64,000 nt of DNA from Candidatus Collierbacteria bacterium GW2011_GWB2_45_17. Lineage in GTDB: Bacteria > Patescibacteriota > Microgenomatia > UBA1400 > MFAQ01. Under the pieces are notes generated by a model, which did not search any database, was not told where the DNA came from, and was given only the letters and a program-made list of their open reading frames with translations. Location of the stretch: contig LCKO01000001.1 of NCBI GenBank assembly GCA_001001485.1, positions 9,381 through 73,380 of the forward strand, read 5' to 3'. Of this stretch, positions 1 through 64,000 are shown in pieces. Both the position numbers and the translations under genes were made by a program. How positions within the stretch are numbered: the first letter of the stretch is position 1; each line of letters begins with the position of its first letter.

Positions 1-51
1 GAAGCGCGTAAGGAGTATAGGTCAGGCAAAATAAAATCTTGGCCCATTAAA
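1..51 (+). CDS. 3' end of an upstream ORF, probably the antitoxin partner of the RelE/ParE toxin (partial, runs off the window start)
   Basis: Frame 1 reads ...EARKEYRSGKIKSWPIK and stops with a TGA overlapping the ATG of the next ORF (ATGA overlap), the classic TA arrangement. Confidence 0.3.
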
Positions 52-320
52 TGAAAATTTTAGGCACTACTGCCCGATTTGCTAAGAATTTTGCCAAATT
101 ATGTAAATCTCGCGAAAAGAGGTTCAAAATAATTACCGAGAAGAAGATCGAGCTCTTGCAAGTAGATCCAAATCACAATAGTTTGCGTCTTCACAAAATA
201 AATCTGAAAGGAGATCAAGCTTGGAGCATTAGTATCGATATGAAAATACGGGTATTGTTTGTCTACGAAAAAGACGGCATCGTCTTGGTCAATATCGGCA
301 CCCACGACGAAGTCTACTAA
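51..320 (+). CDS. RelE/ParE-family type II toxin
   Basis: 89 aa; conserved LRLHKI...GDQAWSISI...RVLF...VLVNIGTHDEVY pattern of ParE/RelE toxins; 4-nt overlap with upstream partial ORF. Confidence 0.55.
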   Translation: MKILGTTARFAKNFAKLCKSREKRFKIITEKKIELLQVDPNHNSLRLHKINLKGDQAWSISIDMKIRVLFVYEKDGIVLVNIGTHDEVY

Positions 321-325
321 CTTAC

Positions 326-964
326 TCAACAAAATCTATTTTCCTTTCCGCGACCCATTTGTCCTTCGACACCTCTTTCTACAAGGTCTTTGGTTAGATT
401 TTCTGGATTTGTATACAGGATTGTTTCAATCCCTAAATCCTTTGCTGGAATTAAATTATTTTCTAAGTCATCAATAAATATTGATTCTTCAGCTAAGGAG
501 TCGCTAATTTTCAACGCATACTTATAAATTTCTGGATCAGGTTTATTGATTCCTACTTTTGACGAAATAATTAAGTGGTCGAAACTCCCTGAAATATTAT
601 ATTTACTGTCTAAATATGGCCACCACTCGTTCGTTTGATCTGACAAAAGAACTAATTTATAACCCCTTGTTCTTAGTTGAGAGTACAGGTGTGCCACACC
701 CTCGTTTGGAGCAAAAAGATCTAATAATTTTATTCTCAATTCCTTCCAGTCGGTTTTAAGATCGATATTACCTAGAAATTTATTCCAAAAATCTTCTTCC
801 TGAATCTTTCCTGAAAAGTATTCTTTATAGTAAGACAAGAAAGCCGTTTTGCCTTTCTCCACTGGAATGCCTAGTTCTCTATCTAGATAATCCCAAAACA
901 ACCAAATTCCTCTATTTAGATAAACACCACCCAAATCAGATATTATTGTTTTATATTTTGACAT
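326..964 (-). CDS. HAD-superfamily hydrolase
   Basis: N-terminal IISDLGGVYL motif I, SSKVGINKPDPEIY motif III region, FIDD motif IV. Confidence 0.65.
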   Translation of the reverse strand: MSKYKTIISDLGGVYLNRGIWLFWDYLDRELGIPVEKGKTAFLSYYKEYFSGKIQEEDFWNKFLGNIDLKTDWKELRIKLLDLFAPNEGVAHLYSQLRTRGYKLVLLSDQTNEWWPYLDSKYNISGSFDHLIISSKVGINKPDPEIYKYALKISDSLAEESIFIDDLENNLIPAKDLGIETILYTNPENLTKDLVERGVEGQMGRGKENRFC

Positions 965-1044
965 TGTAGATATTATACTTTAGACAATAACTTACCAGAT
1001 ATAAATCTAGTTCAACTTAGTAAAAGCATATATACTAAATCCAG

Positions 1045-2118
1045 ATGGATAATTCTGCCCCAACTTCAGACGCTAATTCAATTGCTCGTCGAGATCTTGA
1101 TATCCTCAATCAGAAACTCGAAGGCGTCGAGATGCCTCCTGAATTGAAGGATAAAGCCCTAGATATGGTCGCTCGTCTGGAACGCATGTTTACCCAAGGG
1201 TTCTACTCCGAAGAGTTTGAAAAAGTCTCACATTACATTGACTGGATCATCAAAATTCCTTGGAATAAAAGAGTCGATCGAGCGATAGACTTAACGGCCA
1301 TCAAAACATCGATGGATAAAAGCCATCACGGCATGGAGTCGGTCAAAGAAAGAATTATCGAGTACATGGCCGTTCTCAAACTTCGTGCTACCAGAAATTT
1401 AGGTGCCGCTCGCGCCCCCATTATCTGTCTCGTCGGTCTCGTCGGTACCGGAAAAACTACTTTTGCTTACGCCCTCTCCGAAGCTCTCGGCCGCCCCATT
1501 GCCCGCATTCCCTTCGGCGGTCTTGGCTCAGCCCGCGACCTTCGCGGTGAGTCTCGTCTCCATATCGAAGCCGAACCGGGCTACGTCGCCCGCGCTCTCT
1601 GTACCGCCGGCGTCAAAAACCCCATTATTCTTCTCGATGAAATTGACCGTGTCACCGAAGAAGCCCGTATGGATATCATGGGTGTACTGGTGGAACTTCT
1701 GGATCCGAGCCAGAACGATCGTTTCCTAGATCACTTTATCGATTATCCGGTCGATCTTTCGGAAGTCATGTTTATCGCCACCGCCAACAACACCGGCAAT
1801 CTGGCCACCGCCGTCATGGATCGTCTCGAACCGATTCAAATGCCCTCCTACACCGACGAAGAAAAAACTCATATTGCCCAAAATTACCTTCTCCCCAAAG
1901 CTCTCTCAGCCGCCGGAATGGATCCGTCTACTATATCTATCGATCCGGCTCTTTGGCCCACTCTCATCCGCCCCCTAGGTTACGACGCCGGTATTCGAAC
2001 TCTGAATCGTACCATCGAGGGTGTAGTACGCAAAGTAGCCACCATGGTGGTCACCGGTCAAGCCAAAACCGTCCAAGTCACCCCCGAAAATGTGAAAGGC
2101 TTCCTCCCCAAATGGTAG
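1045..2118 (+). CDS. Lon-like AAA+ ATPase module only (no N-terminal LON domain, no C-terminal S16 protease domain); possibly truncated lon
   Basis: Collinear with Lon from the helical linker (YIDWIIKIPWNK, HHGMESVKERIIEYMAVLKL) through Walker A GLVGTGKTTF, Walker B ILLDEIDRV, sensor TANN and LGYDAGIRTLNR. The ORF stops at 2118 exactly where a hairpin-repeat cluster begins. Confidence 0.6.
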   Translation: MDNSAPTSDANSIARRDLDILNQKLEGVEMPPELKDKALDMVARLERMFTQGFYSEEFEKVSHYIDWIIKIPWNKRVDRAIDLTAIKTSMDKSHHGMESVKERIIEYMAVLKLRATRNLGAARAPIICLVGLVGTGKTTFAYALSEALGRPIARIPFGGLGSARDLRGESRLHIEAEPGYVARALCTAGVKNPIILLDEIDRVTEEARMDIMGVLVELLDPSQNDRFLDHFIDYPVDLSEVMFIATANNTGNLATAVMDRLEPIQMPSYTDEEKTHIAQNYLLPKALSAAGMDPSTISIDPALWPTLIRPLGYDAGIRTLNRTIEGVVRKVATMVVTGQAKTVQVTPENVKGFLPKW

Positions 2119-2124
2119 TCCATC

Positions 2125-2257
2125 GTCATTGCGAGGAGCAGGGCGACGTGGCTCTCCTGGATACCCCTTGCGGGTAAATCTCACTCCACCAACAAGTCAT
2201 GCCGGACCAGATCCGGCATCCAGGCATTTCTGGATTCTGAATCAAGTTCAGAATGAC
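2125..2257. repeat. Cluster of GTCAT-initiated hairpin repeats (MITE-like): GTCATTGCGAGG..., ...ATCTCACTCCAC, GTCATGCCGGACCAGATCCGGCATCCAG and a TTCTGAATCAAGTTCAGAA hairpin
   Basis: Inverted-repeat stems are seen directly; the same motif families recur at about 10 other loci in the window. Confidence 0.6.
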
Positions 2258-2258
2258 A

Positions 2259-3635
2259 TTATTTTCCGGTCAATAGTTTTTTCATTTCAAATTCCAGTGC
2301 CTCGGCTCGCTTTTTATTTTTTCCGAAAATAATATAAGAGAGATATCCATCATGGAGCAGATTAGAAGAACAAATCACTAGTCCCTCCTTCGATTTTCTG
2401 GAGAAAAGTATTGGTTTCATTAGTTTGTAAAGTTTTCCAAAAGTAAATTTCTTCTTCAAAGGGAGGGTGAACATGTTATTTGATAAAACAAAACTTTTTT
2501 TGGTAAAGTTTCTCCCCACCAGTTCTTTCCCGGCTTCATAAACATGTGTTCCGCCGGTGACTCTCACATTTGACTCACTCAAAAAAACCTCTCCACCCTT
2601 CTCGGCAATAAAATCCACATCAAAATATCCTCGGTAACCATCTTTACTAAATTGTTCACCAATCAAATACCCAATATCCGTAATTCTGGAAGCCACCCTT
2701 TTTGGCAGGACACCCTCACCTATCTCCACCCCACAAAAAATCCCTTTTTCGTCTACCCTCATGCCACAGTAATACAAAAACTCTACCTCACCATCTTGCC
2801 GGATAAAAAATTCGGCGTTTGGAAAGCCTCCACCGATTCTAGGGTTTGGAATCACAAGCGACTCCACGACAATAGGAAATTTTTCCCAATAAGAGTCTCG
2901 ACTGAGTATTTTGATAATTTTTTTCTCACATTGTGCAAAGTTTTTTGGTAAATCTCCTTTACGGAATATCAACACTCCCGCGCCGGAGTGGCCCTTGTTG
3001 GTTTTGATCACCACCCCACCTTCCTTAATGTATTTATTGGCCGCCATTCCGGCTGTATCAATGATTCCCGAACTCACCACTCCGTTCGGCATCTTCAGAT
3101 CGGCTCGGATCGCTCCGTTTATTTGAGTTAGCTGTCGTATCCCGGACTTACTACCATAAAAATTTACCGTCCAGGCATTTGACTCTTCCGGCGCTTCCGA
3201 GGTTCGGACTTCCACCCCATTTTTTCTAAGCGTCTCAACTAGTCTCAAAAAGTATGGCGTAGTTGAATAACCCGTCAAATTTAATCTTTGATACTCTTTA
3301 CCCAATTGAAGTAGTCTTTCCATCACCGTCTTATCGTTCAAGATGTCTTCACAGAGTCTTCCCGAGTGGTTTTTGGGGACCAGAATTTCTAGATCCCGCA
3401 CCATACACAGTTTCTTGTAATACTCGACAAAAAGAGGATCAATGGATCTGGGTGTAATAAAGGTAAACTCGAACTCCTCAGCCATCGAAAAAAGGTCTTT
3501 GTCTGTCAGGTTGGCGTTTTCTTTTATTTCCCAGGCCTGCAATTTTTTGTCTCCGTAAGCCTCAATAAACGGCCAAACGTCTTCCGACAGGTTAAAAATC
3601 CTCACCACTCGCTCTTTATTTTTTCTCTTCTCCAT
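2259..3635 (-). CDS. Hypothetical protein, possibly ATP-grasp fold (carboxylate-amine ligase-like)
   Basis: 458 aa ORF; KGHSGAGVLIF and glycine-rich segments are reminiscent of ATP-grasp enzymes; no firm family assignment. Confidence 0.35.
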   Translation of the reverse strand: MEKRKNKERVVRIFNLSEDVWPFIEAYGDKKLQAWEIKENANLTDKDLFSMAEEFEFTFITPRSIDPLFVEYYKKLCMVRDLEILVPKNHSGRLCEDILNDKTVMERLLQLGKEYQRLNLTGYSTTPYFLRLVETLRKNGVEVRTSEAPEESNAWTVNFYGSKSGIRQLTQINGAIRADLKMPNGVVSSGIIDTAGMAANKYIKEGGVVIKTNKGHSGAGVLIFRKGDLPKNFAQCEKKIIKILSRDSYWEKFPIVVESLVIPNPRIGGGFPNAEFFIRQDGEVEFLYYCGMRVDEKGIFCGVEIGEGVLPKRVASRITDIGYLIGEQFSKDGYRGYFDVDFIAEKGGEVFLSESNVRVTGGTHVYEAGKELVGRNFTKKSFVLSNNMFTLPLKKKFTFGKLYKLMKPILFSRKSKEGLVICSSNLLHDGYLSYIIFGKNKKRAEALEFEMKKLLTGK

Positions 3636-3752
3636 TTCCTATACAGTTTACATGCTATACTATCCCCAGTCCACGGAAACGCTGTTGAGAGTGAATTGTC
3701 TGAGTTCCCCCCAAAACTAACCGTAAACTAGGATTATTAGTATAATAAAATT

Positions 3753-5405
3753 ATGTCTCAACTTAAGTTGATTCCTCTCGGCGGTGTTGGTTCGGTCACC
3801 AAAAATATGTACGTTTACGAATACGGTGATGACCAGTTGGTCATCGACTGCGGTATGGGCTTCCCCAAAGACAATGCTCTTGGTGTGGATTCAGTCATTC
3901 CCGACATTAGTTACTTGGAAAAACCGGGCAAAAGACTGCTCGGTATCGTTCTGACTCACCCTCACATGGATCACATCGGAGGCCTGCCTTACATTCTCCC
4001 TCGTCTCAAAGAGGTTGAGGTCTTTGGTGGCAAGCTAGCCATTGCCATGGCCGAAATTCGGGTTCGTGAGTTTGGCATTCCCAATCGTATGACTCCAGTC
4101 GAGGGAACACTGGATCTGGGACCTTTTCACATTCAGTTTATTCACTCGACTCACTCGGTCCCGAACTGTTTCCATTTATTAATCAAGACTCCGGCCGGAA
4201 CTGTCTATCACGGCGCCGATTACAAGTTTGATCTCACCCCTATCGACAATCTCCCTCCGGATCTAGGAGCCATGGCCGCCGCCGGCAATAACGGTGTCGA
4301 CCTTATGCTTACCGACTGCTTGGGTATCGAAAAGTCCGGTTTTTGTCCTTCGGAGAGAACTTTGATGGGAGCCATCGATAACGAAATCAGAAATACTCAG
4401 GGAAAACTTATCTTCACCACCATGTCTTCATCGATCTCACGATTTCAAATTGCTATCGACTCTTCGGTCAAGTACCATCGTCGCATCGCCATCATTGGTC
4501 GATCCGTCGAACAGAACATTGAGGCCGCCGCCAAAACCGGTTTTATCAAAATCCCGAATGGTGTTTTGATCAAACCTGCCCAGATTGCCGATCTGCCAGC
4601 CAATCAAGTCACCATTCTTATCTCCGGCTCCCAAGGCCAGTCCGGTTCAGCCATGCATCGGCTGGCTAACAACGAACATCGGCTGGCTAACTTGAAAAAA
4701 GGCGACAAGGTTATCATCAGCTCCAACGCTATCCCTGGTACCGGCAACGACGCCGACATTTTTGACCTTATGGACACCTTGTACAAAAACAGTATCGATG
4801 TTGTTTACTCCGGTACTTCGGAAAATCTTCACGTCTCTGGTCATGGCTACCGAGGTGACATGGCTCTACTGGCTCGTTTAATCCGACCCAGGAACATTAT
4901 CCCCATCGGTGGCGATCTCCGTCATATGATGCTTTATAAAAATCTTGCCAAAGATTTGAACATGGATGCAGAAAAGGTTTTTGTACTTTCCGAGGGTCAG
5001 TCCATCATTCTCGAAGACCATGTCGTTAAAGAAGGTCCCAAGTTCGAAACAAAAAATATCTATGTTGATGGTCTGGGTATCGGTGACGTTGGCACCGTGG
5101 TTCTACGTGACCGTCAGGTCATGTCTGAAGATGGCATTCTTCTCACGATTGTCCCCATTAGGCGCGACAACTCCCAGGTGGGCGGTGATATCGAGATTAT
5201 TTCTCGAGGCTTCGTCTATCAAAAGGAGTCTCAAGATCTCATTCGCGATGCCCGCAAGCAGGTGCAAAACTGTCTGAAAGATATCAAGGGACCGGCCACC
5301 GACTGGGGCTTCCTCCGAAAGAAGATCGAAAGCCAGCTGGAAAAATTTGCCTTCGACCATACCCAGCGCCGCCCCCTCGTCATCGCCATTTTGATCGAGG
5401 TTTAG
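3753..5405 (+). CDS. rnj: Ribonuclease J (beta-CASP metallo-beta-lactamase RNase)
   Basis: HPHMDHIGG motif, beta-CASP region, 550 aa, typical RNase J architecture. Confidence 0.8.
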   Translation: MSQLKLIPLGGVGSVTKNMYVYEYGDDQLVIDCGMGFPKDNALGVDSVIPDISYLEKPGKRLLGIVLTHPHMDHIGGLPYILPRLKEVEVFGGKLAIAMAEIRVREFGIPNRMTPVEGTLDLGPFHIQFIHSTHSVPNCFHLLIKTPAGTVYHGADYKFDLTPIDNLPPDLGAMAAAGNNGVDLMLTDCLGIEKSGFCPSERTLMGAIDNEIRNTQGKLIFTTMSSSISRFQIAIDSSVKYHRRIAIIGRSVEQNIEAAAKTGFIKIPNGVLIKPAQIADLPANQVTILISGSQGQSGSAMHRLANNEHRLANLKKGDKVIISSNAIPGTGNDADIFDLMDTLYKNSIDVVYSGTSENLHVSGHGYRGDMALLARLIRPRNIIPIGGDLRHMMLYKNLAKDLNMDAEKVFVLSEGQSIILEDHVVKEGPKFETKNIYVDGLGIGDVGTVVLRDRQVMSEDGILLTIVPIRRDNSQVGGDIEIISRGFVYQKESQDLIRDARKQVQNCLKDIKGPATDWGFLRKKIESQLEKFAFDHTQRRPLVIAILIEV

Positions 5406-5408
5406 CCA

Positions 5409-5440
5409 CTTGACTTCGGGTAATTTTTGGTAGTAAACTT
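5409..5440 (+). promoter_or_regulatory. Promoter-like element CTTGACTTCGGGTAATTTTTGGTAGTAAACT (-35 TTGACT, then a -10-like TAGTAAACT) immediately after the rnj stop, upstream of the HigBA-like cassette
   Basis: Sigma70-like hexamers; a near-identical copy lies at 6634-6664. Confidence 0.4.
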
Positions 5441-5483
5441 GTTGCAGATGTCAATTGACATTATGATAAATTTATCATAAAAT

Positions 5484-5780
5484 ATGAAACTAGAGATCGA
5501 CAAAAGAGTTCTTAATTTTCTCAAAAAAATCCCCCTCAAGGACTCCACGAAGGCTCTTAGTTACATCGAACTCTTCGAAAAATATCAGTTTAATCTGGAC
5601 GCCAGATATTTAAAAAAAGTGTCTGGTCCAGTCTGGGAACTAAGGCCAGGCAGAATAAGGCTTTACTTATTAGTCAAGTCACCCAGACAAATTGTTATTT
5701 ACGCTATTATCAAAAAATCACAAAAAATTACCAAAGCAGATCTAAAAACAATTCAGTCAAGGCTGAGCGAATATCTATGA
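5484..5780 (+). CDS. HigB-like toxin (RelE superfamily, phage Gp49-like/DUF891)
   Basis: 98 aa; VWELRPGRIRLYLLV...IVIYAIIKKSQKITKADL matches the Gp49-like toxin pattern; toxin-first order with a 4-nt overlap to an XRE HTH gene. Confidence 0.65.
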   Translation: MKLEIDKRVLNFLKKIPLKDSTKALSYIELFEKYQFNLDARYLKKVSGPVWELRPGRIRLYLLVKSPRQIVIYAIIKKSQKITKADLKTIQSRLSEYL

Positions 5781-6067
5781 AAACCAACCCAAAAACTATA
5801 TCTGTTTCAGAACTCAAAAAGGAGCTTCTAAAAAATAAAAACTTTAAACTTGAATACGAGTCCAAACTTCCTGAGTCTCAAATTGCCTGTCAAGTAATTG
5901 AGGCAAGGCTTAAACAAAACATGTCCCAGGTTGAGCTTGCAAACAAAATTCATTCCGGTCAGGCAGTTATCTCCCGCTTGGAAAGCTTGAACTCCAAACC
6001 ATCCCTCTCGCTTCTGATCAAAATCGCCAAAGCTCTCGACACAAAAATAAACCTATCGATCGGATAA
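5777..6067 (+). CDS. HTH XRE-family antitoxin (HigA-like)
   Basis: MSQVELANKIHSGQAVISRLE helix-turn-helix; ATGA overlap with the upstream toxin. Confidence 0.65.
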   Translation: MKTNPKTISVSELKKELLKNKNFKLEYESKLPESQIACQVIEARLKQNMSQVELANKIHSGQAVISRLESLNSKPSLSLLIKIAKALDTKINLSIG

Positions 6068-6116
6068 TCACACCCAGCGCCACCTCCTCGTCATCGCGAT
6101 TTTAATCGAGGTCTAA
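6068..6116 (+). repeat. Degenerate copy of the rnj 3' end, about 85% identical to 5357-5405; in frame it still encodes HTQRHLLVIAILIEV*
   Basis: Direct comparison with the rnj terminus CATACCCAGCGCCGCCCCCTCGTCATCGCCATTTTGATCGAGGTTTAG. Confidence 0.6.
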
Positions 6117-6122
6117 ATATTC

Positions 6123-6194
6123 GTCATTCCGAGTTTCGTACCCGAACCGAAGCAATCTCACTCTCTGTCATTCCGGGCTTGACCCGGAATCCAG
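6123..6194. repeat. Two adjacent hairpin repeats: GTCATTCCGAG...GAAGCAATCTCACTC, then GTCATTCCGGGCTTGACCCGGAATCCAG
   Basis: Inverted repeats TTCCGGG/CCCGGAA; the same families occur elsewhere in the window. Confidence 0.6.
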
Positions 6195-6223
6195 AAAATT
6201 AATTATTTTGATAAAATTCACGC

Positions 6224-6625
6224 ATGGTTAAAAATATTTCTATTGCTCTGTTTCACGATAAAGAATCGATTGTAATGCAAGATAGAAAATCTAGGTCAAA
6301 ATATGGTGAGAGGTATGGTTTTTGGGGTGGCGGTGTTGAAATAGGAGAAACTCCCCTAGAATCAATTAAAAGGGAATTAATTGAAGAGCTTGACTACAAA
6401 CCTCCCAAACTAATCTACTGGCGAGACTATAATTTTATTGTTGGCAACGACGACATTATTCTTCATCTGTTTTTATCGCCAATCACTCCAGAGTTACTTA
6501 AATCTCAAGTTTCCGAAGGTGACGGAGTGGTCAACTTTAGTTTTCAAGAAATACTTGCAAGTGAAAAATTTGACAAAATAGATAAAGCTATTATTTCTCT
6601 TTTAATTTCACATCTAAAAACATAA
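6224..6625 (+). CDS. NUDIX hydrolase
   Basis: Nudix box GGGVEIGETPLESIKRELIEELD. Confidence 0.6.
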   Translation: MVKNISIALFHDKESIVMQDRKSRSKYGERYGFWGGGVEIGETPLESIKRELIEELDYKPPKLIYWRDYNFIVGNDDIILHLFLSPITPELLKSQVSEGDGVVNFSFQEILASEKFDKIDKAIISLLISHLKT

Positions 6626-6633
6626 AGTAATCT

Positions 6634-6664
6634 CTTGACTTCGGGTAATATTTGGTGTTAAATT
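6634..6664 (+). promoter_or_regulatory. Second copy of the promoter-like element CTTGACTTCGGGTAATATTTGGTGTTAAATT, upstream of the Bro-N gene
   Basis: Identical to the 5409-5440 element apart from three substitutions. Confidence 0.4.
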
Positions 6665-6670
6665 GTAATT

Positions 6671-7498
6671 ATGGATACTTTAAACAGAATTGCAATTTTT
6701 CGGGGAAAGAAAATTAGAAAAGTTATTTTCCTCAACGAATGGTGGTTTTCTGTAGTAGATATTTGCGGAGCTCTTATCGATAGTCCAGATCCTGGTGCCT
6801 ATTGGAGAAAACTTAAACAAAGACTTATTTCAGAAGGAAGCCAAGTCGTGACATTTTGTCACGGGTTGAAATTACCAGCTCCTGATGGAAAAATGCGCGA
6901 AACAGATTGTGCTAACACCGAAGGCATCTTCCGTATCATCCAGTCCATTCCTTCTCCCAAAGCGGAGCCATTTAAAATGTGGTTAGCTAAAGTTGGTTAC
7001 GAAAGGGTTCAAGAGATAGAAGACCCAGAACTAGCCACCAAACGCACCAGAGCTCTCTACAAGGCCAAAGGCTATCCAGATTCCTGGATCGAAAAACGAA
7101 TGCGGGGTATTGTCATCCGCGAAGAATTAACCGAGGAGTGGCAACAAAGGGGAGTAAGGCAAAAAAAAGATTACGAAATTCTAACTTCCGAAATCTCCAA
7201 AGCCACTTTCGGCGTCACTCCCAAAGAATACAAAAATCTAAAAGGCTTAGAGCGCGAAAATCTAAGAGATCATATGGACGACTTTGAACTCATTTTTACC
7301 ATGTTGGGGGAGCGTTCTACTACCGAAATCCACCGCAATGAAAATTCCCAAGGCGTTCCAAAACTAAAAAAAGATGCCAACAGGGGAGGCAGAGTCGCAG
7401 GCGTTGCCAGAAAAGAGCTCGAAAAAGAAATCGGCAGATCAGTAGTAACAAAAACTAACTTCCTCTCAAAACCTAAAAAGAGATTGAAAGCCAGCTAG
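6671..7498 (+). CDS. Bro-N domain protein (phage antirepressor / DinD-like family)
   Basis: N-terminal FRGKKIRKV...EWWFSVVDICGALID...TEGIFRIIQSIPSPKAEPFKMWLAKV is the Bro-N signature; the C-terminal region is conserved as in Bro-N/DinD-like proteins. Confidence 0.6.
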   Translation: MDTLNRIAIFRGKKIRKVIFLNEWWFSVVDICGALIDSPDPGAYWRKLKQRLISEGSQVVTFCHGLKLPAPDGKMRETDCANTEGIFRIIQSIPSPKAEPFKMWLAKVGYERVQEIEDPELATKRTRALYKAKGYPDSWIEKRMRGIVIREELTEEWQQRGVRQKKDYEILTSEISKATFGVTPKEYKNLKGLERENLRDHMDDFELIFTMLGERSTTEIHRNENSQGVPKLKKDANRGGRVAGVARKELEKEIGRSVVTKTNFLSKPKKRLKAS

Positions 7499-7564
7499 AA
7501 AAATTTGCCTTCGACCACACCCAGCGCCGCCCCCCCAGTCATCGGCATCTTCATCGAGGTCTAG
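7477..7564 (+). repeat. Second, longer copy of the rnj 3' end (about 88% identical to 5318-5405), frameshifted; its first codons supply the stop of the Bro-N gene
   Basis: AAAGCCAGCTAGAAAAATTTGCCTTCGACCACACCCAGCGCCGCC... compared with the rnj terminus. Confidence 0.6.
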
Positions 7565-7580
7565 TTAACTCCTCCATCGT

Positions 7581-7603
7581 CCTGCAAGGACAGTCCTTGC
7601 AGG
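7581..7603. repeat. Perfect 10-bp stem hairpin CCTGCAAGGA-CAG-TCCTTGCAGG, no T-tract
   Basis: Inverted repeat seen directly. Confidence 0.4.
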
Positions 7604-7630
7604 CAAGAAAGCGACAAGGACTAAATAAGT

Positions 7631-8056
7631 TTAGATATCGGAGTTTGATCTGTAGATTACCCCTGAAAAGTAGTTATCAAGAGCATCCTTTGACGCTACA
7701 AATAGATTGTCGGGTAATTTACTTTCTGGGAACCATGTAAGTTCCGAGTGTATCTCCGGCTCCATGTTCTTAGGGGTTCCCTCATAAGACTCGGCTAGGA
7801 ATACAAAAACAATGTAGTGATTTCCCATTTTCATATTTGGGGTTACAGATACCAACTCACTAATTCTTACATTTATTCCGAGCTCCTCTTTACATTCTCG
7901 TGTCACACACTGTTCAAATGTCTCACCAAATTCAATGTGACCACCGGGTAATTCCCATTCTCCAAATCCAAACTCTTTCTTCCTTTTAGATAATAGAATT
8001 TCCCCCTTATCGTTTTTGATAATTATTTGCGTTCCCAAACCAATGTGTTTTTCCAT
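7631..8056 (-). CDS. NUDIX hydrolase
   Basis: Nudix box GGHIEFGETFEQCVTRECKEELG. Confidence 0.65.
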   Translation of the reverse strand: MEKHIGLGTQIIIKNDKGEILLSKRKKEFGFGEWELPGGHIEFGETFEQCVTRECKEELGINVRISELVSVTPNMKMGNHYIVFVFLAESYEGTPKNMEPEIHSELTWFPESKLPDNLFVASKDALDNYFSGVIYRSNSDI

Positions 8057-8058
8057 TT

Positions 8059-8673
8059 TTATATAATTTTTTCTAATTCTACAATGTTTCTTACTACATA
8101 ATCAGGGTTCTTATTTCTGAGTTTTTGCTCCATATTCAGACCCCATGTGACTGCAACAGATTTAACTCCTAGCTCTTTTCCCGCCATAATTTCATTGTAA
8201 CTATCTCCAACTATATAAGTATTATCGAAGTCAAGACTGTTTTTGTTGATTAGTTCCCGAAGGGCATCTGACTTTTCGTGAACCTTAGTCACAACATCGT
8301 CAAAAACACTATCAAGGTTAAATCTCTTTAGCTCAGGAAAAAACGAATCTGGCAAGTCAGACGTAATTACGGCCACATAATCACCCCGATTCTTAATTTT
8401 TTTAATCAGTGCTACTATTCCGGGGAATGCTCCAGCTTCAGGGTAGCCTTTGTCTGACACACCTTCCCTATATGCAGACTGTATTTCTTCAATATCAAGT
8501 TTTGGAAGATATTTTTTAAAAAAGATCATATAAGGCTCTTCCCAGCTCACTTTTAGCTCCTCAGCAGAAAGTTCTCTAATCTCATATTTTCTGAAAATTC
8601 TATTTACTACCCAGTGATGGCTATTAAAAGCATCTTTGATAACTCCAGATCAGTCAAAAATAATATTTTTCAT
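8059..8673 (-). pseudogene. HAD-family hydrolase interrupted by an in-frame TGA at codon 8 (MKNIIFD*SGVIKD...); paralog of the 326-964 HAD
   Basis: The reading frame is continuous from the ATG at 8673 through the ORF-track ORF 8059-8550 except for one TGA at about 8650-8652. The N-terminus matches IISDLGGV of the paralog. TGA is used as a true stop elsewhere in the window (alaS, sortase, rplX). Confidence 0.45.
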
Positions 8674-8729
8674 AGTTTCAATCGATTTTATCTAATAAGA
8701 GCATACATAGTTTATACTAGAAACTATCT

Positions 8730-10865
8730 ATGGCTCGTAAAAAAGGACGCCGTTCTAAACCCTACAAACTAAATCTTAAAAAGGACACCACAAACTCTGT
8801 CTTGGCCGTGATTCTCATGGGGATTGGCGGTCTCATTGCCATCTCATTTTCTCAACAGGGAGATTTGCTTACTAAAATCAACGAAATTGGTCAGCAATTT
8901 TTTGGTTGGCCTCTTCTTTTTCTCCCCTTTATTTTTATCGTCGGGGGTCTCATCATCACTCACGTCAAATTGGCCATTGCCTCCACCCACGTACTTCTTG
9001 GTAGTGTCGTCACCATGGTTTCACTTTCCGGCTTGTTCGGTACCGGTAGTCTGGGTCTCGGGATCAAAGAATCCGTGGTTTCACTTATTTCAGTCCCCGG
9101 GACCATCCTTTTTTATCTCGTAGGTACCGTGATCGGCATTTTTATTCTTTTTGAAACCTCCATCGAAGACCTTTTGGTCCTCGTTCGAAACATCGTCTCC
9201 GGATTGGACGTCGTTACTAGAAAGCTTAGAGGACTTGTCGGTATCAAAGGGAATACTCCTACTTTTTTAAATAAGAGTAACACCGTCAAAATTACCGGGG
9301 GTGATGAACCCGTTACGACTATTTCTCGCCAGACGGTTGAGCCGGTCAAAATTGTCAGCCGTGACCTTGGACATACTACGCAAGCCGTTCTTGAGACCAG
9401 GCGTTTACCGGACGGTGCCTCCGCCGGAGTCTGGCAGTATCCGCCGCTTACCTTGCTAAGTGATCAGAAGCTGGGTAAGGCTGACAGGGGTGACATCAAT
9501 AATAATATCGAAATCATCCAGAACACCTTGGCTTCTTTTGGTATCCAAGCTAAAGTTATGGAGGTTCACCAAGGTCCGGCTGTCTCCCAGTACGCTCTGG
9601 CGATCACCATGGGAACGAAGCTCAGCAAAATCAGTGCTCTTCAGTCCGATTTGGCTTTGGCCCTCTCCGCTCCCCAGGGGCAAATTCGTATCGAAGCCCC
9701 CATCCCTGGTCGCGATTTGGTTGGCATTGAGATTCCCAATCGGTCTCTAGAGTTTGTCTCACTTCGCGAGATGCTTTCCAAAAAAGTCATGCAAGAAAAT
9801 CGTTCCAAAACCGCTTTTTCACTCGGGCTAGATGTTTCCGGTCAAGAAGTTGTCGCCGATCTAGCCAAGATGCCTCACTTGCTCATTGCCGGCACTACCG
9901 GTTCCGGTAAATCTGTCCTAATCAACGCCATCATTTCCTCAATTCTTTTTCGAGCCTCTCCGGAGGAAGTTAAATTCATCATGGTCGACCCCAAACGGGT
10001 GGAACTTACTCCTTACAACGACATCCCCCACCTACTGACTCGAGTGATTACCGACGTTTCTAAAGTCAGTAACGCTCTCGGTTGGTTAGTGGTCGAAATG
10101 GAAAAACGCTACCGCCTTTTTGAAGAGCTGAAAGTCAAAAATATTGCCGGTTACAACGAAACGATCGGTTTTCAGACCATGCCCTTTATCATTGTCATCG
10201 TCGATGAAATGGCCGATATCATGATGTCCAAGAACGCCGGAGAAATTGAGGAAAAAATAGTCCGCCTGGCTCAGATGGCTCGGGCCGTCGGTATCCATCT
10301 GATTCTTTCTACCCAACGTCCCTCTGTCAACATTCTTACCGGTATCATTAAGGCCAATATCCCCGCCCGTATTGCTTTCCAGGTGACCTCCATGATTGAT
10401 TCCCGCGTCATCATCGACACCCCCGGTGCCGAAAAACTCCTTGGCAAAGGAGACATGCTTTACGTTCCGCCGGACATCGCCAAACCAAAACGTATCCAAG
10501 GCGCCTTTGTTTCCGATAAAGAAATTAAGACTCTTCTCGATTTTATTCGCCGCACCGGAGTTACTTCTCAGATGGACGACACCATCATTAAAGCCAAAGA
10601 ATCCCCCGGAACTCTTTCTGCTTCAGGCCAAAACCTAGGCGATGTTGACGACAAATTTGAGGAAGCGGCTCATTTGGTCATCGCTGAAGGTAAGGGTTCC
10701 GCCTCACTCCTTCAAAGACGTCTAGAAATCGGCTATGCCCGCGCCGCCCGCATTCTCGATCAATTGGAAATGGCTGGTGTCCTCGCTCACGCGGAAGGAA
10801 ACAAGCCCAGAGAAATCATTGTTAGTAGTCTGAGTGAAGTTTTTCCCGGTGAAGATAATTCATAA
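8730..10865 (+). CDS. ftsK: DNA translocase FtsK/SpoIIIE
   Basis: N-terminal TM helices, Walker A LLIAGTTGSGKSVLIN, C-terminal gamma domain LLQRRLEIGYARAARILDQLE. Confidence 0.8.
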   Translation: MARKKGRRSKPYKLNLKKDTTNSVLAVILMGIGGLIAISFSQQGDLLTKINEIGQQFFGWPLLFLPFIFIVGGLIITHVKLAIASTHVLLGSVVTMVSLSGLFGTGSLGLGIKESVVSLISVPGTILFYLVGTVIGIFILFETSIEDLLVLVRNIVSGLDVVTRKLRGLVGIKGNTPTFLNKSNTVKITGGDEPVTTISRQTVEPVKIVSRDLGHTTQAVLETRRLPDGASAGVWQYPPLTLLSDQKLGKADRGDINNNIEIIQNTLASFGIQAKVMEVHQGPAVSQYALAITMGTKLSKISALQSDLALALSAPQGQIRIEAPIPGRDLVGIEIPNRSLEFVSLREMLSKKVMQENRSKTAFSLGLDVSGQEVVADLAKMPHLLIAGTTGSGKSVLINAIISSILFRASPEEVKFIMVDPKRVELTPYNDIPHLLTRVITDVSKVSNALGWLVVEMEKRYRLFEELKVKNIAGYNETIGFQTMPFIIVIVDEMADIMMSKNAGEIEEKIVRLAQMARAVGIHLILSTQRPSVNILTGIIKANIPARIAFQVTSMIDSRVIIDTPGAEKLLGKGDMLYVPPDIAKPKRIQGAFVSDKEIKTLLDFIRRTGVTSQMDDTIIKAKESPGTLSASGQNLGDVDDKFEEAAHLVIAEGKGSASLLQRRLEIGYARAARILDQLEMAGVLAHAEGNKPREIIVSSLSEVFPGEDNS

Positions 10866-10867
10866 GT

Positions 10868-11488
10868 ATGAAGACCGTCGGTCAAATCATTTCTCAAGCG
10901 AGACAGAAGAGAGGTTTGTCTATTGACCAACTTTCCGGCCTCACTAAAATAGACTCTAGATACATCTCTGCCCTGGAACAAGATAGATATCAACTGCTTC
11001 CGTCAGAAACCTTTGCCAAGGGCTTTATCAGAAACCTTTGCCAAAGATTGGACTTAAATCCAAACGAATTAATTGCTATCTTCCGTCGGGACTTTCGCCA
11101 TCCGGAACAACCACCCGTCTCAAAACATCGCTCTCGGCTATTTTTGCCCGATAACGCTACCCAGTTTCTTCCTTTTATGGTTGGAGGCGTTGTCTTCCTG
11201 GTTTATCTTATTTTTCAGTTTCGAGCCATCGTTATTCCGCCAAAACTTTCAATTTCTAACCCGGAAAATAATGCCGTTTTAGTGTCTCCGGTAGAGATAG
11301 AGGGAAATACAGCCATCGACGCTACAATCTTCATCAACGAAGATATCAAAATCAAGCCGGACGCTTCCGGACACTTTATCGCTCGCCTTAATTTTCCTCA
11401 AGGCGAAATTGCTATTCAAATAAAAAGTGTCAATCGCTTCTCCCGCTCCGTCACCAAAAACCTTTCGGTCACCATCATCTCCAAATAG
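10868..11488 (+). CDS. RodZ-like cytoskeletal protein (N-terminal HTH, single TM)
   Basis: VGQIISQARQKRGLSIDQLSGLTKIDSRYISALEQDRYQLLP...FAKGFIRNLCQRLDLNPNEL HTH followed by a TM segment. Confidence 0.5.
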   Translation: MKTVGQIISQARQKRGLSIDQLSGLTKIDSRYISALEQDRYQLLPSETFAKGFIRNLCQRLDLNPNELIAIFRRDFRHPEQPPVSKHRSRLFLPDNATQFLPFMVGGVVFLVYLIFQFRAIVIPPKLSISNPENNAVLVSPVEIEGNTAIDATIFINEDIKIKPDASGHFIARLNFPQGEIAIQIKSVNRFSRSVTKNLSVTIISK

Positions 11489-11505
11489 ATCTGATATTAT
11501 TACTT

Positions 11506-11808
11506 ATGACCCTACCTCAAATAATTTCCATGGTTTCTGTAGTTTTACTCACCATCGTCGCCGTCGCAGTTGGAATCCAGCTAATTTACCTCCTCAAAGA
11601 ACTCCGTTACTCACTAGGCCGGATTAATCAGACCATAGACAACGTTTCTAATACTTTTGAGAAAATATCTCAACCGGCTCTCGGACTTTTTGCTATCCTG
11701 GAAGGATTCAAGGAGAGTGGCAAAATTATGGAGACTATCTCTCATCTGCTGGGTAGAGACAAGCCCAAACCTCCGGTAGACATCGACGCTTATGACAACT
11801 CTCTCTGA
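11506..11808 (+). CDS. Small membrane protein, function unknown
   Basis: 100 aa with one TM helix. Confidence 0.4.
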   Translation: MTLPQIISMVSVVLLTIVAVAVGIQLIYLLKELRYSLGRINQTIDNVSNTFEKISQPALGLFAILEGFKESGKIMETISHLLGRDKPKPPVDIDAYDNSL

Positions 11809-12052
11809 TAAACCGAGAGGTGGCCCACTGCCTTTTGCTTTTGGTATTCTCTTTGGCGTCGCCGCCACTTTTCTCTTTGGTACCGATGAGGGTCGCAAGT
11901 TAGTCAAGAAAGTCCTCGATCCATCGTTACCCCCAACTACTCCTCTGATCTTTCCCGAAGAAACCCAGCACCATTCCACTCTTGAATCCCCTCCACCTCC
12001 CTCTCCTTTGGTTCGCCCTGTTCGTCCCGAACCCTTCAAACCCACTCTCTAG
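11792..12052 (+). CDS. Small proline-rich membrane protein (uncertain)
   Basis: 86 aa with a TM helix then a Pro-rich tail; overlaps the previous ORF by 17 nt. Confidence 0.25.
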   Translation: MTTLSDKPRGGPLPFAFGILFGVAATFLFGTDEGRKLVKKVLDPSLPPTTPLIFPEETQHHSTLESPPPPSPLVRPVRPEPFKPTL

Positions 12053-12084
12053 CTGGTCACTCTTAGGCTATAATTTGTCTGAAC

Positions 12085-13917
12085 ATGACCATCAATGAAA
12101 TTCGTCAGAAATATCTGGACTTTATGCAACGGCGGGGGCATGCCTTGACACCTTCCGCTTCCTTGGTTCCCGAAGGCGATGCCACTACCCTTTTTACTTC
12201 AGCCGGCATGCAACCGATGATGCCTTATTTACTTGGAGAAAAACATCCTCTTGGCCCTCGCCTTGTCGACTCTCAAAAATGTTTCCGTTCTCAAGACATT
12301 GAATCGGTTGGAGACAATCGTCATAGTACTTTTTTTGAAATGCTAGGCAACTGGTCTCTCGGTGATTACTTTAAAAAAGAACAACTAAAATATTTTTTCG
12401 AGTTTCTCACCGACCCCAACAAAGGGCTTGGTTTGGATCCTTCCCGACTCTTTGTTACCGCTTTTGAAGGCGACGGTCAAATTAAAAAAGATACCGAAAC
12501 CATTGAAATTTGGCGCGATCTGTTTATCAGAGCCAATCTAAAAAATGTCGATGAGCATATCTTTACTTATCCTGCCAGCAAAAACTGGTGGTCTCGCGCC
12601 AGTGTACCGGAAAAAATGCCTGTGGGGGAGCCAGGCGGTCCGGACTCAGAGGTTTTTTATGACTTCGGTGTGAATCATAGATTTCATGAATCTTCTGCCT
12701 ATAAAAACGGCGAATGTCACCCCAACTGTGATTGCGGCCGCTTTCTGGAGATTGGTAACTCGGTTTTTATGCAGTACCAGAAAAACTCCGATGGCAGTCT
12801 CTCCGAGCTTCCCCAAAAAAATATAGATTTTGGCGGTGGTCTCGTTCGTTTAGCCGCCGCCGTCAACAATGATCCTGACATCTTCCACACTAGTATCTAC
12901 GATCCCATCGTTAAAGAAATCGAAAAATTATCCGGTAAGTCCTATGAAGACGAAGAAAACCAGCCTCCCATGCGGATCATCGCCGATCATCTCACCGCCG
13001 CCACCTTTCTCATCAAAGACGGTATTTTCCCCAGTAACAAAGCTCAGGGGTACGTTCTCCGCCGCCTTCTTCGTCGCGCGGCTGTTAAGCTTCACTTCTT
13101 AATGGGTGGTCGTGAAGGTATTATTCAGCTCGCCGGTATCACTTCGTCGATTATAGAAATTTACAAAAGCATTTACTTTGTCAAAGACGATTCGCTCTAT
13201 GTTCAAGGCGCTATTGCCAATGAGATTAGCCGGTTTGAAAAATCATTGGACAAAGGGATTAAAGAATTGGAAAAGAAAACCGATGTTTCCGGTAAAGACG
13301 CCTTTGACCTTTATCAAAACTACGGTTTTCCTCTGGAGATTACGACCGAGATTTTGGCTCAAATCGGTAAGTCGATAGACACGGAACAATTTCAGAAGGA
13401 ATTTGAAAAACACCAAGAACTCAGCCGAACCGCTTCAATGGGCATGTTCAAAGGCGGTCTGTCCGACCACTCCGCCATCGTGACCGCTTATCACACCGCC
13501 ACCCACTTGCTTCATTCTGCCTTAAGAATAATTTTGGGCACTCATGTAAGTCAAAAAGGCAGCAACATTACCGCCGAGCGTCTCCGATTCGATTTTTTTC
13601 AGCCTGAAAAAATATCCGACGATCAAATAAAATCTATTGAAGATTTAATCAATCAAAAAATATCGGAAAAATTACCAGTTACTCGGGCAGAAATGCCCAA
13701 AGAAAAAGCGATCGCCGAAGGCGCCATGGCTTTTTTTGGTCAAAAATATCCCGACATAGTGAGCGTATTCACCATTGGTGAAGAGCCGAACCATTTTTCC
13801 AAAGAGCTATGTGGAGGTCCGCATGTGGCAAGTCTGGCAGAACTTGCTAAGATAAAGGTAGTCAAACAAGAGTCTTTGGGCGCCGACACCCGACGTCTCT
13901 ATTTACAGTTTGTTTGA
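12085..13917 (+). CDS. alaS: Alanyl-tRNA synthetase, short form lacking the C-Ala domain
   Basis: Class II catalytic core, editing-domain HTATHLLHSALR and CGGPHV zinc motif; 610 aa. Confidence 0.8.
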   Translation: MTINEIRQKYLDFMQRRGHALTPSASLVPEGDATTLFTSAGMQPMMPYLLGEKHPLGPRLVDSQKCFRSQDIESVGDNRHSTFFEMLGNWSLGDYFKKEQLKYFFEFLTDPNKGLGLDPSRLFVTAFEGDGQIKKDTETIEIWRDLFIRANLKNVDEHIFTYPASKNWWSRASVPEKMPVGEPGGPDSEVFYDFGVNHRFHESSAYKNGECHPNCDCGRFLEIGNSVFMQYQKNSDGSLSELPQKNIDFGGGLVRLAAAVNNDPDIFHTSIYDPIVKEIEKLSGKSYEDEENQPPMRIIADHLTAATFLIKDGIFPSNKAQGYVLRRLLRRAAVKLHFLMGGREGIIQLAGITSSIIEIYKSIYFVKDDSLYVQGAIANEISRFEKSLDKGIKELEKKTDVSGKDAFDLYQNYGFPLEITTEILAQIGKSIDTEQFQKEFEKHQELSRTASMGMFKGGLSDHSAIVTAYHTATHLLHSALRIILGTHVSQKGSNITAERLRFDFFQPEKISDDQIKSIEDLINQKISEKLPVTRAEMPKEKAIAEGAMAFFGQKYPDIVSVFTIGEEPNHFSKELCGGPHVASLAELAKIKVVKQESLGADTRRLYLQFV

Positions 13918-16051
13918 CAACCAAGAATCTGTGAATCTAGTTAACCTATTTGGCAATAAATCAAAGCTCCCAGAGCCGGAGTATTTTCTGGCTATCGAAA
14001 TTCACGAATCGCTCATCAAAACCGCCCTCTGGGAAGTTTTAGAAGGCCAACCTGAAGTGGTGAATGTCGGTTCATACGAATCCTGGGCCGATGAAGAGTC
14101 TCTTATCAACGGTGTTGATTCCTCTCTGGATCAGGCTATCAAAGTCATCAAAGGTCAACCCAAGAGAGTTGTTTTTGGTCTACCCGCTTCCTGGATGGAA
14201 GATGAAAAAATCCATTCTACCAAGACTAAACTAGTCACTCGTCTTTGCAAGGAGTTGGGGCTAGAACCCATTGGGGCGGTCACCACCAATCGGGCCATTG
14301 CCCACTTCCTCAAAAAAAGAGAAGGCATGCCCCCCACAGTCATTCTCTTGGAAGTCTATACCAGCAAGGTGGCCGTTTCCTACGTTTATCTTGGAGCCGT
14401 CAATAAAACGGAAGAGGTGGCTAGATCCGGAGATCTGGCTCACGACGTTGAGGAAGGACTTACCAGAATGGATCTTAATAACTATCCCGCTCGTTTCATC
14501 CTGACGAACGGTAACGGCTTGGAAGAAGAGTCGCAACAGATTACGGCTTTTCCTTGGACAGATAGGCTTCCCTTTAAACATATTCCGAAAGTAGAAATAC
14601 TTCCAATAGATTTTTCCATCAAAGCCATTGCCCTTACCGGGGGCATCGAAGCCGTCCAGTCGATTGGTTTCGAAATTAAAGAAGCGGTTGAAGAATCTAA
14701 TTTGGTGGTTCCTGAAAAAACACCTTCGTCAATGGAAGAGCTGGGTTTTTCCTACGAAGAAACCGCTCCTCCTCCCTCCATTTCATTGGCAGAACCGGTA
14801 GAACCCTCTGAAGAAGACCTAGAACCAAAATATGCCTTCTCTGGAGATGAGATCGGCTCGTCACCCCAGAAAAAATTTCACTTTAAAATTGCCCTACCCT
14901 CACTACCTAAAATAAATCTTCCCCACCCTCCTCGTCTGAGTTATCTATTATTCCTGGTCATCCCCGCCATCTTGTTTCTGGGGCTAATCGCTTACTTGTT
15001 TTTGGGCCAGGTCGAGATAGCTATTCACTTCAATCCTCAAAAAGTAAACAGGCAGTTGGGGATCGCTATCGCCGAGACTCTGCAGGAAAGTATACCGACC
15101 TTAATTGCTACCAAGAAAACTTTTTCCGGCTCCGCTCAAGAGTCAATCTCCACTACCGGAACGGCCACGGTCGGCGACAAGGCTACCGGCACCATTACCA
15201 TTGGCAACAAGTCCAGCGCCCCCCTTATCCTCAAGGCCGGGTCCACTGTCAGTAACGACACCGGAAAGTATTCATATATTTTACAAACCGCCGTTACTAT
15301 CGCCTCTGCCAGCGCTGACTCTCTGGACACGATTTCCGGAAAGGCAACCGGTGTCCAGGTCACTGCGACCAAAATTGGCGCCGAACACAATCTTCTCAAA
15401 GGAACCATTTTTAGCGTCGATAGTTTTTCCAAAGCCATTGCCGTAGCCGTTTCCGAATCTGACTTCGCCGGTGGAACTTCTCGCACCGTCAACGCTGTTT
15501 CCAAAGTCGACCAAGATAAATTGCTGGCTACCGGTACCGAAAAAATCAAGATCAAAGTTCAGTCCGACGCTCAAATGGAAAATCCCGAACTAAAAACCCT
15601 ACCTCTTTCCGACATTATTTTTACCAAGAAACAGTTTGACCACAACCTTTCCGAAGAAGCAACTACCGTCAGTCTCACACTGGAAGGCTCATTCGACGCT
15701 CTGGTTTACTCTCAAGGAAGTCTCAATGATTTAGCTACTAATGAATTAAAAAGCCAAATTCCGGCGGGCTCATATATCAAAAAGGAATCGACCACCGTTA
15801 GTTTGGAAAATCCCACTAAATCAGGTGGCATTTACCAATCAAAAGTCATGATTGAAGCCTCTCTTTATCCGGAAATAGACGAGCAAAAACTGGCGGAATT
15901 CATCAAAGGCAAGTCCGTTTCCGGCCTGCGTCATTTCTTTGAACCGATTCCTGGTTTTACCGGAGTCAATATCAAGATTTTCCCTTCCCTGCCGTTCATT
16001 ACCAAGATTCTCCCGCTCCGAAACATTAAGTTCGACCTCGTTAGCAACTGA
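13910..16051 (+). CDS. Membrane protein with an N-terminal actin-like ATPase (FtsA/PilM-family) domain, one TM helix and a large Thr/Ser-rich extracytoplasmic domain
   Basis: LAIEIHESLIKTALWEV start and RVVFGLPASW...LEPIGAVTTNRAIAHF resemble FtsA/PilM; TM at about residue 340. Confidence 0.4.
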   Translation: MFDNQESVNLVNLFGNKSKLPEPEYFLAIEIHESLIKTALWEVLEGQPEVVNVGSYESWADEESLINGVDSSLDQAIKVIKGQPKRVVFGLPASWMEDEKIHSTKTKLVTRLCKELGLEPIGAVTTNRAIAHFLKKREGMPPTVILLEVYTSKVAVSYVYLGAVNKTEEVARSGDLAHDVEEGLTRMDLNNYPARFILTNGNGLEEESQQITAFPWTDRLPFKHIPKVEILPIDFSIKAIALTGGIEAVQSIGFEIKEAVEESNLVVPEKTPSSMEELGFSYEETAPPPSISLAEPVEPSEEDLEPKYAFSGDEIGSSPQKKFHFKIALPSLPKINLPHPPRLSYLLFLVIPAILFLGLIAYLFLGQVEIAIHFNPQKVNRQLGIAIAETLQESIPTLIATKKTFSGSAQESISTTGTATVGDKATGTITIGNKSSAPLILKAGSTVSNDTGKYSYILQTAVTIASASADSLDTISGKATGVQVTATKIGAEHNLLKGTIFSVDSFSKAIAVAVSESDFAGGTSRTVNAVSKVDQDKLLATGTEKIKIKVQSDAQMENPELKTLPLSDIIFTKKQFDHNLSEEATTVSLTLEGSFDALVYSQGSLNDLATNELKSQIPAGSYIKKESTTVSLENPTKSGGIYQSKVMIEASLYPEIDEQKLAEFIKGKSVSGLRHFFEPIPGFTGVNIKIFPSLPFITKILPLRNIKFDLVSN

Positions 16052-16052
16052 C

Positions 16053-16805
16053 ATGTTATATAGCTACCGCAAGGCTACACAGGGTAATCCCCACCCCGGC
16101 CGCCGCATTCCTCTCTATCTCAAGACCATCCCCACTCTGGTTTCTGCCTTGGGGCTCGCCATTCTTGGTGGTGTGGCTTACCCTGTCGTCAGTTATCAAC
16201 TTAATAACTTCCGCTTATTTAATCTGGCTGACTCGGGTCTACTTTCTCCGGTCTATTATCAATCCCAAGCCCAGGATGAGGGTGAGCCTATCGTTGTTTC
16301 AGGGTTAGACTTTACCAAAGCCAGTAGTTGGTTCCCTGGTACCCCTCAAAACAATCTTTTCGCCTCCAAAAAAACTTTCGGAGAAAATGTTCCGGATTTT
16401 TACACTCTTTCTATACCCTCGCTAGGAATTTTTGATGCCACTGTGGCTCTTCGAGATGAAGACCTCACCCAACACTTGGTTCAGTATCCCCAAACAGCCT
16501 TGCCGGGACAGATAGGCTCTCCGGTTATTTTTGGTCATTCGACCTTACCTCAATTTTTTGATCCAAAAAAATACACCACTATTTTTTCAACTCTGCCTAA
16601 GATCAAGGTTGGCTCCGATATATTTGTGACCTACGATGGCGCCGAGTACACTTATCGCATAAGCAAAACCTTTGAGGTCAAGCCCAAAGAACTTTGGGTT
16701 CTGCGTCAAGAATACTCAGACAAAACCCTTAAACTGATTACCTGCGTTCCTCCGGGCACCACTCTGAGACGCCTAGTAGTTGAAGCCAACCTAATTCCAA
16801 ACTGA
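16053..16805 (+). CDS. Sortase-family transpeptidase
   Basis: N-terminal TM, His (VIFGHSTLP), catalytic TLKLITCVPPGTTLRR (TLxTC plus Arg). Confidence 0.65.
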   Translation: MLYSYRKATQGNPHPGRRIPLYLKTIPTLVSALGLAILGGVAYPVVSYQLNNFRLFNLADSGLLSPVYYQSQAQDEGEPIVVSGLDFTKASSWFPGTPQNNLFASKKTFGENVPDFYTLSIPSLGIFDATVALRDEDLTQHLVQYPQTALPGQIGSPVIFGHSTLPQFFDPKKYTTIFSTLPKIKVGSDIFVTYDGAEYTYRISKTFEVKPKELWVLRQEYSDKTLKLITCVPPGTTLRRLVVEANLIPN

Positions 16806-16812
16806 CGTACTC

Positions 16813-16925
16813 GTCATTGCGAGCGTAGCGCGGCAATCTAACTCTAATTATAGTGTCATCCCGGACCTGGATCCGGGATCCATCCCCTCCGTCATTGCGA
16901 GTCTCGTATTCGAGCCGAAGCAATC
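16813..16925. repeat. Three adjacent hairpin repeats: GTCATTGCGAGCGTAGCGCGGCAATC, GTCATCCCGGACCTGGATCCGGGATCCATCCCC and GTCATTGCGAGTCTCGTATTCGAGCCGAAGCAATC
   Basis: Members of the same GTCAT repeat families seen elsewhere in the window. Confidence 0.6.
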
Positions 16926-16956
16926 TAGCATTCGCTATCATTGGCTATCGCTCGCA

Positions 16957-17265
16957 TTGACAATGACAATACAATATAATATAATTACGCAAGTGAAACC
17001 AATTCAATGGGATTCAAACAAGAGTATTAAACTTAAAGAATCTCGAGGTGTTTCCTTTGAAGAGGTCTTCGAACTTGTTTTCAATCGCGAAGTGGTCGCG
17101 ATTGTTGATAATCCAAATCAAAAAAGATACCCGGGGCAGAAGATCATTCTGGTTATCTTCAATTCATATATGCACTGCATACCGTTTGTTGAGGATGAAG
17201 AAAAAATCTTTCTCAAAACAATTTTTGCTAGCCGTAAATATCATAAAAAATATTACAAAAAATGA
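16957..17265 (+). CDS. BrnT toxin (DUF497)
   Basis: IQWDSNKSIKLKESRGVSFEEVFELVF...IILVIFNSYMH...FLKTIFASRKYHKKY fits the BrnT pattern. Confidence 0.65.
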   Translation: MTMTIQYNIITQVKPIQWDSNKSIKLKESRGVSFEEVFELVFNREVVAIVDNPNQKRYPGQKIILVIFNSYMHCIPFVEDEEKIFLKTIFASRKYHKKYYKK

Positions 17266-17537
17266 AATATTACAAACTCACCAAAGAAGAAAAACAAATT
17301 GAAAAAGATCTTATAGCTGGTAAATATGTTCCAGTACCTAACATGGAACAAGAAATTGATCGCTTCCAAAAAATAGCCCAAGCTCAACTCAAAAATAAAA
17401 CTGTTAATTTCCGTATTGCAGGGTCAGAGCTAGAAATCTTTAAATCCAAATCTGGCAAAGTTGGCCTTCCTTATCAGTCTCTACTATCTCTCCTTATTTC
17501 TCAATACAATCGAGATAAATTTTCCATCAAGCTTTAA
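17262..17537 (+). CDS. BrnA antitoxin
   Basis: VNFRIAGSELEIFKSKSGKVGLPYQSLLSLLISQY; 4-nt overlap with BrnT. Confidence 0.65.
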   Translation: MKYYKLTKEEKQIEKDLIAGKYVPVPNMEQEIDRFQKIAQAQLKNKTVNFRIAGSELEIFKSKSGKVGLPYQSLLSLLISQYNRDKFSIKL

Positions 17538-17543
17538 CTTTCC

Positions 17544-17936
17544 ATGCCCATTATTCTTTGTCTTGACCCAGGTACCTCTCACACAGGCCTCGCTATTTCT
17601 GAGGAGGGGATTCTCGCCACACCGGTCGCCACTATTTATGAAAAAGAGTTAGATCAATTGGTCACCAAATTACTGCCCTTTCTAAATCGATATCATCCGG
17701 ACAAAATCGTCATTGGAGTCCCGGAGTATGGTCCAATCGTCAAATTTGCCACAGACTTAAGTGAAAAAATTTACACCGTTTTTCCCAAAGAAATAGTCTT
17801 TTTTCGTGAAGATCTCAGTTCTCACACCGCCAGGAATGTCATGAAAGAGCAAGGGAAAACTCTGACTAAACGAAAGAAAGAAGAGCACCAAACCGCCGCC
17901 GCCCTCATCCTCCAAGACTACCTCGATTCTTTCTAG
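17544..17936 (+). CDS. ruvX: Holliday junction resolvase-like YqgF/RuvX (pre-16S rRNA nuclease)
   Basis: ILCLDPGTSHTGLAISEE RNase H-like start. Confidence 0.7.
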   Translation: MPIILCLDPGTSHTGLAISEEGILATPVATIYEKELDQLVTKLLPFLNRYHPDKIVIGVPEYGPIVKFATDLSEKIYTVFPKEIVFFREDLSSHTARNVMKEQGKTLTKRKKEEHQTAAALILQDYLDSF

Positions 17937-17974
17937 TTTATTCGCAACTTTGATTATGCGATAGAATTGGGTAC

Positions 17975-19033
17975 ATGGAGGCAAAAGTATCAATAGATTC
18001 AGAAAAAACAATAGCTCCCGAAAAAGAATACGAAAAAATTTTAGCCCTTTTTTGCGATAATTCAGGGCTTGACGTAAAAGAAGTAGAAACCAGAATGAAG
18101 TCATCGGGTTTAGACAAAATCGTAACAGGTCCAAAAACTGGATTACTAAAAAAATTATTTCCGGACGAAAAAGATAGAGATCTAAGAGAAATTTTCCAAT
18201 GGATAGAACTGGATAGGGATCACATCATTAAGGGAGGCAAAATATTTCAATGGTTAGATCTAGTTGTTACTTGGACTCAAATTGGGTCTGGTAAAAACAA
18301 ATTTGAACTCTTATTTCCGGTAGTAGCAGACAATGCTTTAGTCCAATTAAAAAAAGAATTACACAATTGGGAAACAAACCTACAATCAATATCGAACGAA
18401 ATTAATAGAGATCCATATCTATTAGAACAAAAAGCTACCGTCACTAAGAGAGTTGGGAGGGTAGATGATACTTTAAGACGAATAAACACCATAGGTATAA
18501 AGGAAATAGCGAAAGGAAGAATTCCTGTTACGAGAGTACTGTCTTTTACCGCAAATGAAGAAAATAATAATCCAGAAATATCACAACTAGCCTTAGACGT
18601 TTTGGTTTCTGAATCGACCTTCGGTATTAACAATCAGTCTAGGTTGGTCAACATGACCCTAGCTGATCTAAATAGGCATAAAGCTTGGCCAGAAAAAGGT
18701 TCCCCCCTGACATCTTGGAGTTTCGCTTCACTAAACAACCATCCAGCCTTGCGAAATATTGCTGTTGAAAAGTCGATAATACAGGTGAGTAGCTTACCCA
18801 TTATGGAACTTTGTTGGTCCAGAGATGCAATTCAAGCCGCAAGTTTAAGAGACGATCTTTATCCTATCCGAAGATGGTACGTTGGTGATGATCTTCACGC
18901 GCCAGCGATGGATAATAAAATGAGGTTAGATGATTTGGGTGAAAGAAATATTCACGCTGGAATTTTTCAATCAGAAGACGAGGCTACAGTATGGGGAAAT
19001 ATCCCAAATCTAGGGGTATTCAACTTGCTTTAA
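17975..19033 (+). CDS. Hypothetical protein, no recognizable family
   Basis: 352 aa ORF; AT-richer than neighbouring genes. Confidence 0.4.
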   Translation: MEAKVSIDSEKTIAPEKEYEKILALFCDNSGLDVKEVETRMKSSGLDKIVTGPKTGLLKKLFPDEKDRDLREIFQWIELDRDHIIKGGKIFQWLDLVVTWTQIGSGKNKFELLFPVVADNALVQLKKELHNWETNLQSISNEINRDPYLLEQKATVTKRVGRVDDTLRRINTIGIKEIAKGRIPVTRVLSFTANEENNNPEISQLALDVLVSESTFGINNQSRLVNMTLADLNRHKAWPEKGSPLTSWSFASLNNHPALRNIAVEKSIIQVSSLPIMELCWSRDAIQAASLRDDLYPIRRWYVGDDLHAPAMDNKMRLDDLGERNIHAGIFQSEDEATVWGNIPNLGVFNLL

Positions 19034-19057
19034 GAATCCATAATATATAATCAATCT

Positions 19058-19264
19058 ATGTTCAAGAATATCATCGCTCCTGTTCAAGCTTGGCTTTTAT
19101 CGCGTGGTACTTGCGTCGGCTGTGGTACTTCGCTCACCGAAGGTCAAAGTAAGCCATCACCAAAGGTCAAAGACACGGATCAAATCACCTGCAAGTGCGG
19201 TCGAGTTTTTATCTACAATTCGAAGACGAATATCTATCGTCGGGCACTTCTAAGTGAGATCTAA
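19058..19264 (+). CDS. Small zinc-ribbon protein (CxxC...CxC)
   Basis: 68 aa; CVGCG and CKCG pairs. Confidence 0.3.
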   Translation: MFKNIIAPVQAWLLSRGTCVGCGTSLTEGQSKPSPKVKDTDQITCKCGRVFIYNSKTNIYRRALLSEI

Positions 19265-19267
19265 ACT

Positions 19268-20248
19268 ATGTTTAAGCGGCTATTTATCGCTACCACCATT
19301 TTGTCCGTTCTCGGATTTTCCTGGTATTTTCAAGCCATGCAACCGGTCACTCGGACAGCGACCTCTCTTTTGGACTTCGAAATCAAACCCGGCACTGGTA
19401 TCGACAAAATCGCCAATGATCTCAGCTCAGCTCAACTAATTAGATCCAGAATCGCTTTCAAACTCACCGTCATTCGTCTGGGTATAGCGAGCAAAATTCA
19501 AGCCGGTTATTTTAAGCTTTCTCCGAACATGGATGCTACCGAAATGGCTCAGGCTTTGCTTCACGCTTATTCTCGCCAGGTCCGTGTGACCATTCCGGAA
19601 GGCTTAAGAAGTGAAGAAATAAACTTTCTTTTTGACAAAGCCTTCAGCCAAATAAAAGAAAATAACTACAATCCATTACAATTTACTTCCCTGACCCGAG
19701 GCAAAGAGGGTCGTCTCTTTCCTGACACTTACGATTTTGCCCCGGAAGCTTCTGCTTCGGACATTGTGAAACGACTGACTAAGCAATTTGAAGAAGTCAC
19801 GGCCGATATTCCTTCGGATAAATTAAATGGCGTCACCACCCTGGCTTCATTACTGGAAAGAGAAGCGGCTTCGTCTGCCGAAATGCCCTTGATCGCCGGA
19901 GTTATCGCCAATCGTTTAAAAATCGGCATGGCTTTGCAAATAGACGCTTCGGTTCAATACGCTTTAGGATCAGCCCGCTGTAAGCAGATCAACTGCGATT
20001 GGTGGGAAAAAGACCTTACCCTTGAAGATCTCAAACTTAAATCTCCCTACAATACTTATCTCAATACCGGACTTCCGCCCACGCCAATAGCCAATCCCGG
20101 CAAAGATGCTCTCTCCGCCGCCTCCGATCCACAGGAAACTTCATCCATGTACTATCTCCATGACTTAAACGGCAAAATTCATTTCGCCGACACCTTCGCC
20201 GAGCACTCCAAAAACATCTGTACCTTCCTCAAAAAAGACTGCAACTAA
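19268..20248 (+). CDS. mltG: Endolytic murein transglycosylase MltG (YceG family)
   Basis: N-terminal TM plus YceG-like domain, YYLHDLNGKIHFADTFAEHSKN. Confidence 0.7.
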   Translation: MFKRLFIATTILSVLGFSWYFQAMQPVTRTATSLLDFEIKPGTGIDKIANDLSSAQLIRSRIAFKLTVIRLGIASKIQAGYFKLSPNMDATEMAQALLHAYSRQVRVTIPEGLRSEEINFLFDKAFSQIKENNYNPLQFTSLTRGKEGRLFPDTYDFAPEASASDIVKRLTKQFEEVTADIPSDKLNGVTTLASLLEREAASSAEMPLIAGVIANRLKIGMALQIDASVQYALGSARCKQINCDWWEKDLTLEDLKLKSPYNTYLNTGLPPTPIANPGKDALSAASDPQETSSMYYLHDLNGKIHFADTFAEHSKNICTFLKKDCN

Positions 20249-20252
20249 TCTC

Positions 20253-20287
20253 GTCATCCCGACCAAAGTGGAGGGATCTCACTCCAC
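20253..20287. repeat. Hairpin repeat GTCATCCCGACCAAAGTGGAGGGATCTCACTCCAC, followed by a bidirectional terminator-like hairpin CCGGCAACCTTTCGGCCACCGG
   Basis: Same ...GGGATCTCACTCCAC family as the copies at 41852, 46334 and 46988. Confidence 0.5.
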
Positions 20288-20322
20288 AAAAAACCGGCAA
20301 CCTTTCGGCCACCGGCAAATGA

Positions 20323-20739
20323 CTACAAATCTCCCCAATGCTCAATTTTTTCGGCCTCGATCTGGCCTCTGATCCTCTTTGTTTCTTCAAAGTCAGCCTT
20401 AAAGTTCACATCATATGCCACCCGGTTAAAATCCCACTTCAGTTTGTAAAGAGCAAAAATCACATCTTCAATGCCTACTCCCTGCCTCATAGCAATCCTC
20501 TCGAACATCCAAAGTGTTCCGAAGGTAGTTACTACGATTATTATCCCTGTGGACAGGACAATCCCGAGCGTGGCAATCAGTATTGCCGATGCTGTGCCTG
20601 CACCCGTTAAGATTGTCTCTTTTGAGAACCATAGGATGACAAAGGAGATTAATAGCAAAAACAAAGTTCGTTCCAGAACACTTAGCCAAAATATTTTCAA
20701 AGCAGCCTCCTTCAGAATTTCCTGTATTGTACCAAACAT
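20323..20739 (-). CDS. Hypothetical membrane protein
   Basis: 138 aa with 3 predicted TM helices. Confidence 0.4.
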   Translation of the reverse strand: MFGTIQEILKEAALKIFWLSVLERTLFLLLISFVILWFSKETILTGAGTASAILIATLGIVLSTGIIIVVTTFGTLWMFERIAMRQGVGIEDVIFALYKLKWDFNRVAYDVNFKADFEETKRIRGQIEAEKIEHWGDL

Positions 20740-20869
20740 CAGATTGACAGGCGCGCAATGTGCCTTTATACTTACGGCACTGTCCTAAACTTGGCTGATA
20801 TTTTTTCCAGTCAGGTTTTTGTATGTTGTCCATCGTTATTTACTCTGCCTAAAAAAACCCAAAATACGG

Positions 20870-23800
20870 ATGATAAAACAAACCAAACGCGAAGATTGGG
20901 GCAATATTGCCTCTAAGTTACCCGAGTCAAACCTAGCCCAAACTCAGCTAGACTCATACAAACAATTTCTCGAAGATGGTATCCGTGAATCACTACTAGA
21001 GCTAAATCCCATCAGGGACTTCACAGGCAAGGTCTTTGAGTTCGAATTTTTAAGTAACCGTGTTGGTCTGCCTAAGTTTTCTCCCAAGCAAGCTATCGAA
21101 AAGGGTGTCACCTTTGAAGCTCCTCTCTGGGCCACGGTCAAACTGACCAACCTCCACACCGCCGCTACTCAACAGCAAGAAATTTTCCTGGGAGACATTC
21201 CTATGATGACCTCCATTGGTACCTTTATCATCAATGGTGTCGAGCGCGTCGTGGTTAACCAGCTCGTCCGCTCTCCTGGTGCCTACTTTACCCGTGAAGT
21301 CGATCCGCACTCCGGTCGTGTCATTCACCAGGCCGAAGTTCGTCCTATGCGTGGATCCTGGCTCGAGTTTATAGTCAGTCGCAACGATCATATCTCCGTC
21401 CGAATCGACCGTCACCGCAAAGTTTCTGCCACTACTCTTATTCGTGCCCTAGGCTTTAGTACCAATGAAGAAATCTTGGCTCTCTTTACCGATGTCGATA
21501 CCGACAAGGAACACCGTTACATTTCTACCACCCTTCTCAAAGACTCCAGTACCAACACCGAAGAAGCTCTTCTCGAGTTCTATCAGAAAGTTCGCCCCGG
21601 TGAGCCGGCGGTGTTAGACAATGCCAAAGCCCTCCTCCACCAGATGTTCTTCGACGCTCGCCGCTACAATCTTGGCTTGGTCGGTCGCTACAAGATGAAT
21701 CGCAAGCTGGGTCTTAATACCCCCATCGACAAGCAACACATTACCTTGACGACTGAGGACTTTATAGGCTCTGTCAAATACTTAATTGGACTTCAAAATG
21801 GCACTGGTAAAACCGACGATATTGATCATCTGGCCAACCGTCGTCTTCGTTGCGTGGGAGAACTAGTCAATCAGACATCTTTCAAAGCTGGACTTCTCAG
21901 ATTGGAGCGATCTATCAAAGAAAAGATGTCTCTCGCCAAGCCCGACGAACTACCTACTCCCGCCGCTTTCGTCAATCCTCGTCCCATTATTTCCGCTATT
22001 ACCGAATTTTTCCGTCGCAACCGACTTTCGTCAATCCTCGATCAGGTCAATCCTCTTTCCGAGATTGATAACCTTCGCCGTATCTCCGTCATGGGACCTG
22101 GTGGCATCACTCGTGAACGCGCCAGTTTCTCCATGCGCGACATCCACTCTTCCCAGTACTCTCGTATCTGTCCGGTTAGGTCTCCCGAAGGACCAAATAT
22201 TGGTTTGGTCACCTATCTGGCTCTTTATGCTCGTATTAATGCTTATGGCTTTTTGGAGGCTCCATACTTACCGGTAAGCAAGATCGTCAAAGGCGGAAAA
22301 ACTACTTTTAAAATCGGCAATGAGGCTGTTTATCTCGCCGCCGATGATGAAGAAGATGCTTATATTACCCACGCCGGCATCGAGAGAGATGGAGACTCTA
22401 TCACTCAGAAATGGGTTCCGGTAAGATACGCCGGTAAGTTTATTGAAGCCGACATCGACAAAGTCCAATACATCGATGTTATTCCCCGCCAGGTGGTTGG
22501 CACCTCCGCCTCTCTGATTCCGTTTATTCAACAGGATGAAGGTACTCGCGCTCTTATGGGAACTCATCACCTTACGCAAGCTCTTCCCCTGGTGAAGCCT
22601 ACCGCTCCCATCGTCGGTACGGGCATGGAGGCCATCACCGCCGCCGGCATGGGTTGGGTGGTTTCATCTGACTTCAATGGTGTAGTTCTTTCTGTTGACG
22701 GCAATCATATTAGTGTCAAGATTTCCGAAAAAGACGCCGTTTCGGCCGCCTCCGGAATTTCCCCTTACGATTACGGCTTCATTGAGATCAAAAAGGATAT
22801 TGTTACTTATCATCTTCGTAAATATCACAACTCTTCTCAAGACACCTGTTACAACCAGCATCCTCTGGTCTCCCTCGGAGACAAACTTAAAAAGGGTGAT
22901 GTCATCATCAACGGTCCTGCTTCGGAAAATGGTGAACTGGCTCTTGGTCAGAATCTTTTGATAGCCTACGCCGCCTTTGAAGGTCTGGGTTACGAAGACG
23001 CTATCGTGGTTTCCGATCGTTGCGTCCGTCAAGATTTACTTTCTTCGGTTCACATCCACGAGCACACTTGCGATGTCATGGATACCAAGCTTGGTGCCGA
23101 AGAACTGACCCGAGATATTCCAAACGTCGCCGAAACCGATCTTCGAAACCTGGGTGAAGACGGCACTATTGCTATCGGTTCCACCGTCGGCCCAAACGAC
23201 ATCTTGGTTGGCAAAATTGCCCCAAAAGGGGAAACTGAGCTTACCGCCGAGGAACGACTCTTGAGGGCCATTTTTGGAGAAAAGGCCAGGGAAGTCAGAG
23301 ACACTTCTTTGCGTATGCCTCATGGTGAACAAGGCACCATTGTTTCGGTGAGAATCTTAAGTCGTGAAGCCGGGGACGAGTTGGACGCCGGTGTCATTCA
23401 ACAAATAAAAATCAAGGTGGCTCAGCTCAGAAAAATCACTGTTGGCGATAAGGTGGCCGGTAGACATGGAAACAAAGGTGTCATTTCCAAGATAGTTTCC
23501 GATGCCGACATGCCTCATCTGGCCGATGGCCGTCCGGTAGATGTCATCATTTCTCCTCTTTCGGTTCTGGCTCGTATGAATCTTGGTCAGCTACTGGAAG
23601 CTCAGCTGGCTTTTGCCGGAGAGAAACTTGGCAAAAGATACTCCGTTCCAGTTTTTGAAAACGTTTCTGAAGCCAAACTAAACAAGACATTGATCGAGGC
23701 CGGCTTACCCATCAATGGCAAAGCTCAGCTTTATGATGGCCGTACCGGTGAACCCTTTGGTCAGGAAACAGCCGTCGGAATAAGTTACATTCTCAAGCTC

Positions 23801-24313
23801 AATCACATGGTTGAGGACAAGACTCATGCGCGCTCCATTGGACCTTACTCTCTAGTCACCCAACAACCTCTTGGAGGCAAAGCTCAAATGGGTGGTCAGC
23901 GTTTAGGAGAAATGGAAGTTTGGGCTCTTGAAGCGCACAAAGCCGCTTACTCCCTGCAAGAAATGCTTACTCTCAAGTCCGATGATGTTGTTGGCCGTTC
24001 CAAAGCTTTTGAAGCTATTGTCAAAGGTGAAACTATCCCGATGTCTTCAATTCCCGAGTCCTTTAAGGTCTTGGTTAAGGAGCTAAACTCTCTTTGTCTC
24101 GCCGTTATTCCTACCGGTCAAGTAGTGGCTCATGTCGAAGAGCCCTTGCCTGTCAAGCCAGAGATTGCCGCCGAGATAGCCGAAGCCACCAGTATGTCCG
24201 ACGAGCTTAAAGTTTCCACCTTCGAGGAAGAAACCGATGAGTCCGGTGAAGACATCGTCGATCCAATAGATGAGGAAGCAGTATTAAACAAAACAACTAA
24301 CAATAATGAATAA
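20870..24313 (+). CDS. rpoB: DNA-directed RNA polymerase beta subunit
   Basis: Unambiguous RpoB similarity along its length; start placed at MIKQTKREDWGNI inside the ORF-track ORF 20819-24313. Confidence 0.9.
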   Translation: MIKQTKREDWGNIASKLPESNLAQTQLDSYKQFLEDGIRESLLELNPIRDFTGKVFEFEFLSNRVGLPKFSPKQAIEKGVTFEAPLWATVKLTNLHTAATQQQEIFLGDIPMMTSIGTFIINGVERVVVNQLVRSPGAYFTREVDPHSGRVIHQAEVRPMRGSWLEFIVSRNDHISVRIDRHRKVSATTLIRALGFSTNEEILALFTDVDTDKEHRYISTTLLKDSSTNTEEALLEFYQKVRPGEPAVLDNAKALLHQMFFDARRYNLGLVGRYKMNRKLGLNTPIDKQHITLTTEDFIGSVKYLIGLQNGTGKTDDIDHLANRRLRCVGELVNQTSFKAGLLRLERSIKEKMSLAKPDELPTPAAFVNPRPIISAITEFFRRNRLSSILDQVNPLSEIDNLRRISVMGPGGITRERASFSMRDIHSSQYSRICPVRSPEGPNIGLVTYLALYARINAYGFLEAPYLPVSKIVKGGKTTFKIGNEAVYLAADDEEDAYITHAGIERDGDSITQKWVPVRYAGKFIEADIDKVQYIDVIPRQVVGTSASLIPFIQQDEGTRALMGTHHLTQALPLVKPTAPIVGTGMEAITAAGMGWVVSSDFNGVVLSVDGNHISVKISEKDAVSAASGISPYDYGFIEIKKDIVTYHLRKYHNSSQDTCYNQHPLVSLGDKLKKGDVIINGPASENGELALGQNLLIAYAAFEGLGYEDAIVVSDRCVRQDLLSSVHIHEHTCDVMDTKLGAEELTRDIPNVAETDLRNLGEDGTIAIGSTVGPNDILVGKIAPKGETELTAEERLLRAIFGEKAREVRDTSLRMPHGEQGTIVSVRILSREAGDELDAGVIQQIKIKVAQLRKITVGDKVAGRHGNKGVISKIVSDADMPHLADGRPVDVIISPLSVLARMNLGQLLEAQLAFAGEKLGKRYSVPVFENVSEAKLNKTLIEAGLPINGKAQLYDGRTGEPFGQETAVGISYILKLNHMVEDKTHARSIGPYSLVTQQPLGGKAQMGGQRLGEMEVWALEAHKAAYSLQEMLTLKSDDVVGRSKAFEAIVKGETIPMSSIPESFKVLVKELNSLCLAVIPTGQVVAHVEEPLPVKPEIAAEIAEATSMSDELKVSTFEEETDESGEDIVDPIDEEAVLNKTTNNNE

Positions 24314-27300
24314 CATCATCGATTTTTCCGGATTACAGATTAGACTGGCGAGCCCCGAAGATATTAAGAGTTGGTCATATGGTTTGGTCACCAAACCGGA
24401 AACAATTAACTACCGAACTCAAAAACCGGAAAAGGACGGCCTTTTCTGTGAACGAATTTTTGGTCCTACTAAAGACTGGGAATGTTATTGTGGTAAGTAC
24501 AAACGAGTTCGTTTCAAAGGTATTGTCTGCGACAAATGCGGTGTTGAAGTTACTCTGAGCCGTGTCCGCCGCGAGCGTATGGGTCACCTTGAGCTGTCTG
24601 CTCCGGTCGCTCACGTTTGGTTTTTCAAAGGCGCTCCCAGCAAACTTTCTTTACTGCTTGATATTTCTCCCAAGGCCCTCACCTCCGTCATCTACTTCAG
24701 TAAATACCTCATCATGTCGGTCGATGAAGCCGGCCGAGAAGAGGCTCTGGCCAACATTGAAACTCAAAAAGAAACCAAGTTAAACGAGGTCCGCACCAAC
24801 TTTGATAAACAGATTGAAGACGTCAAAGATCTGGGAGAAAAGGAAATTAAAGAACTCAAGAAAAAAATAAGAGCTAAAGACGAACTGGAGCTAAAGTCCG
24901 AAGATCTAAAGGTCGATTACAAGCAGAAGGTAGCCAACCTCAGGGAGCAGATGGTCGTTGAACTGGCTTTCACCGAAGAAATCTACAGTAAATTAGGCTC
25001 GTTAATTGAAAGAATTCAAGCCAATTCTCTGGTATCCGATTCGGAGTTTGCCAAGCTAGAGGAATACCGTCTCGTCGATTGGATTGAAGCCGGTATGGGC
25101 TCGGAAGCCCTTCTTGAGGCTTTAAAGAAAATAAATCTCGAAGAACTGGGCTCCAAGTTAAAAGAGGATCTCAATAGCTCTTCGGAAGCCAAAAGACTTC
25201 GGGCCACCAAAAGACTTCAGGTGGTTCGTGGACTTTCCGACGCCAAAATTAAGCCGGAATGGATGATCGTTCAAACTCTTCCGGTTATCCCTCCGGACCT
25301 TCGTCCTATGGTCCAGCTTTCCGGTGGTCGCTTTGCCGCTTCAGACTTAAATGATTTATATCGCCGAGTTATCAATCGCAACAATCGTCTTAAACATCTG
25401 ATCGATCTTGGGGCTCCGGAAATCATTTTGAGAAATGAAAAACGTATGCTTCAGGAAGCCGTCGATTCTTTAATTGATTCTTCCCAAGCCCGTTCTACTC
25501 GCAGGTCACGCACCGGAAAAACCTTAAAGTCTCTTTCCGACATGCTTCGTGGTAAGCAAGGCCGTTTCCGTCAAAACCTTCTCGGTAAGCGCGTCGACTA
25601 TTCAGGTCGTAGTGTTATCGTCGTCGGACCGGAGCTAAAACTTAACCAATGTGGTTTGCCCAAGGACATGGCTCTGGAAATGTTTAAACCCTTTGTACTT
25701 CACGAGATCATCAAACAAGACTTGGCTCCGAATGTCAAAGCCGCCAAAGCTCTCATCGAAAAACGTCTACCGGAAGTTTTTGATATTCTCGAAAAAATTA
25801 CCAAAAAACACCCCGTGCTTCTTAACCGCGCTCCTACATTGCACAAGCTTTCGATTCAAGCTTTTTGGCCGGTACTGGTCGATGGCGCCGCTATTCGTCT
25901 TCATCCTGTCGTCTGTTCCGGTTTTAACGCCGACTTCGACGGAGACCAGATGGCTGTACACGTCCCCCTAACCAAAAAAGCCATTCAAGAAGCCAAGAAT
26001 CACATGCTTCCTCAATACAACCTGGTCAAGCCTTCTGCCGGTAACCCGGTTTCTATTCCTGACTCCAAGGAAATGGCCATCGGTGTTTACTATCTCACAT
26101 CCATAGATACCAAATTGGCCCCATACAGCATGCCGTTTTCCTCTCCCACCGAAGCCATCACTGCCACTCAGACAGGTGTGGTCAACGTCCGTCAGCTAAT
26201 ATTGGTGAGACTTCATCCGGAAGAAAGCAGTGAGCTTACCGAAACTACTGTTGGCCGTATTATTTTCAATAAAATTCTCCCCAAAGAGTGGAAATTCCTA
26301 AATCACAATCTACCTCGTAAAGAAATTTCCGCCATGTTCCATCGTGCGATTCGCGAGCTAGACATCAAGCGAGTTGTCAGATTAATTGATAATGTCAAAG
26401 ATATTGGTTTCCACTACTCAACCGTTTCCGGTCTTTCCTTTGCCATCACCGACAATGAAATGTACTCTGACAAAGCGGCCTTTATCGAAGGTGGAAACGT
26501 CAAGGCTAAAGAGATCGAAGAAAACTTTAACTCCGGTTTGATCACCAATGAAGAAAGACGAAAGCTTACTATTCAAATGTGGATGGATACTGCCGACGAT
26601 CTGGCCGAAAAAACCTGGCAGGAATTTTCTGAAGATAATCCGGTTCGCTTAATTATCGATACCGGCATGGGACGTATTACCAAAAATACCATCAAACAAC
26701 TCTCCGCTATGCGTGGTATCAACGTCGATCCTCTCGGCAATATGGTTGAGCTACCCACCAAGGGAAACTTCCGTGAAGGTCTTTCTATCTTTGAATACGT
26801 TACCTCCATTCGTGGTTCCCGAAAGGGTCTTACCGACACCGCTCTTCGTACTGCCGATGCCGGTTACTTGACTCGTCGCCTGGTCGATGTCAGCCATGAT
26901 GCTATTATTCGAGCAGAAGAATGCGGCACCGAAGAGTTTCTCACCATCTCTACCGATGGTACTCGTGGAAAAGTCTTCGAAAAGAGCATTACTTCCAGGT
27001 TTTCGGCCAAAAAAGTTGTTGCTCCCGAAACACGCAAAGTTCTTGTTTCTGCAGGTGAAATGATCACCGAAGATGTCGCCGCCGCTATCGTCAAGTCGGG
27101 TATCAAAGAGGTCGAAATCCGCTCTCCGCTCACTTGTAAGATGCGCTTCGGTCTTTGTGCCAAGTGTTACGGTAATAATTTAGCTAACAATGCTCCAGCG
27201 GTCATTGGAGATCCGGTTGGTGTCACTGCCGCCCAATCCATCGGTGAGCCTGGAACCCAGCTTACTATGCGTACCAAACACTCCGGAGGTGTCGCCGGTG

Positions 27301-28016
27301 TCGACGTTACCCAGGGTCTGCCTAGAGTTACCGAACTTTTTGAAGTCCGTATGCCCAAACTGGTTGCTCCTCTAGCCGAAGTCTCGGGCAAGGCCAAAAT
27401 TGTCGAAACCGACAACGGCAACCTAATTACTATTACCCCTACCGGCAAAAAAGAAGATCGCAAAGAGTATCTCATTCCTTTAGCCATGCATCTTAAGGTC
27501 GAAGATGGTGATCTTGTAGCCGTTGGAACTCAACTGGCCTCAGGAGGGGTGGACATTAGAGAACTTTTGAAGATCAAGGGTTTGAGAGCCGCTCAAAACT
27601 ACCTTATTGCCGAGATTCAATCAATTTATGAATCTCAAGGTATCAGCATTCACGACAAACACTTTGAAGTCATCACTAGAAAAATGTGCGACTATGTTCG
27701 AATTGACTCCGTTGGAGACTCAAGCCTCGTCGCCGGAGACGTTATCAGTCGAGGCAGTTACGAAATGGCCAATGAAGGCGTTATCGCTCAAGGAGGAGAG
27801 CCTGCCACCGCCACCAATCTTATTCTTGGTACCATTCGCGCCGCTCTACACACCGACAGTTGGCTTTCAGCCGCCTCTTTCCAAGACACCACCAGTGTCT
27901 TAACCGACGCCGCGGTTCAGGGAAAAGTTGACCATCTCGTGGGTATGAAGGAAAACGTTATTATTGGCCGCTTGGTTCCCACCAGCAAACTCCGTGCCAG
28001 GATCGAGAATATCTGA
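24306..28016 (+). CDS. rpoC: DNA-directed RNA polymerase beta' subunit
   Basis: NADFDGDQM catalytic motif, zinc-binding Cys clusters, 1236 aa. Confidence 0.9.
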
Positions 28017-28035
28017 TAAAATACACGAGCAAACA

Positions 28036-28458
28036 ATGCCTACCACGAATCAATTAATCAAGTCCGGCCGGGTGAGTAACGCCCGAAAAATAAAAACCAC
28101 CGCTCTTCGTAAGAGTTTTAACTCGGTCAAGCGTCGAATGGTTGTCACCCAAAGTCCTCAAAAGGCTGGGGTCTGTTTACAGGTCAAGACCATGACTCCC
28201 AAAAAACCAAACTCCGCATTACGGAAGATTGCCCGAGTGAGACTGTCAAACAAACAAGAAGTGACCGCTTACATCATGGGTGAAGGTCACAACTTAGCCG
28301 AGCACAGTATCGTCCTGATTCGCGGTGGTCGAGTTCGAGATCTTCCTGGTGTGAAGTTTCATATTATTAGAGGTAAGCTCGATACCGGTGGCATTGAAAA
28401 ACGCCGCACCTCCCGCAGTAAATACGGCACCAAACGCCCCTCAGTAGCAAAGAAATAA
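28036..28458 (+). CDS. rpsL: 30S ribosomal protein S12
   Basis: [12 protein letters not shown]...[10 protein letters not shown]. Confidence 0.9.
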
Positions 28459-28460
28459 AT

Positions 28461-28937
28461 ATGCGATCCAAAAAAACCCCACCTAAAAAAGTCCAATTTG
28501 ATCCGATTTACGGTAGTCCCTTAGTGGCCAAGTTAATCGCCTGTGTTATGGAAGACGGTCGAAAATCTGTCGCCGCCAAACAAGTTTACAAGGCTATTGA
28601 CATTGTCGCCGAGCAAACCAAGCAAGATGGAGTCGAGTATCTTCACACATCTCTGGACAACATCAAGCCGACTATCGAAGTCCGCTCCCGTCGTGTTGGA
28701 GGCGCTTCCTATCAAGTACCTACTCCTATCCGTCCGGAACGTCGTGACTCTCTGGCCATCCGCTGGCTCATCAATGCCGCCAAAGCTAGAGGCGCCAATC
28801 CTTACCGTACCCTTGCCGACAAACTCGCCGCCGAAATCGTGGAATCTCACGAAAATGCCGGCGCCGCCATCAAAAAGAAGCTCGACACTCACAAGCAAGC
28901 TGAGGCGAATAAGGCATTCGCTCACTTTAGATGGTAA
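28461..28937 (+). CDS. rpsG: 30S ribosomal protein S7
   Basis: S7 signature; 158 aa. Confidence 0.9.
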   Translation: MRSKKTPPKKVQFDPIYGSPLVAKLIACVMEDGRKSVAAKQVYKAIDIVAEQTKQDGVEYLHTSLDNIKPTIEVRSRRVGGASYQVPTPIRPERRDSLAIRWLINAAKARGANPYRTLADKLAAEIVESHENAGAAIKKKLDTHKQAEANKAFAHFRW

Positions 28938-29022
28938 TCCTATAGCATTATTACAGGACTACAATTTTTCATATTTGTGTTTCGGTATTGATTAGTTTTA
29001 ACTTTGGGTTTATTATGGATAT

Positions 29023-29871
29023 GTGATCACAAATTACTGCCCGATTTGTGGAGAATTGGTATTTAAAAAGCGAAAATTTTGTTCGGTTAAATGTAAGTCT
29101 GAAAGTCAAAATCAAAAGATTGAGTTAGAATGCACTGGTTGCGGTAACCATTTCAGGATATTGCCATATTTACAAAGGAAATCTAATTACTGCTCCGTCT
29201 CTTGCTATCACGACTCCACTAGGAAAAAAGAAATTAAAAATTGTCCGGTTTGCAGGAAGAATTTTTCAGTTATGGCGTGTTTAGTAAAGAAAGGTTTTGG
29301 AATTTATTGTTCTCAGAAATGTCGTTATAAAATTCACAGGAAGACTCAAGTTTGTTATCGATGCGGAAAGGAGTTTACTAGGGCATTATCATTATCTATT
29401 AAATATACAAAGTCATTTTGCAGTAAAAAGTGTTGCGACGACTCAACAAGGGAATATGTTTCGATATCGTGCCGCAATTGTCAGAAAATGATCTCAATTC
29501 CAAGAAGCACAATTAATCGAGGTAAGGGAGGATTCTGCTCCTGGTACTGTTATATCCACTATAAAGGCGAAACATCAATCGAAAAGATTGTGAGAATCCG
29601 ACTAAAAAAGGCCAAAATACCATTTGAACAAGAAGTTAAAATCGGTAAATACCATTCAGATTTTATGATCCAAAACACCAACATTCTGATTGAATGTGAT
29701 GGTGATTACTGGCACGGATTACCTTCAGCAATTGCCAAAGATAAGGTTCGAGATTTGATATTACGGACAAAAGGGTATGAAGTGCTTCGATTTACCGAGA
29801 CCGAGATAAAAAAGACAAAAGGAAACTGTGTTATTAATCAATTATCACAAAGGACAGACGTTAAGCAATGA
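29023..29871 (+). CDS. Zinc-ribbon-repeat protein with a C-terminal DUF559 (Vsr-like / restriction-endonuclease-fold) nuclease domain
   Basis: Five repeats of CxxC...x10-15...(F/Y)CSxxC, then IVRIRLKKAKIPFEQEV...SDFMIQNTNILIECDGDYWHG...DKVRDLILRTKGYEVLRFTETEI (DUF559 pattern). Confidence 0.55.
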   Translation: MITNYCPICGELVFKKRKFCSVKCKSESQNQKIELECTGCGNHFRILPYLQRKSNYCSVSCYHDSTRKKEIKNCPVCRKNFSVMACLVKKGFGIYCSQKCRYKIHRKTQVCYRCGKEFTRALSLSIKYTKSFCSKKCCDDSTREYVSISCRNCQKMISIPRSTINRGKGGFCSWYCYIHYKGETSIEKIVRIRLKKAKIPFEQEVKIGKYHSDFMIQNTNILIECDGDYWHGLPSAIAKDKVRDLILRTKGYEVLRFTETEIKKTKGNCVINQLSQRTDVKQ

Positions 29872-30811
29872 ATTCCCTCTCCAAAAAATACTGGGTCAAA
29901 CAAAAGCGGTATTCACTTTCCCGTTTAAATGGTTTCACCATTTTCTTTTGTTTCTGAGTCAGTTTTTCAAAATCTTTTTCGGTCAAGTGGGCCAGTATCA
30001 GGACATCACTTCGTCTCAGTTCTATACCCGTCTCTTTCTTTATTTGCTCTAGTATCTCTATCTGTACCGGCGCGTATTTTTGATAAACATAATCGGCGGT
30101 GAAAGTACTAAATACTTTATCGGCGATAATTAAGGACAAAATATTCTTAAACCACTTGGTGCCATAAAGAGTCTTTACCGGCTCCCGGGTGAAGGTAAAT
30201 CCAACTCGATAGTAAAACAATCCAAAAGGTTTGCTCATCGAGGTTAATACCGCCACGATATTTGGATGGGTATAGTCGAATTTATGTCTCTTGGTCAAAC
30301 CTAAATATGCCAAATCCACAATTACTTTATGTCCCAGATCCGCAATTTGATTAATTAAAGTGTCCACCAAAATATTTCCATCTCTACCGGATGGATTTGA
30401 GATAAACCAATACCCCGGTTTCAATTTCATTATCGTTTCGAAATCCTCCGGTATTTCTTGTACTTTTAGGCCAAGGCCTACGGCGCATTCCCGATAACCC
30501 TCATACTCTCCCTCCAGAGTATAAATTGGTGACTCCGGATGGTCTTTTTTGATTCTCGAAAGCAGGTGATATATTCCCTCACTCGAGCCACCGGTGGGGT
30601 AGCGGTATTCAAAGCTTTCCAAACCCTGAACGTCTTTTTTATAGAAATTAATCATCTTCTCAATGATTGGTTTCTCGTAGTCATCGAGTCCCGGCTTAAT
30701 CGATTTCAAAAATTCTCCATGTGGGAACTCTGCTGTAATCTCCGAAATCAGTTTCCTAATTTCCGGAAAGTAGTAAGAATAAACGGCTCGAATCGCTTTT
30801 AATTTCTTCAT
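29861..30811 (-). CDS. Class I/II PLP-dependent aminotransferase-fold enzyme (HisC/CobD-like, short)
   Basis: ISNPSGRDGNILV (NPxNPTG-like) and SMSKPFGLFYYRVGF (PLP-lysine motif). The probable start is the internal Met giving a 4-nt ATGA overlap with the upstream radical SAM gene; the ORF track extends to 30838. Confidence 0.55.
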   Translation of the reverse strand: MKKLKAIRAVYSYYFPEIRKLISEITAEFPHGEFLKSIKPGLDDYEKPIIEKMINFYKKDVQGLESFEYRYPTGGSSEGIYHLLSRIKKDHPESPIYTLEGEYEGYRECAVGLGLKVQEIPEDFETIMKLKPGYWFISNPSGRDGNILVDTLINQIADLGHKVIVDLAYLGLTKRHKFDYTHPNIVAVLTSMSKPFGLFYYRVGFTFTREPVKTLYGTKWFKNILSLIIADKVFSTFTADYVYQKYAPVQIEILEQIKKETGIELRRSDVLILAHLTEKDFEKLTQKQKKMVKPFKRESEYRFCLTQYFLEREFIA

Positions 30812-31683
30812 AGAATAATTGCCCCTTTGTATTGCCAATCAAATCGAATGTGTCCGTCGGGGAAGAAGATCATCTGTCGAATGTCATCCGTTCCGGGTTT
30901 TATCGTTAGAGCATCTGTCAAACAAACATTTTGTCCGGCGACATCATAGATTCTTGAGTTGTGTTCGTAAGAAAGAAGTAATCTCCCTTCCTTTTCCAGC
31001 CAGTCATTTATGTCCGCAATTTTCTTAGGAGTTAGCATCATCTTCACCGTATCTGTTTTATATTTCTCACTTTCCGAATTTTCCGGCGCAGCCACCGGTC
31101 TCAGAGACACTTGCTCCACTCCCCACTTGTTAGCCATCTCCACCATTTTTTTGGCCTCTTTGGGAGTGTCGATATGATCTTTGATCAGGACTACCGAAAA
31201 TCTTACGGAGTAGCCAATTTTATGCAGTTTGGCGATTATCTTTCCCAAATCCGGATATATTTTTTTACCGGGCACATAATTGGCTCTATTTTTCTCCGGA
31301 TCATAGTGCACCACCGATATCGAGATAATGGACAATCCAAGTTCAAACCACTCTTTTAAATATTTCTCATAACTTTTTTCTTGTTCGGAAAACAAAATAG
31401 CATTTGTCTGTAGTTCCAGAATAGGGAAGTCATATTTCTGAAGGTGTTTCAAATATTCGGTCAGCTGATCGGGGTATAAAGTCGGCTCACCCTTGCCGGT
31501 AAGCAGTACTGTCGTAATGTTATTTATCTGGGCAATCCTACAAGCTTTGTGAAAGTTGTGCCAGTTTATCAAGGTGGGTTTGGTGCCAATTCCCCTTATT
31601 CCCGTCATTTTCGAAACACAAAAGGGACAACTGGCATTACAAATGGCATTCCCCGACACTACCGTAAAAGTCTGTATCTTCAT
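30808..31683 (-). CDS. Radical SAM enzyme
   Basis: CNASCPFC (CxxxCxxC) near the N-terminus, TVLLTGKGEPTLYP glycine-rich SAM motif; 291 aa, no SPASM extension. Confidence 0.65.
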   Translation of the reverse strand: MKIQTFTVVSGNAICNASCPFCVSKMTGIRGIGTKPTLINWHNFHKACRIAQINNITTVLLTGKGEPTLYPDQLTEYLKHLQKYDFPILELQTNAILFSEQEKSYEKYLKEWFELGLSIISISVVHYDPEKNRANYVPGKKIYPDLGKIIAKLHKIGYSVRFSVVLIKDHIDTPKEAKKMVEMANKWGVEQVSLRPVAAPENSESEKYKTDTVKMMLTPKKIADINDWLEKEGRLLLSYEHNSRIYDVAGQNVCLTDALTIKPGTDDIRQMIFFPDGHIRFDWQYKGAIIL

Positions 31684-31801
31684 CTTAGTGTATATATTAC
31701 ACTAATAAAGAAGAATTGTCAAATATATCCAATTTAGCCACTATATACCTAGTGGAGTATAATCACCTTAGTACATTTCCAAACTCTTACGGAGGTAAAT
31801 C

Positions 31802-32233
31802 ATGTTTGAATGGTTATTTGGTTATAAAATTGATCCTCAAACCACGGTTGAGTGTTGGTTCCTTGAGTCCTATTCCATTACAGAAGAAAGTGCCAAGGGA
31901 AATCGTACTTTGGCCTACACCACCACTTGGAAAGAATACCAGTACAAGAGCCTTATCCATCCGAAGAACAAATTCGGTCCGAAAGATACCTTAGTGGTCA
32001 TAGGTCTTAACGTCAATCTAACCTCAGATTATAATTTTTTCACAAAGGAAGATTTCGAAAACCGAGCCAAGAATGTGCCAATCAGGAACGAAGAGGAGAG
32101 AGCTGCCTGGATCGATCGCATGCTTGAAACTCTTCCTTCAAAAAAAGAAAGTTTGGACAAATTAATTACGAAAATTGAGTCTTTGCGGGAAGGACTTTCC
32201 ACACTCGTCGATGAGCTACATTCACTTTCCTAG
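31802..32233 (+). CDS. Hypothetical protein with a canonical SD (GGAGG)
   Basis: 143 aa; SD 7 nt upstream of the ATG; its leader is duplicated upstream of the MttB gene. Confidence 0.4.
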   Translation: MFEWLFGYKIDPQTTVECWFLESYSITEESAKGNRTLAYTTTWKEYQYKSLIHPKNKFGPKDTLVVIGLNVNLTSDYNFFTKEDFENRAKNVPIRNEEERAAWIDRMLETLPSKKESLDKLITKIESLREGLSTLVDELHSLS

Positions 32234-32243
32234 AAGATAATTT

Positions 32244-32272
32244 AAAACCCCGATCAATTTTCGGGGTTTTTT
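32244..32272 (+). terminator. Intrinsic terminator AAAACCCCGATCAATTTTCGGGGTTTTTT
   Basis: GC stem then T-tract directly after the 32233 stop. Confidence 0.6.
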
Positions 32273-32338
32273 GTGCCTAATCATAAAGCGTATAATCACG
32301 CCAGTACATTTCCAATTTATTCTTCCAAAGGAGGCTCT

Positions 32339-33796
32339 ATGAAGCCAAAACTGACCTTGCTCGATGATGAATTGATTGCACGCGTCACTGACGAAGCTTT
32401 TCAATTATTGATGAGTCCGGGAATCAAAGTCCAAAATGTCGAAGCCCGTGAGCTACTTCGCTCCGCCGGAGCCGAAGTCGACGAGACCACTCTGGTTGCC
32501 CGGATTCCGAAATCTCTGGTCTTCACATCCCTCAAAACCGTGCCTCGTCATTTTCATCTTTATGATTATCAAGGCAACCAAAAAGTTCACTACGGCGGCG
32601 ACTCGGTTCACTTCGATCCAGGCTCCTCAGGCACCAATATTTTAGACACGGTGACTTTAGAGCATCGGCCAGCGCAAACTCAAGATCTTCTTCGGGTTAT
32701 CAAAGTGGTCGAAGGTCTTTCCGAGTACGACGCTCAGTCCACGGCTATTGTTTGTAGCGATGTGCCGAAAGAGATCCAAGATCTCTATCGCTTATATCTG
32801 GTTTTACTTTTCTCCGGGAAACCCATCGTCACCGGAGCCTTCTCCAATGAGAACGTCGAGCACATGATCGATATACTGGCCATCATTCCCGGTAGCCGCG
32901 AAAATCTGCGGCGTTTCCCCCGTGCCATATTCGATGTTTGCCCGTCGCCTCCACTCATTTGGTCCAATTTTGGCTCAGGCAATCTTATTGCTCTGGCGCG
33001 TGCCGGCGTTCCGGCCGAAATGGTTTCTATGCCCCTTGCTGGTGTGGCCGCCCCCGTGACCCTCATTGGCTCCGTCACTCAGCACGCGGCCGAGTGCCTC
33101 AGTGGGATCGTCATTCACCAATTAGCCGAAGCCGGCTCTCCCATTGTTTGGGGAGGTGCTCCGGCCATCTTCGACATGCGCAAAGGTGGCACTCCCATGG
33201 GTGCGATCGAGACCGCTATGATCGATAGCTCATATACCCAAGTCGGTAAATCCTTGGGACTTCCCACCCACGCCTATTTAGGCGGTTCCGATTCTAAGTT
33301 GGTCGACGGTCAAGCCGGCTTCGAAAGTGGCATGTCCATTCTTGTGGGCGCCCTCAGCGGTATCAATATGATCTCCGGTGCAGGTATGATCGACTCGCTT
33401 CTTTGTATGAGTCCGGAAAAACTGGTTATCGATGCCGAGTGCATTGCCATGGCTCGTCGAATGCTGAGGGGAATCGACACTCCGACCGAGACTCTAGCCT
33501 CAGGCTTTTATGAAGGTATAGACTTCAAAGGAAACTTTCTCAAGCAGAGAATTACCTCTGACCTATTCCGAAAGGAACAGCATCTCCCCAGCTCGGTAGT
33601 AGATCGGGATTCAGTTCGCGGCTGGAAAGCTTCAGGCAGTCTGGATACTTTTGCCCGAGCCAAGCTCGAGGTTGATAGACTTGTTGCCTCTTATCATCGT
33701 CCACAGCTAGACCCTTCTCAGGAAAAAGCCATTCGCGATCTTGTTGCCTCCTTCGCCCGCGAGGCCGGTATGCCCGCTCTCCCCCCTCTAGACTAA
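32339..33796 (+). CDS. MttB-superfamily (trimethylamine / glycine-betaine:corrinoid) methyltransferase, non-Pyl form
   Basis: Collinear similarity to MttB: AECLSGIVIHQL, GGAPAIFDMRKGGTPMG, LVIDAECIAMARRMLRGIDTPTETLA. The gene is visibly more GC-rich than its neighbours. SD AAAGGAGG upstream of the Met at 32339; the ORF-track ORF starts at 32273. Confidence 0.75.
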   Translation: MKPKLTLLDDELIARVTDEAFQLLMSPGIKVQNVEARELLRSAGAEVDETTLVARIPKSLVFTSLKTVPRHFHLYDYQGNQKVHYGGDSVHFDPGSSGTNILDTVTLEHRPAQTQDLLRVIKVVEGLSEYDAQSTAIVCSDVPKEIQDLYRLYLVLLFSGKPIVTGAFSNENVEHMIDILAIIPGSRENLRRFPRAIFDVCPSPPLIWSNFGSGNLIALARAGVPAEMVSMPLAGVAAPVTLIGSVTQHAAECLSGIVIHQLAEAGSPIVWGGAPAIFDMRKGGTPMGAIETAMIDSSYTQVGKSLGLPTHAYLGGSDSKLVDGQAGFESGMSILVGALSGINMISGAGMIDSLLCMSPEKLVIDAECIAMARRMLRGIDTPTETLASGFYEGIDFKGNFLKQRITSDLFRKEQHLPSSVVDRDSVRGWKASGSLDTFARAKLEVDRLVASYHRPQLDPSQEKAIRDLVASFAREAGMPALPPLD

Positions 33797-33839
33797 ATAC
33801 TTGCTAAACTACAAACAAATACCTTAAAAAAGGAGAAAA

Positions 33840-34328
33840 ATGTCTAAGTACTACGACATTGTAGTTATCAAAAGTTTCTCTATGGTTGCAGATGAATCGA
33901 CGGATGAAATTTTCAGAATGAACTTCGCTAAAGATGTCAGATCAAAACGCCTCGTTATAACTCATGCTCATCAATTAATAATTTTTAGCGTAGAGGCTAA
34001 AAGAATTGATCTCAATGCTGTCAAACGATTTGAAAATTTCCTCAGATCAAACGGTTTCACCAAGCTTTTTTCGGCAGTATACTCAGATAAAATGTCTGAT
34101 CTAGACGCCCGCTTCTTTACGATCAGATTGCATTCCAAGAATTTTTCCGATATGAAAGATCTGCTAATTTCCAAAATCGAAAAAGCCATCGGTGGAAAAC
34201 TCAAGGTTTACCACGACGAAATATACTATTTTCATTTGACCAAGTCCCAAATAAAGTCCAGACGTTTGGTTAGGCTAATAGACGATCTAGTCTTCTCTCC
34301 CGCAATCGAAATAGTCATCTGTATCTAA
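33840..34328 (+). CDS. Hypothetical protein (SD AGGAG upstream)
   Basis: 162 aa ORF with an SD. Confidence 0.4.
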   Translation: MSKYYDIVVIKSFSMVADESTDEIFRMNFAKDVRSKRLVITHAHQLIIFSVEAKRIDLNAVKRFENFLRSNGFTKLFSAVYSDKMSDLDARFFTIRLHSKNFSDMKDLLISKIEKAIGGKLKVYHDEIYYFHLTKSQIKSRRLVRLIDDLVFSPAIEIVICI

Positions 34329-34354
34329 CACTCCTCACAAGGGGGTGTTTTTTT
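34328..34354 (+). terminator. Intrinsic terminator ACACTCCTCACAAGGGGGTGTTTTTTT
   Basis: 7-bp stem with one G-U pair, plus T-tract. Confidence 0.45.
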
Positions 34355-34497
34355 GGCACAATAAAGTCTAGCTATTTGCCAGACTCCTTCTTGAAAAACT
34401 TCTTCACTCTCTGGTGGGCGCCTTTTGGGGCACGTTCGTAGGGGCGGGGTTTCCCCGTCCAACAACAACCCCAAAGAAAATTTGCTAACATAAATTC

Positions 34498-34827
34498 ATG
34501 TCCTCTGTCGATTTTTACCTCGACCATCGCAACAATAGTCCTGTCAGTGACTTTTTAGACAAAAACAAAGAGGTCAAAGTCAAAGCTTTAATTATCATCA
34601 AAAACATCATCGAGTTTGGCCTTTCCACCGCCATTCCCCACATCAAGAAACTCTCGGGTCTTCCTCTCTGGGAAATTCGTATCTTAGGCAAAAGCAACGC
34701 TCGCATTCTTTATGTCCACAAGGTTAAGAATCAAATAATTCTCCTCCACGCTTTCAAAAAGAAAACTAACAAAACTCCCACCAAAGAAACAAACATCGCT
34801 CTCAATCGCCTCAAAGATATCACTTGA
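34498..34827 (+). CDS. HigB-like toxin (Gp49-like/DUF891), second copy
   Basis: LWEIRILGKSNARILYVHKVKNQIILLHAFKKKTNKTPTKE. Confidence 0.65.
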   Translation: MSSVDFYLDHRNNSPVSDFLDKNKEVKVKALIIIKNIIEFGLSTAIPHIKKLSGLPLWEIRILGKSNARILYVHKVKNQIILLHAFKKKTNKTPTKETNIALNRLKDIT

Positions 34828-34860
34828 CATCTATATCCTATACGATATACAATTAGAACC

Positions 34861-35139
34861 ATGAACCTCCTCTCTTTTGACCAATATTTATCTGATAGCC
34901 TCAAAGATCCAGCATTCAAGAAACTCTGGGAAAAAGCCGACCCTGAATACCAGCTCTCCAGGCAAATAATCAAGGCCAGACTAGAGGCAAAAATGTCTCA
35001 AAAAGACCTCGCCAAAAAGGCTCACACCACTCAAGCCATCATTTCTCGTCTCGAAAACTCCAGCTTCAACCCCTCCCTCTCATTTCTCAAAAAAATCGCC
35101 ATTGCTCTCAACACCCCTCTCCATATCTCTCTTCCCTAA
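34861..35139 (+). CDS. HTH XRE-family antitoxin (HigA-like), second copy
   Basis: MSQKDLAKKAHTTQAIISRLE HTH; paralog of 5777-6067. Confidence 0.65.
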   Translation: MNLLSFDQYLSDSLKDPAFKKLWEKADPEYQLSRQIIKARLEAKMSQKDLAKKAHTTQAIISRLENSSFNPSLSFLKKIAIALNTPLHISLP

Positions 35140-35155
35140 CCTGTAAATCTCTCCC

Positions 35156-35180
35156 GCTCACCTCATTGGTGGGCTTTTTG
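35156..35180 (+). terminator. Terminator-like hairpin GCTCACCTCATTGGTGGGCTTTTT
   Basis: 7-bp stem plus T-tract between the antitoxin and fusA. Confidence 0.35.
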
Positions 35181-35196
35181 TGGTAAAATTAGCCTC

Positions 35197-37317
35197 GTGA
35201 ATATTGTCGGAAAAAAAGTTCCCCTTGATCGTGTTAGAAATACGGGTATTATCGCGCACATCGATGCCGGCAAGACCACCACTACCGAACGTATTCTTTT
35301 TTATACCGGTAAGTCATATAAAATTGGCGATATCGATGATGGTAATACCCAGATGGACTGGATGGACCAAGAAAAAGAGCGGGGTATAACGATCGTCTCC
35401 GCGGCCACCACCGCTTTTTGGACCCCTGTTTTGCCCCATGCCCGCTTCAAAGAAGAGCATCGCTTCAACATCATTGATACTCCGGGCCACGTCGATTTTA
35501 CGGCTGAGGTCGAGCGTTCTCTTCGTGTTCTCGATGGAGGCGTTATTGTTCTGGATGCCGGCTCCGGTGTCCAGTCTCAAACCGAAACCGTTTGGCGTCA
35601 AGCCGACAAATACCACGTTCCTCGCATTGCTTTTATCAACAAAATGGACGTTCTGGGAGCCGATTACATGGCTACCATCAAGGATGTGCATGAGAAACTC
35701 GGTGCCAAAACGGCCGTCATGGCTCTGCCTCTAGGTGTCGAAAACACTTTCCGCGGTATTGTTCTCCTTCTCGAGAGGGAAACTATTGTCTGGAAAGGCG
35801 ACGAAACCGGTGCTCTGTACGAAGTTACCGAAGGCTTCCCTGAGGAGATGAAAGACGAGTGTGAGCTCGAACGTGCCAAATTGATCGAATCCATTGTCGA
35901 ATTTGATGAAGTCCTCATGGGCGAGTATCTTGATGGTCAAGAACCGAGCCTGGACGCCCTCAAGACCGCTCTCCGGACAGCCACCTGTGCCAATCAGATC
36001 GTTCCTGTCTTTCCCGGTTCGTCCCTTCGCAACAAAGGCGTCCAGCCTCTTCTTGACGCCGTGGTTGATTTTTTACCTTCCCCACTAGACAAGCCCACCA
36101 TTACCGGTACCAATCCCGAAACCAACGAAGAGGAAACTCGTCTAGCCGACCCTGCCGAACCTTTCTCAGCCCTAGCTTTCAAGATTCAGGCCGATCCTCA
36201 TGTTGGTAAGCTGACTTATCTTAGAATATACTCCGGCAAAATTACCTCAGGTTCATTTGTTTATAATGCCTCCAAGCGCGAGCGCGAGAGACTTGGTCGT
36301 TTGATGCTCATGCACGCCAACACTCGTGAAGAAGTTAGCGAAGCCGGTGCCGGAGAAATTGTCGGCGTCGTCGGTCTCAAAGCCACCAAAACCGGCGACA
36401 CTCTTTGCGACGAATACAAGCCCTTGGTTCTGGAATCCATCAATTTTCCTGATCCGGTCATTTCTCTAGCCATTGAGCCCAAAACCAAAGCCGATCAAGA
36501 AAAGCTGGATGTGGCTCTGAGTCGTCTAGCCGAGGAAGATCCCACTTTCCGCATCAAAACCGATCACGAAACCGGCCAAACCGTTATCTCCGGCATGGGT
36601 GAACTTCATCTGGAAATATTGGTTGACCGTCTTCGCCGTGAGTTTAAGGTCGAGGCCTCTACCGGTGCTCCTCAAGTGGCTTACCGCGAAACTATCACCA
36701 AACCAGCTCGAGGAGAAGGTAAGTACATCCGCCAATCAGGTGGTCGAGGCCAATATGGTCACTGTATTCTCGTCATTACTCCCAAAACCAGAGGAGAGGG
36801 TTTTACTTTTACCAACAAGATCGTTGGCGGCACCATTCCCAAGGAATTTATCTCCCCAATCGAAAAAGGTGTTCGTGAAGCTCTCGACAACGGTGTTATT
36901 TCCGGTTTCCCTTTGGTTGATCTTGACGTCGCTGTTATAGACGGTTCCTTTCATGAGGTGGACTCTTCCGAAATGTCTTTCAAGATTGCCGGTTCCATGG
37001 CTCTTCAGGACGCCGTCAAAGCCGCCGGGCCGGTCATCCTCGAACCGATTATGAAGGTAGAAGTTACCACTCCCGAAGGTAACATGGGTGACATTATCGG
37101 GGACCTTTCCTCTCGCCGGGCCCAAATCGCCGGTTCCGCCCAACGGGGCAACGCTCGAGTTATCACCGCCACCGTGCCTCTTTCGGAGCTTTCCGCCTAC
37201 GCCACCGCCATTCGTTCTTTAACCGCCGGCCGAGCCAACTACTACATGGAACCCAGTCATTATCAGGAGCTTCCAAACAGTTTGGCGGCCAAGTTATTGA
37301 AAAACCCGACAAACTAG
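35197..37317 (+). CDS. fusA: Elongation factor G
   Basis: GTG start; [10 protein letters not shown]-domain motifs; 706 aa. Confidence 0.9.
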
Positions 37318-37384
37318 AGTAAAATCTGCTAAAATAAATAGGCTCGAAAAAAAGTAATTATAAAATATTAAACAATTAAACAAA

Positions 37385-38560
37385 ATGGCAACATATCAAA
37401 GAACCAAACCCCACGTTAATATTGGCACCATCGGTCACGTTGACCACGGCAAGACGACCCTTACTGCCGCCATTACCACTACTTTAGCCACCGCCGGCTT
37501 AGCCACAGCGCTTCCCTTTGATCAGATCGATAAATCTCCAGAGGAGAGAGAACGTGGAGTTACGATTCAGATTTCTCACGTCCCTTACGAAACCAAAAAA
37601 CGCCACTACGCCCACATCGATTGCCCGGGTCACCGAGACTACATCAAAAATATGATCACCGGTGCCGCTCAGATGGATGGTGCTATCTTGGTCGTCGCCG
37701 CTACCGATGGCCCTATGCCTCAAACCAACGAGCACTTGCTTTTGGCCAAACAAGTTAATGTTCCCAGATTAGTCGTCGCTCTCAACAAAATCGACGCTGT
37801 TTCCGATCCCGAACTCATCGAGCTGGTGGAGATGGAAATCCGCGAAAAACTAAAAAAATACGGTTTTGAAGAGGACACTCCCATTATCCGAGTTTCCGCT
37901 CTTAAAGCACTTGAAGGCGACAAAGATGCTCAAGCAGACATCATGAAACTCATGGACACGGTTGATGAATGGATCCCGGATCCGGTTCGTGAACTCGACA
38001 AACCCTTCCTCATGCCTGTTGAAGATGTTTTCTCAATCAAAGGTCGAGGTACTGTGGTTACCGGTCGTATCGAAACCGGTGTCGTTAAAGTTGGTGAAGA
38101 AATTGAAATCGTCGGTATCAAAGATACTCGTAAATCCGTTATTACCGGTGTGGAAATGTTCCACCAACAGCTTGAGCAAGGTCAAGCCGGTGACAACGTC
38201 GGTCTTTTGCTTCGCGGAATCGAAAAGGATGATGTCCAAAGAGGTCAAGTTCTATCCAAGCCTGGTTCGATCAAGCCTCACACCAAGTTCGAAGCCGAAG
38301 TTTATATCCTAGGCAAAGATGAAGGTGGCCGTCACACTCCTATGTTTACGGGCTACAAACCCCAGTTCTTCATCCGCACCACCGATGTTACCGGAGAAGT
38401 CAAACTGGCCGAAGGTGTCGAAATGATCATGCCTGGAGACTACGCCAAGATGTCTGTCGAGCTTATTCAACCCATCGCCATGACCGATGGCCAGCGCTTC
38501 GCCATTCGCGAAGGCGGTCTAACCGTCGGAGCCGGGGCTATTACCAAGGTGATTGCCTAA
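37385..38560 (+). CDS. tuf: Elongation factor Tu
   Basis: [19 protein letters not shown] motifs. Confidence 0.95.
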
Positions 38561-38594
38561 GACAAAAGTAACCGCACCTTTATTCTTCTAGATC

Positions 38595-38906
38595 ATGACA
38601 GACCAACCACGCATTCGCGTCAAACTCAAGTCATTTGACCATCGGGTTATTGATGAAGCCGCCAAAAAGATTATTCAGGCCGCTTTAGTTTCCGGTGCCC
38701 AAGTGGTTGGACCTGTGCCTCTGCCCACCAAGAAGAAAGTTATCGTCGTTACTGCTTCTCCTCATACGGACAAAGATAGTCGCGAGCAGTTTGCCATCCT
38801 GACTCACAAGCGGTTAATCGATATTGTCAATCCAACCAATAAAACTATCGACTCACTTCAACATTTGGATCTCCCTGCCGGTGTCGGCATCGAAATTAAA
38901 ATGTAA
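38595..38906 (+). CDS. rpsJ: 30S ribosomal protein S10
   Basis: S10 signature. Confidence 0.9.
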
Positions 38907-38938
38907 ATATATGTCGAAAACATTAAATAATTACAAAT

Positions 38939-39505
38939 ATGTTAAATCAAGTATACGCCACCAAAAAGGCCATGACTCAGGCCTTCTCGGAAGGAAAGCG
39001 GATCCCCTTGACCGTTCTGACGGTGGTTCCTCACGTAGTTATCGCCCATAAAACCGTTGAGAAAGATGGCTACTCTGCCGTCATTTTGAGTGTTCGCCCC
39101 AAAAAGATTAAAGAAGTTTTGTCTCACGACGTTCTTGAATCAAAAACCGAAATTAATCTTTCCGAAATTCTCATTCCAGGTTCCACTGTTAGTGTGATGG
39201 CCAGTTCCAAGGGCAAAGGCACTTCGGGAGTGATGAAACGTTGGGGCATGCATGGAGGCCCCAGAACTCATGGCCAGTCAGATCGGCAGCGAGCTCCCGG
39301 CTCCATCGGTCGTGGTACTACTCCGGGTCGAGTTCTTCCGGGTAAGCACATGGCCGGTCGAATGGGAAATACCAACACTTCAGTCAAAAATCTTAAAATC
39401 CATTCTTTTGATCCTGCCACCGGCATTCTTGAAATTACTGGCTGTATCTCCGGTGGTCGTGGAGCTCTGGCTTTGATTACCATCACCAAAAAATATGGCT
39501 ACTAA
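38939..39505 (+). CDS. rplC: 50S ribosomal protein L3
   Basis: L3 signature. Confidence 0.85.
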   Translation: MLNQVYATKKAMTQAFSEGKRIPLTVLTVVPHVVIAHKTVEKDGYSAVILSVRPKKIKEVLSHDVLESKTEINLSEILIPGSTVSVMASSKGKGTSGVMKRWGMHGGPRTHGQSDRQRAPGSIGRGTTPGRVLPGKHMAGRMGNTNTSVKNLKIHSFDPATGILEITGCISGGRGALALITITKKYGY

Positions 39506-40103
39506 AAAACCAACCACCACCATTTCGAACCAACCAGATCTTTCGGTGTTTGCTCAAGTAGAGGTCAAACCCTCCCTAATCACTCAAGCTTTACATGTTT
39601 ATCGCGAAAACAGTCATCGTGGTGTTTCTAAAACTAAAACCAGAGGCGAAATCAATGCCACCAAGAAAAAAGTTTATAAACAAAAAGGTACCGGTAACGC
39701 CCGTCACGGCGCCAAGTCTGCCCCTATTTTTGTTGGCGGTGGTGTCGTCTTTGGACCAACCGGTTTGAAGTCCGCTCCCAAGTCTCTCAATCAGAAAATG
39801 AAAGTCAAAGCTCTGGCAGGCATCCTCAGTCTTTATCAAAAGGAAAACCGTCTATCACTGGTCAGCGCCACCGAAATAAAAGAAACCTCTACCAAGTCGG
39901 CTCAAAAAGCTTTGGGTAGGGATGAGGCCGCTTTTGTGTTCTTCTCCGAAAAACCCGGCCTTCTGAAAGCCGTTTCCAACCTGGAAAATATTATTATTCT
40001 TTCGGCCAGACGCTTAAATGTTTACTCGGTCGCGAGCTCCCCCAAAATATTCTTGACTACCTCGGCCTACGAACACTTGATTACTCGATTAAAACTTATC
40101 TAA
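39495..40103 (+). CDS. rplD: 50S ribosomal protein L4
   Basis: L4 signature. Confidence 0.85.
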   Translation: MATKKPTTTISNQPDLSVFAQVEVKPSLITQALHVYRENSHRGVSKTKTRGEINATKKKVYKQKGTGNARHGAKSAPIFVGGGVVFGPTGLKSAPKSLNQKMKVKALAGILSLYQKENRLSLVSATEIKETSTKSAQKALGRDEAAFVFFSEKPGLLKAVSNLENIIILSARRLNVYSVASSPKIFLTTSAYEHLITRLKLI

Positions 40104-40104
40104 A

Positions 40105-40413
40105 ATGTCCACTCCCTTAATCCACCAAAATACCATTCTTAAGCCTGTCGTTACCGAGAAAAGCCACTCTTTAGCCATTCTGGACAAGTATGTTTTTCAG
40201 GTCGACCCGAGTGCCAGCAAGTATCAGATCAAAAAAGCGGTTGAGGATCTCTTTAAGGTCAATGTTGTCTCCATTAATACGATCAAACATGCCTCCCGCA
40301 AAATCAAATCACCCAAAACTGGCCGCCACCTTTCCGTGCCTTCAGACAAAAAAGCGGTTGTTCAGATCAAAAAAGGCCAAAAAATCGAGATTTTTAACTC
40401 TCTTAAGTCATAA
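40105..40413 (+). CDS. rplW: 50S ribosomal protein L23
   Basis: L23 signature. Confidence 0.85.
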   Translation: MSTPLIHQNTILKPVVTEKSHSLAILDKYVFQVDPSASKYQIKKAVEDLFKVNVVSINTIKHASRKIKSPKTGRHLSVPSDKKAVVQIKKGQKIEIFNSLKS

Positions 40414-40418
40414 TAAAC

Positions 40419-41174
40419 ATGAAAACCATACCTAAAAAACTTATCAAGCTAAATCCTAAATCTTCGGGACGCAATTCTTCTGGTAAAATAACCGTTCGAC
40501 ATCAGGGTGGTCGTGAAAAGCGTTTTCTCCGTCATATCGACTGGAAGAGGAACCTTGCACTCACCGCTCGAGTTGAATCTATCCAGTACGATCCCAATCG
40601 CACTTCCGATATCGCCCTTTTAGTTTATGTGAGCGGCATCAAAGACTACATTCTGGCCCCCCAAGGCCTCAAAGTCGGAGATACCGTTATTTCTTCCGAA
40701 GCCGCCGAAATTAAGGTTGGTAATTGTTTACCCCTAAAGAACATCCCCATTGGGATCGAGATTCACAATCTTGAAATTGTCCCCGGCAAAGGCGCTCAAA
40801 TGGTCAGAAGTGCCGGAAACACCGCTACCGTCCAAAGCAAGGAAGGCAATGTTGTCGTGGTCAAACTTCCTTCCGGGGAAATTCGTCAATTCGATGGCAC
40901 TTGTAAAGCCACCATTGGTGCTCTCAGCAATCCTCATCACAAAGAAGAAATCCTTGGTAAAGCTGGCCGCAAACGCCACATGGGTGTCAGGCCGACAGTC
41001 AGAGGTGTGGCTCAGGATCCCCGCTCTCATCCTCACGGTGGTGGAGAGGGACGTAGTGGCATCGGTATGAAGTCTCCTAAATCTCCTTGGGGCAAGAGAA
41101 CTTTAGGAAAACGCACTCGAGATCGCAAAAAATATAGCAATAAACTGATTATTAAACGTCGTTACGTCAAGTAA
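40419..41174 (+). CDS. rplB: 50S ribosomal protein L2
   Basis: L2 signature (GRNSSGKITVRHQGG, HPHGGGEG). Confidence 0.9.
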   Translation: MKTIPKKLIKLNPKSSGRNSSGKITVRHQGGREKRFLRHIDWKRNLALTARVESIQYDPNRTSDIALLVYVSGIKDYILAPQGLKVGDTVISSEAAEIKVGNCLPLKNIPIGIEIHNLEIVPGKGAQMVRSAGNTATVQSKEGNVVVVKLPSGEIRQFDGTCKATIGALSNPHHKEEILGKAGRKRHMGVRPTVRGVAQDPRSHPHGGGEGRSGIGMKSPKSPWGKRTLGKRTRDRKKYSNKLIIKRRYVK

Positions 41175-41191
41175 AATTAAATTAAATAAAC

Positions 41192-41476
41192 ATGTCTAGA
41201 AGTTCAATCAAAGGTCCATTCGTAGACGAAAAGCTCATTGTCAAAATTGAGCGACTTAAACTGGCCGGCAAGAAAGAACCCATCAAAACTTGGGCCAGAT
41301 CGTCTCAGATACCTCCGGAATTTGTCGGCTACACTTTCGCTGTTCACAACGGCAAAATTTTTAAAGAAGTTTTCATTACCGAGGACATGGTCGGTCACCG
41401 TCTAGGTGAGTTTTCTTTAACCAGAAATTTCCGAGGACATGGTCGGATCGTCAAAAGAACTCTATCCAAAACCTAA
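41192..41476 (+). CDS. rpsS: 30S ribosomal protein S19
   Basis: S19 signature. Confidence 0.9.
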
Positions 41477-41482
41477 AGCTCT

Positions 41483-41923
41483 ATGGCCACTAAAACAATT
41501 AAACAACTTGTCATCGCCAAAGCCAGTCACGCGCTTTCTTCTCCGCGTAAAACCAATCTGGTGCTTAAGGCCATTGTCGGTAGACCGGCACTTTTGGCAA
41601 TTAAACAATTGGCCGTCATTCCCAAGAGGGCCGGAGAACCTGTTGTTCAATTAATTAAACAGGCCATCGGTAATGCCGTTTCCAGATTTCAAGCCTCACC
41701 AGACAGTTTAATCATCGACTCCGCTTTCGCTACCAAAGGTCGTGTTCTAAAACGCGCTCACATCGGCGGTCGAGGTAAAACCAAGCCTTACGAACGCACC
41801 ACTTCACACTTGACTCTATATCTACGAGTTCTGACCCCCAAAGCCATCCCTGTCATCCCGAGCGCAGTCGAGGGATCTCACTCCACCAAGAAAGTCGTTA
41901 AATCTACCAAAAAAACAAAATAA
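41483..41923 (+). CDS. rplV: 50S ribosomal protein L22 with an extended C-terminus that contains an in-frame hairpin repeat
   Basis: L22 core; the tail ...PVIPSAVEGSHSTKKVVKSTKKTK is encoded by GTCATCCCGAGCGCAGTCGAGGGATCTCACTCCAC. Confidence 0.85.
   Translation: MATKTIKQLVIAKASHALSSPRKTNLVLKAIVGRPALLAIKQLAVIPKRAGEPVVQLIKQAIGNAVSRFQASPDSLIIDSAFATKGRVLKRAHIGGRGKTKPYERTTSHLTLYLRVLTPKAIPVIPSAVEGSHSTKKVVKSTKKTK
41852..41886. repeat. Hairpin repeat GTCATCCCGAGCGCAGTCGAGGGATCTCACTCCAC embedded in-frame in the rplV 3' end
   Basis: Same family as the copies at 20253, 46334 and 46988. Confidence 0.6.
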
Positions 41924-41925
41924 TC

Positions 41926-42579
41926 ATGGGAAAAAAAGTTAACCCAATCGCTTTTAGAACCGGCTACATCTTTCCCACCAAGTCGATCTGGTTTGCCAAT
42001 TTTAGAAACTACGCCAAGTATGTTTTGGAAGACAACAAGATCAGACGCTTTTTGGAAGCCAAGTTAAAGCTCGCCGGTATCACCAGTATCGAGATCAAAC
42101 GCTCGATCAATTCGGTTGATATTTTTATGAACGTTTCCCGCCCCGGCGTCGTTATTGGTCGTGGCGGTTCTTCTCTGGAAATTCTCAAAAAAGACATCGA
42201 AAAGCTCCTTAAAATTAATCCCAAGGCCAAAAACGCCGTCAAGATTAATCTTCACCCCCTAGAGATTAAAAATCCCGACATGAACTCAGCCATCATTGCC
42301 GATCGTCTAGCCAACCAATTGGAACACCGTTATCCTTTCCGTCGTGCCGCCAACCAAGCCATCGAAAAGGTTATGGCTTCCGGAGCCAAAGGTGTCAAAC
42401 TCGTTTTTGCCGGTCGTATCGATGGCGCCGAAATTGCCCGTGTCGAAAAGTTCAAACAAGGTCGAATTCCTACTCAAACCTTACGTGCCAACATTGATTA
42501 CATAGAGAAAAAAGCTCTTACCCGTTCCGGGTATGTTGGCATCAAAGTTTGGATTTATTCAGGCGACATCATCAGCTAA
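41926..42579 (+). CDS. rpsC: 30S ribosomal protein S3
   Basis: S3 signature. Confidence 0.9.
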   Translation: MGKKVNPIAFRTGYIFPTKSIWFANFRNYAKYVLEDNKIRRFLEAKLKLAGITSIEIKRSINSVDIFMNVSRPGVVIGRGGSSLEILKKDIEKLLKINPKAKNAVKINLHPLEIKNPDMNSAIIADRLANQLEHRYPFRRAANQAIEKVMASGAKGVKLVFAGRIDGAEIARVEKFKQGRIPTQTLRANIDYIEKKALTRSGYVGIKVWIYSGDIIS

Positions 42580-42615
42580 GTCCTATCAACCAACAACTAA
42601 TAACAAAGAACTAAC

Positions 42616-43029
42616 ATGTTACAACCAGGGAGACGCAAATATCGAAAAGAGTTTAGAGGTAGTATGGGAGGCGTTGCCACTCGTACCCATGAACTCTCTT
42701 ACGGAGACTTCGGGATCAAAGCCTTAGAATGTGGTTGGCTATCGGCCAACGAAATTGAATCTGCTCGCCGCACCATCACTCACCACACTAAACGGGTCGG
42801 TAAATTTTTCCTTCGTGTTTTTCCTCACAAACCTATCGGTCACAAGACTCCTGGTGCTCGTATGGGTTCCGGCAAGTCGGATGTGTCAGGCTACGTTGCC
42901 GTCGTCAAGCCCGGGCAGATACTGATGGAGCTTTCCGGAGTAACCAGAGAAATTGCCACCGAAGCCATCCGTCTCGCCGGCCACAAACTCTCCGTTAAAA
43001 CCAAATTAATTGAAAAAGAAAATGCCTAA
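42616..43029 (+). CDS. rplP: 50S ribosomal protein L16
   Basis: L16 signature. Confidence 0.9.
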   Translation: MLQPGRRKYRKEFRGSMGGVATRTHELSYGDFGIKALECGWLSANEIESARRTITHHTKRVGKFFLRVFPHKPIGHKTPGARMGSGKSDVSGYVAVVKPGQILMELSGVTREIATEAIRLAGHKLSVKTKLIEKENA

Positions 43030-43201
43030 AACAAAGACCGTTACCTCCACCACGACCCTTGAAGAGCTCAAAATTAAGTTAGCGAGCATCAAGCTTAATA
43101 TCCGTGCCGGTATCGAAAAAAATACCAACGCTCACAAGAAGACCAAAGTCCAAATTGCTCAGCTCTTGACTAAGAACAATCAACCAATAACTAATAACTA
43201 A
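43010..43201 (+). CDS. rpmC: 50S ribosomal protein L29; its C-terminal NQPITNN is encoded by an AACTAA-type tract
   Basis: L29 signature. Confidence 0.8.
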   Translation: MKKKMPKTKTVTSTTTLEELKIKLASIKLNIRAGIEKNTNAHKKTKVQIAQLLTKNNQPITNN

Positions 43202-43202
43202 A

Positions 43203-43430
43203 ATGAAACACCTACTCGGCACTGTTAAAAGCGACAAAAATATTAAAACCGCCATCGTTGATGTCGTCAGATTCAAAGTTCACCCCAAATACCTGAAACG
43301 TATCAAGGTCAATAAGTCTTACGCTGTCCAAAACGACCTCGGCGCCAAAGTCGGGAATCGTGTCCGTCTCGAAGAAACTCGTCCCATTAGTAAAACCAAA
43401 CGTTGGAAAATCTCTAAAATTATAAAATAA
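43203..43430 (+). CDS. rpsQ: 30S ribosomal protein S17
   Basis: S17 signature. Confidence 0.9.
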
Positions 43431-43431
43431 T

Positions 43432-43806
43432 ATGATTCAACTAAGATCCGTCCTTAACATTGCCGACAACTCCGGAGCCAAACAGATCAAGGTCATTTTG
43501 GTTCATGGAGGCTCTCACCGTCGCTTCGGTCGCATTGGTGACGTGGTTACCGCCGCTGTCGAAGGTGCCTCTGCCGATGGCACAGTCAAAGACAAGCAGG
43601 TGGTCAAAGCCGTGCTCGTCCGCACTCGCAAGGAAACCCGCCGGCCGGACGGTACCTACGTTCGCTTTGACGACAACGCCGCTGTTATTATTGACTCAAT
43701 TGCGAGTAAGCTCCCTTTGGGAACTCGTATCTTTGGCCCCATCGCCCGTGAGGTAAAAGATGCCGGTTTCTCCAAGATTGCCTCACTCGCCCCCGAAGTC
43801 GTCTAA
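43432..43806 (+). CDS. rplN: 50S ribosomal protein L14
   Basis: L14 signature. Confidence 0.9.
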
Positions 43807-43811
43807 CAATC

Positions 43812-43849
43812 GTCATTGCGAGTCTCGTATTCGAGCCGAAGCAATCCAG
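43812..43849. repeat. Hairpin repeat GTCATTGCGAGTCTCGTATTCGAGCCGAAGCAATCCAG between rplN and rplX
   Basis: Same family as the 16813 and 46920 elements. Confidence 0.6.
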
Positions 43850-43871
43850 AAAAAATAAAACTATAAAACAT

Positions 43872-44195
43872 ATGTTCAAATTCAAAATCAACGATACTGT
43901 TCAGATCACCGCCGGCAAAGACAAGGGGCGCAGTGGTAAAGTCCTAAAAGTCCTGCCAGTCGACCAAAAAGTCTTGGTGGAGGGGATTAATCTTTACAAA
44001 AAACACATCAAGCCCAAAGGTAACGAAGCCGGTACCATCCTGACACTTCCTCGTGCTCTATCCACTGCTTCCGTTGCTCTCATCTGCCCGAGCTGTGGCA
44101 AGCCCACCAGGGTCGGCTTTGATGCCTCCCAAACCCCCAAAGTCAGAATTTGTCACAAGTGTCGTCAGATAATTACCAGTGAAATCAAAAAATGA
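43872..44195 (+). CDS. rplX: 50S ribosomal protein L24 with a C-terminal C4 zinc-ribbon extension
   Basis: KOW domain, then CPSCGKPT...CHKCRQ. Confidence 0.85.
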   Translation: MFKFKINDTVQITAGKDKGRSGKVLKVLPVDQKVLVEGINLYKKHIKPKGNEAGTILTLPRALSTASVALICPSCGKPTRVGFDASQTPKVRICHKCRQIITSEIKK

Positions 44196-44740
44196 TTCAA
44201 AATTTAAAAGAAAAATATTTAAAAGAAATTCGTCCGGTCCTCCAAAAAGAGTTGGGTCTTTCCTCTGTTGAGGCCGTTCCCAAGATCACCAAGATCACGG
44301 TCAACACCAGCTCCAAGGACTTCAAAACCGACAAAGACTTGCTGGCCAAAACCAAGGACTGGATGAGCAAGATCACCGGCCAAGCTCCATTGGAGACCAA
44401 GTCGAGATCCAGTATCGCCGCCTTCAATTTGCGCGAAGGTGAGGTAGTTGGTTTAAAAACTACACTTCGAGGCACCAGAATGTATGACTTCCTGGAAAAG
44501 CTCATCTCCATCGTTCTCCCGCGTCTAAAAGATTTTCAAGGTATCTCCACTAAAGCCTTCGACAACAAAGGCAACTACACCATTGGTTTTCCCGAACAAA
44601 TAGTGTTTCCCGAGGTCGAATATGATAAAATCGGGAGGATTCAAGGGCTAGAAGTGACCGTCTCCACCAGTGCGAAAGACTCCAAAACCTCTTTGATGTT
44701 CTTAAGAGTCTTAGGCATGCCTTTTACCAAGGAGTCATAA
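44192..44740 (+). CDS. rplE: 50S ribosomal protein L5
   Basis: L5 signature. Confidence 0.9.
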
Positions 44741-44750
44741 AATATTTAAG

Positions 44751-44936
44751 ATGGCTAAAAAAAGCAAAATTGCTAAAACACTTAAACTTGCCGGTCACAG
44801 CACCCGTGATCACCGTCGTTGCCAGCTCTGCGGCCGACCTCGTGGTGTCATCCGTATCTTCGGTCTTTGCCGTCTCTGCTTCAGAGAAATGGCTCACCGA
44901 GGAGAGTTACCCGGTGTTTTCAAAATGTCAAAATAA
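44751..44936 (+). CDS. rpsN: 30S ribosomal protein S14, zinc-binding type Z
   Basis: 61 aa; CQLCGRP...CRLCFRE. Confidence 0.9.
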
Positions 44937-44937
44937 T

Positions 44938-45327
44938 ATGGATACTACCGCCGACTTTTTAACTATCATCCGCAATGGCTACCTCGCCAAAAAAGACACA
45001 GTGGTTGTCGAATTTTCCAAAGCCAGAGAGGAACTCACTAAGATTCTTAAGACAGAGGCTTTTATCGTCGATTACTCAGTCGAAAAAGCTAAACCCGTTA
45101 ACAAACTCATCATTAATCTTCGTTATTTCGACAAGGGCCTGCCTGCCGTTACCGGTATCAAGAAAATCACCAAACCTAGTGTCCGAATTTACTCTGGGTA
45201 CAATCAAATTCCACGAACTCTCTCCGGCGCCGGCACTACCATTCTGACTACCTCGGCTGGTTATATGACCGGCAAGACCGCTCGTGAAAAACATCTTGGC
45301 GGCGAAGTTATTTGTCAAATTTGGTAA
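44938..45327 (+). CDS. rpsH: 30S ribosomal protein S8
   Basis: S8 signature; start at MDTTADFLTIIRNG (the ORF-track ORF 44770-45327 has an over-extended 5' end). Confidence 0.85.
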   Translation: MDTTADFLTIIRNGYLAKKDTVVVEFSKAREELTKILKTEAFIVDYSVEKAKPVNKLIINLRYFDKGLPAVTGIKKITKPSVRIYSGYNQIPRTLSGAGTTILTTSAGYMTGKTAREKHLGGEVICQIW

Positions 45328-45330
45328 CAA

Positions 45331-45399
45331 ATACCAACTAAACTAACCATTAACCAATAACTAATAACCATTAACCAATAACTAAGCACTAATAACTAA
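45331..45399. repeat. AACTAA-rich low-complexity tract with two direct repeats of ACCATTAACCAATAACTAA
   Basis: Similar AACTAA(T/G)AAC tracts at 42581-42615, 43180-43202, 56971-57005 and 59385-59426. Confidence 0.45.
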
Positions 45400-45400
45400 C

Positions 45401-45952
45401 ATGAGCCGCATTGGACGAAAACCACTATATCTTCCCGAAACTGTCAAGCTTGAAACTTACGAGACCTCGTTGAAGTTCACCGGCCCGAAGGGTACTCTGG
45501 AATCAGTCGTTCCTAAAGGTATCAAGGTCGAAATCAAAGGTAGTGTTATAAACTTTACTAGAGACAACAACATACCGGCCACCCGTGCCCTACACGGCCT
45601 AGCTCGCCGATTAGCCCAGAACTGCGTTACTGGCGTCACCGACGGTTTTTCAAAAGACCTTCTGTTGGTCGGAACCGGTTATCGTGTTTCTCCTCACGCC
45701 GAAGGTCTTTCCTTCTCGGTCGGTTACTCTCATCCGGTTATTTTCAAAAAGGTTGAAGGTGTTACCATTACCACCGAAGGTCAAGATAAAATCAAGGTTA
45801 CCGGCATCGACAAACAACTGGTTGGCCAAGTCGCCGCCAATATCCGCGAGATTAGAAAACCCGAGCCTTACAAAGGCAAGGGGATTCGCTATGTCGACGA
45901 AGTCATCCTCAAGAAGCAAGGTAAAACAGCTACCAAAACCGCCGCCGTTTAA
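45401..45952 (+). CDS. rplF: 50S ribosomal protein L6
   Basis: L6 signature. Confidence 0.9.
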   Translation: MSRIGRKPLYLPETVKLETYETSLKFTGPKGTLESVVPKGIKVEIKGSVINFTRDNNIPATRALHGLARRLAQNCVTGVTDGFSKDLLLVGTGYRVSPHAEGLSFSVGYSHPVIFKKVEGVTITTEGQDKIKVTGIDKQLVGQVAANIREIRKPEPYKGKGIRYVDEVILKKQGKTATKTAAV

Positions 45953-45960
45953 AACCAAAA

Positions 45961-46332
45961 ATGAAAAAGCTAAACGATAAACAATCCAGAGCCGGCCGCA
46001 TCCGATCCAAATTGCTCGCCCGCACCACTCGTCCTCGTCTGACGGTCAGTCGTAGCAATCAAAATATTTTTGCCCAAATTATCGATCAAACCGGTAAGGT
46101 TCTGGCTGCCTTTGGTTCAGCGTCATTGCGAGGAGGTCGCCTCAGACGACCGACGAAGCAATCTATAAAAATGACCAAAACGGAAATGGCTACCGAAGTT
46201 GGTAAGAAACTTGGCGAAATAGCCAAAAACAAAAAAATTTCCACTGTCGTTTTTGATCGTGGTTCTTACCGTTTTCATGGCCGTGTCAAAACCCTCGCCG
46301 AAGCCGTCCGCGCCACCGGCATCAAATTCTAA
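45961..46332 (+). CDS. rplR: 50S ribosomal protein L18 carrying an in-frame hairpin-repeat insertion
   Basis: L18 core; the inserted segment SLRGGRLRRPTKQS is encoded by GTCATTGCGAGGAGGTCGCCTCAGACGACCGACGAAGCAATC. Confidence 0.85.
   Translation: MKKLNDKQSRAGRIRSKLLARTTRPRLTVSRSNQNIFAQIIDQTGKVLAAFGSASLRGGRLRRPTKQSIKMTKTEMATEVGKKLGEIAKNKKISTVVFDRGSYRFHGRVKTLAEAVRATGIKF
46122..46163. repeat. Hairpin repeat (GTCATTGCGAG...GAAGCAATC family) inside the rplR coding sequence, in frame
   Basis: Sequence identity to the intergenic copies. Confidence 0.6.
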
Positions 46333-46333
46333 C

Positions 46334-46368
46334 GTCATTCCGACCGAAGCGGAGGAATCTCACTCCAC
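46334..46368. repeat. Hairpin repeat GTCATTCCGACCGAAGCGGAGGAATCTCACTCCAC
   Basis: Same family as the 20253, 41852 and 46988 copies. Confidence 0.6.
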
Positions 46369-46396
46369 TAAATAAACAAATATAAAATAAAACAAA

Positions 46397-46915
46397 ATGG
46401 CCTACACAGGAAATACAAACAACAGCAATCGAGGCGGCGGTCGTCCGGCTCCAGAAGGCTTCGAACAAGTCCTTCAGATCCGTCGCGTCAGCAAGAAGAC
46501 TCAGGGTGGTACCAATGTCTCCTTCTCTGCGTTAGTGGTGACCGGGGACAAAAAAGGTAAAGTTGGTCTAGGTTTAGCCAAGGCTCCCAACGTCGCTGAT
46601 GCTATCAAAAAAGCCATTCGTCTCAGTAACCGAGACTTGGTTCAAGTTCCCCTGGTCGATGGTACTATCCCCTACGAAACCAACTCCAAGTACGGCGCCG
46701 CCAAAGTTCTTTTCCGCCCGGCTCCCAAGGGTACCGGTCTTATCGCCGGTTCATCCGTCCGCGCCGTGGTTGAAGCCGCCGGTATTACCGACATCGTTTG
46801 CAAGGTTTTGGGTACCAACAACAAGACCAGCAACGCCAGGGCTACTTTCAAAGCTCTCAAACAGATCGAAACTCTAGGTAAAAAATACCAATTGCTCAAA
46901 GCCCTGAGGGCGTAG
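46397..46915 (+). CDS. rpsE: 30S ribosomal protein S5
   Basis: S5 signature. Confidence 0.9.
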   Translation: MAYTGNTNNSNRGGGRPAPEGFEQVLQIRRVSKKTQGGTNVSFSALVVTGDKKGKVGLGLAKAPNVADAIKKAIRLSNRDLVQVPLVDGTIPYETNSKYGAAKVLFRPAPKGTGLIAGSSVRAVVEAAGITDIVCKVLGTNNKTSNARATFKALKQIETLGKKYQLLKALRA

Positions 46916-46919
46916 CCCC

Positions 46920-47022
46920 GTCATTGCGAGTTTCGGTACTCCGAACCGTGGCAATCCAGAACAATAAATATAATATACAAATTAATTGTCATCCCGAGCG
47001 AAGTCGAGGGATCTCACTCCAC
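46920..47022. repeat. Two hairpin repeats (GTCATTGCGAGTTTCGGTACTCCGAACCGTGGCAATCCAG and GTCATCCCGAGCGAAGTCGAGGGATCTCACTCCAC) occupying the position where rpmD (L30) would normally lie
   Basis: No L30-like ORF lies between rpsE and rplO. Confidence 0.6.
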
Positions 47023-47030
47023 AAAACAAT

Positions 47031-47483
47031 ATGAAAATGCTTTTATCCAATCTTCCCAAAATAATCGAAACTCCCAAAAAGCGCCTTGGACGAGGCTTTG
47101 GCTCTGGTGTCGGCGGTCACACCGTCGGACGTGGTCAAAAAGGTCAAAAAACCCGCGGTATTATCCCTCTTTGGTTTGAGGGCGGTCAGCTTCCCTTGGT
47201 CCGCCGGACTCCTTTCATCAAGGGTAAGCACCGTTTCCAGGTTATCAAGCCTCAGCCTATCACCGTCAACTTCGATCGCCTCGACAAGTTTGCCGAAAAC
47301 TCGGTCGTAGACGCCCTTTTCCTTGCCACTGCCCTCAAGGTGAGCGAGAAAGAAGCCAAGCGCGGCTTCAAGATTATCGCTACCGGTAAGCTCACCAAAC
47401 CCTTCCAAATCGCCGTCCCGGCCTCCGCGGGGGCCATCAAGGCTATTGAGAAGGCCGGCGGCAAGTTCCTCGCCTCCAAATAG
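47031..47483 (+). CDS. rplO: 50S ribosomal protein L15
   Basis: L15 signature; start at MKMLLSNL (the ORF-track 5' extension translates the repeat). Confidence 0.85.
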   Translation: MKMLLSNLPKIIETPKKRLGRGFGSGVGGHTVGRGQKGQKTRGIIPLWFEGGQLPLVRRTPFIKGKHRFQVIKPQPITVNFDRLDKFAENSVVDALFLATALKVSEKEAKRGFKIIATGKLTKPFQIAVPASAGAIKAIEKAGGKFLASK

Positions 47484-47566
47484 CGTCACCCCACTCTTGA
47501 CTTTAGACCTATAATTTGATATAGTTTCAGTATAGGTTCACACTAAAACTAACGTTGGAGGTAAAG

Positions 47567-47905
47567 ATGTACACTGTTGATGATTTTGCAAAGGATATGC
47601 ATGCGGATGTATGGGCGATTCGAGGCAGGCTCTTGGAAATAACTTCAAAATGTCTCCAATGGGGTGAATTAAGCGTCAAACACTTAAAGCTTAAGGATGC
47701 CAAAGTAGTTGGGAACGTGCTCTTTCTTCGCTTTGTTGCTAGCAACGATTATTTGGCGATTGATCCAGTTGAGAAAAGAATCTACCAGGCCAATTACGAT
47801 CTCAAGGAAGTTCCTGGAAAGCACGAGATAGATCTATCTATCATCAATAATATTTCCAAAGAGCTTAAAACTCGGTATTCAAAGGCTAGCCCTGTCAGCT
47901 TTTAA
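47567..47905 (+). CDS. Hypothetical protein A of the rplO|secY island (SD GGAGG)
   Basis: 113 aa from the Met at 47567 (the ORF-track ORF starts at 47555); SD then ATG; followed by a strong terminator. Confidence 0.45.
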   Translation: MYTVDDFAKDMHADVWAIRGRLLEITSKCLQWGELSVKHLKLKDAKVVGNVLFLRFVASNDYLAIDPVEKRIYQANYDLKEVPGKHEIDLSIINNISKELKTRYSKASPVSF

Positions 47906-47916
47906 ATATATGCAGA

Positions 47917-47946
47917 CAAAACCATTCCCCCCGGGAGTGGTTTTTT
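47917..47946 (+). terminator. Intrinsic terminator AAAACCATTCCCCCCGGGAGTGGTTTTTTG followed by a -10-like CTATAAT
   Basis: Long GC stem plus T-tract. Confidence 0.6.
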
Positions 47947-47988
47947 GCTATAATATCCCAGAACATTAAAATTCCAGGAGGTATACCC

Positions 47989-48417
47989 GTGTTTAACATT
48001 CGTTTTCAGAATCTACCCAAGCTTGTCTTTAACCCGCGCCTTTTCGCTTTTGAACCTGCCCATGTGGACACGCTCCGCCAAGTTATCGGCACACTCTTAA
48101 GATGCCCGCCGGAACTACCCCAACTCTTAATTGAAAGATCGGAGTGCTTTATTTTGGAAGACAAAAGCCTCGTAGCGGCCCCCGTACGGATTATCGTCGA
48201 GTGGTACTCTGAACGCCCTAGTTCCGACACTATTTTTGGCCTGGCTCTGGCCTTTTACAACTTTCTAAAAGCTTATGGCTTTGAAGCAGGTCTGACAGTC
48301 ATCTTTTCCGGTATTTCCGAAGGTGACGCCTTCATTGAGAAAGATGGTCGTTTGATTTCCGCTCCCCGTCTCCCCACTCCACATTTTAACTATCGTGGCT
48401 TTCAAGGCAAACGCTAA
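47989..48417 (+). CDS. Hypothetical protein B (GTG start, SD GGAGG)
   Basis: 142 aa ORF, no recognizable family. Confidence 0.45.
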   Translation: MFNIRFQNLPKLVFNPRLFAFEPAHVDTLRQVIGTLLRCPPELPQLLIERSECFILEDKSLVAAPVRIIVEWYSERPSSDTIFGLALAFYNFLKAYGFEAGLTVIFSGISEGDAFIEKDGRLISAPRLPTPHFNYRGFQGKR

Positions 48418-48426
48418 AGGAGATTT

Positions 48427-48801
48427 ATGAAATCTTTGCTCACCTTAAACAATCTCGGCTACGCCAGAGACGTTTCCGGGGGACCAGAATGTAATTGCGA
48501 CCTCGGGGTATTCATTTTCGCCTCCGAACAAAGCCTCAAAATACGCACCTATTTCTATCTGAAGAATCAGTCGGAAAAACAATTGGTCATCGGTAAGTTG
48601 GTGGATGGTGTCAATGATAGTGCGGATCTAGACCATGGCAAGCTAACCTTCAGGTTCGAAAGTAACGGACACGTTGAACTCTCCTGGGAAAACCAAGAAG
48701 GCCATCAAACTGCCACCTTCAATGAAATTGCTTTGGTCCAGCTTATGGAAGTCGAATGGGTCCGAACCCTCGTCAAAAACCGCACCGCCAGCTATCTCTA
48801 A
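48427..48801 (+). CDS. Hypothetical protein C (SD AGGAG)
   Basis: 124 aa ORF, no recognizable family. Confidence 0.45.
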   Translation: MKSLLTLNNLGYARDVSGGPECNCDLGVFIFASEQSLKIRTYFYLKNQSEKQLVIGKLVDGVNDSADLDHGKLTFRFESNGHVELSWENQEGHQTATFNEIALVQLMEVEWVRTLVKNRTASYL

Positions 48802-48807
48802 TCTTTA

Positions 48808-48833
48808 CGCCACCCTTCACTGGGTGGTTTTTG
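48808..48833 (+). terminator. Intrinsic terminator GCCACCCTTCACTGGGTGGTTTTTG followed by a -10-like TTACAAT
   Basis: GC stem plus T-tract. Confidence 0.55.
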
Positions 48834-48872
48834 TTACAATACTCGGGAACATTCAAATTTCAAGGAGGTCAA

Positions 48873-49469
48873 GTGGATAAAAATTCAATCCTTCATCAGA
48901 TCAACATCGATTTTTTTATACTTTCAGCCACTGTCGTTCAAGATCTCAAAATGATCGCTCTTTGCCGATCCCCTTACTACAAGCACCCTATTGGTTGTCC
49001 AAACTGGGATCACAAAGACGGTTGTCCGCCCCATACCAAACGTTTTTTATCAGTCTATGAGCCGACAGTTTACATCGCCATTGCTCGCTTGGATTTTGGT
49101 AAGTATCTGAAACTTAAAGAAAAAATTCATCCGGGGTGGACAGAGAAAGCTTTAAAAAACCCTCGTCACTGGCAAGGTCACCTAAGAGCCGCTCTCAGAA
49201 ATTTTCTAACTCCGGACAAAATCCACACCGGCTTCGAAATAGTTAAAAATGCGGAAGCCATGGGCATCAATTTGTTCGAAACCTGTGCCAATGCCGGCTT
49301 CGTTCTCGAAAGAGATCCGAAAAATTATGTTTGCCACCTTAATCTCTTGGCTAAACCCACCACCCCTCACCGGGTGGTTTTTTGTTTCGTGGCACCGTGT
49401 CACAGTGTTACCGTGCCACACACCTTATCATTCTCGACCGACTATAATTTAACAAATGGATCTTATTAG
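48873..49469 (+). CDS. Hypothetical Cys-rich protein D (GTG start after AGGAGG); its 3' end reads through a terminator hairpin
   Basis: CRSPYYKHPIGCPNWDHKDGCPP Cys/Pro motif. The upstream part of the ORF-track ORF 48756-49469 was rejected because it spans the preceding terminator and promoter. Confidence 0.4.
   Translation: MDKNSILHQINIDFFILSATVVQDLKMIALCRSPYYKHPIGCPNWDHKDGCPPHTKRFLSVYEPTVYIAIARLDFGKYLKLKEKIHPGWTEKALKNPRHWQGHLRAALRNFLTPDKIHTGFEIVKNAEAMGINLFETCANAGFVLERDPKNYVCHLNLLAKPTTPHRVVFCFVAPCHSVTVPHTLSFSTDYNLTNGSY
49353..49384 (+). terminator. Intrinsic terminator AAACCCACCACCCCTCACCGGGTGGTTTTTTG; followed by a second hairpin GTGGCACCG...CGTGCCAC and a -10-like TATAAT about 9 nt before the ATG at 49456
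   Basis: GC stem plus T-tract. Confidence 0.55.
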
Positions 49470-50343
49470 AAAAATTATTATGGATCTCTGCAAATTCTCT
49501 CCTCGTCAAGGAGAGAACGAGGTCAGAACTGCCCAGTATTTGGAGAACTTTTTGACTCAGAGAAAAATCAACTTCACTTCTCAGTATTTCAAAACCGAAA
49601 TCCCCAATGTTATTCACGCGGAACTCTATCTAGATGGCCAAAGGATACCATGTCTCGGAAAATCATTCGTCGGTGGCATGATTACTTCCAAGGATCAAAT
49701 CGATTTTAGTCCGTATTCAGACTATATCGAAACTATCACTTTTCGGCCCATTCCCACAGTTGCCATTTCCAGGACAAACGCTAAATTCCTAGAGAAAGCC
49801 AACCACGTCCGCGGGGAAGTTGTAGTTGAGAAATATTTATTCCAATCAAGAAACATATTAGTTGGCGATACCATTAATCCCAAAAAAATTATTTTTGCTC
49901 ACTACGATGGTCTTGGTGGGGGAGCAGTGGACAACGCTGGCAGTGTCGCCATTTGTCTCGAACTCTTAATTGAAAACCCTGAACTGTTATCCGAGAACTT
50001 ATTTGTTTTTGCTGGCAACGAAGAACTCAGTTACGACTCTGGAGACTACTGGGGCAAGGGCTACCGTGAATTTGAAAATGAATATCTCACCCTACTAAAA
50101 TCCGCTCTGGAGATTGTGGTTGTCGATGGCGTCGGGGTCAGCCCTCCTGTTATTGTTTCCGAAGACCGAGAAGATGTCTTTCCAATCAATCATTTCGACG
50201 AGTTCTCATCAAAAATTACCTGGCTTTCCAGCATCCAATCAGAAGTCCTCAAATGCTATCACTGTTTGGAAGATACACTTGACAAGTTAAATTTCGGCCA
50301 TTTCGAAGAAACCAGAAAAATGTTAGAAAAGATGTTAGGATAA
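49456..50343 (+). CDS. M28-family zinc peptidase-like protein
   Basis: IIFAHYDGLGGGAVDNAGSVAICLELL resembles the M28/M20 metal-binding segment; N-terminal region SPRQGENEVRTAQYLENFL as in aminopeptidases. Confidence 0.5.
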   Translation: MDLIRKIIMDLCKFSPRQGENEVRTAQYLENFLTQRKINFTSQYFKTEIPNVIHAELYLDGQRIPCLGKSFVGGMITSKDQIDFSPYSDYIETITFRPIPTVAISRTNAKFLEKANHVRGEVVVEKYLFQSRNILVGDTINPKKIIFAHYDGLGGGAVDNAGSVAICLELLIENPELLSENLFVFAGNEELSYDSGDYWGKGYREFENEYLTLLKSALEIVVVDGVGVSPPVIVSEDREDVFPINHFDEFSSKITWLSSIQSEVLKCYHCLEDTLDKLNFGHFEETRKMLEKMLG

Positions 50344-50346
50344 ATT

Positions 50347-50544
50347 ATGACCAATAAATTTAAAAACCTGAAGCCGTATATAGTCAGGACATCAGAAAAT
50401 AATGCATATACTATCCCGAAACTGGTAAGGGGGGAAAAACGCGATAAAATGATTTCCGAAATGGTTGAACTAATCAAAGAAAATAAGAAAATTATTGACG
50501 ATCTCAAATCATCCTCGAAACCAGATGGGTATCTTTTTGGATGA
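50347..50544 (+). CDS. AbrB/MazE-type (swapped-hairpin) antitoxin-like protein
   Basis: 65 aa; IVRTSENNAYTIPKLVRGE resembles SpoVT/AbrB DNA-binding antitoxins; immediately precedes and overlaps a PIN gene. Confidence 0.45.
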   Translation: MTNKFKNLKPYIVRTSENNAYTIPKLVRGEKRDKMISEMVELIKENKKIIDDLKSSSKPDGYLFG

Positions 50545-51094
50545 AAATTTCAAAGAATCAGTAAGAGGTAAATATTGCCTGTTGGATAATGATTTTCTTG
50601 GTGCCTTATTCAATGACAATTCTCTATTCCTTGCGATGAAGGACCTTTTAAATGACTATCCCTTTGTATACGATAATCTGACAAGTTTTGAATTCTTAAG
50701 AGATATCTATGTTCCTAGTCAGATAGTACTCAGGGAAAAATTTTTATCGAAGGATTTATTGTTTCCTCTCTCTGATCATCAAGAAATATATACAAAGACT
50801 CAAACCAATGCTCTCATCCTTTCCAAGATTTATGCCCAAAATAATTCAAAGTTAAATCAGAAGGGTTCAGCAAGTTTTACCGATATTTTTTTAGCTTCTA
50901 GATTAATGTCTTTGGGGAGTAAATACTTACTTATTACCGGAAATAAAAAAGACTTTCCCAATTATATCTTTGATACAAAAGGCATCATTACAAACGAGGA
51001 GGCAAGCGGAGCTCTAAGAAGCTACTCACTTCTATCATTTGATCCGGATAAATTTGATAAGTGTTTCAAGGAATTAGGCGGGGTGGGCAATTAA
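50525..51094 (+). CDS. PIN-domain nuclease-like toxin (VapC-like)
   Basis: CLLDNDFLGALFND near the N-terminus and LLITGNKKDF near the C-terminus fit the PIN acidic motifs. The ORF-track ORF starts at 50495; Met at 50525 chosen. Confidence 0.45.
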   Translation: MGIFLDENFKESVRGKYCLLDNDFLGALFNDNSLFLAMKDLLNDYPFVYDNLTSFEFLRDIYVPSQIVLREKFLSKDLLFPLSDHQEIYTKTQTNALILSKIYAQNNSKLNQKGSASFTDIFLASRLMSLGSKYLLITGNKKDFPNYIFDTKGIITNEEASGALRSYSLLSFDPDKFDKCFKELGGVGN

Positions 51095-51124
51095 ACCTAG
51101 AGCTGGTAGAATAAGAATCACGAC

Positions 51125-52405
51125 ATGAATACTTTATTAGCCCCCTTGCGCGCCTTATTCAAGATTAAAGATCTCAGGAATCGCCTTATTTTTACCGCGA
51201 TTATTATTGCTATTTTTCGTTTAGTGGCTCACATTCCGGCTCCCGGAATCAATTTAGCCGCTCTGAAACAGCTTTTTGATGGTTCTGCCTTCCTCTCCCT
51301 TCTTGATATTTTTTCTGGCGGTACGCTGACTAATTTTTCCGTCATGGCTCTTGGTCTTAATCCCTACATCAACGCCTCTATCATTATGCAGATGATGGGT
51401 ATGGTCGTTCCCAAGTTGGAAGAGCTGCAAAAAGAAGGGGACTATGGTCGCCAGAAAATTAATCAATACACTCGCCTTTTAACTATCCCTCTTTGTTTCT
51501 TTCAAGGGATCGCTTTAATATTTCTTCTTCGGGGTCAAGGACTTACCACCACCACCGATCCTCTAAAACTCGCCGCCATTGTCTTTACCCTCGCCGCCGG
51601 CACTTCATTTCTCATCTGGCTCGGTGAACAGCTCAACGACTATGGTGTGGGCAACGGTATTAGTTTGATTATCTTTGTCGGTATCGTTACCCGTTTGCCG
51701 GTCGCCGCCGCTCAAATGTTAGCCACTATTGACCCCACCAAAATATTTACTTACTTAATTTTTGCTTTTTTTGCTATCGCCTCGGTCTATGCCATTGTCC
51801 GCGTCGGCGAAGCCGTTCGCGAAGTTCCCATCCAATCGGCGAGACGCGGCGCCTCTTTTACCTCGACATTGGGCAATCACCTGCCTCTCCGTCTAAATCA
51901 AGCCGGCGTGATCCCGATTATCTTCGCTGTTTCTTTTATGTTGATTCCGAATCTTCTTGGTCGGGTCTTCGCCGGTTCTGGTCAAGCCTGGTTAGCCGGA
52001 GTCTCCCGAAACATTACTCTCTATTTGGCGCCGGAATCCATTCTTTATAATGCCCTCTACTTTGGTTTAGTAGTTGCCTTTTGTTATTTCTATACTGCCG
52101 TGGTTTTTAATCCCGAAAAAATCGCCAAGGATCTTCGTCAGTCCGGCTCTTTTATTCCCGGTATCCGTCCCGGTCCCAACACGGTTGATTACCTAAATTT
52201 TGTTCTAAATAGAATTACTTTGGTAGGAGCCTCATTTTTGGGTCTGGTGGCCGTCTTTCCCTCCATTATTTCCGGGATGACCGGCATTACCGGGTTGGCC
52301 ATCGGCGGCACCGGTATCTTAATCGTCGTCTCCGTCGTTCTGGAAATTCTTAAATCCATCAACTCTCAGCTCTACATGTACAGTTACGATAAATTTCTCG
52401 ACTAA
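51125..52405 (+). CDS. secY: Preprotein translocase SecY
   Basis: 10 TM helices, SecY signature. Confidence 0.9.
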
Positions 52406-52460
52406 AATGAAAATAATTTCAGCAAGACTAGTCTCTGGCTAGCAAGTGACAAATCAATAA

Positions 52461-53294
52461 ATGGTCAAGAAAAGATACAATCTCAAAGTTAAAGGCCTTG
52501 AAATAAGTATTTTTCAAATAGACAACTCTGATTACGTTTCCCTTACCGATATGGCCAAGTACAAAGATATTTTTAGAAGCGATTATATTTTGCAAAATTG
52601 GATTAGAGGCAAGCATGTCATAGAGTTTCTCGGACTATGGGAAAAACTTTACAACAAAAACTTTAAACCCATCGAATTCGATGGGTTTATGTCAGAGTCA
52701 GGGTCAAACAGTTTTGTCCTGACACCAAAAAAGTGGATCGAGAAAACAAATGCCATCGGTATTATTTCCAGAGTTGGTCGGGGGGGAGGAACCTATGCCC
52801 ACAAAGATATTGCCTTTGAGTTTGCTTCATGGATAAGTGTTGAATTTAAACTATATCTTATTAAAGAATTTCAAAGACTCAAAGAAGAAGAGGGTCTTCG
52901 GTTAGAACAAGGTTGGGATACCAAGCGCACTCTTGCCAAAATAAATTACAAAATTCACACCGATTCTATCAAAGAACATATCATTCCCACAGTTATACCA
53001 AAAACCAAGTCGAGTACAATTTACGCCAACGAAGCAGACGTATTAAACGTAGCTTTATTTGGTCAAACAGCCAAAGATTGGCGAGTAAAAAATCCAAACA
53101 AAGATGGCAATATTCGAGACTACGCTAATGTAATGCAACTAATCATCTTGGTCAATCTGGAAAGTTTTAATGCTGAACTAATTAGGCGAGGTATTTCACA
53201 ATCTGTAAGGTTAGTTGAATTAAACAAAGTTGCAATCTTTCAAGCAAGATCGTTAATAGGTAACAGCCAAATTAATAAAATAGGTAAAATATAA
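52461..53294 (+). CDS. KilA-N domain protein
   Basis: GGTYAHKDIAFEFASWISVEFKLYLIKEF is the conserved KilA-N core. Confidence 0.6.
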   Translation: MVKKRYNLKVKGLEISIFQIDNSDYVSLTDMAKYKDIFRSDYILQNWIRGKHVIEFLGLWEKLYNKNFKPIEFDGFMSESGSNSFVLTPKKWIEKTNAIGIISRVGRGGGTYAHKDIAFEFASWISVEFKLYLIKEFQRLKEEEGLRLEQGWDTKRTLAKINYKIHTDSIKEHIIPTVIPKTKSSTIYANEADVLNVALFGQTAKDWRVKNPNKDGNIRDYANVMQLIILVNLESFNAELIRRGISQSVRLVELNKVAIFQARSLIGNSQINKIGKI

Positions 53295-53296
53295 AT

Positions 53297-53857
53297 ATGA
53301 ACATCATTATTCTCGGTCCACAAGGATCCGGCAAGGGCACTCAAGCCCAGTTACTGGCCGAAAAATTTGGTTTAACCAATATTTCTTCCGGAAAACTTCT
53401 TCGTGAGGAAGCCAAAAATGATACCGAAAAAGGCAGATTGGTTGCCGACCTTCTCACTACCGGCGCTCTTCTTCCCTTCGACACCGTCCTTGAAGTCACC
53501 GAGCCAGTACTACTTCAGGCAAAATCCGGATTTATTATCGATGGCACCCCGCGAGACTTAATGCAAGCTGAGTATCTTGATTGGTATCTATTAGAGCGTC
53601 AGATAAATATCGACAAGGTGATCCTTCTGAACATTCCTAGAGAAGTTAGTCTGGATAGACTGTCCAAAAGAGCCAAAATTGAAAACCGCTCCGATGATAC
53701 TCCGGAAGCCATTCACGAAAGACTGGATATTTACGAGAGAGAAACCCTTCCCGTTGTCGAGTATTATCGAAAACAAGGAAAACTTATCGAAATCGATGGT
53801 ACCCCCGATATTCAAAGTATCTTCCTAGACATTGTCACCAAACTATCCACCAAATGA
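53297..53857 (+). CDS. adk: Adenylate kinase
   Basis: GPQGSGKGTQ P-loop; 186 aa. Confidence 0.9.
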   Translation: MNIIILGPQGSGKGTQAQLLAEKFGLTNISSGKLLREEAKNDTEKGRLVADLLTTGALLPFDTVLEVTEPVLLQAKSGFIIDGTPRDLMQAEYLDWYLLERQINIDKVILLNIPREVSLDRLSKRAKIENRSDDTPEAIHERLDIYERETLPVVEYYRKQGKLIEIDGTPDIQSIFLDIVTKLSTK

Positions 53858-54588
53858 CCAAACTTCAAGTTATGACCGAAGGCGGCAAGCGTCTGGGTCG
53901 GATCAAAAGTCAGTTGGCTGATATGGTCAAAGAAGGTGTTACTCCTCTGGAAATTGATAATTTTGCCGAGAAACTCATTAGTGAAGGAGGAGATAAACCT
54001 TCATTCAAGATGGTTCAGGGCTACAAGTACTCTACCTGTATCAATATCAACGCCGGCATGGTTCATGGAATCCCCGGGAAAACCCCTTTTAGACCAGGTG
54101 ATGTAGTCAAAGTAGATATGGGACTTTTTCATGAAGGTTATCATCTTGATACCTCCACCACCATTCAAATTCCTCCTTATACCCCTGAAGTCAGCAAATT
54201 CCTTAAGGTCAGCCAAGAGTCTCTCAAAGCCGCTATCTTTGCCGCCACTCCCGGTAACACTGTTTACGACCTTGGAGTGGCCATGCAGACCGTGGCGGAA
54301 AGCGCGGGCTACAACGTCATTCGTGACCTCACCGGCCATGGGATCGGCCGTCAGCTTCACATGGAGCCTTTTATTCCTTGCTTCGCCGACAAGAGAAACA
54401 AGAAGTTTGTTCTGGCCGTAGACCAGACCGTGGCTATCGAGGCTATGGTAACTATGGGGGACTGGCATCTGGTCGAAGATCCGGACGGCTGGACTCTGTC
54501 TACCCAAGACGGCTCTCTCACGGCCATGTTCGAAGAAACCGTCTACCTCACCCCCAACGGTCCCCTCATCCTCACCGCCGTGTGTTAA
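53854..54588 (+). CDS. map: Methionine aminopeptidase type I
   Basis: Pita-bread fold motifs. Confidence 0.85.
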   Translation: MTKLQVMTEGGKRLGRIKSQLADMVKEGVTPLEIDNFAEKLISEGGDKPSFKMVQGYKYSTCININAGMVHGIPGKTPFRPGDVVKVDMGLFHEGYHLDTSTTIQIPPYTPEVSKFLKVSQESLKAAIFAATPGNTVYDLGVAMQTVAESAGYNVIRDLTGHGIGRQLHMEPFIPCFADKRNKKFVLAVDQTVAIEAMVTMGDWHLVEDPDGWTLSTQDGSLTAMFEETVYLTPNGPLILTAVC

Positions 54589-54630
54589 AATACCCATCTT
54601 CTCGCAACTTAAAATTATAGGAGGCTTCCC

Positions 54631-55008
54631 GTGTCCAAAAACAAAGTTCTTGTCCTTCATTCCGCAGACAGTTCTGCTCGAGCCGAAACTTTCAAAAAAT
54701 GGCTGGAAAACCTGGATTTTAGTGTTTCAACCATGAACGACTTAAACAAATCAGAATCCGAGTCCGCCTACCGTCTTTTACAAAAAGCGATCGAAGGAAA
54801 CGATCGTGTTGTTATCTTGGTTTCCACCGGGATTTTTAACAGTTGTGTTCTGAGGTTTGGTATAGGCTACGCCCTCGGTGCCGGCAAGAAGATAGTCTCA
54901 GTCGTCAAGGACACCGATAGGGTTATTATGCCCTCTTGGTACGCCAATCTATTTGTACCGTTAAATAGCTACGACGAGGGCGAAATCTGGTCCAAACTGA
55001 AAAAATAA
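54631..55008 (+). CDS. Small TIR-like / SLOG (nucleoside 2-deoxyribosyltransferase-like) fold protein
   Basis: KVLVLHSADSS (TIR beta-A-like), then DRVVILVSTGIFNSCVLRFGIGYALGAGKKIV; SD AGGAGG with GTG start; own terminator. Confidence 0.4.
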   Translation: MSKNKVLVLHSADSSARAETFKKWLENLDFSVSTMNDLNKSESESAYRLLQKAIEGNDRVVILVSTGIFNSCVLRFGIGYALGAGKKIVSVVKDTDRVIMPSWYANLFVPLNSYDEGEIWSKLKK

Positions 55009-55012
55009 CTTC

Positions 55013-55037
55013 CCAGCCCCCGAAAGGGGGCTTTTTC
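55013..55037 (+). terminator. Intrinsic terminator AGCCCCCGAAAGGGGGCTTTTT
   Basis: 7-bp GC stem, GAAA loop, T-tract. Confidence 0.65.
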
Positions 55038-55105
55038 TAGCCAAGATTAGCCACTAGCCTAAGCAATATTTGACATTCCGTACACATCGTCATAATATAT
55101 AAGTA

Positions 55106-55402
55106 GTGAAATTTGACTGGAATCCAGACAAAAACAAGCTTTTAAAATTAACCAGAGGGATTGATTTTCAATCAATTGTGCGGGCCATAAAGAAAAAGAA
55201 GGTCTTGTTAGATACGCCACACTTTGATCAAATCAGGTATCCAAAACAAAGAATATTAATTATTTCTATCAAAAGTTACGCCTATATTGTCCCATATGTT
55301 CAAAATGGACCAACACGATTTTTAAAAACTATTTATCCAAGTCGCCGATATTATAAAAAATATTTAAAAAATGCCCAAAAAGCCAAAATTCGATCCCTTT
55401 AA
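55106..55402 (+). CDS. BrnT toxin (DUF497), second copy
   Basis: MKFDWNPDKNKLLKLTRGIDFQSIV...RILIISIKSYAY...FLKTIYPSRRYYKKY. Confidence 0.65.
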   Translation: MKFDWNPDKNKLLKLTRGIDFQSIVRAIKKKKVLLDTPHFDQIRYPKQRILIISIKSYAYIVPYVQNGPTRFLKTIYPSRRYYKKYLKNAQKAKIRSL

Positions 55403-55673
55403 AAACCTAGTTCTGGACGAGTACGAACAAGAATTGGAAGATAGTATCCCAGACGACATTGTATTAACTCCACCCTCACCAGCTAGGCTTGCTATACTCA
55501 AGAAAGCCGCCGAAAATACTCTCAGAGACTTAGAACTTCAAAAAAAGAGCAAAAACATCAATTTGAGAGTCACCGAGGCCACCTTTCGCAACCTAAAATC
55601 AAAGGCCACCAGGCTCGGTTTGCCATATCAAACTCTAGCCTCTAGTATTCTTCACCAATACTCCAGTAAATAG
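55371..55673 (+). CDS. BrnA antitoxin, second copy
   Basis: INLRVTEATFRNLKSKATRLGLPYQTLASSILHQY. Confidence 0.65.
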   Translation: MPKKPKFDPFKNLVLDEYEQELEDSIPDDIVLTPPSPARLAILKKAAENTLRDLELQKKSKNINLRVTEATFRNLKSKATRLGLPYQTLASSILHQYSSK

Positions 55674-55738
55674 TACCCAAATTAGCCACTAGTCAAATGT
55701 GGCTAACTTTGGTACAATACCGTTTGCACAACTAAAAT

Positions 55739-55957
55739 ATGGCTAAAAACCAGATGACTGAGGTAAACGGAGTCGTCTCCGAGTCGCTACCCAATATGCA
55801 GTTTCGGGTAACTCTCGAAGATGGCAGAGAAATCTTGGCTCATCTTGCTGGCAGAATGCGGCTTCATCGCATTCGCGTCATGCCCGGGGACAAAGTAAAG
55901 CTCGAAATGAGCGAATACGACCTGGACAAAGGCAGGATAGTTTACAGATCAAGCTAG
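55739..55957 (+). CDS. infA: Translation initiation factor IF-1
   Basis: S1-like OB fold; 72 aa. Confidence 0.9.
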
Positions 55958-56003
55958 ATTCCGTTTCACTCACCAATAATTATTTAAATAAACTAAAACG
56001 CGC

Positions 56004-56117
56004 ATGCGGGTTCAATCGTCCGTCAGACCTCGTTGCAAGAATTGCAAAATTATTAAACGCCATGGTAAGGTGTTGGTCATTTGTACCAATCCCCGCCATA
56101 AACAACGCCAAGGATAA
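56004..56117 (+). CDS. rpmJ: 50S ribosomal protein L36 (not in the ORF track; found by manual translation)
   Basis: ATGCGGGTTCAATCG... translates to [37 protein letters not shown]. Confidence 0.8.
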
Positions 56118-56120
56118 CCC

Positions 56121-56546
56121 ATGCCCAGACTTTCCGGTATCGATATTCCCAACGAAAAAAGAATTGATATCTCTCTAACCTATATCTATGGTGTCGGTGA
56201 TATGGTCGCCAAAGATATCCTCAAAAAATCCAAGGTGGCTCCTCATATTCGTACCAAAGATCTCTCCGGAGAAGAGTTAAAAAGTATTCAAACTGTCTTA
56301 GACACTCTCCCCACCGAAGGAGAACTTCGTAAAATGGTGCGCGATAATATCGAAACTCTCAAAAGAATTCAAGCCTACCGAGGGACAAGACACTCTATGG
56401 GTCTTCCGGTTAGAGGCCAACGGACCAAAACCAACGCCCGTACCAGAAAAGGCAAGCGAAAGACCATTGGTGCTATCTCCAAAGAAGCCTCTACCGCTAT
56501 CTCCCCCGCTCCGGCCGCCAAGGCTCCTGTAGCCAAAAAGAAATAA
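56121..56546 (+). CDS. rpsM: 30S ribosomal protein S13
   Basis: S13 signature. Confidence 0.9.
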   Translation: MPRLSGIDIPNEKRIDISLTYIYGVGDMVAKDILKKSKVAPHIRTKDLSGEELKSIQTVLDTLPTEGELRKMVRDNIETLKRIQAYRGTRHSMGLPVRGQRTKTNARTRKGKRKTIGAISKEASTAISPAPAAKAPVAKKK

Positions 56547-56556
56547 CTAAAACCAC

Positions 56557-56970
56557 ATGCCAGAAGAAAAACCCATCATCAAACCGGTCTTAAAAAACAA
56601 AAAAGCCTCCGCCATTCATTTTAAAAGCGGTCAGGGTAAAATGTATGTCAAGTCTACCTTCAATACAACCTATGTTACTTTTACCGACACCACGGGCAAC
56701 ACTGTTTGTTGGAGTAGCGCCGGCACTTGTGGTTTCAAAGGGGCCAAGAGATCCACTCCGTTTGCGGCTACCACCATTATTGAAGAAGGTCTTCGAAAAG
56801 CCAAAACTCTAGGCCTAACTAACATCGATGTCTATCTCAAAGGCCCCGGACCAGGGAAAGACGCCGCTCTTCGTGTTCTAAAGACCTCCGGTGCCGAAAT
56901 CAATATGCTGGCCGACACCACTCCCATTCCCCACAACGGCTGTCGCCCCAGAAAACATCGCCGAGTCTAA
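56557..56970 (+). CDS. rpsK: 30S ribosomal protein S11
   Basis: S11 signature. Confidence 0.9.
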   Translation: MPEEKPIIKPVLKNKKASAIHFKSGQGKMYVKSTFNTTYVTFTDTTGNTVCWSSAGTCGFKGAKRSTPFAATTIIEEGLRKAKTLGLTNIDVYLKGPGPGKDAALRVLKTSGAEINMLADTTPIPHNGCRPRKHRRV

Positions 56971-57005
56971 ACCAAGAACTAATAACCAATAACTAAAAAT
57001 AAAAC

Positions 57006-57629
57006 ATGGCCAAATACATCGATCCCAAATGCAGACTTTGTCGCCGAGAAGGTGAAAAGCTTTATTTGAAAGGTGCCCGTTGTTTCACCCCCAAATGTCC
57101 CATTGAAAAAAGAGGCGGTCAAATCCCCGGTCAGCACGGCAAAAAAAGAACCCGTGGTCGTATTTCCGGCTATGGCATTCAGCTTCGTGAAAAACAAAAG
57201 GCCAAACGCCTTTATGGTGTTCTCGAAGGCCAGTTCCATCGCTACTACGAGCTCGCTATCAAATCAAAAGACAACACCGCCGAAATGTTGGTCCAGCTCT
57301 TGGAATCCCGTTTAGACAATATCTGTTACCGCCTAGGTTTTACTCTTTCCAGATCACTTGCTCGTCAATTAGTTACTCATGGCAACGTTCTGGTCGATGG
57401 TAAAAAGGTCGATGTACCCTCATTTCAAACCAAACCCGGTATGATTATCTCTCTTCCTGCCCATGCCGCTAAGTTCGACTTTGTCGCTCCTAATCTGATC
57501 GAAAAAAATGCCCCCGCCAAGTGGCTTTCTCGTGTGGGCACACAGGGTAAAATCGACCGTCTACCAGGAAGAGACGAAGTTGGCACGGACATGAAGACCA
57601 ATCTCATTATTGAGTTCTACTCAAGATAA
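57006..57629 (+). CDS. rpsD: 30S ribosomal protein S4
   Basis: S4 signature. Confidence 0.9.
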   Translation: MAKYIDPKCRLCRREGEKLYLKGARCFTPKCPIEKRGGQIPGQHGKKRTRGRISGYGIQLREKQKAKRLYGVLEGQFHRYYELAIKSKDNTAEMLVQLLESRLDNICYRLGFTLSRSLARQLVTHGNVLVDGKKVDVPSFQTKPGMIISLPAHAAKFDFVAPNLIEKNAPAKWLSRVGTQGKIDRLPGRDEVGTDMKTNLIIEFYSR

Positions 57630-58557
57630 TTTATTAACAATTAGTCACAAAAAAATGTTAGAACCAAACTTCAAAATCACCCTTAAGGACAAAGAGATAA
57701 ACTCTGCCGAGGTCATTATCGAACCGCTTCCCCAAAACTTTGGTCACACCATGGGCAATGCTCTTCGTCGTGTTTTATTAACCTCTCTTGAAGGCGGTGC
57801 CGCCGTGAGAGTCAAAATTGACGGCGTTTCTCACCAGTTTTCTACCCTCACAGGTCTCAAAGAAGATATCCTCGAGTTTGTTCTCAATCTTAAGACTTTA
57901 AACTTTTTTGTCGATTCCGACGAACCGGTCGACATCAAGCTCAAAGCCACCGGAATCAAAGTCGTTAAAGCCTCCGATCTTGATTTGCCCTCAAACGTCA
58001 CCATTGCTAACTCCGGTACCGTTCTGGCGAACCTTACCTCTCCAAAATCAAAACTGTCTGCCGTGATTACCGTTTCTAGAGGCATGGGCTATGTCGGTTC
58101 CGAGGACAACGCCACCAACGAAATAGGTGTAATCCCCTTGGATGCCTCTTTTTCTCCGGTTATCAAAGCCAACTACACCGTCGAAGCCGCCCGTGTCGGG
58201 CGTTCCAGTAACTACGATAAAGTTCGCTTGAGTCTCACGACCGATGGTACCATTACCCCTGAAGAAGCAGTCAGAAGCGCCGCTCGAATCCTCACCGGTT
58301 TCTATGACTACGTTAACTCAGCCGAGGCTTATGTGATCGAGAAGAAGTCTTCTCACGAAGCCACTACCGCCGGCTTCGTCGACGACCTCGACCTTCCCAC
58401 TCGTGTTTTAAACGCCCTAAAAAAGGCTGGCTTTAACAAACTAGCCGATCTCAAAACTCTCACTCTCGCCGACTTAAGGAAAGTTAAAAATCTAGGCGAA
58501 AAATCAGCCATACAAGTGGTTGAAAAAGCCGGGGAAAAAGGTATCGACATTATCTAA
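57610..58557 (+). CDS. rpoA: DNA-directed RNA polymerase alpha subunit
   Basis: Alpha N-terminal domain and C-terminal domain; 315 aa. Confidence 0.9.
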   Translation: MSSTQDNLLTISHKKMLEPNFKITLKDKEINSAEVIIEPLPQNFGHTMGNALRRVLLTSLEGGAAVRVKIDGVSHQFSTLTGLKEDILEFVLNLKTLNFFVDSDEPVDIKLKATGIKVVKASDLDLPSNVTIANSGTVLANLTSPKSKLSAVITVSRGMGYVGSEDNATNEIGVIPLDASFSPVIKANYTVEAARVGRSSNYDKVRLSLTTDGTITPEEAVRSAARILTGFYDYVNSAEAYVIEKKSSHEATTAGFVDDLDLPTRVLNALKKAGFNKLADLKTLTLADLRKVKNLGEKSAIQVVEKAGEKGIDII

Positions 58558-58563
58558 CACAAC

Positions 58564-58977
58564 ATGGGACGCCGACATCACTCAAAACTAGCCAAACTCA
58601 ACCGCAGTACCAAGGAGAGAAAGTCTCTCTTCAAGATACAGCTCCGTCAGCTCATCGAACTTGGCAAAATCACTACTACTGTGGCAAAAGCCAAAGTGAT
58701 CAAACGTCTTTTTGACAAGTTGGCGGCCAAAGCCACCGACGGTACCCTGGCCGTGAGACGCAATATCGCGGCCCAGCTCAGTAGCCCCAAGACTGCCAAC
58801 AGACTGGTTGATTTCATTATTCCCATCATGGGTGGCCGACGTAGTGGCTTCACCAGTATCCAAAAGGTGGGTATCCGCAAAGGCGACTCCACTCTGACTG
58901 CCTCCTTAACTCTAGTGGTTCCTCTTCCCCCAGAGCCGGAAAAGATTAAGAAAGTCATTAAAGCAAAAACCAAATGA
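58564..58977 (+). CDS. rplQ: 50S ribosomal protein L17
   Basis: L17 signature. Confidence 0.85.
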   Translation: MGRRHHSKLAKLNRSTKERKSLFKIQLRQLIELGKITTTVAKAKVIKRLFDKLAAKATDGTLAVRRNIAAQLSSPKTANRLVDFIIPIMGGRRSGFTSIQKVGIRKGDSTLTASLTLVVPLPPEPEKIKKVIKAKTK

Positions 58978-59423
58978 ACACTACTACCCTCAAATTCTCT
59001 GACGTGAAACACAATTGGCACTTAGTTGATATAGATGGTCAAATTCTCGGCCGGGTAGCCGTTCAAATTGCTAAACTTCTCACCGGCAAAGGTAAGGCTC
59101 TGACCGGCGATCATCTCGATAACGGTGATTTTGTCGTCGCCATTAATGCAGCCAAGTTCAAAGTCACCGGCAAAAAGATGGCCGATAAAATGTATTATTC
59201 TCACTCCGGCTTCCCAGGTGGTTTCAAAGAGATCACTCTGGCCCAGCTCGCTGAAAAGGACGCTCGAAGGGTCATCGAAAAGGCCGTTAAGGGAATGCTC
59301 CCGAAGAACAAACTCCAGCAAACTCGCCTCAGGCGCCTTAAACTTTATCTCGACGACAAACATCCCTATGCTGTCGAACTAGGACTCAAAACTAAGAACC
59401 AAGAACTAACAACTAAGAACTAA
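58974..59423 (+). CDS. rplM: 50S ribosomal protein L13; its C-terminal KTKNQELTTKN is encoded by an AACTAAGAAC tract
   Basis: L13 signature. Confidence 0.85.
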   Translation: MNTTTLKFSDVKHNWHLVDIDGQILGRVAVQIAKLLTGKGKALTGDHLDNGDFVVAINAAKFKVTGKKMADKMYYSHSGFPGGFKEITLAQLAEKDARRVIEKAVKGMLPKNKLQQTRLRRLKLYLDDKHPYAVELGLKTKNQELTTKN

Positions 59424-59426
59424 TAT

Positions 59427-59903
59427 ATGGCTCAAAAACTATCCAAAAAATCCAAAATCGCTATCAAACCGGTAAAAACAGTTCCCGTTAAAAAAGGTAC
59501 TCTCACCATGCCCAAAGAATTCTTTTCCGCCGTCGGTCGTCGCAAAACCGCCATCGCTCGTGTTCGTCTCTGGTCCGGTAAGCAAGAATTAACTGTCAAC
59601 GGCAAACCCATCTCCGAGTATTTCAAAGGAGAGTCTTTCAAAAGAATCTATCAATCACCATTCTTGGTGACCGACACTCTTAGTCAATTCACCGGTAGTA
59701 TCAAAGTAGTGGGCAGCGGGCTTATGGGTCAAGTAGGTGCTTTGGTACACGGTTTGTCCCGCACTCTGGTCAAGATTGACGAAGCCCACAAATTACCTCT
59801 CCGGGAAAAAGGTTTCATCACTCGAGATCCCCGTATGAAAGAGACTCGAAAAGCCGGTCAGGGTGGCCGAGCTCGCGCCAAGAAGCAATCCCCCAAACGT
59901 TAA
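59427..59903 (+). CDS. rpsI: 30S ribosomal protein S9
   Basis: S9 signature, C-terminal ...KKQSPKR. Confidence 0.9.
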   Translation: MAQKLSKKSKIAIKPVKTVPVKKGTLTMPKEFFSAVGRRKTAIARVRLWSGKQELTVNGKPISEYFKGESFKRIYQSPFLVTDTLSQFTGSIKVVGSGLMGQVGALVHGLSRTLVKIDEAHKLPLREKGFITRDPRMKETRKAGQGGRARAKKQSPKR

Positions 59904-59911
59904 ATTATCCT

Positions 59912-60020
59912 GTAGGGGCTGGGTTCACCCTGCCCGTACGTGTGTCATTGCGAATCTCGTACTCGAGCTGTGGCAATCTCACCCCACTGTCATCCCGGAC
60001 TTGATCCGGGATCCATCCCC
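59912..60020. repeat. Hairpin repeat cluster: GTAGGGGC...GCCCGTAC, GTCATTGCGAATCTCGTACTCGAGCTGTGGCAATC and GTCATCCCGGACTTGATCCGGGATCCATCCCC
   Basis: Same families as the 16813 cluster. Confidence 0.6.
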
Positions 60021-60057
60021 TGTTACAATACCCCATAACCCATTTAGGAGGCGCACC

Positions 60058-60462
60058 TTGGACATCGTAATTGAAGTAAAAAATGTCGGCCAAAATTTTA
60101 AACCAGAACAGGTTTCTCTTAAGTATTTGTTGACTGACGTTCTCAAGTTCTTTGAGCAGGCAGTCTATCCGATAAAACTTGACGGTAAGGTACGCGCAAT
60201 CTTTATTCCCGCCAAGAAACTTGAGTTCAATCCAGAAACCGGAACAATGATTCCCGCCGAACGGGTTGAGGTCATTATCAAATATGAATACGTCAAGGGT
60301 GGTGCCCAGCCACCAATGATCAGTGATTTTCATGACAGTGCCATAGAGATTGTCAAAGACGTAATGTTATTTTTAGATCACACCAACAACAGTGACCTGT
60401 TTCTTCCAGCCATCCATATCGTCGTGAGTTTGTCCAGCCCTCAGTACTTTGTTCGAATATAA
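60058..60462 (+). CDS. Hypothetical protein (TTG start 7 nt after AGGAGG)
   Basis: 135 aa from the TTG; the upstream part of the ORF-track ORF 59863-60462 translates the repeat cluster. Confidence 0.4.
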   Translation: MDIVIEVKNVGQNFKPEQVSLKYLLTDVLKFFEQAVYPIKLDGKVRAIFIPAKKLEFNPETGTMIPAERVEVIIKYEYVKGGAQPPMISDFHDSAIEIVKDVMLFLDHTNNSDLFLPAIHIVVSLSSPQYFVRI

Positions 60463-60465
60463 CCA

Positions 60466-60490
60466 CCACCCCTCGCAAGAGGGGCTTTTA
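60466..60490 (+). terminator. Intrinsic terminator CACCCCTCGCAAGAGGGGCTTTT
   Basis: 6-bp GC stem, GCAA loop, T-tract. Confidence 0.6.
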
Positions 60491-60510
60491 GTATAAAATG
60501 GGTGTAAATT

Positions 60511-61329
60511 ATGACAAACGAATCGATAGTTATTTTTGAAAGTATAAAAAGGGTTAACGATGACAACAACGAGTTTTGGACGGCTCGAGCAATGGCTCGC
60601 GAGCTTGGTTATTCTGAATACCGTCATTTTTTACCAGTCATAGAAAAGGCGAAGCTTTCATGTAAAAATAGCGGTCAATCAATCAAAGATCATTTCGAGG
60701 ACTTCCTCGACATGATCGAACTTGGTAAAACAGCATCAAGAGAAATGTTAGACATTAAACTTTCCAGATATGCTTGTTATCTCATCATGCAAAATGCTGA
60801 TCCCTCAAAAGAGATCGTTGCCCTAGGGCAAACCTATTTTGCTATCCAAGCCAGAAAACAAGAGGTCCAAGAGCAGATTGTAGAAGACATAAAGAGAGTC
60901 GATCTCAGGGGAGAAATATCAATTCACAACAAACATCTCGCCGAAGCGGCCAGTATGGCCGGAGTGAGAAACTACGGATTGTTTACCAATTATGGCTATA
61001 GGGGTTTGTATGGTGGTAGGACGATGCAGGATATACAAAGGGTTAAAGGACTAAAGAAATCTCAGCAAATTCTTGACCATATGGGCAGTGAAGAACTAGC
61101 GGCAAATTTATTTAGAGCCACTCAAACAGATGCCAAAATCCGGCGTGAGAACATCCAAGGAGAAGCAAGGGCAAACGAAGCTCATCTTCAGGTAGGAAAA
61201 AAAGTCAGACAGACAATAAAAGATATTGGTGGTACCATGCCGGAAATCCTACCAGTCTCAGATGCAATAAATAAAGCCAAGACCAGAATAAAAAGAGGAG
61301 GAATCTCGTTGATAGAGGTAAAACCATGA
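60511..61329 (+). CDS. DNA-damage-inducible protein D (DinD)-like protein
   Basis: LSRYACYLIMQNADP, LGQTYFAIQARKQE, GYRGLYGG, KGLKKSQQILDHMGSEELAANLFRATQTDAKI match the DinD family. Confidence 0.6.
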   Translation: MTNESIVIFESIKRVNDDNNEFWTARAMARELGYSEYRHFLPVIEKAKLSCKNSGQSIKDHFEDFLDMIELGKTASREMLDIKLSRYACYLIMQNADPSKEIVALGQTYFAIQARKQEVQEQIVEDIKRVDLRGEISIHNKHLAEAASMAGVRNYGLFTNYGYRGLYGGRTMQDIQRVKGLKKSQQILDHMGSEELAANLFRATQTDAKIRRENIQGEARANEAHLQVGKKVRQTIKDIGGTMPEILPVSDAINKAKTRIKRGGISLIEVKP

Positions 61330-62279
61330 AAATTTCCTGGCTCATTTTTTTATTCCTCATTATATTTTTGTCTCCCCTCCTCTTTAGTCAAAAAAATCCT
61401 TCTTCTGTCATCTCCGAAGGTGTTCTTGAGCAACCATCTGTCATCCGAGATCTAAAATCTGAGAACTCTGTTTTTACCCTCCTCTTCGGAGGAGATGTCA
61501 TGCTCGGCCGTTCGGTCAATACGAGAATTATCAAGTATGCCGATTTTTCCTGGCCTTTCCGAAAAATAACCTCTCTGTTTTCGGAGGCGGATTTAACTAT
61601 GGTCAATCTCGAATCTCCCTTTCAAACCGGATGCAAGCCGACTGATAAAGGTATGATTTTTTGCGCCGATCCCCGCTCGGTTGAGGGCTTAACCACTGCC
61701 GGCATTGATATCGTCAATCTGGCCAACAATCACATCAATAATCAGGGCCAGGAGGGGATCGACGAAACGATCAATATTTTAAATAAGAATAATATTGCTT
61801 ATGTAGGGGCGAGGCGTGACTCGTCCGTCGTTTTCAACATCAAAAATACCAAAATTGCCTTCCTGGGATTCACCGATATCGCTTCCGGTTCCAAAGATGT
61901 TTCTACTGCCTCACCGGACAGCATTAAGTCCCAAATTTCTGAGGCCAAAAAATCAGCCGACCTAGTCATTACCACTTTTCACTGGGGCAATGAGTATAGT
62001 CAGCGTTCTCTTCATCAGGTAGAGTTGGCTCACTTGGCGATCAATTCCGGCGCCGATGTGGTGATCGGACATCATCCTCATTGGGTGCAGGAAACCGAAG
62101 AATATAAAGGTAAACCCATCTACTACTCCTTAGGAAATTTAGTCTTCGATCAGATGTGGTCCGAAGAAACCCGAAAGGGCTTGGTTGTTAGCCTTATCTT
62201 CTCAGGTAATCAATTGGTAAATAAAGAAGAAATCCCCATAAAGATTTTTGATTACGGTCAGCCAAACTTGGTAAATTAA
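61326..62279 (+). CDS. CapA/PgsA-family metallophosphatase (poly-gamma-glutamate-synthesis-like)
   Basis: Signal/TM start, FGGDVMLGR, NLE, GHHPHW motifs. Confidence 0.65.
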   Translation: MKISWLIFLFLIIFLSPLLFSQKNPSSVISEGVLEQPSVIRDLKSENSVFTLLFGGDVMLGRSVNTRIIKYADFSWPFRKITSLFSEADLTMVNLESPFQTGCKPTDKGMIFCADPRSVEGLTTAGIDIVNLANNHINNQGQEGIDETINILNKNNIAYVGARRDSSVVFNIKNTKIAFLGFTDIASGSKDVSTASPDSIKSQISEAKKSADLVITTFHWGNEYSQRSLHQVELAHLAINSGADVVIGHHPHWVQETEEYKGKPIYYSLGNLVFDQMWSEETRKGLVVSLIFSGNQLVNKEEIPIKIFDYGQPNLVN

Positions 62280-62350
62280 ATTAAAATAAATCCAAACAAT
62301 ATAGATAGAACTAGACGTACGGATAAAAATTGATATATCAACCTATATTG

Positions 62351-62422
62351 TCGGGGCACCCGGAATTGAACCGAGATCATGTCGACCCCATCGACACATA
62401 CTAGCCGTTATACTATGCCCCG
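62351..62422 (-). tRNA. tRNA-Pro (anticodon GGG)
   Basis: Manual fold of the reverse complement: acceptor CGGGGCA/TGCCCCG with discriminator A (C1-G72 and A73 are typical of bacterial tRNA-Pro); D-loop AACGGCTA; anticodon stem TGTCG/CGACA with loop ATGGGGT (U33, anticodon GGG, G37); T-arm CTCGG-TTCAATT-CCGGG; no encoded CCA. Confidence 0.7.
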
Positions 62423-62479
62423 AAGAATATATTCTACCATGTACTTGACATTTCGGGTTATATTTGTATAAATTAATAT

Positions 62480-63343
62480 ATGTATGAGATCGAAGTAATC
62501 TGTGACCACTGTAAAAAAGAATTTGAGAGACCATTAGGGAGATTCAACGAAGCCGTGAAGTTTGGCTGGAAACAATTTTGTTCGGCAGAATGCCAATCAA
62601 AATCAAAGTCTAAAAAGATATCAAAAATCTGTGATAATCCAGTGTGCCATAAATCAATATTGGCTAAGAAAACAACCAGCTATACATACTGTTCGAGAAA
62701 TTGTAGCGCAACTCACAACAATTTATTGAGGTTAAAACCATTTGTTTTGGAAAAGTGTGCCAATAAAAACTGTAACAATTTTCTCAGAAATCACGAATGT
62801 AAGTATTGTTCTAGAGATTGTGTCAATAAGTCCAAAAAAGGTCTGTCTTCGTATTCAAAAGAAAAACTAATACAAATTATTCAAAAGTTTCAACTAGATA
62901 ATGGAAGAATTCCTACCAAAGCAGAACTAGGATATCTCAATAGACCTGCAAGAAACATTTTTGGTTCTTGGAACAAAGCTGTTAAAGCTGCCGGCTTCAT
63001 ACCCAACAAAGTCATTTTTTCTAAAAAGTTTACAGCCAACGATGGTCATATCTGTGATTCTTTGTCAGAAAAAATCGTCGACGATTGGTTATCCGCTAGA
63101 AGCATAAAGCATGAAGTTCACATTAGGTATCCCTGGAAAAACGGTATGTCCGCAGACTTCAAGATTGGTAAATATTGGGTAGAGTTATTTGGTCTTACAG
63201 GTCAACTTAAAAAGTACGATAGCTTAATGAGAACAAAGTTAGAATTAATCAAACAATATAATCTCAAGCTAATCAGTTTGTACTTATCAGACATTTTTCC
63301 CGTTAACCATCTTGATAAAAAATTATCCCTATTGCGAAAATAA
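62480..63343 (+). CDS. Zinc-ribbon-repeat protein with a homing-endonuclease-associated-repeat-like segment and a C-terminal DUF559-like nuclease domain; paralog of 29023-29871
   Basis: Three CxxC...(F/Y)CSxxC repeats as in 29023-29871; GRIPTKAELGYLNRPARNIFGSWNKAVKAAGF; the C-terminal ADFKIGKYWVELFGL...QYNLKLISLYLSDI aligns with the DUF559 block of the paralog. Confidence 0.5.
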   Translation: MYEIEVICDHCKKEFERPLGRFNEAVKFGWKQFCSAECQSKSKSKKISKICDNPVCHKSILAKKTTSYTYCSRNCSATHNNLLRLKPFVLEKCANKNCNNFLRNHECKYCSRDCVNKSKKGLSSYSKEKLIQIIQKFQLDNGRIPTKAELGYLNRPARNIFGSWNKAVKAAGFIPNKVIFSKKFTANDGHICDSLSEKIVDDWLSARSIKHEVHIRYPWKNGMSADFKIGKYWVELFGLTGQLKKYDSLMRTKLELIKQYNLKLISLYLSDIFPVNHLDKKLSLLRK

Positions 63344-63367
63344 CCCCAATAGTTATAATGATTTTAA

Positions 63368-64000
63368 ATGCTAAAGAAAATCAAAAAAACCAAAGAGGAG
63401 AAAATCGTTGCTAAACCGGTAGATAACAGCGCTCGTCTCACCGCCGTCAAGATCGCCATGCAACAAATCACTAAACAGTTCGGTGAAGGAGCCATCATGC
63501 ACATGGGCTCGGATCGTGTCGGCGAAAAAATTCCGGTCATTTCTTCCGGTTCAATTGGTTTGGACATTGCTCTGGGGGTAGGTGGTTTTCCCAAGGGGAG
63601 AATTGTCGAAATCTACGGCCCGGAGGCTTCCGGTAAGACTACCGTTGCTCTCCACGCTATTGCCGAAGCTCAAAAAGCCGGTGGTATAGCCGCCTTTATA
63701 GACGCAGAGCACGCTGTTGATCCTTCCCGCGCCAAATCCATCGGAGTTGATCTGGACAGCTTACTTCTTTCTCAGCCGGACAACGGTGAACAGGCCTTAG
63801 AAATTGCCGAAACTCTCATCCGCTCCGGCGGTGTGGATGTTGTGGTTATCGATTCGGTCGCCGCCTTGGTTCCCAAGTCCGAGATCGAAGGTGAAATGGG
63901 GGACGCGTCTATGGGTATGCAAGCCAGGTTAATGAGCCAGGCTCTACGTAAGATTACCGGCGCCATCTCCAAGAGCAAGTGTATTGTCATCTTTACCAAT
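63368..64000 (+). CDS. recA: Recombinase RecA (5' part; runs off the window end)
   Basis: GPEASGKTT Walker [16 protein letters not shown] motifs. Confidence 0.9.

Follow-up and report, generated by a model that had tools for sequence, protein, structure and literature searches.

In Collierbacteria, the short gap that separates two essential genes, rnj (encoding RNase J) and ftsK, is a hotspot without recombinases, where small accessory genes are gained and lost; its cargo is made up mostly of toxin-antitoxin pairs and candidate single-gene defence genes. In the window (the whole 64-kb stretch of Candidatus Collierbacteria DNA analysed here), we propose, with a probability of roughly 0.6, that homologous recombination, with its anchor in rnj, has stacked alternative gap alleles on one another, together with an illegitimate join within the end of the resident rnj. 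Dead relics are all that is left of the displaced gene ends, and each retains the 3' hairpin and flank that it had in its earlier allele (Table 1).

Table 1. Features of the rnj-ftsK locus in the window
Feature	Position	Strand	Description
rnj (RNase J)	3753..5405	+	Intact functional gene, left border of hotspot; Pfam RNase_J_b_CASP, RNase_J_C, Lactamase_B
Switched-affinity 3' tract of live rnj	5277..5405	+	L015/L169-like; putative homologous-recombination tract running into 31-mer and higB
rnj-end copy 1	5318..5405	+	Part of the live gene, repeated downstream
31-mer no. 1	5409..5439	+	Promoter-like: TTGACT, 18 nt, TAAACT; precedes higBA
Palindromes TGTCAATTGACA and TGATAAATTTATCA	5448..5483	+	Overlap a TTGACA-17-TAAAAT match; promoter scan 11/12
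higB-like toxin gene	5484..5780	+	Gp49/HigB family; Pfam PF05973, 39.7 bits
higA-like antitoxin gene	5777..6067	+	HTH_3, Pfam PF01381; 4-nt overlap with higB
Junction A	6065..6072	+	Join of the higA stop and its flank with position -49 of rnj
rnj-end copy 2	6069..6116	+	48-49 nt relic; in frame, without start codon
Two 3'-end hairpins	6121..6198	+	Type A 6123-6158, type B 6167-6192; fold -22 kcal/mol, z -2.5
Nudix hydrolase gene	6224..6625	+	Pfam NUDIX; PADLOC candidate family PDC-S07, 39.8 bits
31-mer no. 2	6634..6664	+	Promoter-like: TTGACT, 18 nt, TAAATT, with TG; precedes Bro
Bro-N/DinD-like gene	6671..7498	+	Pfam Bro-N; phrog_15286 full length, 316 bits; PADLOC candidate PDC-S13, 400 bits
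Junction B	7470..7486	+	Join of the 3' end of Bro with position -88 of rnj, inside AARAAGA microhomology
rnj-end copy 3	7477..7564	+	88-nt relic, frameshifted
Native-type rnj downstream flank	7565..7604	+	AACTCCTC, then strong hairpin 7581-7603; fold -22 kcal/mol, z -4.2
Second Nudix gene	7631..8056	-	Pfam NUDIX, 82 bits; PDC-S07, 69.5 bits; low GC
HAD-family phosphatase gene	8059..8550	-	Pfam HAD_2; low GC
ftsK with conserved short leader	8712..10865	+	Right border of hotspot; Pfam FtsK domains recorded for the called gene

The window carries three rnj ends

Repeat search and alignment located three copies of the rnj terminus exactly where an earlier note on this DNA had described a triplicated gene end, a 17-mer of the repeat being matched three times where 0.02 matches are expected. 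Copy 1 belongs to the live gene, which is 80-90% identical in amino-acid sequence to its Collierbacteria orthologues. Copy 2, whose left limit stretches to 6065 by profile match, shows 87% identity with the native end across 47 nt and translates as HTQRHLLVIAILIEV*; its equivalent in L038 lies at 2115-2170, after higA. Copy 3 agrees with the native end at 89-92% of positions and is thrown out of frame by a 1-nt insertion; its closest match is copy 1 of the window itself (0.90), followed by L146 and L015 (0.85).

The structure is not an assembly artefact, because independent assemblies carry the identical sequence: contigs of ENA ERZ27254728 and NCBI GCA_003488215.1 match the window at 100% identity across 8 kb, the exact Bro protein, fused tail included, occurs in 34 blocks of the sequence collection (24 contigs were read), and the arrangement is fixed and identical across all sampled contigs of the window's population.

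The toxin-antitoxin, Nudix and Bro-N genes that the earlier note had called between the copies all hold by Pfam. Homologues of higB (82-90% amino-acid identity) occupy the same gap in L004, L015, L019 and L038, whilst the Bro-N gene, judged by its C-terminus against that of L146, takes its final five codons and stop from the out-of-frame copy 3; a comparison of Bro with solved structures gave no match. The second Nudix gene has no homologue in the rnj-ftsK gap of the other loci compared and, together with the HAD gene, presumably belongs to the oldest resident allele. Homology with all relatives picks up again at ~8712, ftsK being 70-88% identical in amino-acid sequence. GC content is 34-40% in the blocks versus ~49% in the flanking genes; the low-GC island reaches ~8700, taking in the reverse-strand Nudix and HAD genes.

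A shared promoter-like element opens the cassettes

The same 31-mer does stand before both the toxin-antitoxin pair and the Bro gene, as had been claimed, and has no further copy in the whole 64 kb; the two 29-31-nt copies (5409-5437/5440 and 6634-6662/6664) are 90% identical, and a 23-mer taken from them is found twice against 0.01 expected. Cassette homology begins exactly at these elements, at 5409 for higBA (versus L015, L019, L038 and L004) and at 6634 for Bro (versus L021, L022, L146 and L070). Judged by its pattern, the 31-mer is a predicted cassette promoter (-35 TTGACT, 18-nt spacer, -10 TAAAYT), and it stands ahead of various cargo genes in many other genomes, with PDC-S13, PDC-S05, PDC-S22, HigB and NYN as its single-gene defence candidates. 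Units of 31-mer plus Bro are present at unrelated loci too, and the element is a promoter type common to similar genes in related CPR bacteria, not an att or recombination site. Where it directly adjoins the cargo ORF, as it does for Bro, the start codon lies ~33 nt past the GACTTCGGG core; in higBA cassettes the start codon is farther downstream, and the palindromic region at 5448-5483, kept in five of five such cassettes, is probably the HigA operator region.

Gap alleles are modular among relatives

Our comparison covered 34 loci of the Collierbacteria clade with both rnj and ftsK. In 18 of these rnj directly precedes ftsK, with a gap of no more than 60 nt that holds only the ftsK -10 box; six have a gene-free gap of 86-186 nt, and the remaining ten bear a gene-carrying insert. 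The fillers are higBA, Bro-family, DUF559, zeta-like kinase, mini GIY-YIG, HAD and unknown genes, those of the Bro family being commonest and found in both orientations. Cassettes are polymorphic and modular, as the earlier note had anticipated, and both cassette-free alleles and other copies of the 31-mer exist elsewhere, unlike the picture that the note had said would speak for an old local duplication. Neither the scanned ORFs of occupied gaps nor the 28 window ORFs scanned yielded a recombinase (integrase, resolvase or transposase), the latter result in agreement with the earlier remark that the window holds no integrase.

Most higBA and Bro alleles in the gap have no duplicated rnj end: L146 and L022 run rnj, 31-mer, Bro, ftsK, and L004, L015 and L019 carry the 31-mer and higBA. 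Relics at the hotspot measure 88 and 46-49 nt, ~21 nt (L027, L126) and 12 nt (L092), and every one contains the last 12 nt of rnj (ATCGAGGTNTAR); by estimate, ~0.01 chance matches to the short relics are expected in the search, which took in 88,490 nt of gap sequence. Two classes of junction are near nucleotide-identical between loci, higA/rnj in the window and L038, and Bro/rnj in L027 and L126. The former closes a unit of 31-mer, higBA and rnj end whose homology stops exactly at the relic stop codon; in L038 this cassette does not adjoin rnj on its left, 190 nt lying between, and rnj is 60% identical in amino-acid sequence versus 79% nucleotide identity for the cassette. L092 and L126 present a mirror-image case, in which whole gap alleles are stacked with an ftsK-proximal segment (U) in triplicate; block 2 of L092 opens with the last 12 nt of rnj and ~90 nt of native flank. 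In L021, Bro is fused to the last three codons of higB, followed by higA, a further illegitimate fusion.

Junctions, hairpins and a mosaic gene end

Junction A reads GGATAA/TCACACCCAGCG in the window and GGATAA/TACCCAGCG in L038, and may contain a (GACC)ACACC microhomology, if the parental flank was L015-like; its identity by descent in the two genomes is only moderately supported, by the higA identity of 0.79 to L038 against 0.73-0.77 to the others. Junction B (Bro of L146, CCCAAGAAGAAGCTATAA; rnj, CCGAAAGAAGATCGAAAGCC; window, CCTAAAAAGAGATTGAAAGCC) falls within the Bro ORF and destroys its native stop, converting KPKKKL* to KPKKRLKAS*. The microhomology is short at either junction, and relatives, not true ancestors, supplied the ‘parental’ sequences.

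The hairpins behave as lineage-typical 3'-end hairpins. Nine hairpins of this family occur in the window; every one is on the + strand, and those that were checked sit immediately 3' of an ORF end. The order A plus B recurs after the native rnj stop of L038. The flank at 7565-7604 is similar to those following native rnj stops in L015, L021 and L014. All three rnj copies lead into sequence of the sort that follows native rnj stops in relatives, as in L146 for copy 1, L038 for copy 2 and L015 for copy 3.

The live rnj is itself a mosaic. A maximum chi-squared breakpoint lies near 5277, ~130 nt ahead of the stop, where the identity of the gene to L015 goes up from 0.755 to 0.907, a switch reached in 0 of 300 permutations; the breakpoint is loosely placed (~5230-5318) and may fall on the boundary of the 88-nt repeat. 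Over 5176-5405 the identity is 0.857 versus 0.753 upstream (Fisher p=2e-4), and none of the other relatives compared gives a similar switch. Past rnj, identity to L015 is 0.92 in the 31-mer and leader and 0.84 in higB, while higA is closest to L038 (0.79 overall and 0.81 over its last 150 nt, others 0.73-0.77); this points to homologous tracts that cross the border between gene and cassette.

Discussion

Drawing these observations together, we suggest that three alternative gap alleles were concatenated head to tail: X (rnj, 31-mer, higBA), Y ([rnj end], two hairpins, Nudix, 31-mer, Bro) and Z ([rnj end], hairpin, Nudix(-), HAD(-), ftsK), the last of which was not found alone in any sampled genome. 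On the left side of each addition, homologous recombination within rnj would bring in a complete gene end; on the right side, an illegitimate join at a short microhomology would fuse the incoming allele, at its right edge, with the resident rnj 49 or 88 nt ahead of the stop codon of that gene. We infer both this mechanism and the order of events. The incoming DNA was probably acquired by natural transformation, natural competence and insertion by homologous recombination having been demonstrated in Patescibacteria (PMC10633639). The earlier view of successive additions at the rnj 3' end, each pushing an older gene end downstream, is supported; of the two roles offered there for the repeated end, that of homology arm lies closer to the evidence, and that of att-like target is not supported.

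An att-like target would imply that a recombinase whose gene lies elsewhere serially inserted integrase-less (CIME-like) elements at the 3' end of rnj, every element bringing a mimic of the rnj end, much like prophages and islands at the 3' ends of tRNA or protein genes. Direct repeats of the gene end do bound each block and leave rnj intact, the same junctions recur in the window and L038 and in L027 and L126, empty sites exist among relatives, and the 12 nt common to all relics could conceivably be a common core. We nonetheless think this unlikely, given the lack of a recombinase among the scanned ORFs of window and gaps, the predominance of cassette-bearing alleles without a repeat, four relic lengths that would need four target specificities, a junction B that cuts short its own cargo ORF, an imported tract that reaches past the repeat into the cassette, and the ftsK-side mirror-image duplication, which it leaves unexplained. 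Nor did two viral-contig scans, for the 31-mer core and for the rnj-end pattern, reveal a viral carrier; the single match of each was rejected, L189 for its non-promoter-like context and lack of similarity to the window, and L219 as a GC-rich chance match without rnj. Somewhat more doubtful is an integrase-free exchange in which host RecA loops out a cassette between two rnj ends as a circle with a single copy, and this circle or a corresponding linear fragment re-enters any rnj-bearing genome by homologous crossover, making the conserved rnj end a portable homology arm, effectively an att site for host recombination. Its sequence outcome is the same as, and not distinguishable from, that of the stacking we favour, homologous recombination is clearly active across the border of rnj and cassette, and shared units fit (31-mer, higBA and rnj end, ending at the relic stop codon, in the window and L038; Bro plus relic in L027 and L126). 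However, the L038 cassette is set apart from rnj by its 190 nt, most cassettes lack a relic, RecA works poorly on arms of only 12-49 nt with 80-90% identity, no circular form was observed, and the initial duplication would still require an illegitimate event.

Homing-like spread, modelled on a free-standing homing endonuclease, would have a gap protein (Bro/PDC-S13, DUF559 or GIY-YIG) cut the empty site, with repair copying the cassette and flanking rnj and, when occasionally aberrant, leaving duplicated gene ends. The abundance of Bro-family genes in either orientation, the endonuclease-type genes of some gap alleles and the tract in rnj, which resembles co-conversion, are in keeping with this; but no nuclease domain was detected in Bro (Pfam gives only Bro-N, no solved structure matches, and the protein's family is of unknown function), higBA-only alleles spread without Bro, and 31-mer-plus-Bro units occur at unrelated loci, so that we hold it to be very improbable. 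We give just as little credence to a wholly local origin, in which the gap was duplicated in tandem long ago in one lineage and then diverged and had genes replaced without foreign import. The fixed arrangement in the window's population and the closeness of copy 3 to copy 1 would suit it, yet the blocks between the repeats are unrelated to one another and differ in GC from the flanking genes, the rnj end is a mosaic, and other species carry these cassettes at levels of identity that do not follow the divergence of rnj, L038 being an example.

Finally, we regard this locus as an instructive example of how a hotspot can grow without a recombinase, and not as a new kind of mobile element. The outcome of the proposed stacking fits homology-facilitated illegitimate recombination (HFIR), documented with 3-10-bp joints in other competent bacteria (PMC6382021), or, equally, unequal crossover between two different alleles.

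A hotspot between rnj and ftsK

Our survey, which took one genome per species and returned 80 rnj (RNase J) loci, places the window in Candidatus Collierbacteria and gives an ancestral order of a 458-aa gene (reverse strand), rnj, ftsK and an HTH gene. The gap between rnj and ftsK varies from 4 nt to 8.2 kb across the 80 loci and from 0 to 3.3 kb within the Collierbacteria clade. Of the 34 clade loci in which a single contig holds both genes, 18 have an empty gap (≤60 nt) with the ftsK -10 box alone, six have a hairpin-only gap (86-186 nt) and ten carry genes; since true empty and filled alleles both occur, with polymorphism of presence and of content between core-gene flanks, the gap is a hotspot. 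The presence/absence polymorphism that the earlier note had anticipated among relatives is therefore real, being provided by the 18 cassette-free alleles. Toxin-antitoxin (higBA) genes lie in the gaps of four compared loci (L004, L015, L019, L038), Bro-family genes in another four (L021, L022, L027, L146) and inverted Bro-family genes in six (L038, L092, L126, L100, L162, L179), with a DUF559 endonuclease, a zeta-like kinase, a mini GIY-YIG gene, HAD genes and unknowns as further fillers. The allele of L146 and L022 reads rnj, 31-mer, Bro, ftsK.

In the window, GC content falls from ~49% in the flanking genes to 34-40% across an island whose low GC extends to ~8700, and which also holds a reverse-strand Nudix gene and a HAD gene. 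Pfam assigns rnj to RNase J and, among the island genes, returns a HigB(Gp49)/HTH_3 pair, NUDIX and Bro-N, bearing out the identities first proposed for the toxin-antitoxin pair, Nudix and Bro-N from sequence alone. The toxin gene (PF05973) precedes and overlaps the antitoxin gene (PF01381) by 4 nt, the arrangement of a type II HigBA pair, and we take this to be a predicted system. Rfam gave no credible RNA family over 5200-8800. The possibility of an assembly artefact is negligible and was rejected, as independent deposits are identical to the window: it is 100% identical over 8 kb to contigs of two other deposits, while a Bro protein with exactly the fused sequence described below is indexed in 34 blocks of the sequence collection. 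Coordinates of these and other features, including small accessory genes elsewhere in the window, are collected in the table.

Table. Positions of features in the window and in loci of other genomes (L-numbers)
Feature	Locus	Position	Remark
rnj-end copy 1	window	5318-5405	last 88 nt of rnj
rnj-end copy 2	window	6069-6116	last 48-49 nt; 87% identical; reading HTQRHLLVIAILIEV plus stop retained
rnj-end copy 3	window	7477-7564	89-92% identical to rnj end; 1-nt insertion, hence frameshift
31-mer, two copies	window	5409-5439, 6634-6664	
Hairpin family GTCATTSC...GSAATCY	window	6123-6192, 16813, 16891, 43812, 46122, 46334, 46920, 59944	mostly just 3' of ORFs
Exact 15-nt direct repeat CATCGGCTGGCTAAC	window	4656-4691	inside rnj; spacing 21; gives duplicated HRLAN peptide
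DUF559/MTES_1575 restriction-endonuclease-like gene	window	29023-29871	small accessory gene amid core genes
DinD gene	window	60511-61329	NF008573, 347 bits; PDC-S13 model PDLC04919; no 31-mer in this genome
HNH-repeat (homing-endonuclease-associated repeat) gene	window	62480-63343	adjoins tRNA-Pro(GGG); accessory gene amid core genes; Pfam PF18780, a domain common to one 31-mer cargo cluster
ftsK-proximal 75-nt segment	L092	733-805, 1556-1630, 2590-2668	
ftsK-proximal 75-nt segment	L126	1812-1886, 2846-2924	two copies on contig
Hairpin array in rnj-ftsK gap	L006	12270-12550	two hairpin types alternating; 119-nt period
Bro-family ORF with higB end	L021	7950-8967	
Tandem paralogous genes	L070	5168-8797	three genes for membrane-anchored proteins; middles divergent

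Displaced gene ends as probable relics of resident alleles

The triplication of the rnj end was recovered where it had first been reported, with copy 3 frameshifted, and a 17-mer derived from the repeat matches three times in the window, where 0.02 matches are expected. With a profile of Collierbacteria rnj termini, non-native ends were found twice in the window, once in L038 (directly after higA) and nowhere else; most cassette-bearing alleles, whether of higBA or Bro, have no rnj-end repeat. Rather than att sites, we argue, the copies would be what is left of alleles that once resided here, because of their flanks, a broken cargo gene, their varied lengths, a ‘mirror image’ at the ftsK border and a gene fusion in L021.

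Each copy has the downstream flank of a different allele: copy 1 is followed by CCA and the 31-mer, as in L146; copy 2 by a type-A and then a type-B hairpin, as after the native rnj stop of L038; and copy 3 by AACTCCTC and a hairpin, as in L015. As the hairpin pair behind copy 2 is that behind L038's native stop, we rejected copy 2 as the right end of a higBA element in favour of the resident allele's old gene end. Nine hairpins of this family occur in the window, all on the coding strand; those compared with the ORF list lie directly 3' of ORF ends. One member, GTCATTCCGGGCTTGACCCGGAATCCAG, shows 100% identity across genomes with only 75-80% identity in their genes; a terminator, a stabiliser or a miniature mobile repeat are candidate functions for the family.

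The cargo gene is broken at the Bro/copy 3 junction, such that Bro ends in KPKKKL in L146 and L022 and in KPKKRLKAS in the window, where it runs out of frame into copy 3. This junction lies inside AARAAGA, which the Bro 3' end and rnj at -88 have in common, with relatives standing in for the parental sequences; the higA/copy 2 junction, at rnj -49, is compatible with ACACC-type microhomology if the parental flank resembled that of L015. Relic lengths are 88 nt (window), 46-49 nt (window, L038), ~21 nt (L027 and L126, in both after a Bro-family gene) and 12 nt (L092), and every relic includes the last 12 nt of rnj; by our own estimate, ~0.01 short relic matches are expected by chance in the 88,490 nt of gap sequence searched. 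The L038 relic was also considered as an import from the window's clade, an idea we dropped since the identities differ so little (0.87 vs 0.83 over 46 nt).

At the opposite border, a 75-nt segment whose native place is right beside the ftsK start (a hairpin plus the ftsK -10 box) occurs in three copies in L092, separating stacked gap alleles. In the second block of L092, the 12 terminal nt of rnj come first, then ~90 nt of the flank natively found behind rnj, and this block is fused without a break to the ftsK-side segment before it. In L092 and L126, entire gap alleles are joined head to tail, as the mirror image of the rnj-end triplication. In L021, the Bro-family ORF ends in the last three codons of higB (..KYL, then stop) and higA follows directly; an illegitimate fusion would explain this, as would a new kind of Bro/HigA pairing.

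A mosaic rnj

Most of the window rnj is 74-78% identical to every close relative. Over its last 230 nt it becomes more similar to L015 and L169, with identity going from 0.75 to 0.86 (Fisher p=2e-4), a rise that was not seen against any other relative compared; the best breakpoint, near 5277, separates identities of 0.755 and 0.907, and was reached by none of 300 permutations. The affinity to L015 carries on through the 31-mer (0.92) and higB (0.84). By contrast, higA, next to copy 2, has its highest identity with L038 (0.79-0.81) and its lowest with L015 (0.73). These patterns support a higA/relic junction common to the window and L038 by descent, and a later homologous tract that would have run from within rnj into the cassette. 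A homologous anchor accordingly sits on one side of the acquired DNA, as in homology-facilitated illegitimate recombination (HFIR).

A shared promoter type ahead of the cargo

The 31-mer reported ahead of higBA and Bro was found at both places, with no further copy in the 64 kb. Its core is TTGACTTCGGGTAWTNTTTGGT followed by a TAWWAT-type box (also in loci L081-L188), and the homology of cassette DNA between the window and other genomes starts exactly at this element, for higBA and Bro alike; it is not present at empty rnj-ftsK sites. A scan of metagenome contigs with the core returned 108 stretches, so that the element does recur elsewhere, before varied cargo. The start codon lies 33-34 nt after the core in most AT-rich matches, and the flanks provide TT ahead of GAC and a TAWWAT-type -10, so the element reads as a putative sigma-70-like promoter for leaderless or near-leaderless mRNA. 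Its promoter score and fixed distance to most cargo starts uphold the promoter-like role originally ascribed to it; on the same grounds, and by inspection, we rejected Xer/dif-like or attC-like readings of the 31-mer, and of the hairpins because these follow ordinary genes.

The cargo behind the 31-mer comprises 25 Bro-N, 11 RhuM, 6 DinD, 5 NYN, 4 HNH-repeat and 3 KilA-N genes, 2 Y-family polymerases, 2 HigB and a few others. Many of these match PADLOC PDC families of single-gene candidates, which are defence predictions by embedding (bioRxiv 10.1101/2024.01.29.577857): Bro (400 bits) and DinD (359 bits) match PDC-S13, RhuM PDC-S05 (488 bits) and KilA-N PDC-S22 (318 bits). The window Bro is a full-length match to the candidate family (PDLC04920 of PDC-S13, 399.5 bits, residues 1-270) and matches phrog_15286 over its full length, and both window Nudix genes match PDC-S07 at 40-70 bits. 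Gap cargo therefore consists of toxin-antitoxin genes and PDC candidates, with no validated defence system among the matches. As the 31-mer fronts one kind of gene, it is a shared promoter type and not an att site, and one widespread in CPR bacteria. Its near-invariant spacer suggests an operator, possibly for a damage- or stress-responsive regulator; the DinD and Y-family polymerase genes in the cargo make an SOS-box reading a lead, although no palindrome is evident. Orthologues of the window's DinD gene do carry the 31-mer in L093, L095, L108, L127, L180 and L187.

Flanking repeats were found at three of 33 31-mer cassette sites tested (window, L092 and L070), and we rejected them as a general signature. 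Those of L070 are three tandem paralogous genes and were rejected as insertion scars; the paralogues are near-identical at their 5' ends (136 nt, 90%) and at their 3' ends (53 nt, 98%), with a HicAB-like pair and a 31-mer-plus-Bro unit lodged between them. Conserved ends may favour the stacking of alleles at L070 too.

Around 20 of the 108 core matches belong to an unrelated, conserved GC-rich element, CGCCATCCCCGCGACGAAGACGGAACGCGGCTGGGAGATG-GACTTCGGGTATTGTTTGGTG-CGGGG, which contains the core by accident and stands ahead of many unrelated ORFs (L096, L102, L104, L105, L116, L117, L123, L128, L129, L133, L137, L140, L142, L148, L156, L159, L164 and L173). Rfam gave no match at these sites; the element may represent a structured RNA or, alternatively, a recombination site used in some other group of organisms.

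A model for allele stacking and its rivals

Synthesising the relics and the mosaic tracts, we propose, with a probability of roughly 0.6, that gap alleles were stacked by a homologous event on the rnj side coupled with an illegitimate event on the other. The illegitimate joint would lie 12-88 nt before the end of the resident rnj. The product, whose rnj comes complete with the incoming DNA and whose ftsK is the resident's intact copy, would thereby be viable. We suggest that only short relics are seen because joints further downstream would be scarless, and longer duplications unstable. This mechanism, which we infer from sequence, has an outcome that matches either HFIR (PMC6382021) or unequal crossover between two alleles, the two being indistinguishable in sequence. 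By analogy, natural transformation is a plausible route, since competence and recombinational insertion have been demonstrated in Patescibacteria (PMC10633639), namely in Saccharibacteria only, another lineage than that of the window (PMC10633639); com and recA genes lie outside the 64-kb window.

Two other readings draw on the same pair of observations, namely that two junction classes are common to different genomes at the nucleotide level and that the last 12 nt of rnj are common to all relics. Site-specific integration by a trans-acting recombinase would account for both, yet Pfam scans found no tyrosine/serine recombinase among 28 window ORFs, island genes included (the window lacking an integrase, as had been observed at the outset), and no recombinase or transposase among the selected gap ORFs scanned in relatives. 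Nor is there a constant flanking block of identity, given the four relic sizes and the many repeat-free insertions. With no recombinase among the scanned ORFs and no constant repeat, the site-specific insertion proposed in the earlier note is not supported, nor is its likeness to stacked integrative cassettes, for the locus fails those defining features of integrase-borne elements that were tested; we consider such integration unlikely. Two scans of viral contigs returned no phage-borne carrier of the rnj end or the 31-mer. The one match to the 31-mer core (L189) has a non-promoter-like context and no similarity to the window, and the one match to the rnj-end pattern (L219) is GC-rich, lacks rnj and is attributed to chance; Bro-family proteins do occur in 26 viral contigs, but at 26-68% identity only, and a viral source was rejected.

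The second of these readings, which we judge quite unlikely, dispenses with an integrase: 31-mer-led, single-gene candidate defence cassettes would move with a copy of a conserved gene end, the rnj end (or, opposite, the ftsK leader) serving as a portable homology arm, with host RecA looping out circles between repeats and a homologous crossover then admitting them into any relative with rnj. Were this so, the end of an essential gene would become a universal att site on which host recombination acts, and the common 31-mer could confer coordinated, stress-responsive expression on the whole islet. Homing-like spread and a purely local duplication both seem to us very improbable.

How hotspots between core genes are assembled without mobile-element genes is an acknowledged question still open (PMC10250203). 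Here, a tiny CPR hotspot retains its builders' scars, in the form of gene-end and leader relics of differing length, a fusion of a cargo ORF to a relic, and mosaic tracts. These scars point to ordinary homologous and illegitimate recombination having stacked whole alleles, rather than to a dedicated recombinase, and they yield a concrete model, open to testing, of how reduced and probably competent Patescibacteria gain accessory genes; a conserved promoter is also flagged ahead of a candidate defence-gene family in Microgenomates-type CPR bacteria.

Comparison with known systems

The locus is a miniature core-gene-flanked hotspot in a CPR genome, and no new class of element. Like integron arrays and CALINs, it holds one- or two-gene units in series, with toxin-antitoxin cargo; unlike them, it has no intI among scanned ORFs and no attC-type site at cassette 3' ends, its 3' hairpins, by inspection, starting GTCATTSC without a GTTRRRY core and following ordinary genes across the window. 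Units also occur in both orientations among relatives and each has its own 5' promoter, whereas integron cassettes are mostly promoterless. The locus would therefore appear to lack the defining features of integrons and CALINs.

Integrases insert at gene 3' ends with tandem accretion, as in prophages and islands at tRNA/tmRNA genes and in ICE/CIME accretion at fda in Streptococcus thermophilus. Direct gene-end repeats on both sides, a restored target gene and repeat copies between stacked units are all likenesses; differences are the absence of an integrase from the scanned ORFs, the variable repeat lengths, a junction inside a cargo ORF, the predominance of repeat-free insertions and the mirror-image duplication at the opposite border. 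Paquin, Laforest and Lang reportedly described, in 1994, a mobile ORF in Allomyces that had entered the 3' end of the mitochondrial atp6 gene, so that a duplicated C-terminal coding piece was displaced. There too, incoming DNA gives a new gene end and the old one stays downstream as a pseudogene fragment; that case, however, involves an endonuclease ORF and an organellar genome, and no nuclease is implicated here.

HFIR in natural transformation (de Vries & Wackernagel 2002; Prudhomme et al. 2002; Meier & Wackernagel 2003), as outlined in PMC6382021, likewise has one homologous anchor (here rnj), one illegitimate joint with few-base microhomology (here putative) and foreign DNA beside the anchor. 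Against that outline, the joint here falls upstream of the anchor's end, so that part of the anchor is duplicated instead of resident DNA being deleted, and the case is one read from natural scars.

The closest parallels are hotspots flanked by core genes, namely cDHS1/cDHS2 of Pseudomonas aeruginosa (PMC10250203) and the defence-island hotspots of E. coli (PMC10121019), for which transfer through homologous flanks has been proposed (PMC10250203, PMC10121019). Common to all are variable content between two core genes, empty and differently filled alleles, GC below that of the flanks and no mobile-element hallmark genes. The present locus differs in its far smaller size (0-3.3 kb within the clade, compared with a median of 26 kb) and its reduced CPR genome, in its cargo of toxin-antitoxin genes and PDC candidates in place of validated systems, and in its boundary relics, both rnj ends and ftsK leader, which here would record the stacking of alleles.

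Follow-up and report, generated by a model that had tools for sequence, protein, structure and literature searches.

In bacteria, rpsG and fusA usually adjoin within the str operon. Hotspots flanked by core genes are a known kind of variable locus, and the slot described here would be one of them. The window analysed here is a stretch of 64,000 nucleotides from Candidatus Collierbacteria bacterium GW2011_GWB2_45_17. In it rpsG, the final gene of a contiguous rpoB-rpoC-rpsL-rpsG block, is separated from fusA, which opens a fusA-tuf-rpsJ... unit, by 6.26 kb (positions 28938-35196) with eight genes (g1-g8, Table 1). In 149 loci with both genes the rpsG-fusA gap had a median of 83 bp and exceeded 1 kb in only seven, all of them relatives of the source organism or contigs labelled as or resembling Patescibacteria. 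This bears out a preliminary description, which saw accessory DNA where most bacteria have a closed junction. With a probability of about 0.7, we regard the 6.26 kb as the present content of a long-lived variable slot, with genes of different arrival times, and not as a single inserted island.

Table 1. Features of the rpsG-fusA slot and its surroundings (positions in the window).
Feature	Position	Strand	Remarks
Paralogous Gp49+HTH_3 pair	5484-6067		
rpoC	24306-28016		
rpsL	28036-28458		
rpsG (S7)	28461-28937	+	PF00177; left anchor of slot
g1 cassette	28942-29872	+	species-specific
g1 ORF	29023-29871	+	GTG start, 282 aa; Pfam DUF559/MTES_1575
g2, fold-type I PLP enzyme, HisC/CobD-like	29861-30811	-	316 aa; Pfam Aminotran_1_2
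g3, radical SAM enzyme	30808-31683	-	291 aa; CNASCPFC motif; Pfam Radical_SAM
g4 cassette	31708-32290	+	species-specific
26-nt direct repeat bounding g4	31757-31782 and 32290-32315		duplicates MttB promoter/leader
g4 own -10 box	31758-31763		TATAAT
g4 ORF	31802-32233	+	143 aa; SD GGAGG; no family
g4 bidirectional terminator hairpin	32244-32270		
g5, non-pyrrolysine MttB-superfamily methyltransferase	32339-33796	+	485 aa; PF06253, 286 bits
g6, hypothetical	33840-34328	+	162 aa; own SD; no family
Terminator-like hairpin after g6	34327-34349		
g7, Gp49/HigB-like toxin	34498-34827	+	
Promoter-like site for g8	34824-34853		strong
g8, HTH_3 antitoxin	34861-35139	+	
fusA control region	35156-35199	+	
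Terminator-like hairpin plus T-run	35156-35174		
Extended -10 box	35181-35189		TGG-TAAAAT
fusA (EF-G)	35197-37317	+	right anchor of slot
tuf	37385-38560		
rpsJ	38595-38906		

No close relative was found with a closed junction: at EF-G identities of 66-99%, the gaps measured 2.3-6 kb. The radical SAM (rSAM) and PLP genes lie between rpsG and fusA in L172 (EF-G 99%), L178 (92%), L175/176/177 (91%) and L179 (88%). Other relatives carry a small ORF and a DEAH-like helicase (L093, EF-G 84%), a g1 homologue with a DEAD helicase and a ParE-like protein (L188, 84%), membrane proteins and ParE/Phd (L092, 76%), a glycosyltransferase-like protein, tgt and a vWA protein (L095, 68%), or three hypotheticals (L001, 66%). 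The rSAM-PLP pair was thus at the junction in 5/5 Collierbacteria lineages with visible context; these five were found by rSAM search, meaning that the pair is always at the junction when present and not that it is present in all Collierbacteria. MttB was found only in L172 and L178 among the relatives with the pair (three of five lineages counting the source). Homologues of g6 occupy the same position in L172 (58%) and L179 (44%), again three of five lineages, and g6 is a semi-conserved resident immediately upstream of fusA; it has no match in Pfam, PHROG or PDB. In none of L172, L178, L175/176/177 and L179 were g1, g4 or the toxin-antitoxin (TA) pair present.

Because the parts differ in presence and absence across relatives, three age layers can be distinguished. 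The first would be the rSAM-PLP operon, resident across Collierbacteria; the second MttB, probably from Chloroflexota, together with g6 next to fusA; and the third three self-contained species-specific cassettes (g1, g4 and the HigBA-like pair), each of which brings a promoter and/or terminator of its own. The data support a gain of at least four modules (g1, g4, MttB and the TA pair) after the lineage had diverged.

A possible basis for this turnover is that the str operon of the wider lineage was already two transcription units. The rpoBC-rpsL-rpsG unit would end in hairpins, and in relatives REP-like hairpins or a terminator lie directly 3' of rpsG. The second unit, fusA-tuf-S10, would begin at its own conserved extended -10 promoter. 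With two separate units, DNA could enter and leave the space between them while essential genes stay coupled. The terminator/promoter region proposed earlier for fusA was confirmed at 35156-35189, and its promoter is conserved: in an alignment of the fusA upstream region the T.TG.TA.AATTA columns are invariant in six lineages, and L178 matches 35175-35204 at all 30 nt. From this pattern fusA is predicted to be expressed from its own promoter. The leader in relatives, about 77 nt long, consists of a hairpin and an A-rich tract; here it is deleted, as are five codons that the relatives have in addition. Since the deletion puts the GTG start seven nt past the -10 box, the fusA mRNA of the source species is predicted to be leaderless, and it would be translated as such.

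Divergence from L172 is uneven. Identity was 93-96% in the backbone, 79-86% in PLP-rSAM, 62-75% in g6, 89-90% in the first 400 nt of fusA, and in MttB 92-97% in the centre versus 83-84% at the edges. It is beside each indel that divergence climbs, which suggests that homologous recombination, with its anchors in the conserved flanks, drives the turnover. Such exchange would occur between diverged Collierbacteria alleles, with the very conserved rpsG and fusA as anchors, and would import new cassettes along with diverged flanking DNA. The dS values were 0.25-0.5 for housekeeping genes and MttB versus 0.84-1.74 for PLP, rSAM and g6. In part, the raised values could reflect a weaker codon constraint than in the highly expressed flanks, a reading that is disfavoured because MttB, also no translation gene, has a low dS.

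The g1 protein has five CxxC...[FY]CSxxC zinc fingers in an N-terminal Cys-rich array and a C-terminal Vsr/DUF559-type nuclease; the Cys pairs, E187, D213, E224 and D226 are invariant. Its zinc-finger region is matched by phage PHROG families annotated as HNH endonuclease, and viral contigs hold 306 relatives, many of which show the full architecture. The best PDB fold for the AF2 model (pLDDT 90.4) is the catalytic domain of the homing endonuclease I-Bth0305I. Hence g1 looks like a free-standing homing-type endonuclease, whose homing to a specific site, the 3' end of rpsG, would add to the turnover. Relative to the L172 allele, the cassette replaces 52 bp (a REP-like hairpin) and rewrites the final ~5 codons of the convergent PLP gene. 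The ORF has lost the ATG start of its ancestor: TAA stands before an in-frame LWVYYGY. In L188 a g1 homologue of 69% identity lies directly after rpsG (77%); two lineages whose downstream cargo is unrelated thus carry the gene at the same site, and closer relatives have no g1. This patchy distribution could be due to repeated loss, and the closest homologue outside the species, at only 69%, gives no sign of a recent interspecies transfer. In strain L084, g1 and the upstream spacer had 0 differences in 934 nt versus 1.3% in rpsG and 2.7% in PLP, and in strain L089 the corresponding figures were 0.35% versus 3.35%, in metagenome consensus contigs, where strain-level mosaics can arise from strain mixing.

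The 26-nt repeat around g4 occurs at these two places only in the window, with 0 chance matches expected; L172, which lacks g4, has only one copy. This duplication is an insertion scar; g4 probably came in with duplication of the MttB promoter/leader. The g7 and g8 genes form a HigBA-like type II TA pair, which is species-specific and was not found in L172, L175 or L178.

MttB scored 348 against TIGR02369, under the cutoff of 525, and its PDB relatives are MttB and the glycine betaine enzyme MtgB. The gene has no in-frame stop, hence non-pyrrolysine. A GTG start at 32273 was rejected in favour of the ATG at 32339 (SD GGAGG). After the Collierbacteria matches, the next homologues are Anaerolineales/Chloroflexota proteins of ~70% identity, in agreement with a gain after lineage divergence. 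There the gene stands with GntR, a corrinoid protein, three MttB paralogues and a pterin methyltransferase, whereas the Collierbacteria gene is an orphan with neither corrinoid protein nor pterin methyltransferase nearby. It may have been taken from Chloroflexota and since parted from its corrinoid partners. Its GC-richness, noted before, holds only for codon positions 1 and 2; its GC3 of 0.526 is near that of fusA (0.518).

Alternatively, all eight genes could be old residents inherited vertically, and relatives would differ by losses only. This is unlikely. In its favour, the rSAM-PLP core has kept its place, purifying selection acts in the slot (dN/dS 0.03-0.18), and the L188 homologue of g1 diverges roughly as its rpsG does. 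Yet within a clade of EF-G at least 88% identical, this reading requires that g1, g4, the TA pair and MttB were lost many times independently, MttB is 70% identical to Anaerolineales proteins, g4 bears its scar, dS varies 3-5-fold inside the slot, and among strains g1 is less diverse than its flanks. The preliminary description took the same genes in all related genomes, with host-like composition, as the mark of an ancient lineage trait; this applies to the core, found at this junction in every Collierbacteria lineage with visible context, but not to g1, g4 and the TA pair, which L172 lacks. Compositional profiling, which that description had proposed, put the GC3 of each of the eight genes within +/-1.4 SD of the value for the window, a host-like synonymous composition.

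The core of the variable slot is the conserved rSAM-PLP operon, of which g2 is the second gene. The closest PDB sequences to g2 are HisC, its invariant residues are NPS..R, D166, Y169, SxSK194 and R202, and its dN/dS versus relatives is 0.05-0.10. The AF2 model of g3 (pLDDT 92.8) had MoaA, NifB and viperin-like enzymes as top fold matches. Its homologues at 80-92% identity bear Collierbacteria or Microgenomates names wherever the source gives one, and the names given at 48-60% are archaeon, Nanoarchaeota or Pacearchaeota. The family of g3, so far uncharacterised, occurs inside operons for NAD salvage and biosynthesis both in DPANN archaea and on large phage contigs. Outside Collierbacteria, all four independent cellular contexts were in or beside NAD genes (PncB, PncA, NadE, NadC, NadB, NadA, NMNAT, PnuC, NadR-like, NrtR), and at the 32 non-redundant viral loci the commonest neighbours were NAPRTase, isochorismatase, an NMNAT-type cytidylyltransferase and NAD synthase. 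The PLP partner is missing from L180/181 and from all viral rSAM loci, and no NAD genes lie beside the pair in Collierbacteria or elsewhere in the window. By guilt by association, the core looks metabolic (NAD-linked) and not defensive. The rSAM enzyme may perform radical chemistry on a pyridine nucleotide, nucleoside or related metabolite and thereby supply or repair the NAD pool, and the HisC/CobD-like enzyme may act on its product.

It is well established that translation proteins can be modified by radical SAM enzymes; known analogues are RimO for S12, the EpmB (rSAM/PLP) pathway for EF-P and Dph2 for EF-2. With this precedent, and with a place between S7 and EF-G kept in five Collierbacteria lineages, the pair might be sited there for modifying a translation component. 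We consider this highly unlikely: in the loci examined outside Collierbacteria, the family was found within NAD operons and never beside translation genes, the pair occupies the opposite strand and has a promoter region to itself, and nothing above noise was obtained with RimO/MiaB, KamA/EpmB or Dph2 models.

One insertion of an accessory or defence island (nuclease, TA pair and biosynthetic enzymes) into an intact rpsL-rpsG-fusA-tuf operon, as the preliminary description had it, is highly unlikely. The adjacency of rpsG and fusA in most bacteria, the presence of a nuclease and a TA pair, and weak domain-level PADLOC matches (HEase 1e-4, pVip 6e-8, NsnC 3e-7) fit such an island. However, PADLOC gave no complete defence system, the viperin NCBIfam model scored 26.6 versus a cutoff of 180, the slot has neither integrase, att or flanking repeats nor tRNA target, its DNA matches no phage or plasmid, its synonymous composition resembles the host's, its parts differ in age and phyletic depth, and relatives with EF-G at 66-84% already have an open junction. 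L172, with EF-G at 99%, has the core without g1, g4 and the TA pair, which largely refutes a single event.

That assembly or binning falsely joined accessory genes between two ribosomal contigs has a negligible chance, even for a metagenome-assembled genome and with collapsed gaps in one early assembly (L083), since assemblies of different projects and strains at 98% identity have the identical arrangement and related species share the rpsG-PLP-rSAM-...-fusA order in contigs of up to 681 kb. The gene order given before is therefore real; of the reported divergent orientation of the rSAM/PLP pair, divergence from g4 stands, and with g1 the pair is convergent. The 9.4 kb from 28001 to 37400 recur with 100% identity in the other assemblies L081, L082 and L090 and with 98-98.5% in contigs of three further strains (L084, L087, L089), and rpsG is 100% identical in ten contigs.

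Between rpsG and fusA, where the preliminary description had placed a nuclease-like gene, a radical SAM (rSAM) and PLP enzyme pair, an MttB-family methyltransferase, two hypotheticals and a HigBA-like TA pair, ORF listing and family scans returned the same genes (g1 to g8 in the table). The arrangement is real, because 9.4 kb around the slot are 100% identical in 3 other assemblies and 98-98.5% identical in 3 further strains. The MttB gene starts at ATG 32339 behind the SD sequence GGAGG, the choice also made by other gene callers; an upstream GTG was rejected as the start. Sequence searches of g4 and g6 against the PDB gave noise-level matches only.

Features of the slot and its surroundings (window positions)
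Feature	Position	Strand	Remark
rpoC	24306-28016	+	RNA polymerase beta'
rpsL	28036-28458	+	S12
rpsG	28461-28937	+	S7
g1	29023-29871	+	DUF559/MTES_1575 nuclease
g2	29861-30811	-	Aminotran_1_2 (PLP enzyme)
g3	30808-31683	-	Radical_SAM
g4	31802-32233	+	no family
g5	32339-33796	+	MttB
g6	33840-34328	+	no family
g7	34498-34827	+	Gp49/HigB-like
g8	34861-35139	+	HTH_3
fusA	35197-37317	+	EF-G; tuf, rpsJ downstream
g1 cassette	28942-29872
g4 cassette	31708-32290
26-nt direct repeat	31757-31782, 32290-32315		flanks g4
REP-like hairpins	20253-20280, 41852-41879, 46334-46361, 46988-47015		also in L172, L178
Second Gp49+HTH_3 pair	5484-6067		toxin 28% identical
BrnT/CopG pair	16957-17537
Two Bro-N domain proteins	6671-7498, 60511-61329
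rplO/secY insertion	47484-51124		~3.6 kb, six ORFs
secY/adk insertion	52406-53296		KilA-N protein, 52461-53294
map to rpsM	54589-56120		TIR-like protein, 54631-55008; BrnT-like/CopG-antitoxin pair, 55106-55673
tRNA-Pro	62350-62422	-	only tRNA in the window
Second nuclease-like gene	62480-63343	+	287 aa, adjoins tRNA-Pro

An open rpsG-fusA junction is unusual among bacteria at large, beyond what chance would give. In 149 loci with both genes, collected via EF-G similarity, the median gap is 83 bp. It exceeds 1 kb in 7 of them, and all 7 come from relatives of this organism or from contigs that resemble Patescibacteria or are labelled as such. Within this lineage, the open junction is the rule and not the exception. 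All relatives with EF-G identities of 66-84% in which both genes are visible have 2.3-4.3 kb of lineage-specific genes at this position: a small ORF and a DEAH-like helicase in locus L093 (EF-G 84%), a g1 homologue, a DEAD helicase and a ParE-like toxin in L188 (84%), membrane proteins and a ParE/Phd pair in L092 (76%), a glycosyltransferase-like protein, tgt and a vWA protein in L095 (68%), and three hypotheticals in L001 (66%). In L094 (72%), the 3.6 kb covered upstream of fusA do not include rpsG. A Pfam census of 86 ORFs from str-operon gaps of other genomes, mostly CPR or relatives of this organism, revealed no common system but heterogeneous content, with Phd/YefM antitoxins (3) and pilin-like N_methyl proteins (3) as the sole recurring types.

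Accessory genes have been described inside the transcription/translation supercluster before, lodged between operons (2019, PMC6735719), and the GE2270 cluster of Planobispora rosea sits between rpoC and rpsL (PMC3943966). The slot resembles these insertions in its location within the supercluster; however, they lie between operons, whereas the break in the window is within str, at rpsG/fusA. For insertions in CPR ribosomal operons, no relevant paper was found in the searchable literature. Further breaks exist in the window at rplO/secY, secY/adk and map/infA; the ORFs between rplO and secY include an M28-peptidase-like protein and several low-GC3 hypotheticals. In a CPR lineage, one of the most conserved bacterial gene junctions has turned into a standing hotspot at which genes are gained and lost, and contiguity of rpsG-fusA and of the ribosomal-protein block should not be assumed in CPR binning and scaffolding.

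The preliminary description regarded the slot as an accessory island inserted into the str operon. This reading is supported in part: accessory genes do lie at rpsG-fusA, but synteny comparison showed that their content is layered and that the junction is open across the lineage. L172 (EF-G 99%) has PLP-rSAM, MttB, a 145-aa ORF and a g6 homologue; L178 (92%) has three REP-like hairpins with a small ORF, PLP-rSAM, a membrane protein, MttB and a 592-aa ORF; L175 (91%) has a 67-aa ORF, PLP-rSAM and a membrane protein. L176 and L177, whose rSAM protein is the same as that of L175, have the content of L175 plus AbiEii/DUF6922 and CopG, with fusA off these contigs. L179 (88%) has PLP-rSAM, a 140-aa ORF, a GNAT protein and a g6 homologue; its contig ends at the PLP gene and rpsG is out of view. 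The rSAM-PLP pair is kept throughout, and g1, g4 and the HigBA-like pair are absent from all of these loci. Hence three layers can be distinguished: a conserved rSAM-PLP core, the intermediate residents MttB and g6, and the species-specific cassettes g1, g4 and the TA pair. As the lineages of this series were located by an rSAM search, the statement is limited to rSAM being at the rpsG-fusA junction whenever it is present. Where the source gives a name for rSAM homologues of 80-92% identity, it is a Collierbacteria or Microgenomates name.

Compositional foreignness of the slot was rejected. GC3 of all eight genes lies in the host range, deviating by no more than 1.4 SD from that of the 68 remaining ORFs of the window; MttB (0.526) is close to fusA (0.518) in GC3 and owes its high overall GC to codon positions 1 and 2. 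With dN/dS values of 0.03-0.18 against L172, L175 and L178, the PLP, rSAM, MttB and g6 genes are functional and host-adapted. The region is best seen as a variable slot of long standing, located where the str operon is split lineage-specifically, and containing a conserved NAD-linked enzyme core together with younger cassettes of selfish or accessory kind.

An integrase-mediated island, prophage or ICE is not supported: no integrase or recombinase domain was found in the 8 slot proteins or neighbouring ORFs, the slot borders have no att-type repeats (chance 14-26-nt matches only, besides an internal 26-nt promoter/leader duplication), and no tRNA target is present at the slot. The slot DNA had no match in phage and plasmid collections (blastn, distant mode).

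Divergence from L172 forms a mosaic. Identity is 93-96% in rpoC, rpsL, fusA and tuf, 79-86% in PLP-rSAM, 92-97% in the centre of MttB and 83-84% at its edges, 62-75% in g6, and 89-90% in the first 400 nt of fusA. Likewise, dS is 0.25-0.5 for housekeeping genes and MttB, 0.84 for PLP, 1.15 for rSAM and 1.74 for g6. This mosaic probably reflects diverged alleles imported along with new cassettes; they would have arrived by homologous recombination anchored in the conserved flanks. Core-flanked hotspots of horizontal gene flow are variable regions between conserved core genes, for example capsule and O-antigen loci. The slot has in common with them the fixed position, highly conserved bounding genes, cargo unrelated between lineages, recurring TA modules, the lack of a dedicated integrase and a rise in divergence at its edges, consistent with exchange by homologous recombination. 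It differs in lying inside a normally single, near-universal operon and in having a conserved metabolic core besides the variable cassettes. As a dated series, the states of the slot (EF-G 99, 92, 91, 88, 84, 76, 68 and 66%) offer a route to study integrase-free gene acquisition in streamlined episymbionts. A mosaic is also seen among contigs of further strains of the same species (L084, L087 and L089, compared over 28036-33796): g1 with its spacer and rSAM with g4 differ by only 0-0.7%, rpsL, rpsG, PLP and MttB by 1-3%, and the PLP 3' end in L087 by 17%.

The alignment with L172 also delimits single cassettes. The g1 cassette stands in place of 52 bp with a REP-like hairpin (CGTCATYCCGA..GGRATCTC), and its insertion altered the final codons of the PLP gene. 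In relatives this hairpin lies directly 3' of rpsG, at the exact position of g1 in this species, and could be the target of the g1 nuclease. Four further copies (GTCATYCCGA..GAGGRATCTC; 0 expected by chance) are intergenic in ribosomal operons of the window. The g4 cassette is bounded by a 26-nt direct repeat (GTATAATCAC...AGTACATTTCCAA), which comprises the -10 box and leader of MttB and is thus common to g4 and MttB; L172 has one copy. A similar leader precedes a different cassette in the same slot of L178, which suggests either cassette exchange by recombination at the 26-nt sequence or co-regulation. The TA pair is flanked by the g6 terminator on one side and the fusA promoter on the other. 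A TGG-CACAAT box to its left is similar to the TGG-TAAAAT box to its right.

The product of g1 has a PD-(D/E)xK Vsr-like catalytic fold. The AF2 model (pLDDT 90.4, pTM 0.48) has a beads-on-a-string architecture, and its top PDB match is the catalytic domain of I-Bth0305I (3r3p, E 1.2e-4, TM 0.77 on target), followed by DUF559 3hrl and Vsr. In an alignment of 21 homologues, five CxxC...[FY]CSxxC units are invariant, as are E187, D213, E224 and D226 of the nuclease core (E187, D213, IE(C/A)DG(D/E)YWH). The zinc-finger region is matched by PHROG 'HNH endonuclease' families. Among cellular sequences the family is small, with 46 matches and both named cluster representatives from Patescibacteria; in viral contigs, 306 stretches encode relatives, many of full length. 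Directly after rpsG, g1 is present in this species and, as a 69% homologue with unrelated cargo downstream, in L188; it is absent in L172, L175, L178 and L093. The PLP-rSAM block beside g1 shows raised divergence, and g1 varies less between strains than the sequence on either side of it; both may be indirect signs of homing with co-conversion of the flanks. Together with its upstream spacer, g1 differs at 0/934 nt in L084 (rpsG 1.3%, PLP 2.7%), and g1 by 0.35% in L089 (rpsG 3.35%, PLP outside the contig), although metagenome consensus sequences can mimic such mosaics. Taken together, fold match, phage relatives, site distribution and low strain diversity fit a homing-type element. Against homing, no near-identical copy occurs in another species, and the ancestral ATG of g1 is lost: upstream of the GTG, LWVYYGY is encoded in frame (28999-29025), identical to the N-terminus of the 69% homologue, and preceded by TAA. 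The lost ATG may mark early decay of the nuclease gene.

Like free-standing homing endonucleases, g1 is intergenic, occupies the same site beside a conserved gene in two lineages, and combines a patchy distribution with diversity below that of its flanks and abundant relatives in phage contigs; it is neither intron- nor intein-encoded. With the EDxHD/Vsr-like I-Bth0305I it shares the nuclease fold, but where I-Bth0305I has its DNA-binding region, g1 has five N-terminal CxxC...FCSxxC zinc fingers, and its motif reads ExDGxxWH instead of EDxHD. Given its apparently fixed insertion site, this zinc-finger/Vsr-type protein is a candidate for a natural sequence-specific nuclease. The second nuclease-like gene of the window has CxxC...FCSxxC repeats as in g1, a 'homing endonuclease associated repeat' (PF18780) and a GC3 of 0.34; it was rejected as a close g1 paralogue, the similarity being at motif level only.

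The slot had also been likened to a defence island. This was not borne out: the PADLOC scan of the slot proteins gave no complete defence system, only weak single-domain matches to HEase (1e-4), pVip (6e-8, rSAM core), LmuA (3e-3), NsnC (3e-7) and a generic HTH. The products of g7 and g8 match PF05973 (1.9e-19) and PF01381 (5.2e-14). As in type II HigBA modules, the Gp49/HigB-family toxin gene comes first and the HTH_3 (Xre) antitoxin gene follows closely, after a 33-nt spacer; g7 and g8 are thus a putative HigBA pair. The pair has no distinctive feature; counting it, the 64-kb window has at least four TA-like pairs. The nuclease, like the TA pair, is a generic mobile or selfish module. Across the ribosomal supercluster of the window are scattered a KilA-N protein, a TIR-like protein, two Bro-N proteins and at least three additional TA-like pairs; therefore the slot is one case of a genome-wide habit and not a dedicated defence locus.

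The scientifically most novel part of the slot is the rSAM protein, a member of an uncharacterised family tied to NAD salvage in CPR, DPANN and large phages. It belongs to the radical SAM superfamily (PF04055, 44.4 bits, cutoff 29.5) and has CNASCPFC and GKGEP motifs, of which C15, C19, C22 and G63-K-G-E-P67 are invariant in 51 sequences. It has no auxiliary cluster, with just two further conserved Cys, scores far under all curated NCBIfam cutoffs and had no match in a PDB sequence search. The best structural matches of its model (pLDDT 92.8) are MoaA, NifB and viperin-like enzymes (TM 0.6-0.7 for MoaA and the viperin-like enzymes). With MoaA (GTP) and viperin/pVip (CTP) it shares the CxxxCxxC core, but it lies far below the curated cutoffs of both families, lacks the auxiliary cluster, and its genomic context is NAD salvage and not molybdopterin synthesis or defence. 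As a prokaryotic viperin it was rejected (NF038283, 26.6 bits against a cutoff of 180, with residues 14-123 alone matching). The PLP protein keeps all fold-type I signature residues (N139-P, D166, Y169, S191, S193, K194 and R202 invariant in 8 sequences) and belongs to the HisC/CobD subgroup (Aminotran_1_2, 29.5 bits, cutoff 19.7). Its nearest PDB relative is HisC. It scores below the equivalog cutoffs of HisC and CobD and is therefore neither of the two enzymes itself.

In DPANN archaea the rSAM gene lies in NAD salvage and biosynthesis operons, and on large viral contigs beside NAPRTase, PncA, NMNAT and NadE (L180-L186 and L190-L235). The archaeal loci L180/181 read PncB-PncA-NadE-NUDIX-NMNAT-rSAM, with CinA and then NrtR downstream; L182 reads NrtR-rSAM-PLP; L183/184 read PncB-PncA-156aa-rSAM-PLP-NadE-NadC-nucleoside hydrolase-NUDIX-NadB; and L185/186 (Nanoarchaeia) read PncB-PncA-...-156aa-rSAM-PLP-NadE-(deoxyribosyltransferase/NUDIX)-PnuC-NadR-like-...-NadA. 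The 156-aa ORF that precedes rSAM in two archaeal operons is unannotated, and neither g4 nor g6 is similar to it. Viral contigs (IMG/VR) contain 43 full-length rSAM homologues, many on contigs of 60-460 kb, and no PLP partner. Among the four nearest ORFs in 32 non-redundant viral loci, the commonest families are NAPRTase (6), isochorismatase (3), NMNAT-type cytidylyltransferase (3) and NAD synthase (2). No description of an association of a radical SAM protein with NrtR, NAD salvage, DPANN or phage was found in the searchable literature.

With moderate confidence, we conclude from this gene context that the rSAM family works on the NAD pool. More tentatively, with a joint probability of roughly 0.4, rSAM (291 aa) would be an undescribed component of NAD salvage/reconstitution, with a HisC/CobD-like PLP partner in CPR and DPANN and family members in CPR, DPANN and very large phages; in Collierbacteria it would be parked in a recombination slot along with an orphan quaternary-amine methyltransferase, and a site-specific zinc-finger homing nuclease would police that slot from the rpsG 3' end. 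If so, a phage rSAM could help to replenish the NAD pool, or shield it, in the face of NAD-depleting immunity. Its tight association with NAD salvage genes in DPANN archaea and on jumbo-phage-sized contigs makes this a testable enzyme family.

The orphan g5, a putative methyltransferase, is assigned to the MttB superfamily (PF06253, 286 bits); it is full-length and non-pyrrolysine, and its ORF is uninterrupted. It is not the pyrrolysine trimethylamine:corrinoid methyltransferase MttB, as it scores 347.9 against the TIGR02369 cutoff of 525 and has no in-frame UAG. Its fold family is, in full length, that of enzymes such as the glycine betaine:corrinoid methyltransferase MtgB (PDB 2qne/9yce). 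Matches come from Collierbacteria (80-98%) and then from hundreds of Anaerolineales/Chloroflexota proteins at 69-72% identity. We infer that MttB was acquired horizontally and has since adapted to host codon usage. In one Anaerolineales genome the homologue is accompanied by a GntR regulator, a corrinoid protein, three paralogues and a pterin methyltransferase, none of which occurs in the slot or elsewhere in the 64 kb; unlike these 70%-identical relatives, g5 is an orphan. Within the window a complete MttB-type methyltransferase system is not encoded, since a cognate corrinoid protein and a methyl-corrinoid:THF/CoM methyltransferase are both lacking there. Rfam gave nothing at gathering thresholds in the whole window. 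At E<=1 the slot yielded a chance match to the rimP leader and a sub-threshold PYLIS_3 match within MttB (33284-33383, +; 29 bits, gathering 38), and no NAD or other riboswitch. The PYLIS_3 match probably reflects coding homology to the pyrrolysine-insertion region of true mttB.

In relatives, the rpsG unit ends in hairpins or a terminator. Between rpsG and g1 of the window no terminator-like site was found, and therefore g1 may be read through from rpsG. For fusA, the earlier proposal of a local promoter at 35150-35196 is supported. Relatives with EF-G identities of 84-99% share an upstream layout of extended -10 box (T.TG.TA.AATTA invariant), hairpin, A-rich leader and ATGGCYGC; in the window, a hairpin (35156-35174) with a T-run is followed by TGG-TAAAAT (35181-35189). 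Compared with L172, L175, L178, L188 and L093, ~77 nt are deleted here, comprising the leader hairpin, the A-rich leader and codons 1-5. This leaves GTG 35197, 7 nt past the -10 box, as the sole start in frame, and the fusA mRNA of this species is predicted to be leaderless and GUG-initial. Across 35175-35204 the conserved -10 region is joined in frame to codon 6 of fusA. Another small indel in the conserved block concerns the rpsL-rpsG spacing, which is 2 nt in the window and ~60 nt in L172.

Follow-up and report, generated by a model that had tools for sequence, protein, structure and literature searches.

Enzyme pairs in which a dehydratase acts first and an aminotransferase second are familiar from blasticidin S formation (BlsE/BlsH) and from HisB/HisC. 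The radical SAM and PLP enzymes described here would resemble them in their proposed order of reaction alone, with no membership implied, and the BlsH/DegT-type families differ from our HisC-like PLP protein. SbzP, a PLP enzyme of aminotransferase fold that joins SAM and beta-NAD in an annulation (PMC13518217), sets a precedent for the use of NAD and SAM as substrates by such proteins; the likeness is one of description only, and SbzP is a 523-aa protein of a secondary-metabolite cluster, whereas the context of our PLP gene is primary NAD salvage.

The regulatory counterpart is the NrtR regulon, whose operator has been described as a 21-bp palindrome with the core GT-N7-AC, overlapping the promoter (Rodionov et al. 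2008, PMC2330246). The same study records that NrtR also controls two-gene operons, nrtX-nrtY, to which no function was assigned. The map of NAD synthesis and salvage is regarded as essentially complete, and a 2026 paper gives the aspartate, tryptophan and engineered C3N routes as the only de novo routes, in addition to the known salvage routes. In the literature searched, neither radical SAM enzymes nor class-I PLP enzymes are described among NrtR targets, and we found no report that links a radical SAM/PLP combination with NrtR or NAD salvage. The gene pair examined below probably forms a conserved metabolic operon for two enzymes that belongs to the NAD (NrtR) regulon, and is not a defence system.

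The gene pair and its spread

The window, i.e., the whole 64-kb stretch of Collierbacteria DNA under analysis, contains a radical SAM gene (30808..31683, minus strand) for a 291-aa protein of an uncharacterised family with the cluster motif CNASCPFC, and a fold-type-I PLP gene (29861..30811, minus strand) for a 316-aa protein with a short HisC/CobD-like class I/II aminotransferase fold. The stop codon of the former lies over the start codon of the latter in a 4-nt ATGA overlap (30808..30811, minus strand), an arrangement of translational coupling that can be read at 30811-30808 from 'tctATGAag'. Translation of the PLP gene starts at the ATG at 30811 and not at the upstream TTG at 30838, because the homologues begin at the same Met; with P0121 of Candidatus Collierbacteria GW2011_GWB1_45 the 316-aa product shares 100% identity. 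The pair is flanked by rpsL-rpsG (to 28937) and fusA (from 35197), and is on the opposite strand to both; the same placement between rpsG and fusA is kept in Collierbacteria-type relatives. Coordinates, Pfam scores and conserved spacing all bear out the first-pass annotation in that both ORFs and their overlap within the str operon are real. This str-operon gap is insertion-prone in the Collierbacteria strain, where the pair sits beside a nuclease and a toxin-antitoxin pair.

The divergent neighbours (31802..33796, plus strand) are a small ORF without assignment (31802-32233) and a non-pyrrolysine MttB-family methyltransferase gene (32273-33796). They are kept beside the pair in Collierbacteria only, and possibly are co-regulated with it via a shared intergenic operator; their standing as members of the module is uncertain. 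An Rfam search of positions 28000-36000 of the window returned sub-threshold matches only, among them PYLIS, which reflects mttB coding similarity. Upstream of the pair's relatives in seven loci that have no NAD context, the same search found no riboswitch or RNA element at gathering score.

Both the radical SAM and the PLP family are large and uncharacterised, with some 400 clusters at 50% identity; their hosts are found among CPR bacteria, DPANN archaea, Obscuribacterales, Planctomycetota, Chloroflexota and Acidobacteriota. Members of the two families are adjacent in either order across phyla, and distant homologues in both gene orders again display tight spacing (-10 to +5 nt), which argues that the coupling is not due to chance. 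A natural radical SAM-PLP fusion of 666 aa (P0325) is 38% identical to the PLP protein of the window; the other fusion seen, P0390, has a weak cupin-like N-extension, and among the family proteins no fusion to NAD enzymes was found. Adjacency in both orders across phyla, translational coupling and the natural fusion together support the idea, already put forward in the first-pass annotation, that the two genes form one functional two-enzyme unit. The PLP gene accompanies the radical SAM gene in about half of the loci with NAD context, and an adjacent PLP gene is absent from 32 of 59 such loci, so that either the PLP step is not needed or its gene lies elsewhere. Whether a PLP gene is adjacent depends on the clade within the radical SAM tree, and adjacency was gained or lost several times; comparison of PLP presence with particular NAD genes gave no strong signal (best p about 0.03, uncorrected).

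NrtR-type operator and NAD-gene neighbourhoods

Upstream of the radical SAM gene is a predicted 21-bp palindromic operator, TTAGTGTA-ATATA-TACACTAA (31685..31705, no strand assigned), with the NrtR-type core GT-N7-AC. It overlaps a predicted sigma-70-type promoter (31694..31722, minus strand), which consists of TTGACA at 31722-31717, a 17-nt spacer and TAATAT at 31699-31694. The box TTAGTGTA-N5-TACACTAA covers the -10 element and ends 2 nt before the radical SAM start codon, and the transcript is predicted to be near-leaderless, with the ATG at 31683. The window contains one exact copy of the operator, the one at 31685-31705. In all Collierbacteria-type relatives the operator is found upstream of the radical SAM gene; TTGACA is kept at the same spacing in relatives, and in other phyla the identical box precedes pncB, a nadE/nadK divergon, nadA, nrtR, and radical SAM or PLP-radical SAM operons. 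Exact sites are strongly enriched (25 compared to 0.05 expected), as are sites with at most one mismatch (50 compared to 0.5 expected). Of 120 operator sites in an independent scan of metagenomes, about 27 were near a recognisable NAD gene, most of them directly adjacent and a few two or three genes off.

Membership in the NrtR regulon is thus indicated by an operator in the promoter region, by the occurrence of this operator at bona fide NAD genes and nrtR, and by the co-localisation of orthologues. As in the described regulon (PMC2330246), relatives of the pair are found together with nrtR (NUDIX plus wHTH), pncA/B, nadE, nadD/M, nadR-pnuC and nadABC. Unlike that regulon, the window has no nrtR gene; its only NUDIX gene is of the MutT type (7631-8056). 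No NAD gene or nrtR occurs anywhere in the 64-kb window, nor within 10 kb in any of the Collierbacteria-type relatives, and the operator is therefore the sole link to NAD in Collierbacteria.

We surveyed the context of the radical SAM gene in 86 non-redundant loci, where its neighbours in about 59 cases include NAD genes (pncA, pncB, nadE, nadD/M, nadR, pnuC, nadK, nadA, nrtR). At least one core NAD gene was present in 55-59 loci; in 50 of the 86 an NAD gene was no more than two genes away from the radical SAM gene, and in 44 at least two NAD families were within five genes. Pfam-annotated gene calls place the radical SAM gene between NAD genes in L001-L007 and L011. More generally, in CPR, DPANN and several free-living phyla it lies within operons of the pncB-pncA-nadE-nadD-nudix-nadK-nrtR or pnuC-nadR type, or beside nrtR, and in L073 and L079 an nrtR-PLP-radical SAM cluster stands alone. 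Neighbours checked with NCBIfam and Pfam models include NadA (above cut-off) as well as NadD, NadE, NadR, NaPRTase-like, NAD-kinase-like, ADP-ribosylglycohydrolase and NDT-like/NUDIX proteins. About a quarter of the loci, mostly from large-genome bacteria, are missing the NAD context. Operons with a complete Preiss-Handler set have no obvious missing step for the pair.

The first-pass annotation had held that a radical SAM-PLP pair is not a standard housekeeping module in reduced genomes, a view that finds no support in the NAD biosynthesis and salvage context in CPR, DPANN and other phyla or in the NrtR-type operator. It had named a cofactor pathway conserved across CPR genomes as the contrary case; the NAD context comes close to exactly that, but no characterised enzyme pair was matched.

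Loci with nadA bear on a different role, in which the pair would supply NAD synthesis with its imine or pyridine precursor, independently of oxygen and flavin. An alpha-amino acid, e.g., aspartate from oxaloacetate, would be formed or handled by the PLP enzyme, and the radical SAM enzyme would abstract the Calpha hydrogen to give an imine (iminoaspartate or a decarboxylated analogue) for NadA, by analogy with ThiH, which replaces ThiO in the supply of dehydroglycine. The radical SAM gene is indeed found inside nadA-nadC-[radical SAM]-nadB operons (L037, L042), in the arrangements nadB/C-nadA-PLP-radical SAM (L052) and sufB-nadA-PLP-radical SAM (L051), and, in L038, with nadA running divergently from radical SAM-PLP. 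A bona fide NadA accompanied by pncA/pncB, with nadB and nadC both absent within 10 kb, is encoded at ten loci. The PLP enzyme retains the C-terminal Arg with which class I aminotransferases hold a carboxylate or phosphate group, and an optional PLP gene would fit a generic transamination that other enzymes could supply. However, no more than 17 of the 86 loci have nadA nearby; the gene is missing from most DPANN and CPR clusters, which consist purely of salvage genes; and NadB is already encoded beside the radical SAM gene in L003, L037, L052, L066, L070 and L095. Moreover, the nearest radical SAM folds act on nucleotides rather than on amino acids, and no auxiliary cluster is present as an electron acceptor. 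On balance, we regard this role as unlikely.

A few of the neighbourhoods bring sulfur to mind. The PLP protein could be a C-S lyase or a cysteine-desulfurase-like sulfur donor, and the radical SAM enzyme could insert sulfur into a pyridine nucleotide or need dedicated cluster repair. In Obscuribacterales, which are without the PLP gene, a Se/S-carrier domain is fused to a NadR-like kinase in the same operon; sufB adjoins nadA-PLP-radical SAM in L051; and sufS belongs to actinobacterial NrtR regulons. The Se/S-carrier link and the sufB link, however, each occur in just one lineage or locus; an auxiliary cluster motif is missing from the radical SAM family, which has only two further invariant cysteines; and in sequence the PLP profile comes nearest to HisC and CobD. 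Together this makes a sulfur-related function quite improbable.

The two proteins and their closest relatives

The radical SAM ORF matches Pfam Radical_SAM (PF04055) with 44.4 bits (cut-off 29.5). Its cluster motif is C15-N-A-S-C19-P-F-C22; the three cysteines and the SAM motif GKGEP are invariant in the family, so that the CxxxCxxC motif, the GGE-like SAM motif and the Pfam score above the gathering threshold all place it in the radical SAM superfamily. Beyond the cluster motif, only C48 and C254 are invariant cysteines in the family. The protein consists of a MoaA/viperin-type core and a conserved C-terminal β-rich lid, RQxIFFPDGHxRFDWQYKGA; it ends at residue 291, and its C-terminal region has a single conserved Cys and no SPASM/twitch Cys cluster. 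These features support its description as a small MoaA/viperin-type enzyme without SPASM and without an auxiliary Cys cluster, and on this point the first-pass annotation was right. In both proteins of the pair the active site is intact in sequence, and no characterised family in the Pfam or NCBIfam models claims either of them.

The best sequence-profile match of the radical SAM protein is MoaA, the GTP 3',8-cyclase (NCBIfam 39.5 bits; PDB profile E 5e-5), and the core folds are the same (TM about 0.71). In contrast to MoaA, which has a C-terminal Cys triad for a second [4Fe-4S] cluster, our protein is without such a triad, and no Moco genes are found near its gene; the score of 39.5 is far under the cut-off of 284 for TIGR02666, and identity with MoaA is rejected. 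QueE and NrdG, brought up in the first-pass annotation, likewise score far below their family cut-offs. For QueE there is a core match only (QueE-like PHROG, 29.5 bits, E 9.5e-7), and for the NrdG activase the NrdG2 model gives 23.9 compared to a cut-off of 131. By fold, the protein is nearest to viperin and MoaA, which act on nucleotides, and then to BlsE.

The first-pass annotation had suggested a viperin-like, nucleotide-modifying defence or small-molecule module that would include the adjacent DUF559 nuclease. The radical SAM fold is in fact as close to viperin as to anything else, there is a weak PADLOC pVip match of 30.5 bits, and the pair's place beside the nuclease and the toxin-antitoxin pair, in an insertion-prone gap, would suit that idea. 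Yet the NCBIfam viperin model (NF038283) gives 26.6 bits, compared to a cut-off of 180, over residues 14-123 only, and the PADLOC pVip matches (30.5 and 19.8 bits) do not reach beyond the N-terminal part with the cluster motif. The C-terminal lid, highly conserved in our family, differs from that of viperin and pVip. Homologues of the DUF559 nuclease and of the Gp49/HTH toxin-antitoxin pair are absent from all 97 related loci, 11 of which are of the Collierbacteria type, while the radical SAM-PLP pair itself is conserved; nuclease and toxin-antitoxin pair are therefore rejected as parts of the module. Unlike viperin and pVip, the pair has a PLP partner and an NAD-operon context instead of a defence context: across phyla its neighbours are metabolic NAD genes, and it has its operator in common with NAD operons. 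No close phage or plasmid homologues of the pair were found. A defence function is thus very improbable.

The PLP ORF matches Pfam Aminotran_1_2 (PF00155) with 29.6 bits (cut-off 19.7). This score above the gathering threshold, the Schiff-base Lys in an SxSK motif, the Asp facing the pyridine N, the Arg facing the phosphate and the fold identify a class I/II aminotransferase of fold type I. Invariant residues are K194 (the Schiff-base Lys, in SMSK), D166, Y169, N139, R202, R297 and R302. The closest sequence relatives are HisC and CobD (PDB profile 2.5e-10 and 4.6e-6, respectively), both of which act on phosphorylated substrates and have the catalytic Lys, Asp, Asn and Arg in common with our protein. 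The latter, however, is shorter by some 40 aa and carries an invariant N-terminal arm of its own, VYxYYFPEIR, and its gene is outside any his or cob context. Neither identity is upheld by the scores (35.7 compared to 276.55 for TIGR01141, HisC; 30.2 compared to 290.55 for TIGR01140, CobD).

Proposed reaction in NAD metabolism

We tentatively propose, as a possibility somewhat short of probable, that the radical SAM enzyme and its PLP partner carry out a new reaction of NAD metabolism, one that is oxygen-independent and radical-based, makes, rescues or converts a pyridine-nucleotide precursor, is common to CPR, DPANN and several free-living phyla, and is switched on by NrtR when NAD is consumed. 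Consumption of NAD would yield ADP-ribose, which would release NrtR, and the operon would then be expressed alongside the genes of NAD synthesis and salvage, its product helping to refill the pool of pyridine nucleotides. In the likeliest mechanism, the radical SAM enzyme would bind SAM at its CNASCPFC cluster and generate the 5'-deoxyadenosyl radical, which may take a hydrogen from an anionic, nucleotide-like metabolite of the NAD pathway (of the NMN/NaMN, NAD/NaAD or ADP-ribose class). An oxygen-independent dehydration or oxidation to a carbonyl might follow, by analogy with viperin, BlsE and diol-dehydratase-type radical SAM enzymes. The HisC/CobD-like partner would then transaminate or decarboxylate the neighbouring keto- or amino-(phospho) group, as suggested by analogy with HisB/HisC and BlsE/BlsH.

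If this is true, the radical SAM protein would be the first of its superfamily with a role in the biosynthesis or salvage of NAD, and the pair would add an unmapped reaction to that network. The family is strongly conserved in two groups of ultra-small episymbionts as well as in large-genome bacteria, and would bear on how CPR and DPANN maintain their cofactor pools despite minimal metabolism. The operator half-sites are identical in archaea and bacteria, which suggests, at the level of sequence, that the whole regulon may have moved between the CPR and DPANN episymbiont groups.

Two coupled genes of two uncharacterized families

The radical SAM protein (291 aa; 30808-31683, minus strand; motif C15-NAS-C19-PF-C22) and the PLP protein (316 aa; 29861-30811, minus strand) are flanked by rpoC-rpsL-rpsG on one side and fusA-tuf on the other, and lie on the opposite strand. 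The start of the PLP gene is set at ATG 30811, instead of TTG 30838 of the ORF listing, because the protein thus encoded (316 aa) shows 100% identity to a homolog from Candidatus Collierbacteria GW2011_GWB1_45 (P0121), and other homologs begin at the same Met. With this start, in the sequence tctATGAag, the two genes share a 4-nt stop/start overlap, and reading of the ORFs and the sequence thus confirms the ATGA junction of the first-pass annotation. The two-step unit proposed there is also well supported: the two genes are adjacent, in either order, in 46 of 86 non-redundant loci, usually overlapping or separated by 1-5 nt, and one 666-aa homolog (P0325) is a radical SAM-PLP fusion, with a C-terminal half that shares 38% identity with the PLP protein of the window.

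Pfam detects Radical_SAM in the first protein (44.4 bits, cut-off 29.5) and Aminotran_1_2 in the second (29.6 bits, cut-off 19.7). No curated family covers either of them. The top NCBIfam matches of the radical SAM protein are MoaA (39.5 bits vs cut-off 284), lipid synthase Tes, tungsten-cofactor maturase, viperin (26.6 vs 180) and NrdG (23.9 vs 131), and only generic radical SAM families are found in PHROGs; the PLP protein resembles both HisC (35.7 vs 277) and CobD (30.2 vs 291), yet scores far under both cut-offs. The clustered database contains 797 radical SAM and 549 PLP full-length homologs at 45-60% identity, the radical SAM profile matches 401 clusters at 50% identity (E<1e-30), and 241 relatives turn up when each GTDB species is represented by one genome. 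Their hosts are CPR bacteria (Collier-, Woese-, Sung-, Lloyd- and Saccharibacteria, Paceibacter), DPANN archaea (Woese-, Pace-, Nano- and Aenigmarchaeota), and also Obscuribacterales (6.7-7.0 Mb genome records), Isosphaeraceae and other Planctomycetota, Anaerolineae/Chloroflexota and Acidobacteriota, so that the family is not special to reduced genomes.

Both enzymes look catalytically competent, judging by the alignments. Invariant in the radical SAM family are C15/C19/C22, the GKGEP SAM motif and further cysteines C48 and C254; five Arg are invariant or nearly so, and conservation of the C-terminal segment RQxIFFPDGHxRFDWQYKGA is extreme. Invariant in the PLP family are the Schiff-base Lys K194 (SMSK), D166, Y169, N139, R202, the C-terminal R297 and R302, as well as the N-terminal arm VYxYYFPEIR, which is a distinctive feature.

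Neighbors in the str operon and the defense reading

The first-pass annotation had suggested a viperin-like, nucleotide-modifying defense or small-molecule module, in which the pair works with an adjacent nuclease. The radical SAM fold is indeed near viperin, along with MoaA and BlsE, but the profile scores speak against identity with viperin or NrdG, the pVip matches in PADLOC are weak and confined to the cluster-binding N-terminus, and a search of 50,697 phage records (where identity reaches 21% at best) and 72,556 plasmids yields no close homolog. The nuclease, a DUF559/MTES_1575 (Vsr-like) endonuclease preceded by many CxxC zinc-ribbon repeats (29023-29871, plus strand), and a Gp49/HigB-like toxin with its HTH_3 antitoxin just upstream of fusA (34498-35139, plus strand) have no homologs in any of 97 related loci, 11 of which are Collierbacteria-type loci that retain the pair between rpsG and fusA. 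By this comparison both are strain-specific insertions, which deprives the defense reading of its support, and we consider that reading unlikely. The nuclease looks like a homing or selfish insertion, and its 3' end is convergent with that of the PLP gene, with an 11-bp overlap; the rpsG-fusA gap of the str operon looks like a hotspot for insertions within this genus.

Divergent from the pair are a small ORF and a non-pyrrolysine MttB-family methyltransferase gene (31802-33796, plus strand), an arrangement kept in six Collierbacteria-type loci. The MttB-family ORF is uninterrupted (507 aa), the PDB entries nearest to its product are TMA and glycine-betaine methyltransferases, and there is no corrinoid-protein gene nearby; demethylation of a pyridinium betaine (trigonelline, for instance) would be a purely speculative role. 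The intergenic region common to the two divergent units contains an NrtR-type box.

NrtR-type operator and NAD gene context

This box, the 21-bp palindrome TTAGTGTAATATATACACTAA at 31685-31705, is the sole exact site in the 64-kb window. It overlaps the -10 element of a predicted promoter (-35 TTGACA, 31722-31717; -10 TAATAT, 31699-31694). The -10 element ends 10 nt before the radical SAM ATG; there is no Shine-Dalgarno sequence, and the mRNA is probably leaderless or near-leaderless. In all Collierbacteria-type relatives TTGACA is followed, after about 17 nt, by a -10 box that lies inside the palindrome; the latter reads TAGTGTA-N5-TACACTA and stops 2-5 nt short of the start codon.

Sites of NrtR, a regulator of NAD metabolism, are 21-bp palindromes with a GT-N7-AC core, from which NrtR is released by ADP-ribose (Rodionov et al., PMC2330246); the window box matches length and core exactly. 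The exact box is present in 30 of the 97 loci, and counts far exceed expectation (25 exact sites vs 0.05; 50 vs 0.5 with at most one mismatch). NAD operons led by pncB have it immediately upstream, nadE/nadK divergons contain it, and it precedes nadA and nrtR itself. In other phyla it also immediately precedes radical SAM or PLP-radical SAM operons, among them stand-alone nrtR-PLP-radical SAM loci (L073, L079) and the operons with three radical SAM genes (L033, L096). Of 120 sites from a separate, independent search of metagenome contigs with the 21-mer, about 27 are beside or near recognizable nrtR, nadE, nadA, pncB, pnuC/nadR or nadK genes; the reference set behind this count would overlook more distant forms of them. 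There is no nrtR in the window, where the sole NUDIX protein is MutT-like. The fit to the NrtR description, the sharing of the box with NAD operons and the metagenome sites lead us to place the window operon, with reasonable though not high confidence, in the NrtR regulon.

The 86 non-redundant loci were annotated by ORF calling and BLAST against NAD reference genes from Pfam-annotated loci. Their context is the main result, and it too speaks against defense: at least one core NAD gene is present in 55-59 of them, the radical SAM gene has one no more than two genes away in 50, and at least two NAD families are within five genes in 44. Gene orders around distant homologs in Pfam-annotated loci include pncB-pncA-(4 small ORFs)-radical SAM-PLP-nadE-NDT/NUDIX-pnuC-nadR-nucleoside hydrolase-NUDIX-nadA-nadC/nadB in a Nanoarchaeia locus; pncB-pncA-nadE-NUDIX-nadD-radical SAM, then a divergent cinA, then nrtR, in a second archaeal locus; nrtR-pnuC-nadR-radical SAM-PLP-nadK-pncB-pncA in a Patescibacteria genome; and, in a further locus, pncA-pncB-nadK with a divergent radical SAM-PLP pair and convergent nadE downstream. 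Spot checks with NCBIfam/Pfam uphold the annotation, with NadA above cut-off, and identify NadD, NadE, NadR, NaPRTase-like, NAD-kinase-like, ADP-ribosylglycohydrolase and NDT-like/NUDIX proteins. NAD context is missing from the Collierbacteria-type clade, where the pair is in the str operon beside the MttB gene, and from several large-genome bacteria.

An Obscuribacterales operon comprises NadR-like kinase, adenylyltransferase, NAD-kinase-like and radical SAM genes without a PLP gene; in three such loci (L067, L075, L077) the kinase opens the operon and the radical SAM gene closes it, and in L067, the one scanned with Pfam, the kinase carries a fused Se/S-carrier domain (PF11823) and is followed by a 645-aa protein with cytidylyltransferase-like domains. 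The three-radical-SAM operon of anaerobes (L033, 8448-12551; L096, 6447-10569, followed by a DUF3048 gene) encodes a HemN-like protein, a member of the pair's family, the PLP enzyme and a small MoaA-like protein, has two NrtR-type boxes ahead, and may represent a longer form of the pathway.

The box also adjoins a recurrent 599-aa ORF, unmatched by the NAD reference set, in mostly human-gut contigs (L103, L115, L143, L149, L156, L165, L200, L214); this ORF may belong to the regulon as a further member, or encode a remote NadE or NadB. Half-sites TAGTGTA/TACACTA are identical, and NAD operons similar, in DPANN (L001, L003, L029, L041, L043) and CPR loci (L012-L028, L044, L073), which suggests horizontal transfer, between these episymbiont groups, of the regulator, its operator and the operon with its radical SAM gene.

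Possible chemistry and its rivals

Three findings stand: the promoter is overlapped by an NrtR-type operator, the active sites of both coupled enzymes are intact, and the genes are members of NAD operons across domains. Breakdown of NAD would raise expression of the operon, and its product should therefore help to restore pyridine nucleotides. The proximity of the radical SAM fold to viperin, MoaA and BlsE, and the many invariant Arg/Lys of that enzyme, point to a substrate that is anionic and nucleotide-like, and the HisC/CobD-like partner would act on a keto or amino group beside a phosphate or carboxylate. On the logic of HisB/HisC and BlsE/BlsH, a nucleotide of the NAD pathway (NMN/NaMN, NAD/NaAD or ADP-ribose class) would be dehydrated or oxidized to a carbonyl by radical chemistry that needs no oxygen, with PLP-dependent transamination or decarboxylation to follow; this specific chemistry is a tentative proposal, and rather unlikely to be correct as drawn. 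SbzP, an aminotransferase-fold PLP enzyme able to use SAM and NAD (PMC13518217), is a precedent at the level of substrates.

The radical SAM and PLP superfamilies and the NrtR regulon are already known; the family, the pairing and the link to NAD metabolism appear to be undescribed. Targeted full-text search found no literature linking a radical SAM enzyme or this PLP family to NrtR or NAD salvage, and a 2026 summary of NAD routes has none by radical SAM chemistry; an uncharacterized NrtR-regulated two-gene operon, nrtX-nrtY, is on record in Streptomyces, Proteus and Hahella (PMC2330246).

A role in sulfur or Fe-S metabolism would agree with C-S-lyase-like fold neighbors, the Se/S-carrier fusion in Obscuribacterales and a sufB neighbor; the radical SAM family, however, has no auxiliary cluster motif. 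Another rival is an amino-acid route, in which the pair supplies the imine to NadA without NadB. The radical SAM gene does occur inside nadA-nadC-X-nadB operons and in nadA-PLP-radical SAM clusters, and ten loci with an "orphan" nadA have pncB and neither nadB nor nadC within 10 kb, but most clusters have no nadA, and several already have nadB. In these ten loci (L038, L049, L051, L057-L059, L081, L086, L087, L094) nadA, which encodes quinolinate synthase, shares a cluster with pncA/pncB and the radical SAM gene; NadA is above the NCBIfam cut-off where scored; beside nadA there is a DAO-family flavoprotein gene in L087, and an unannotated 463-aa ORF at the same position in L094.
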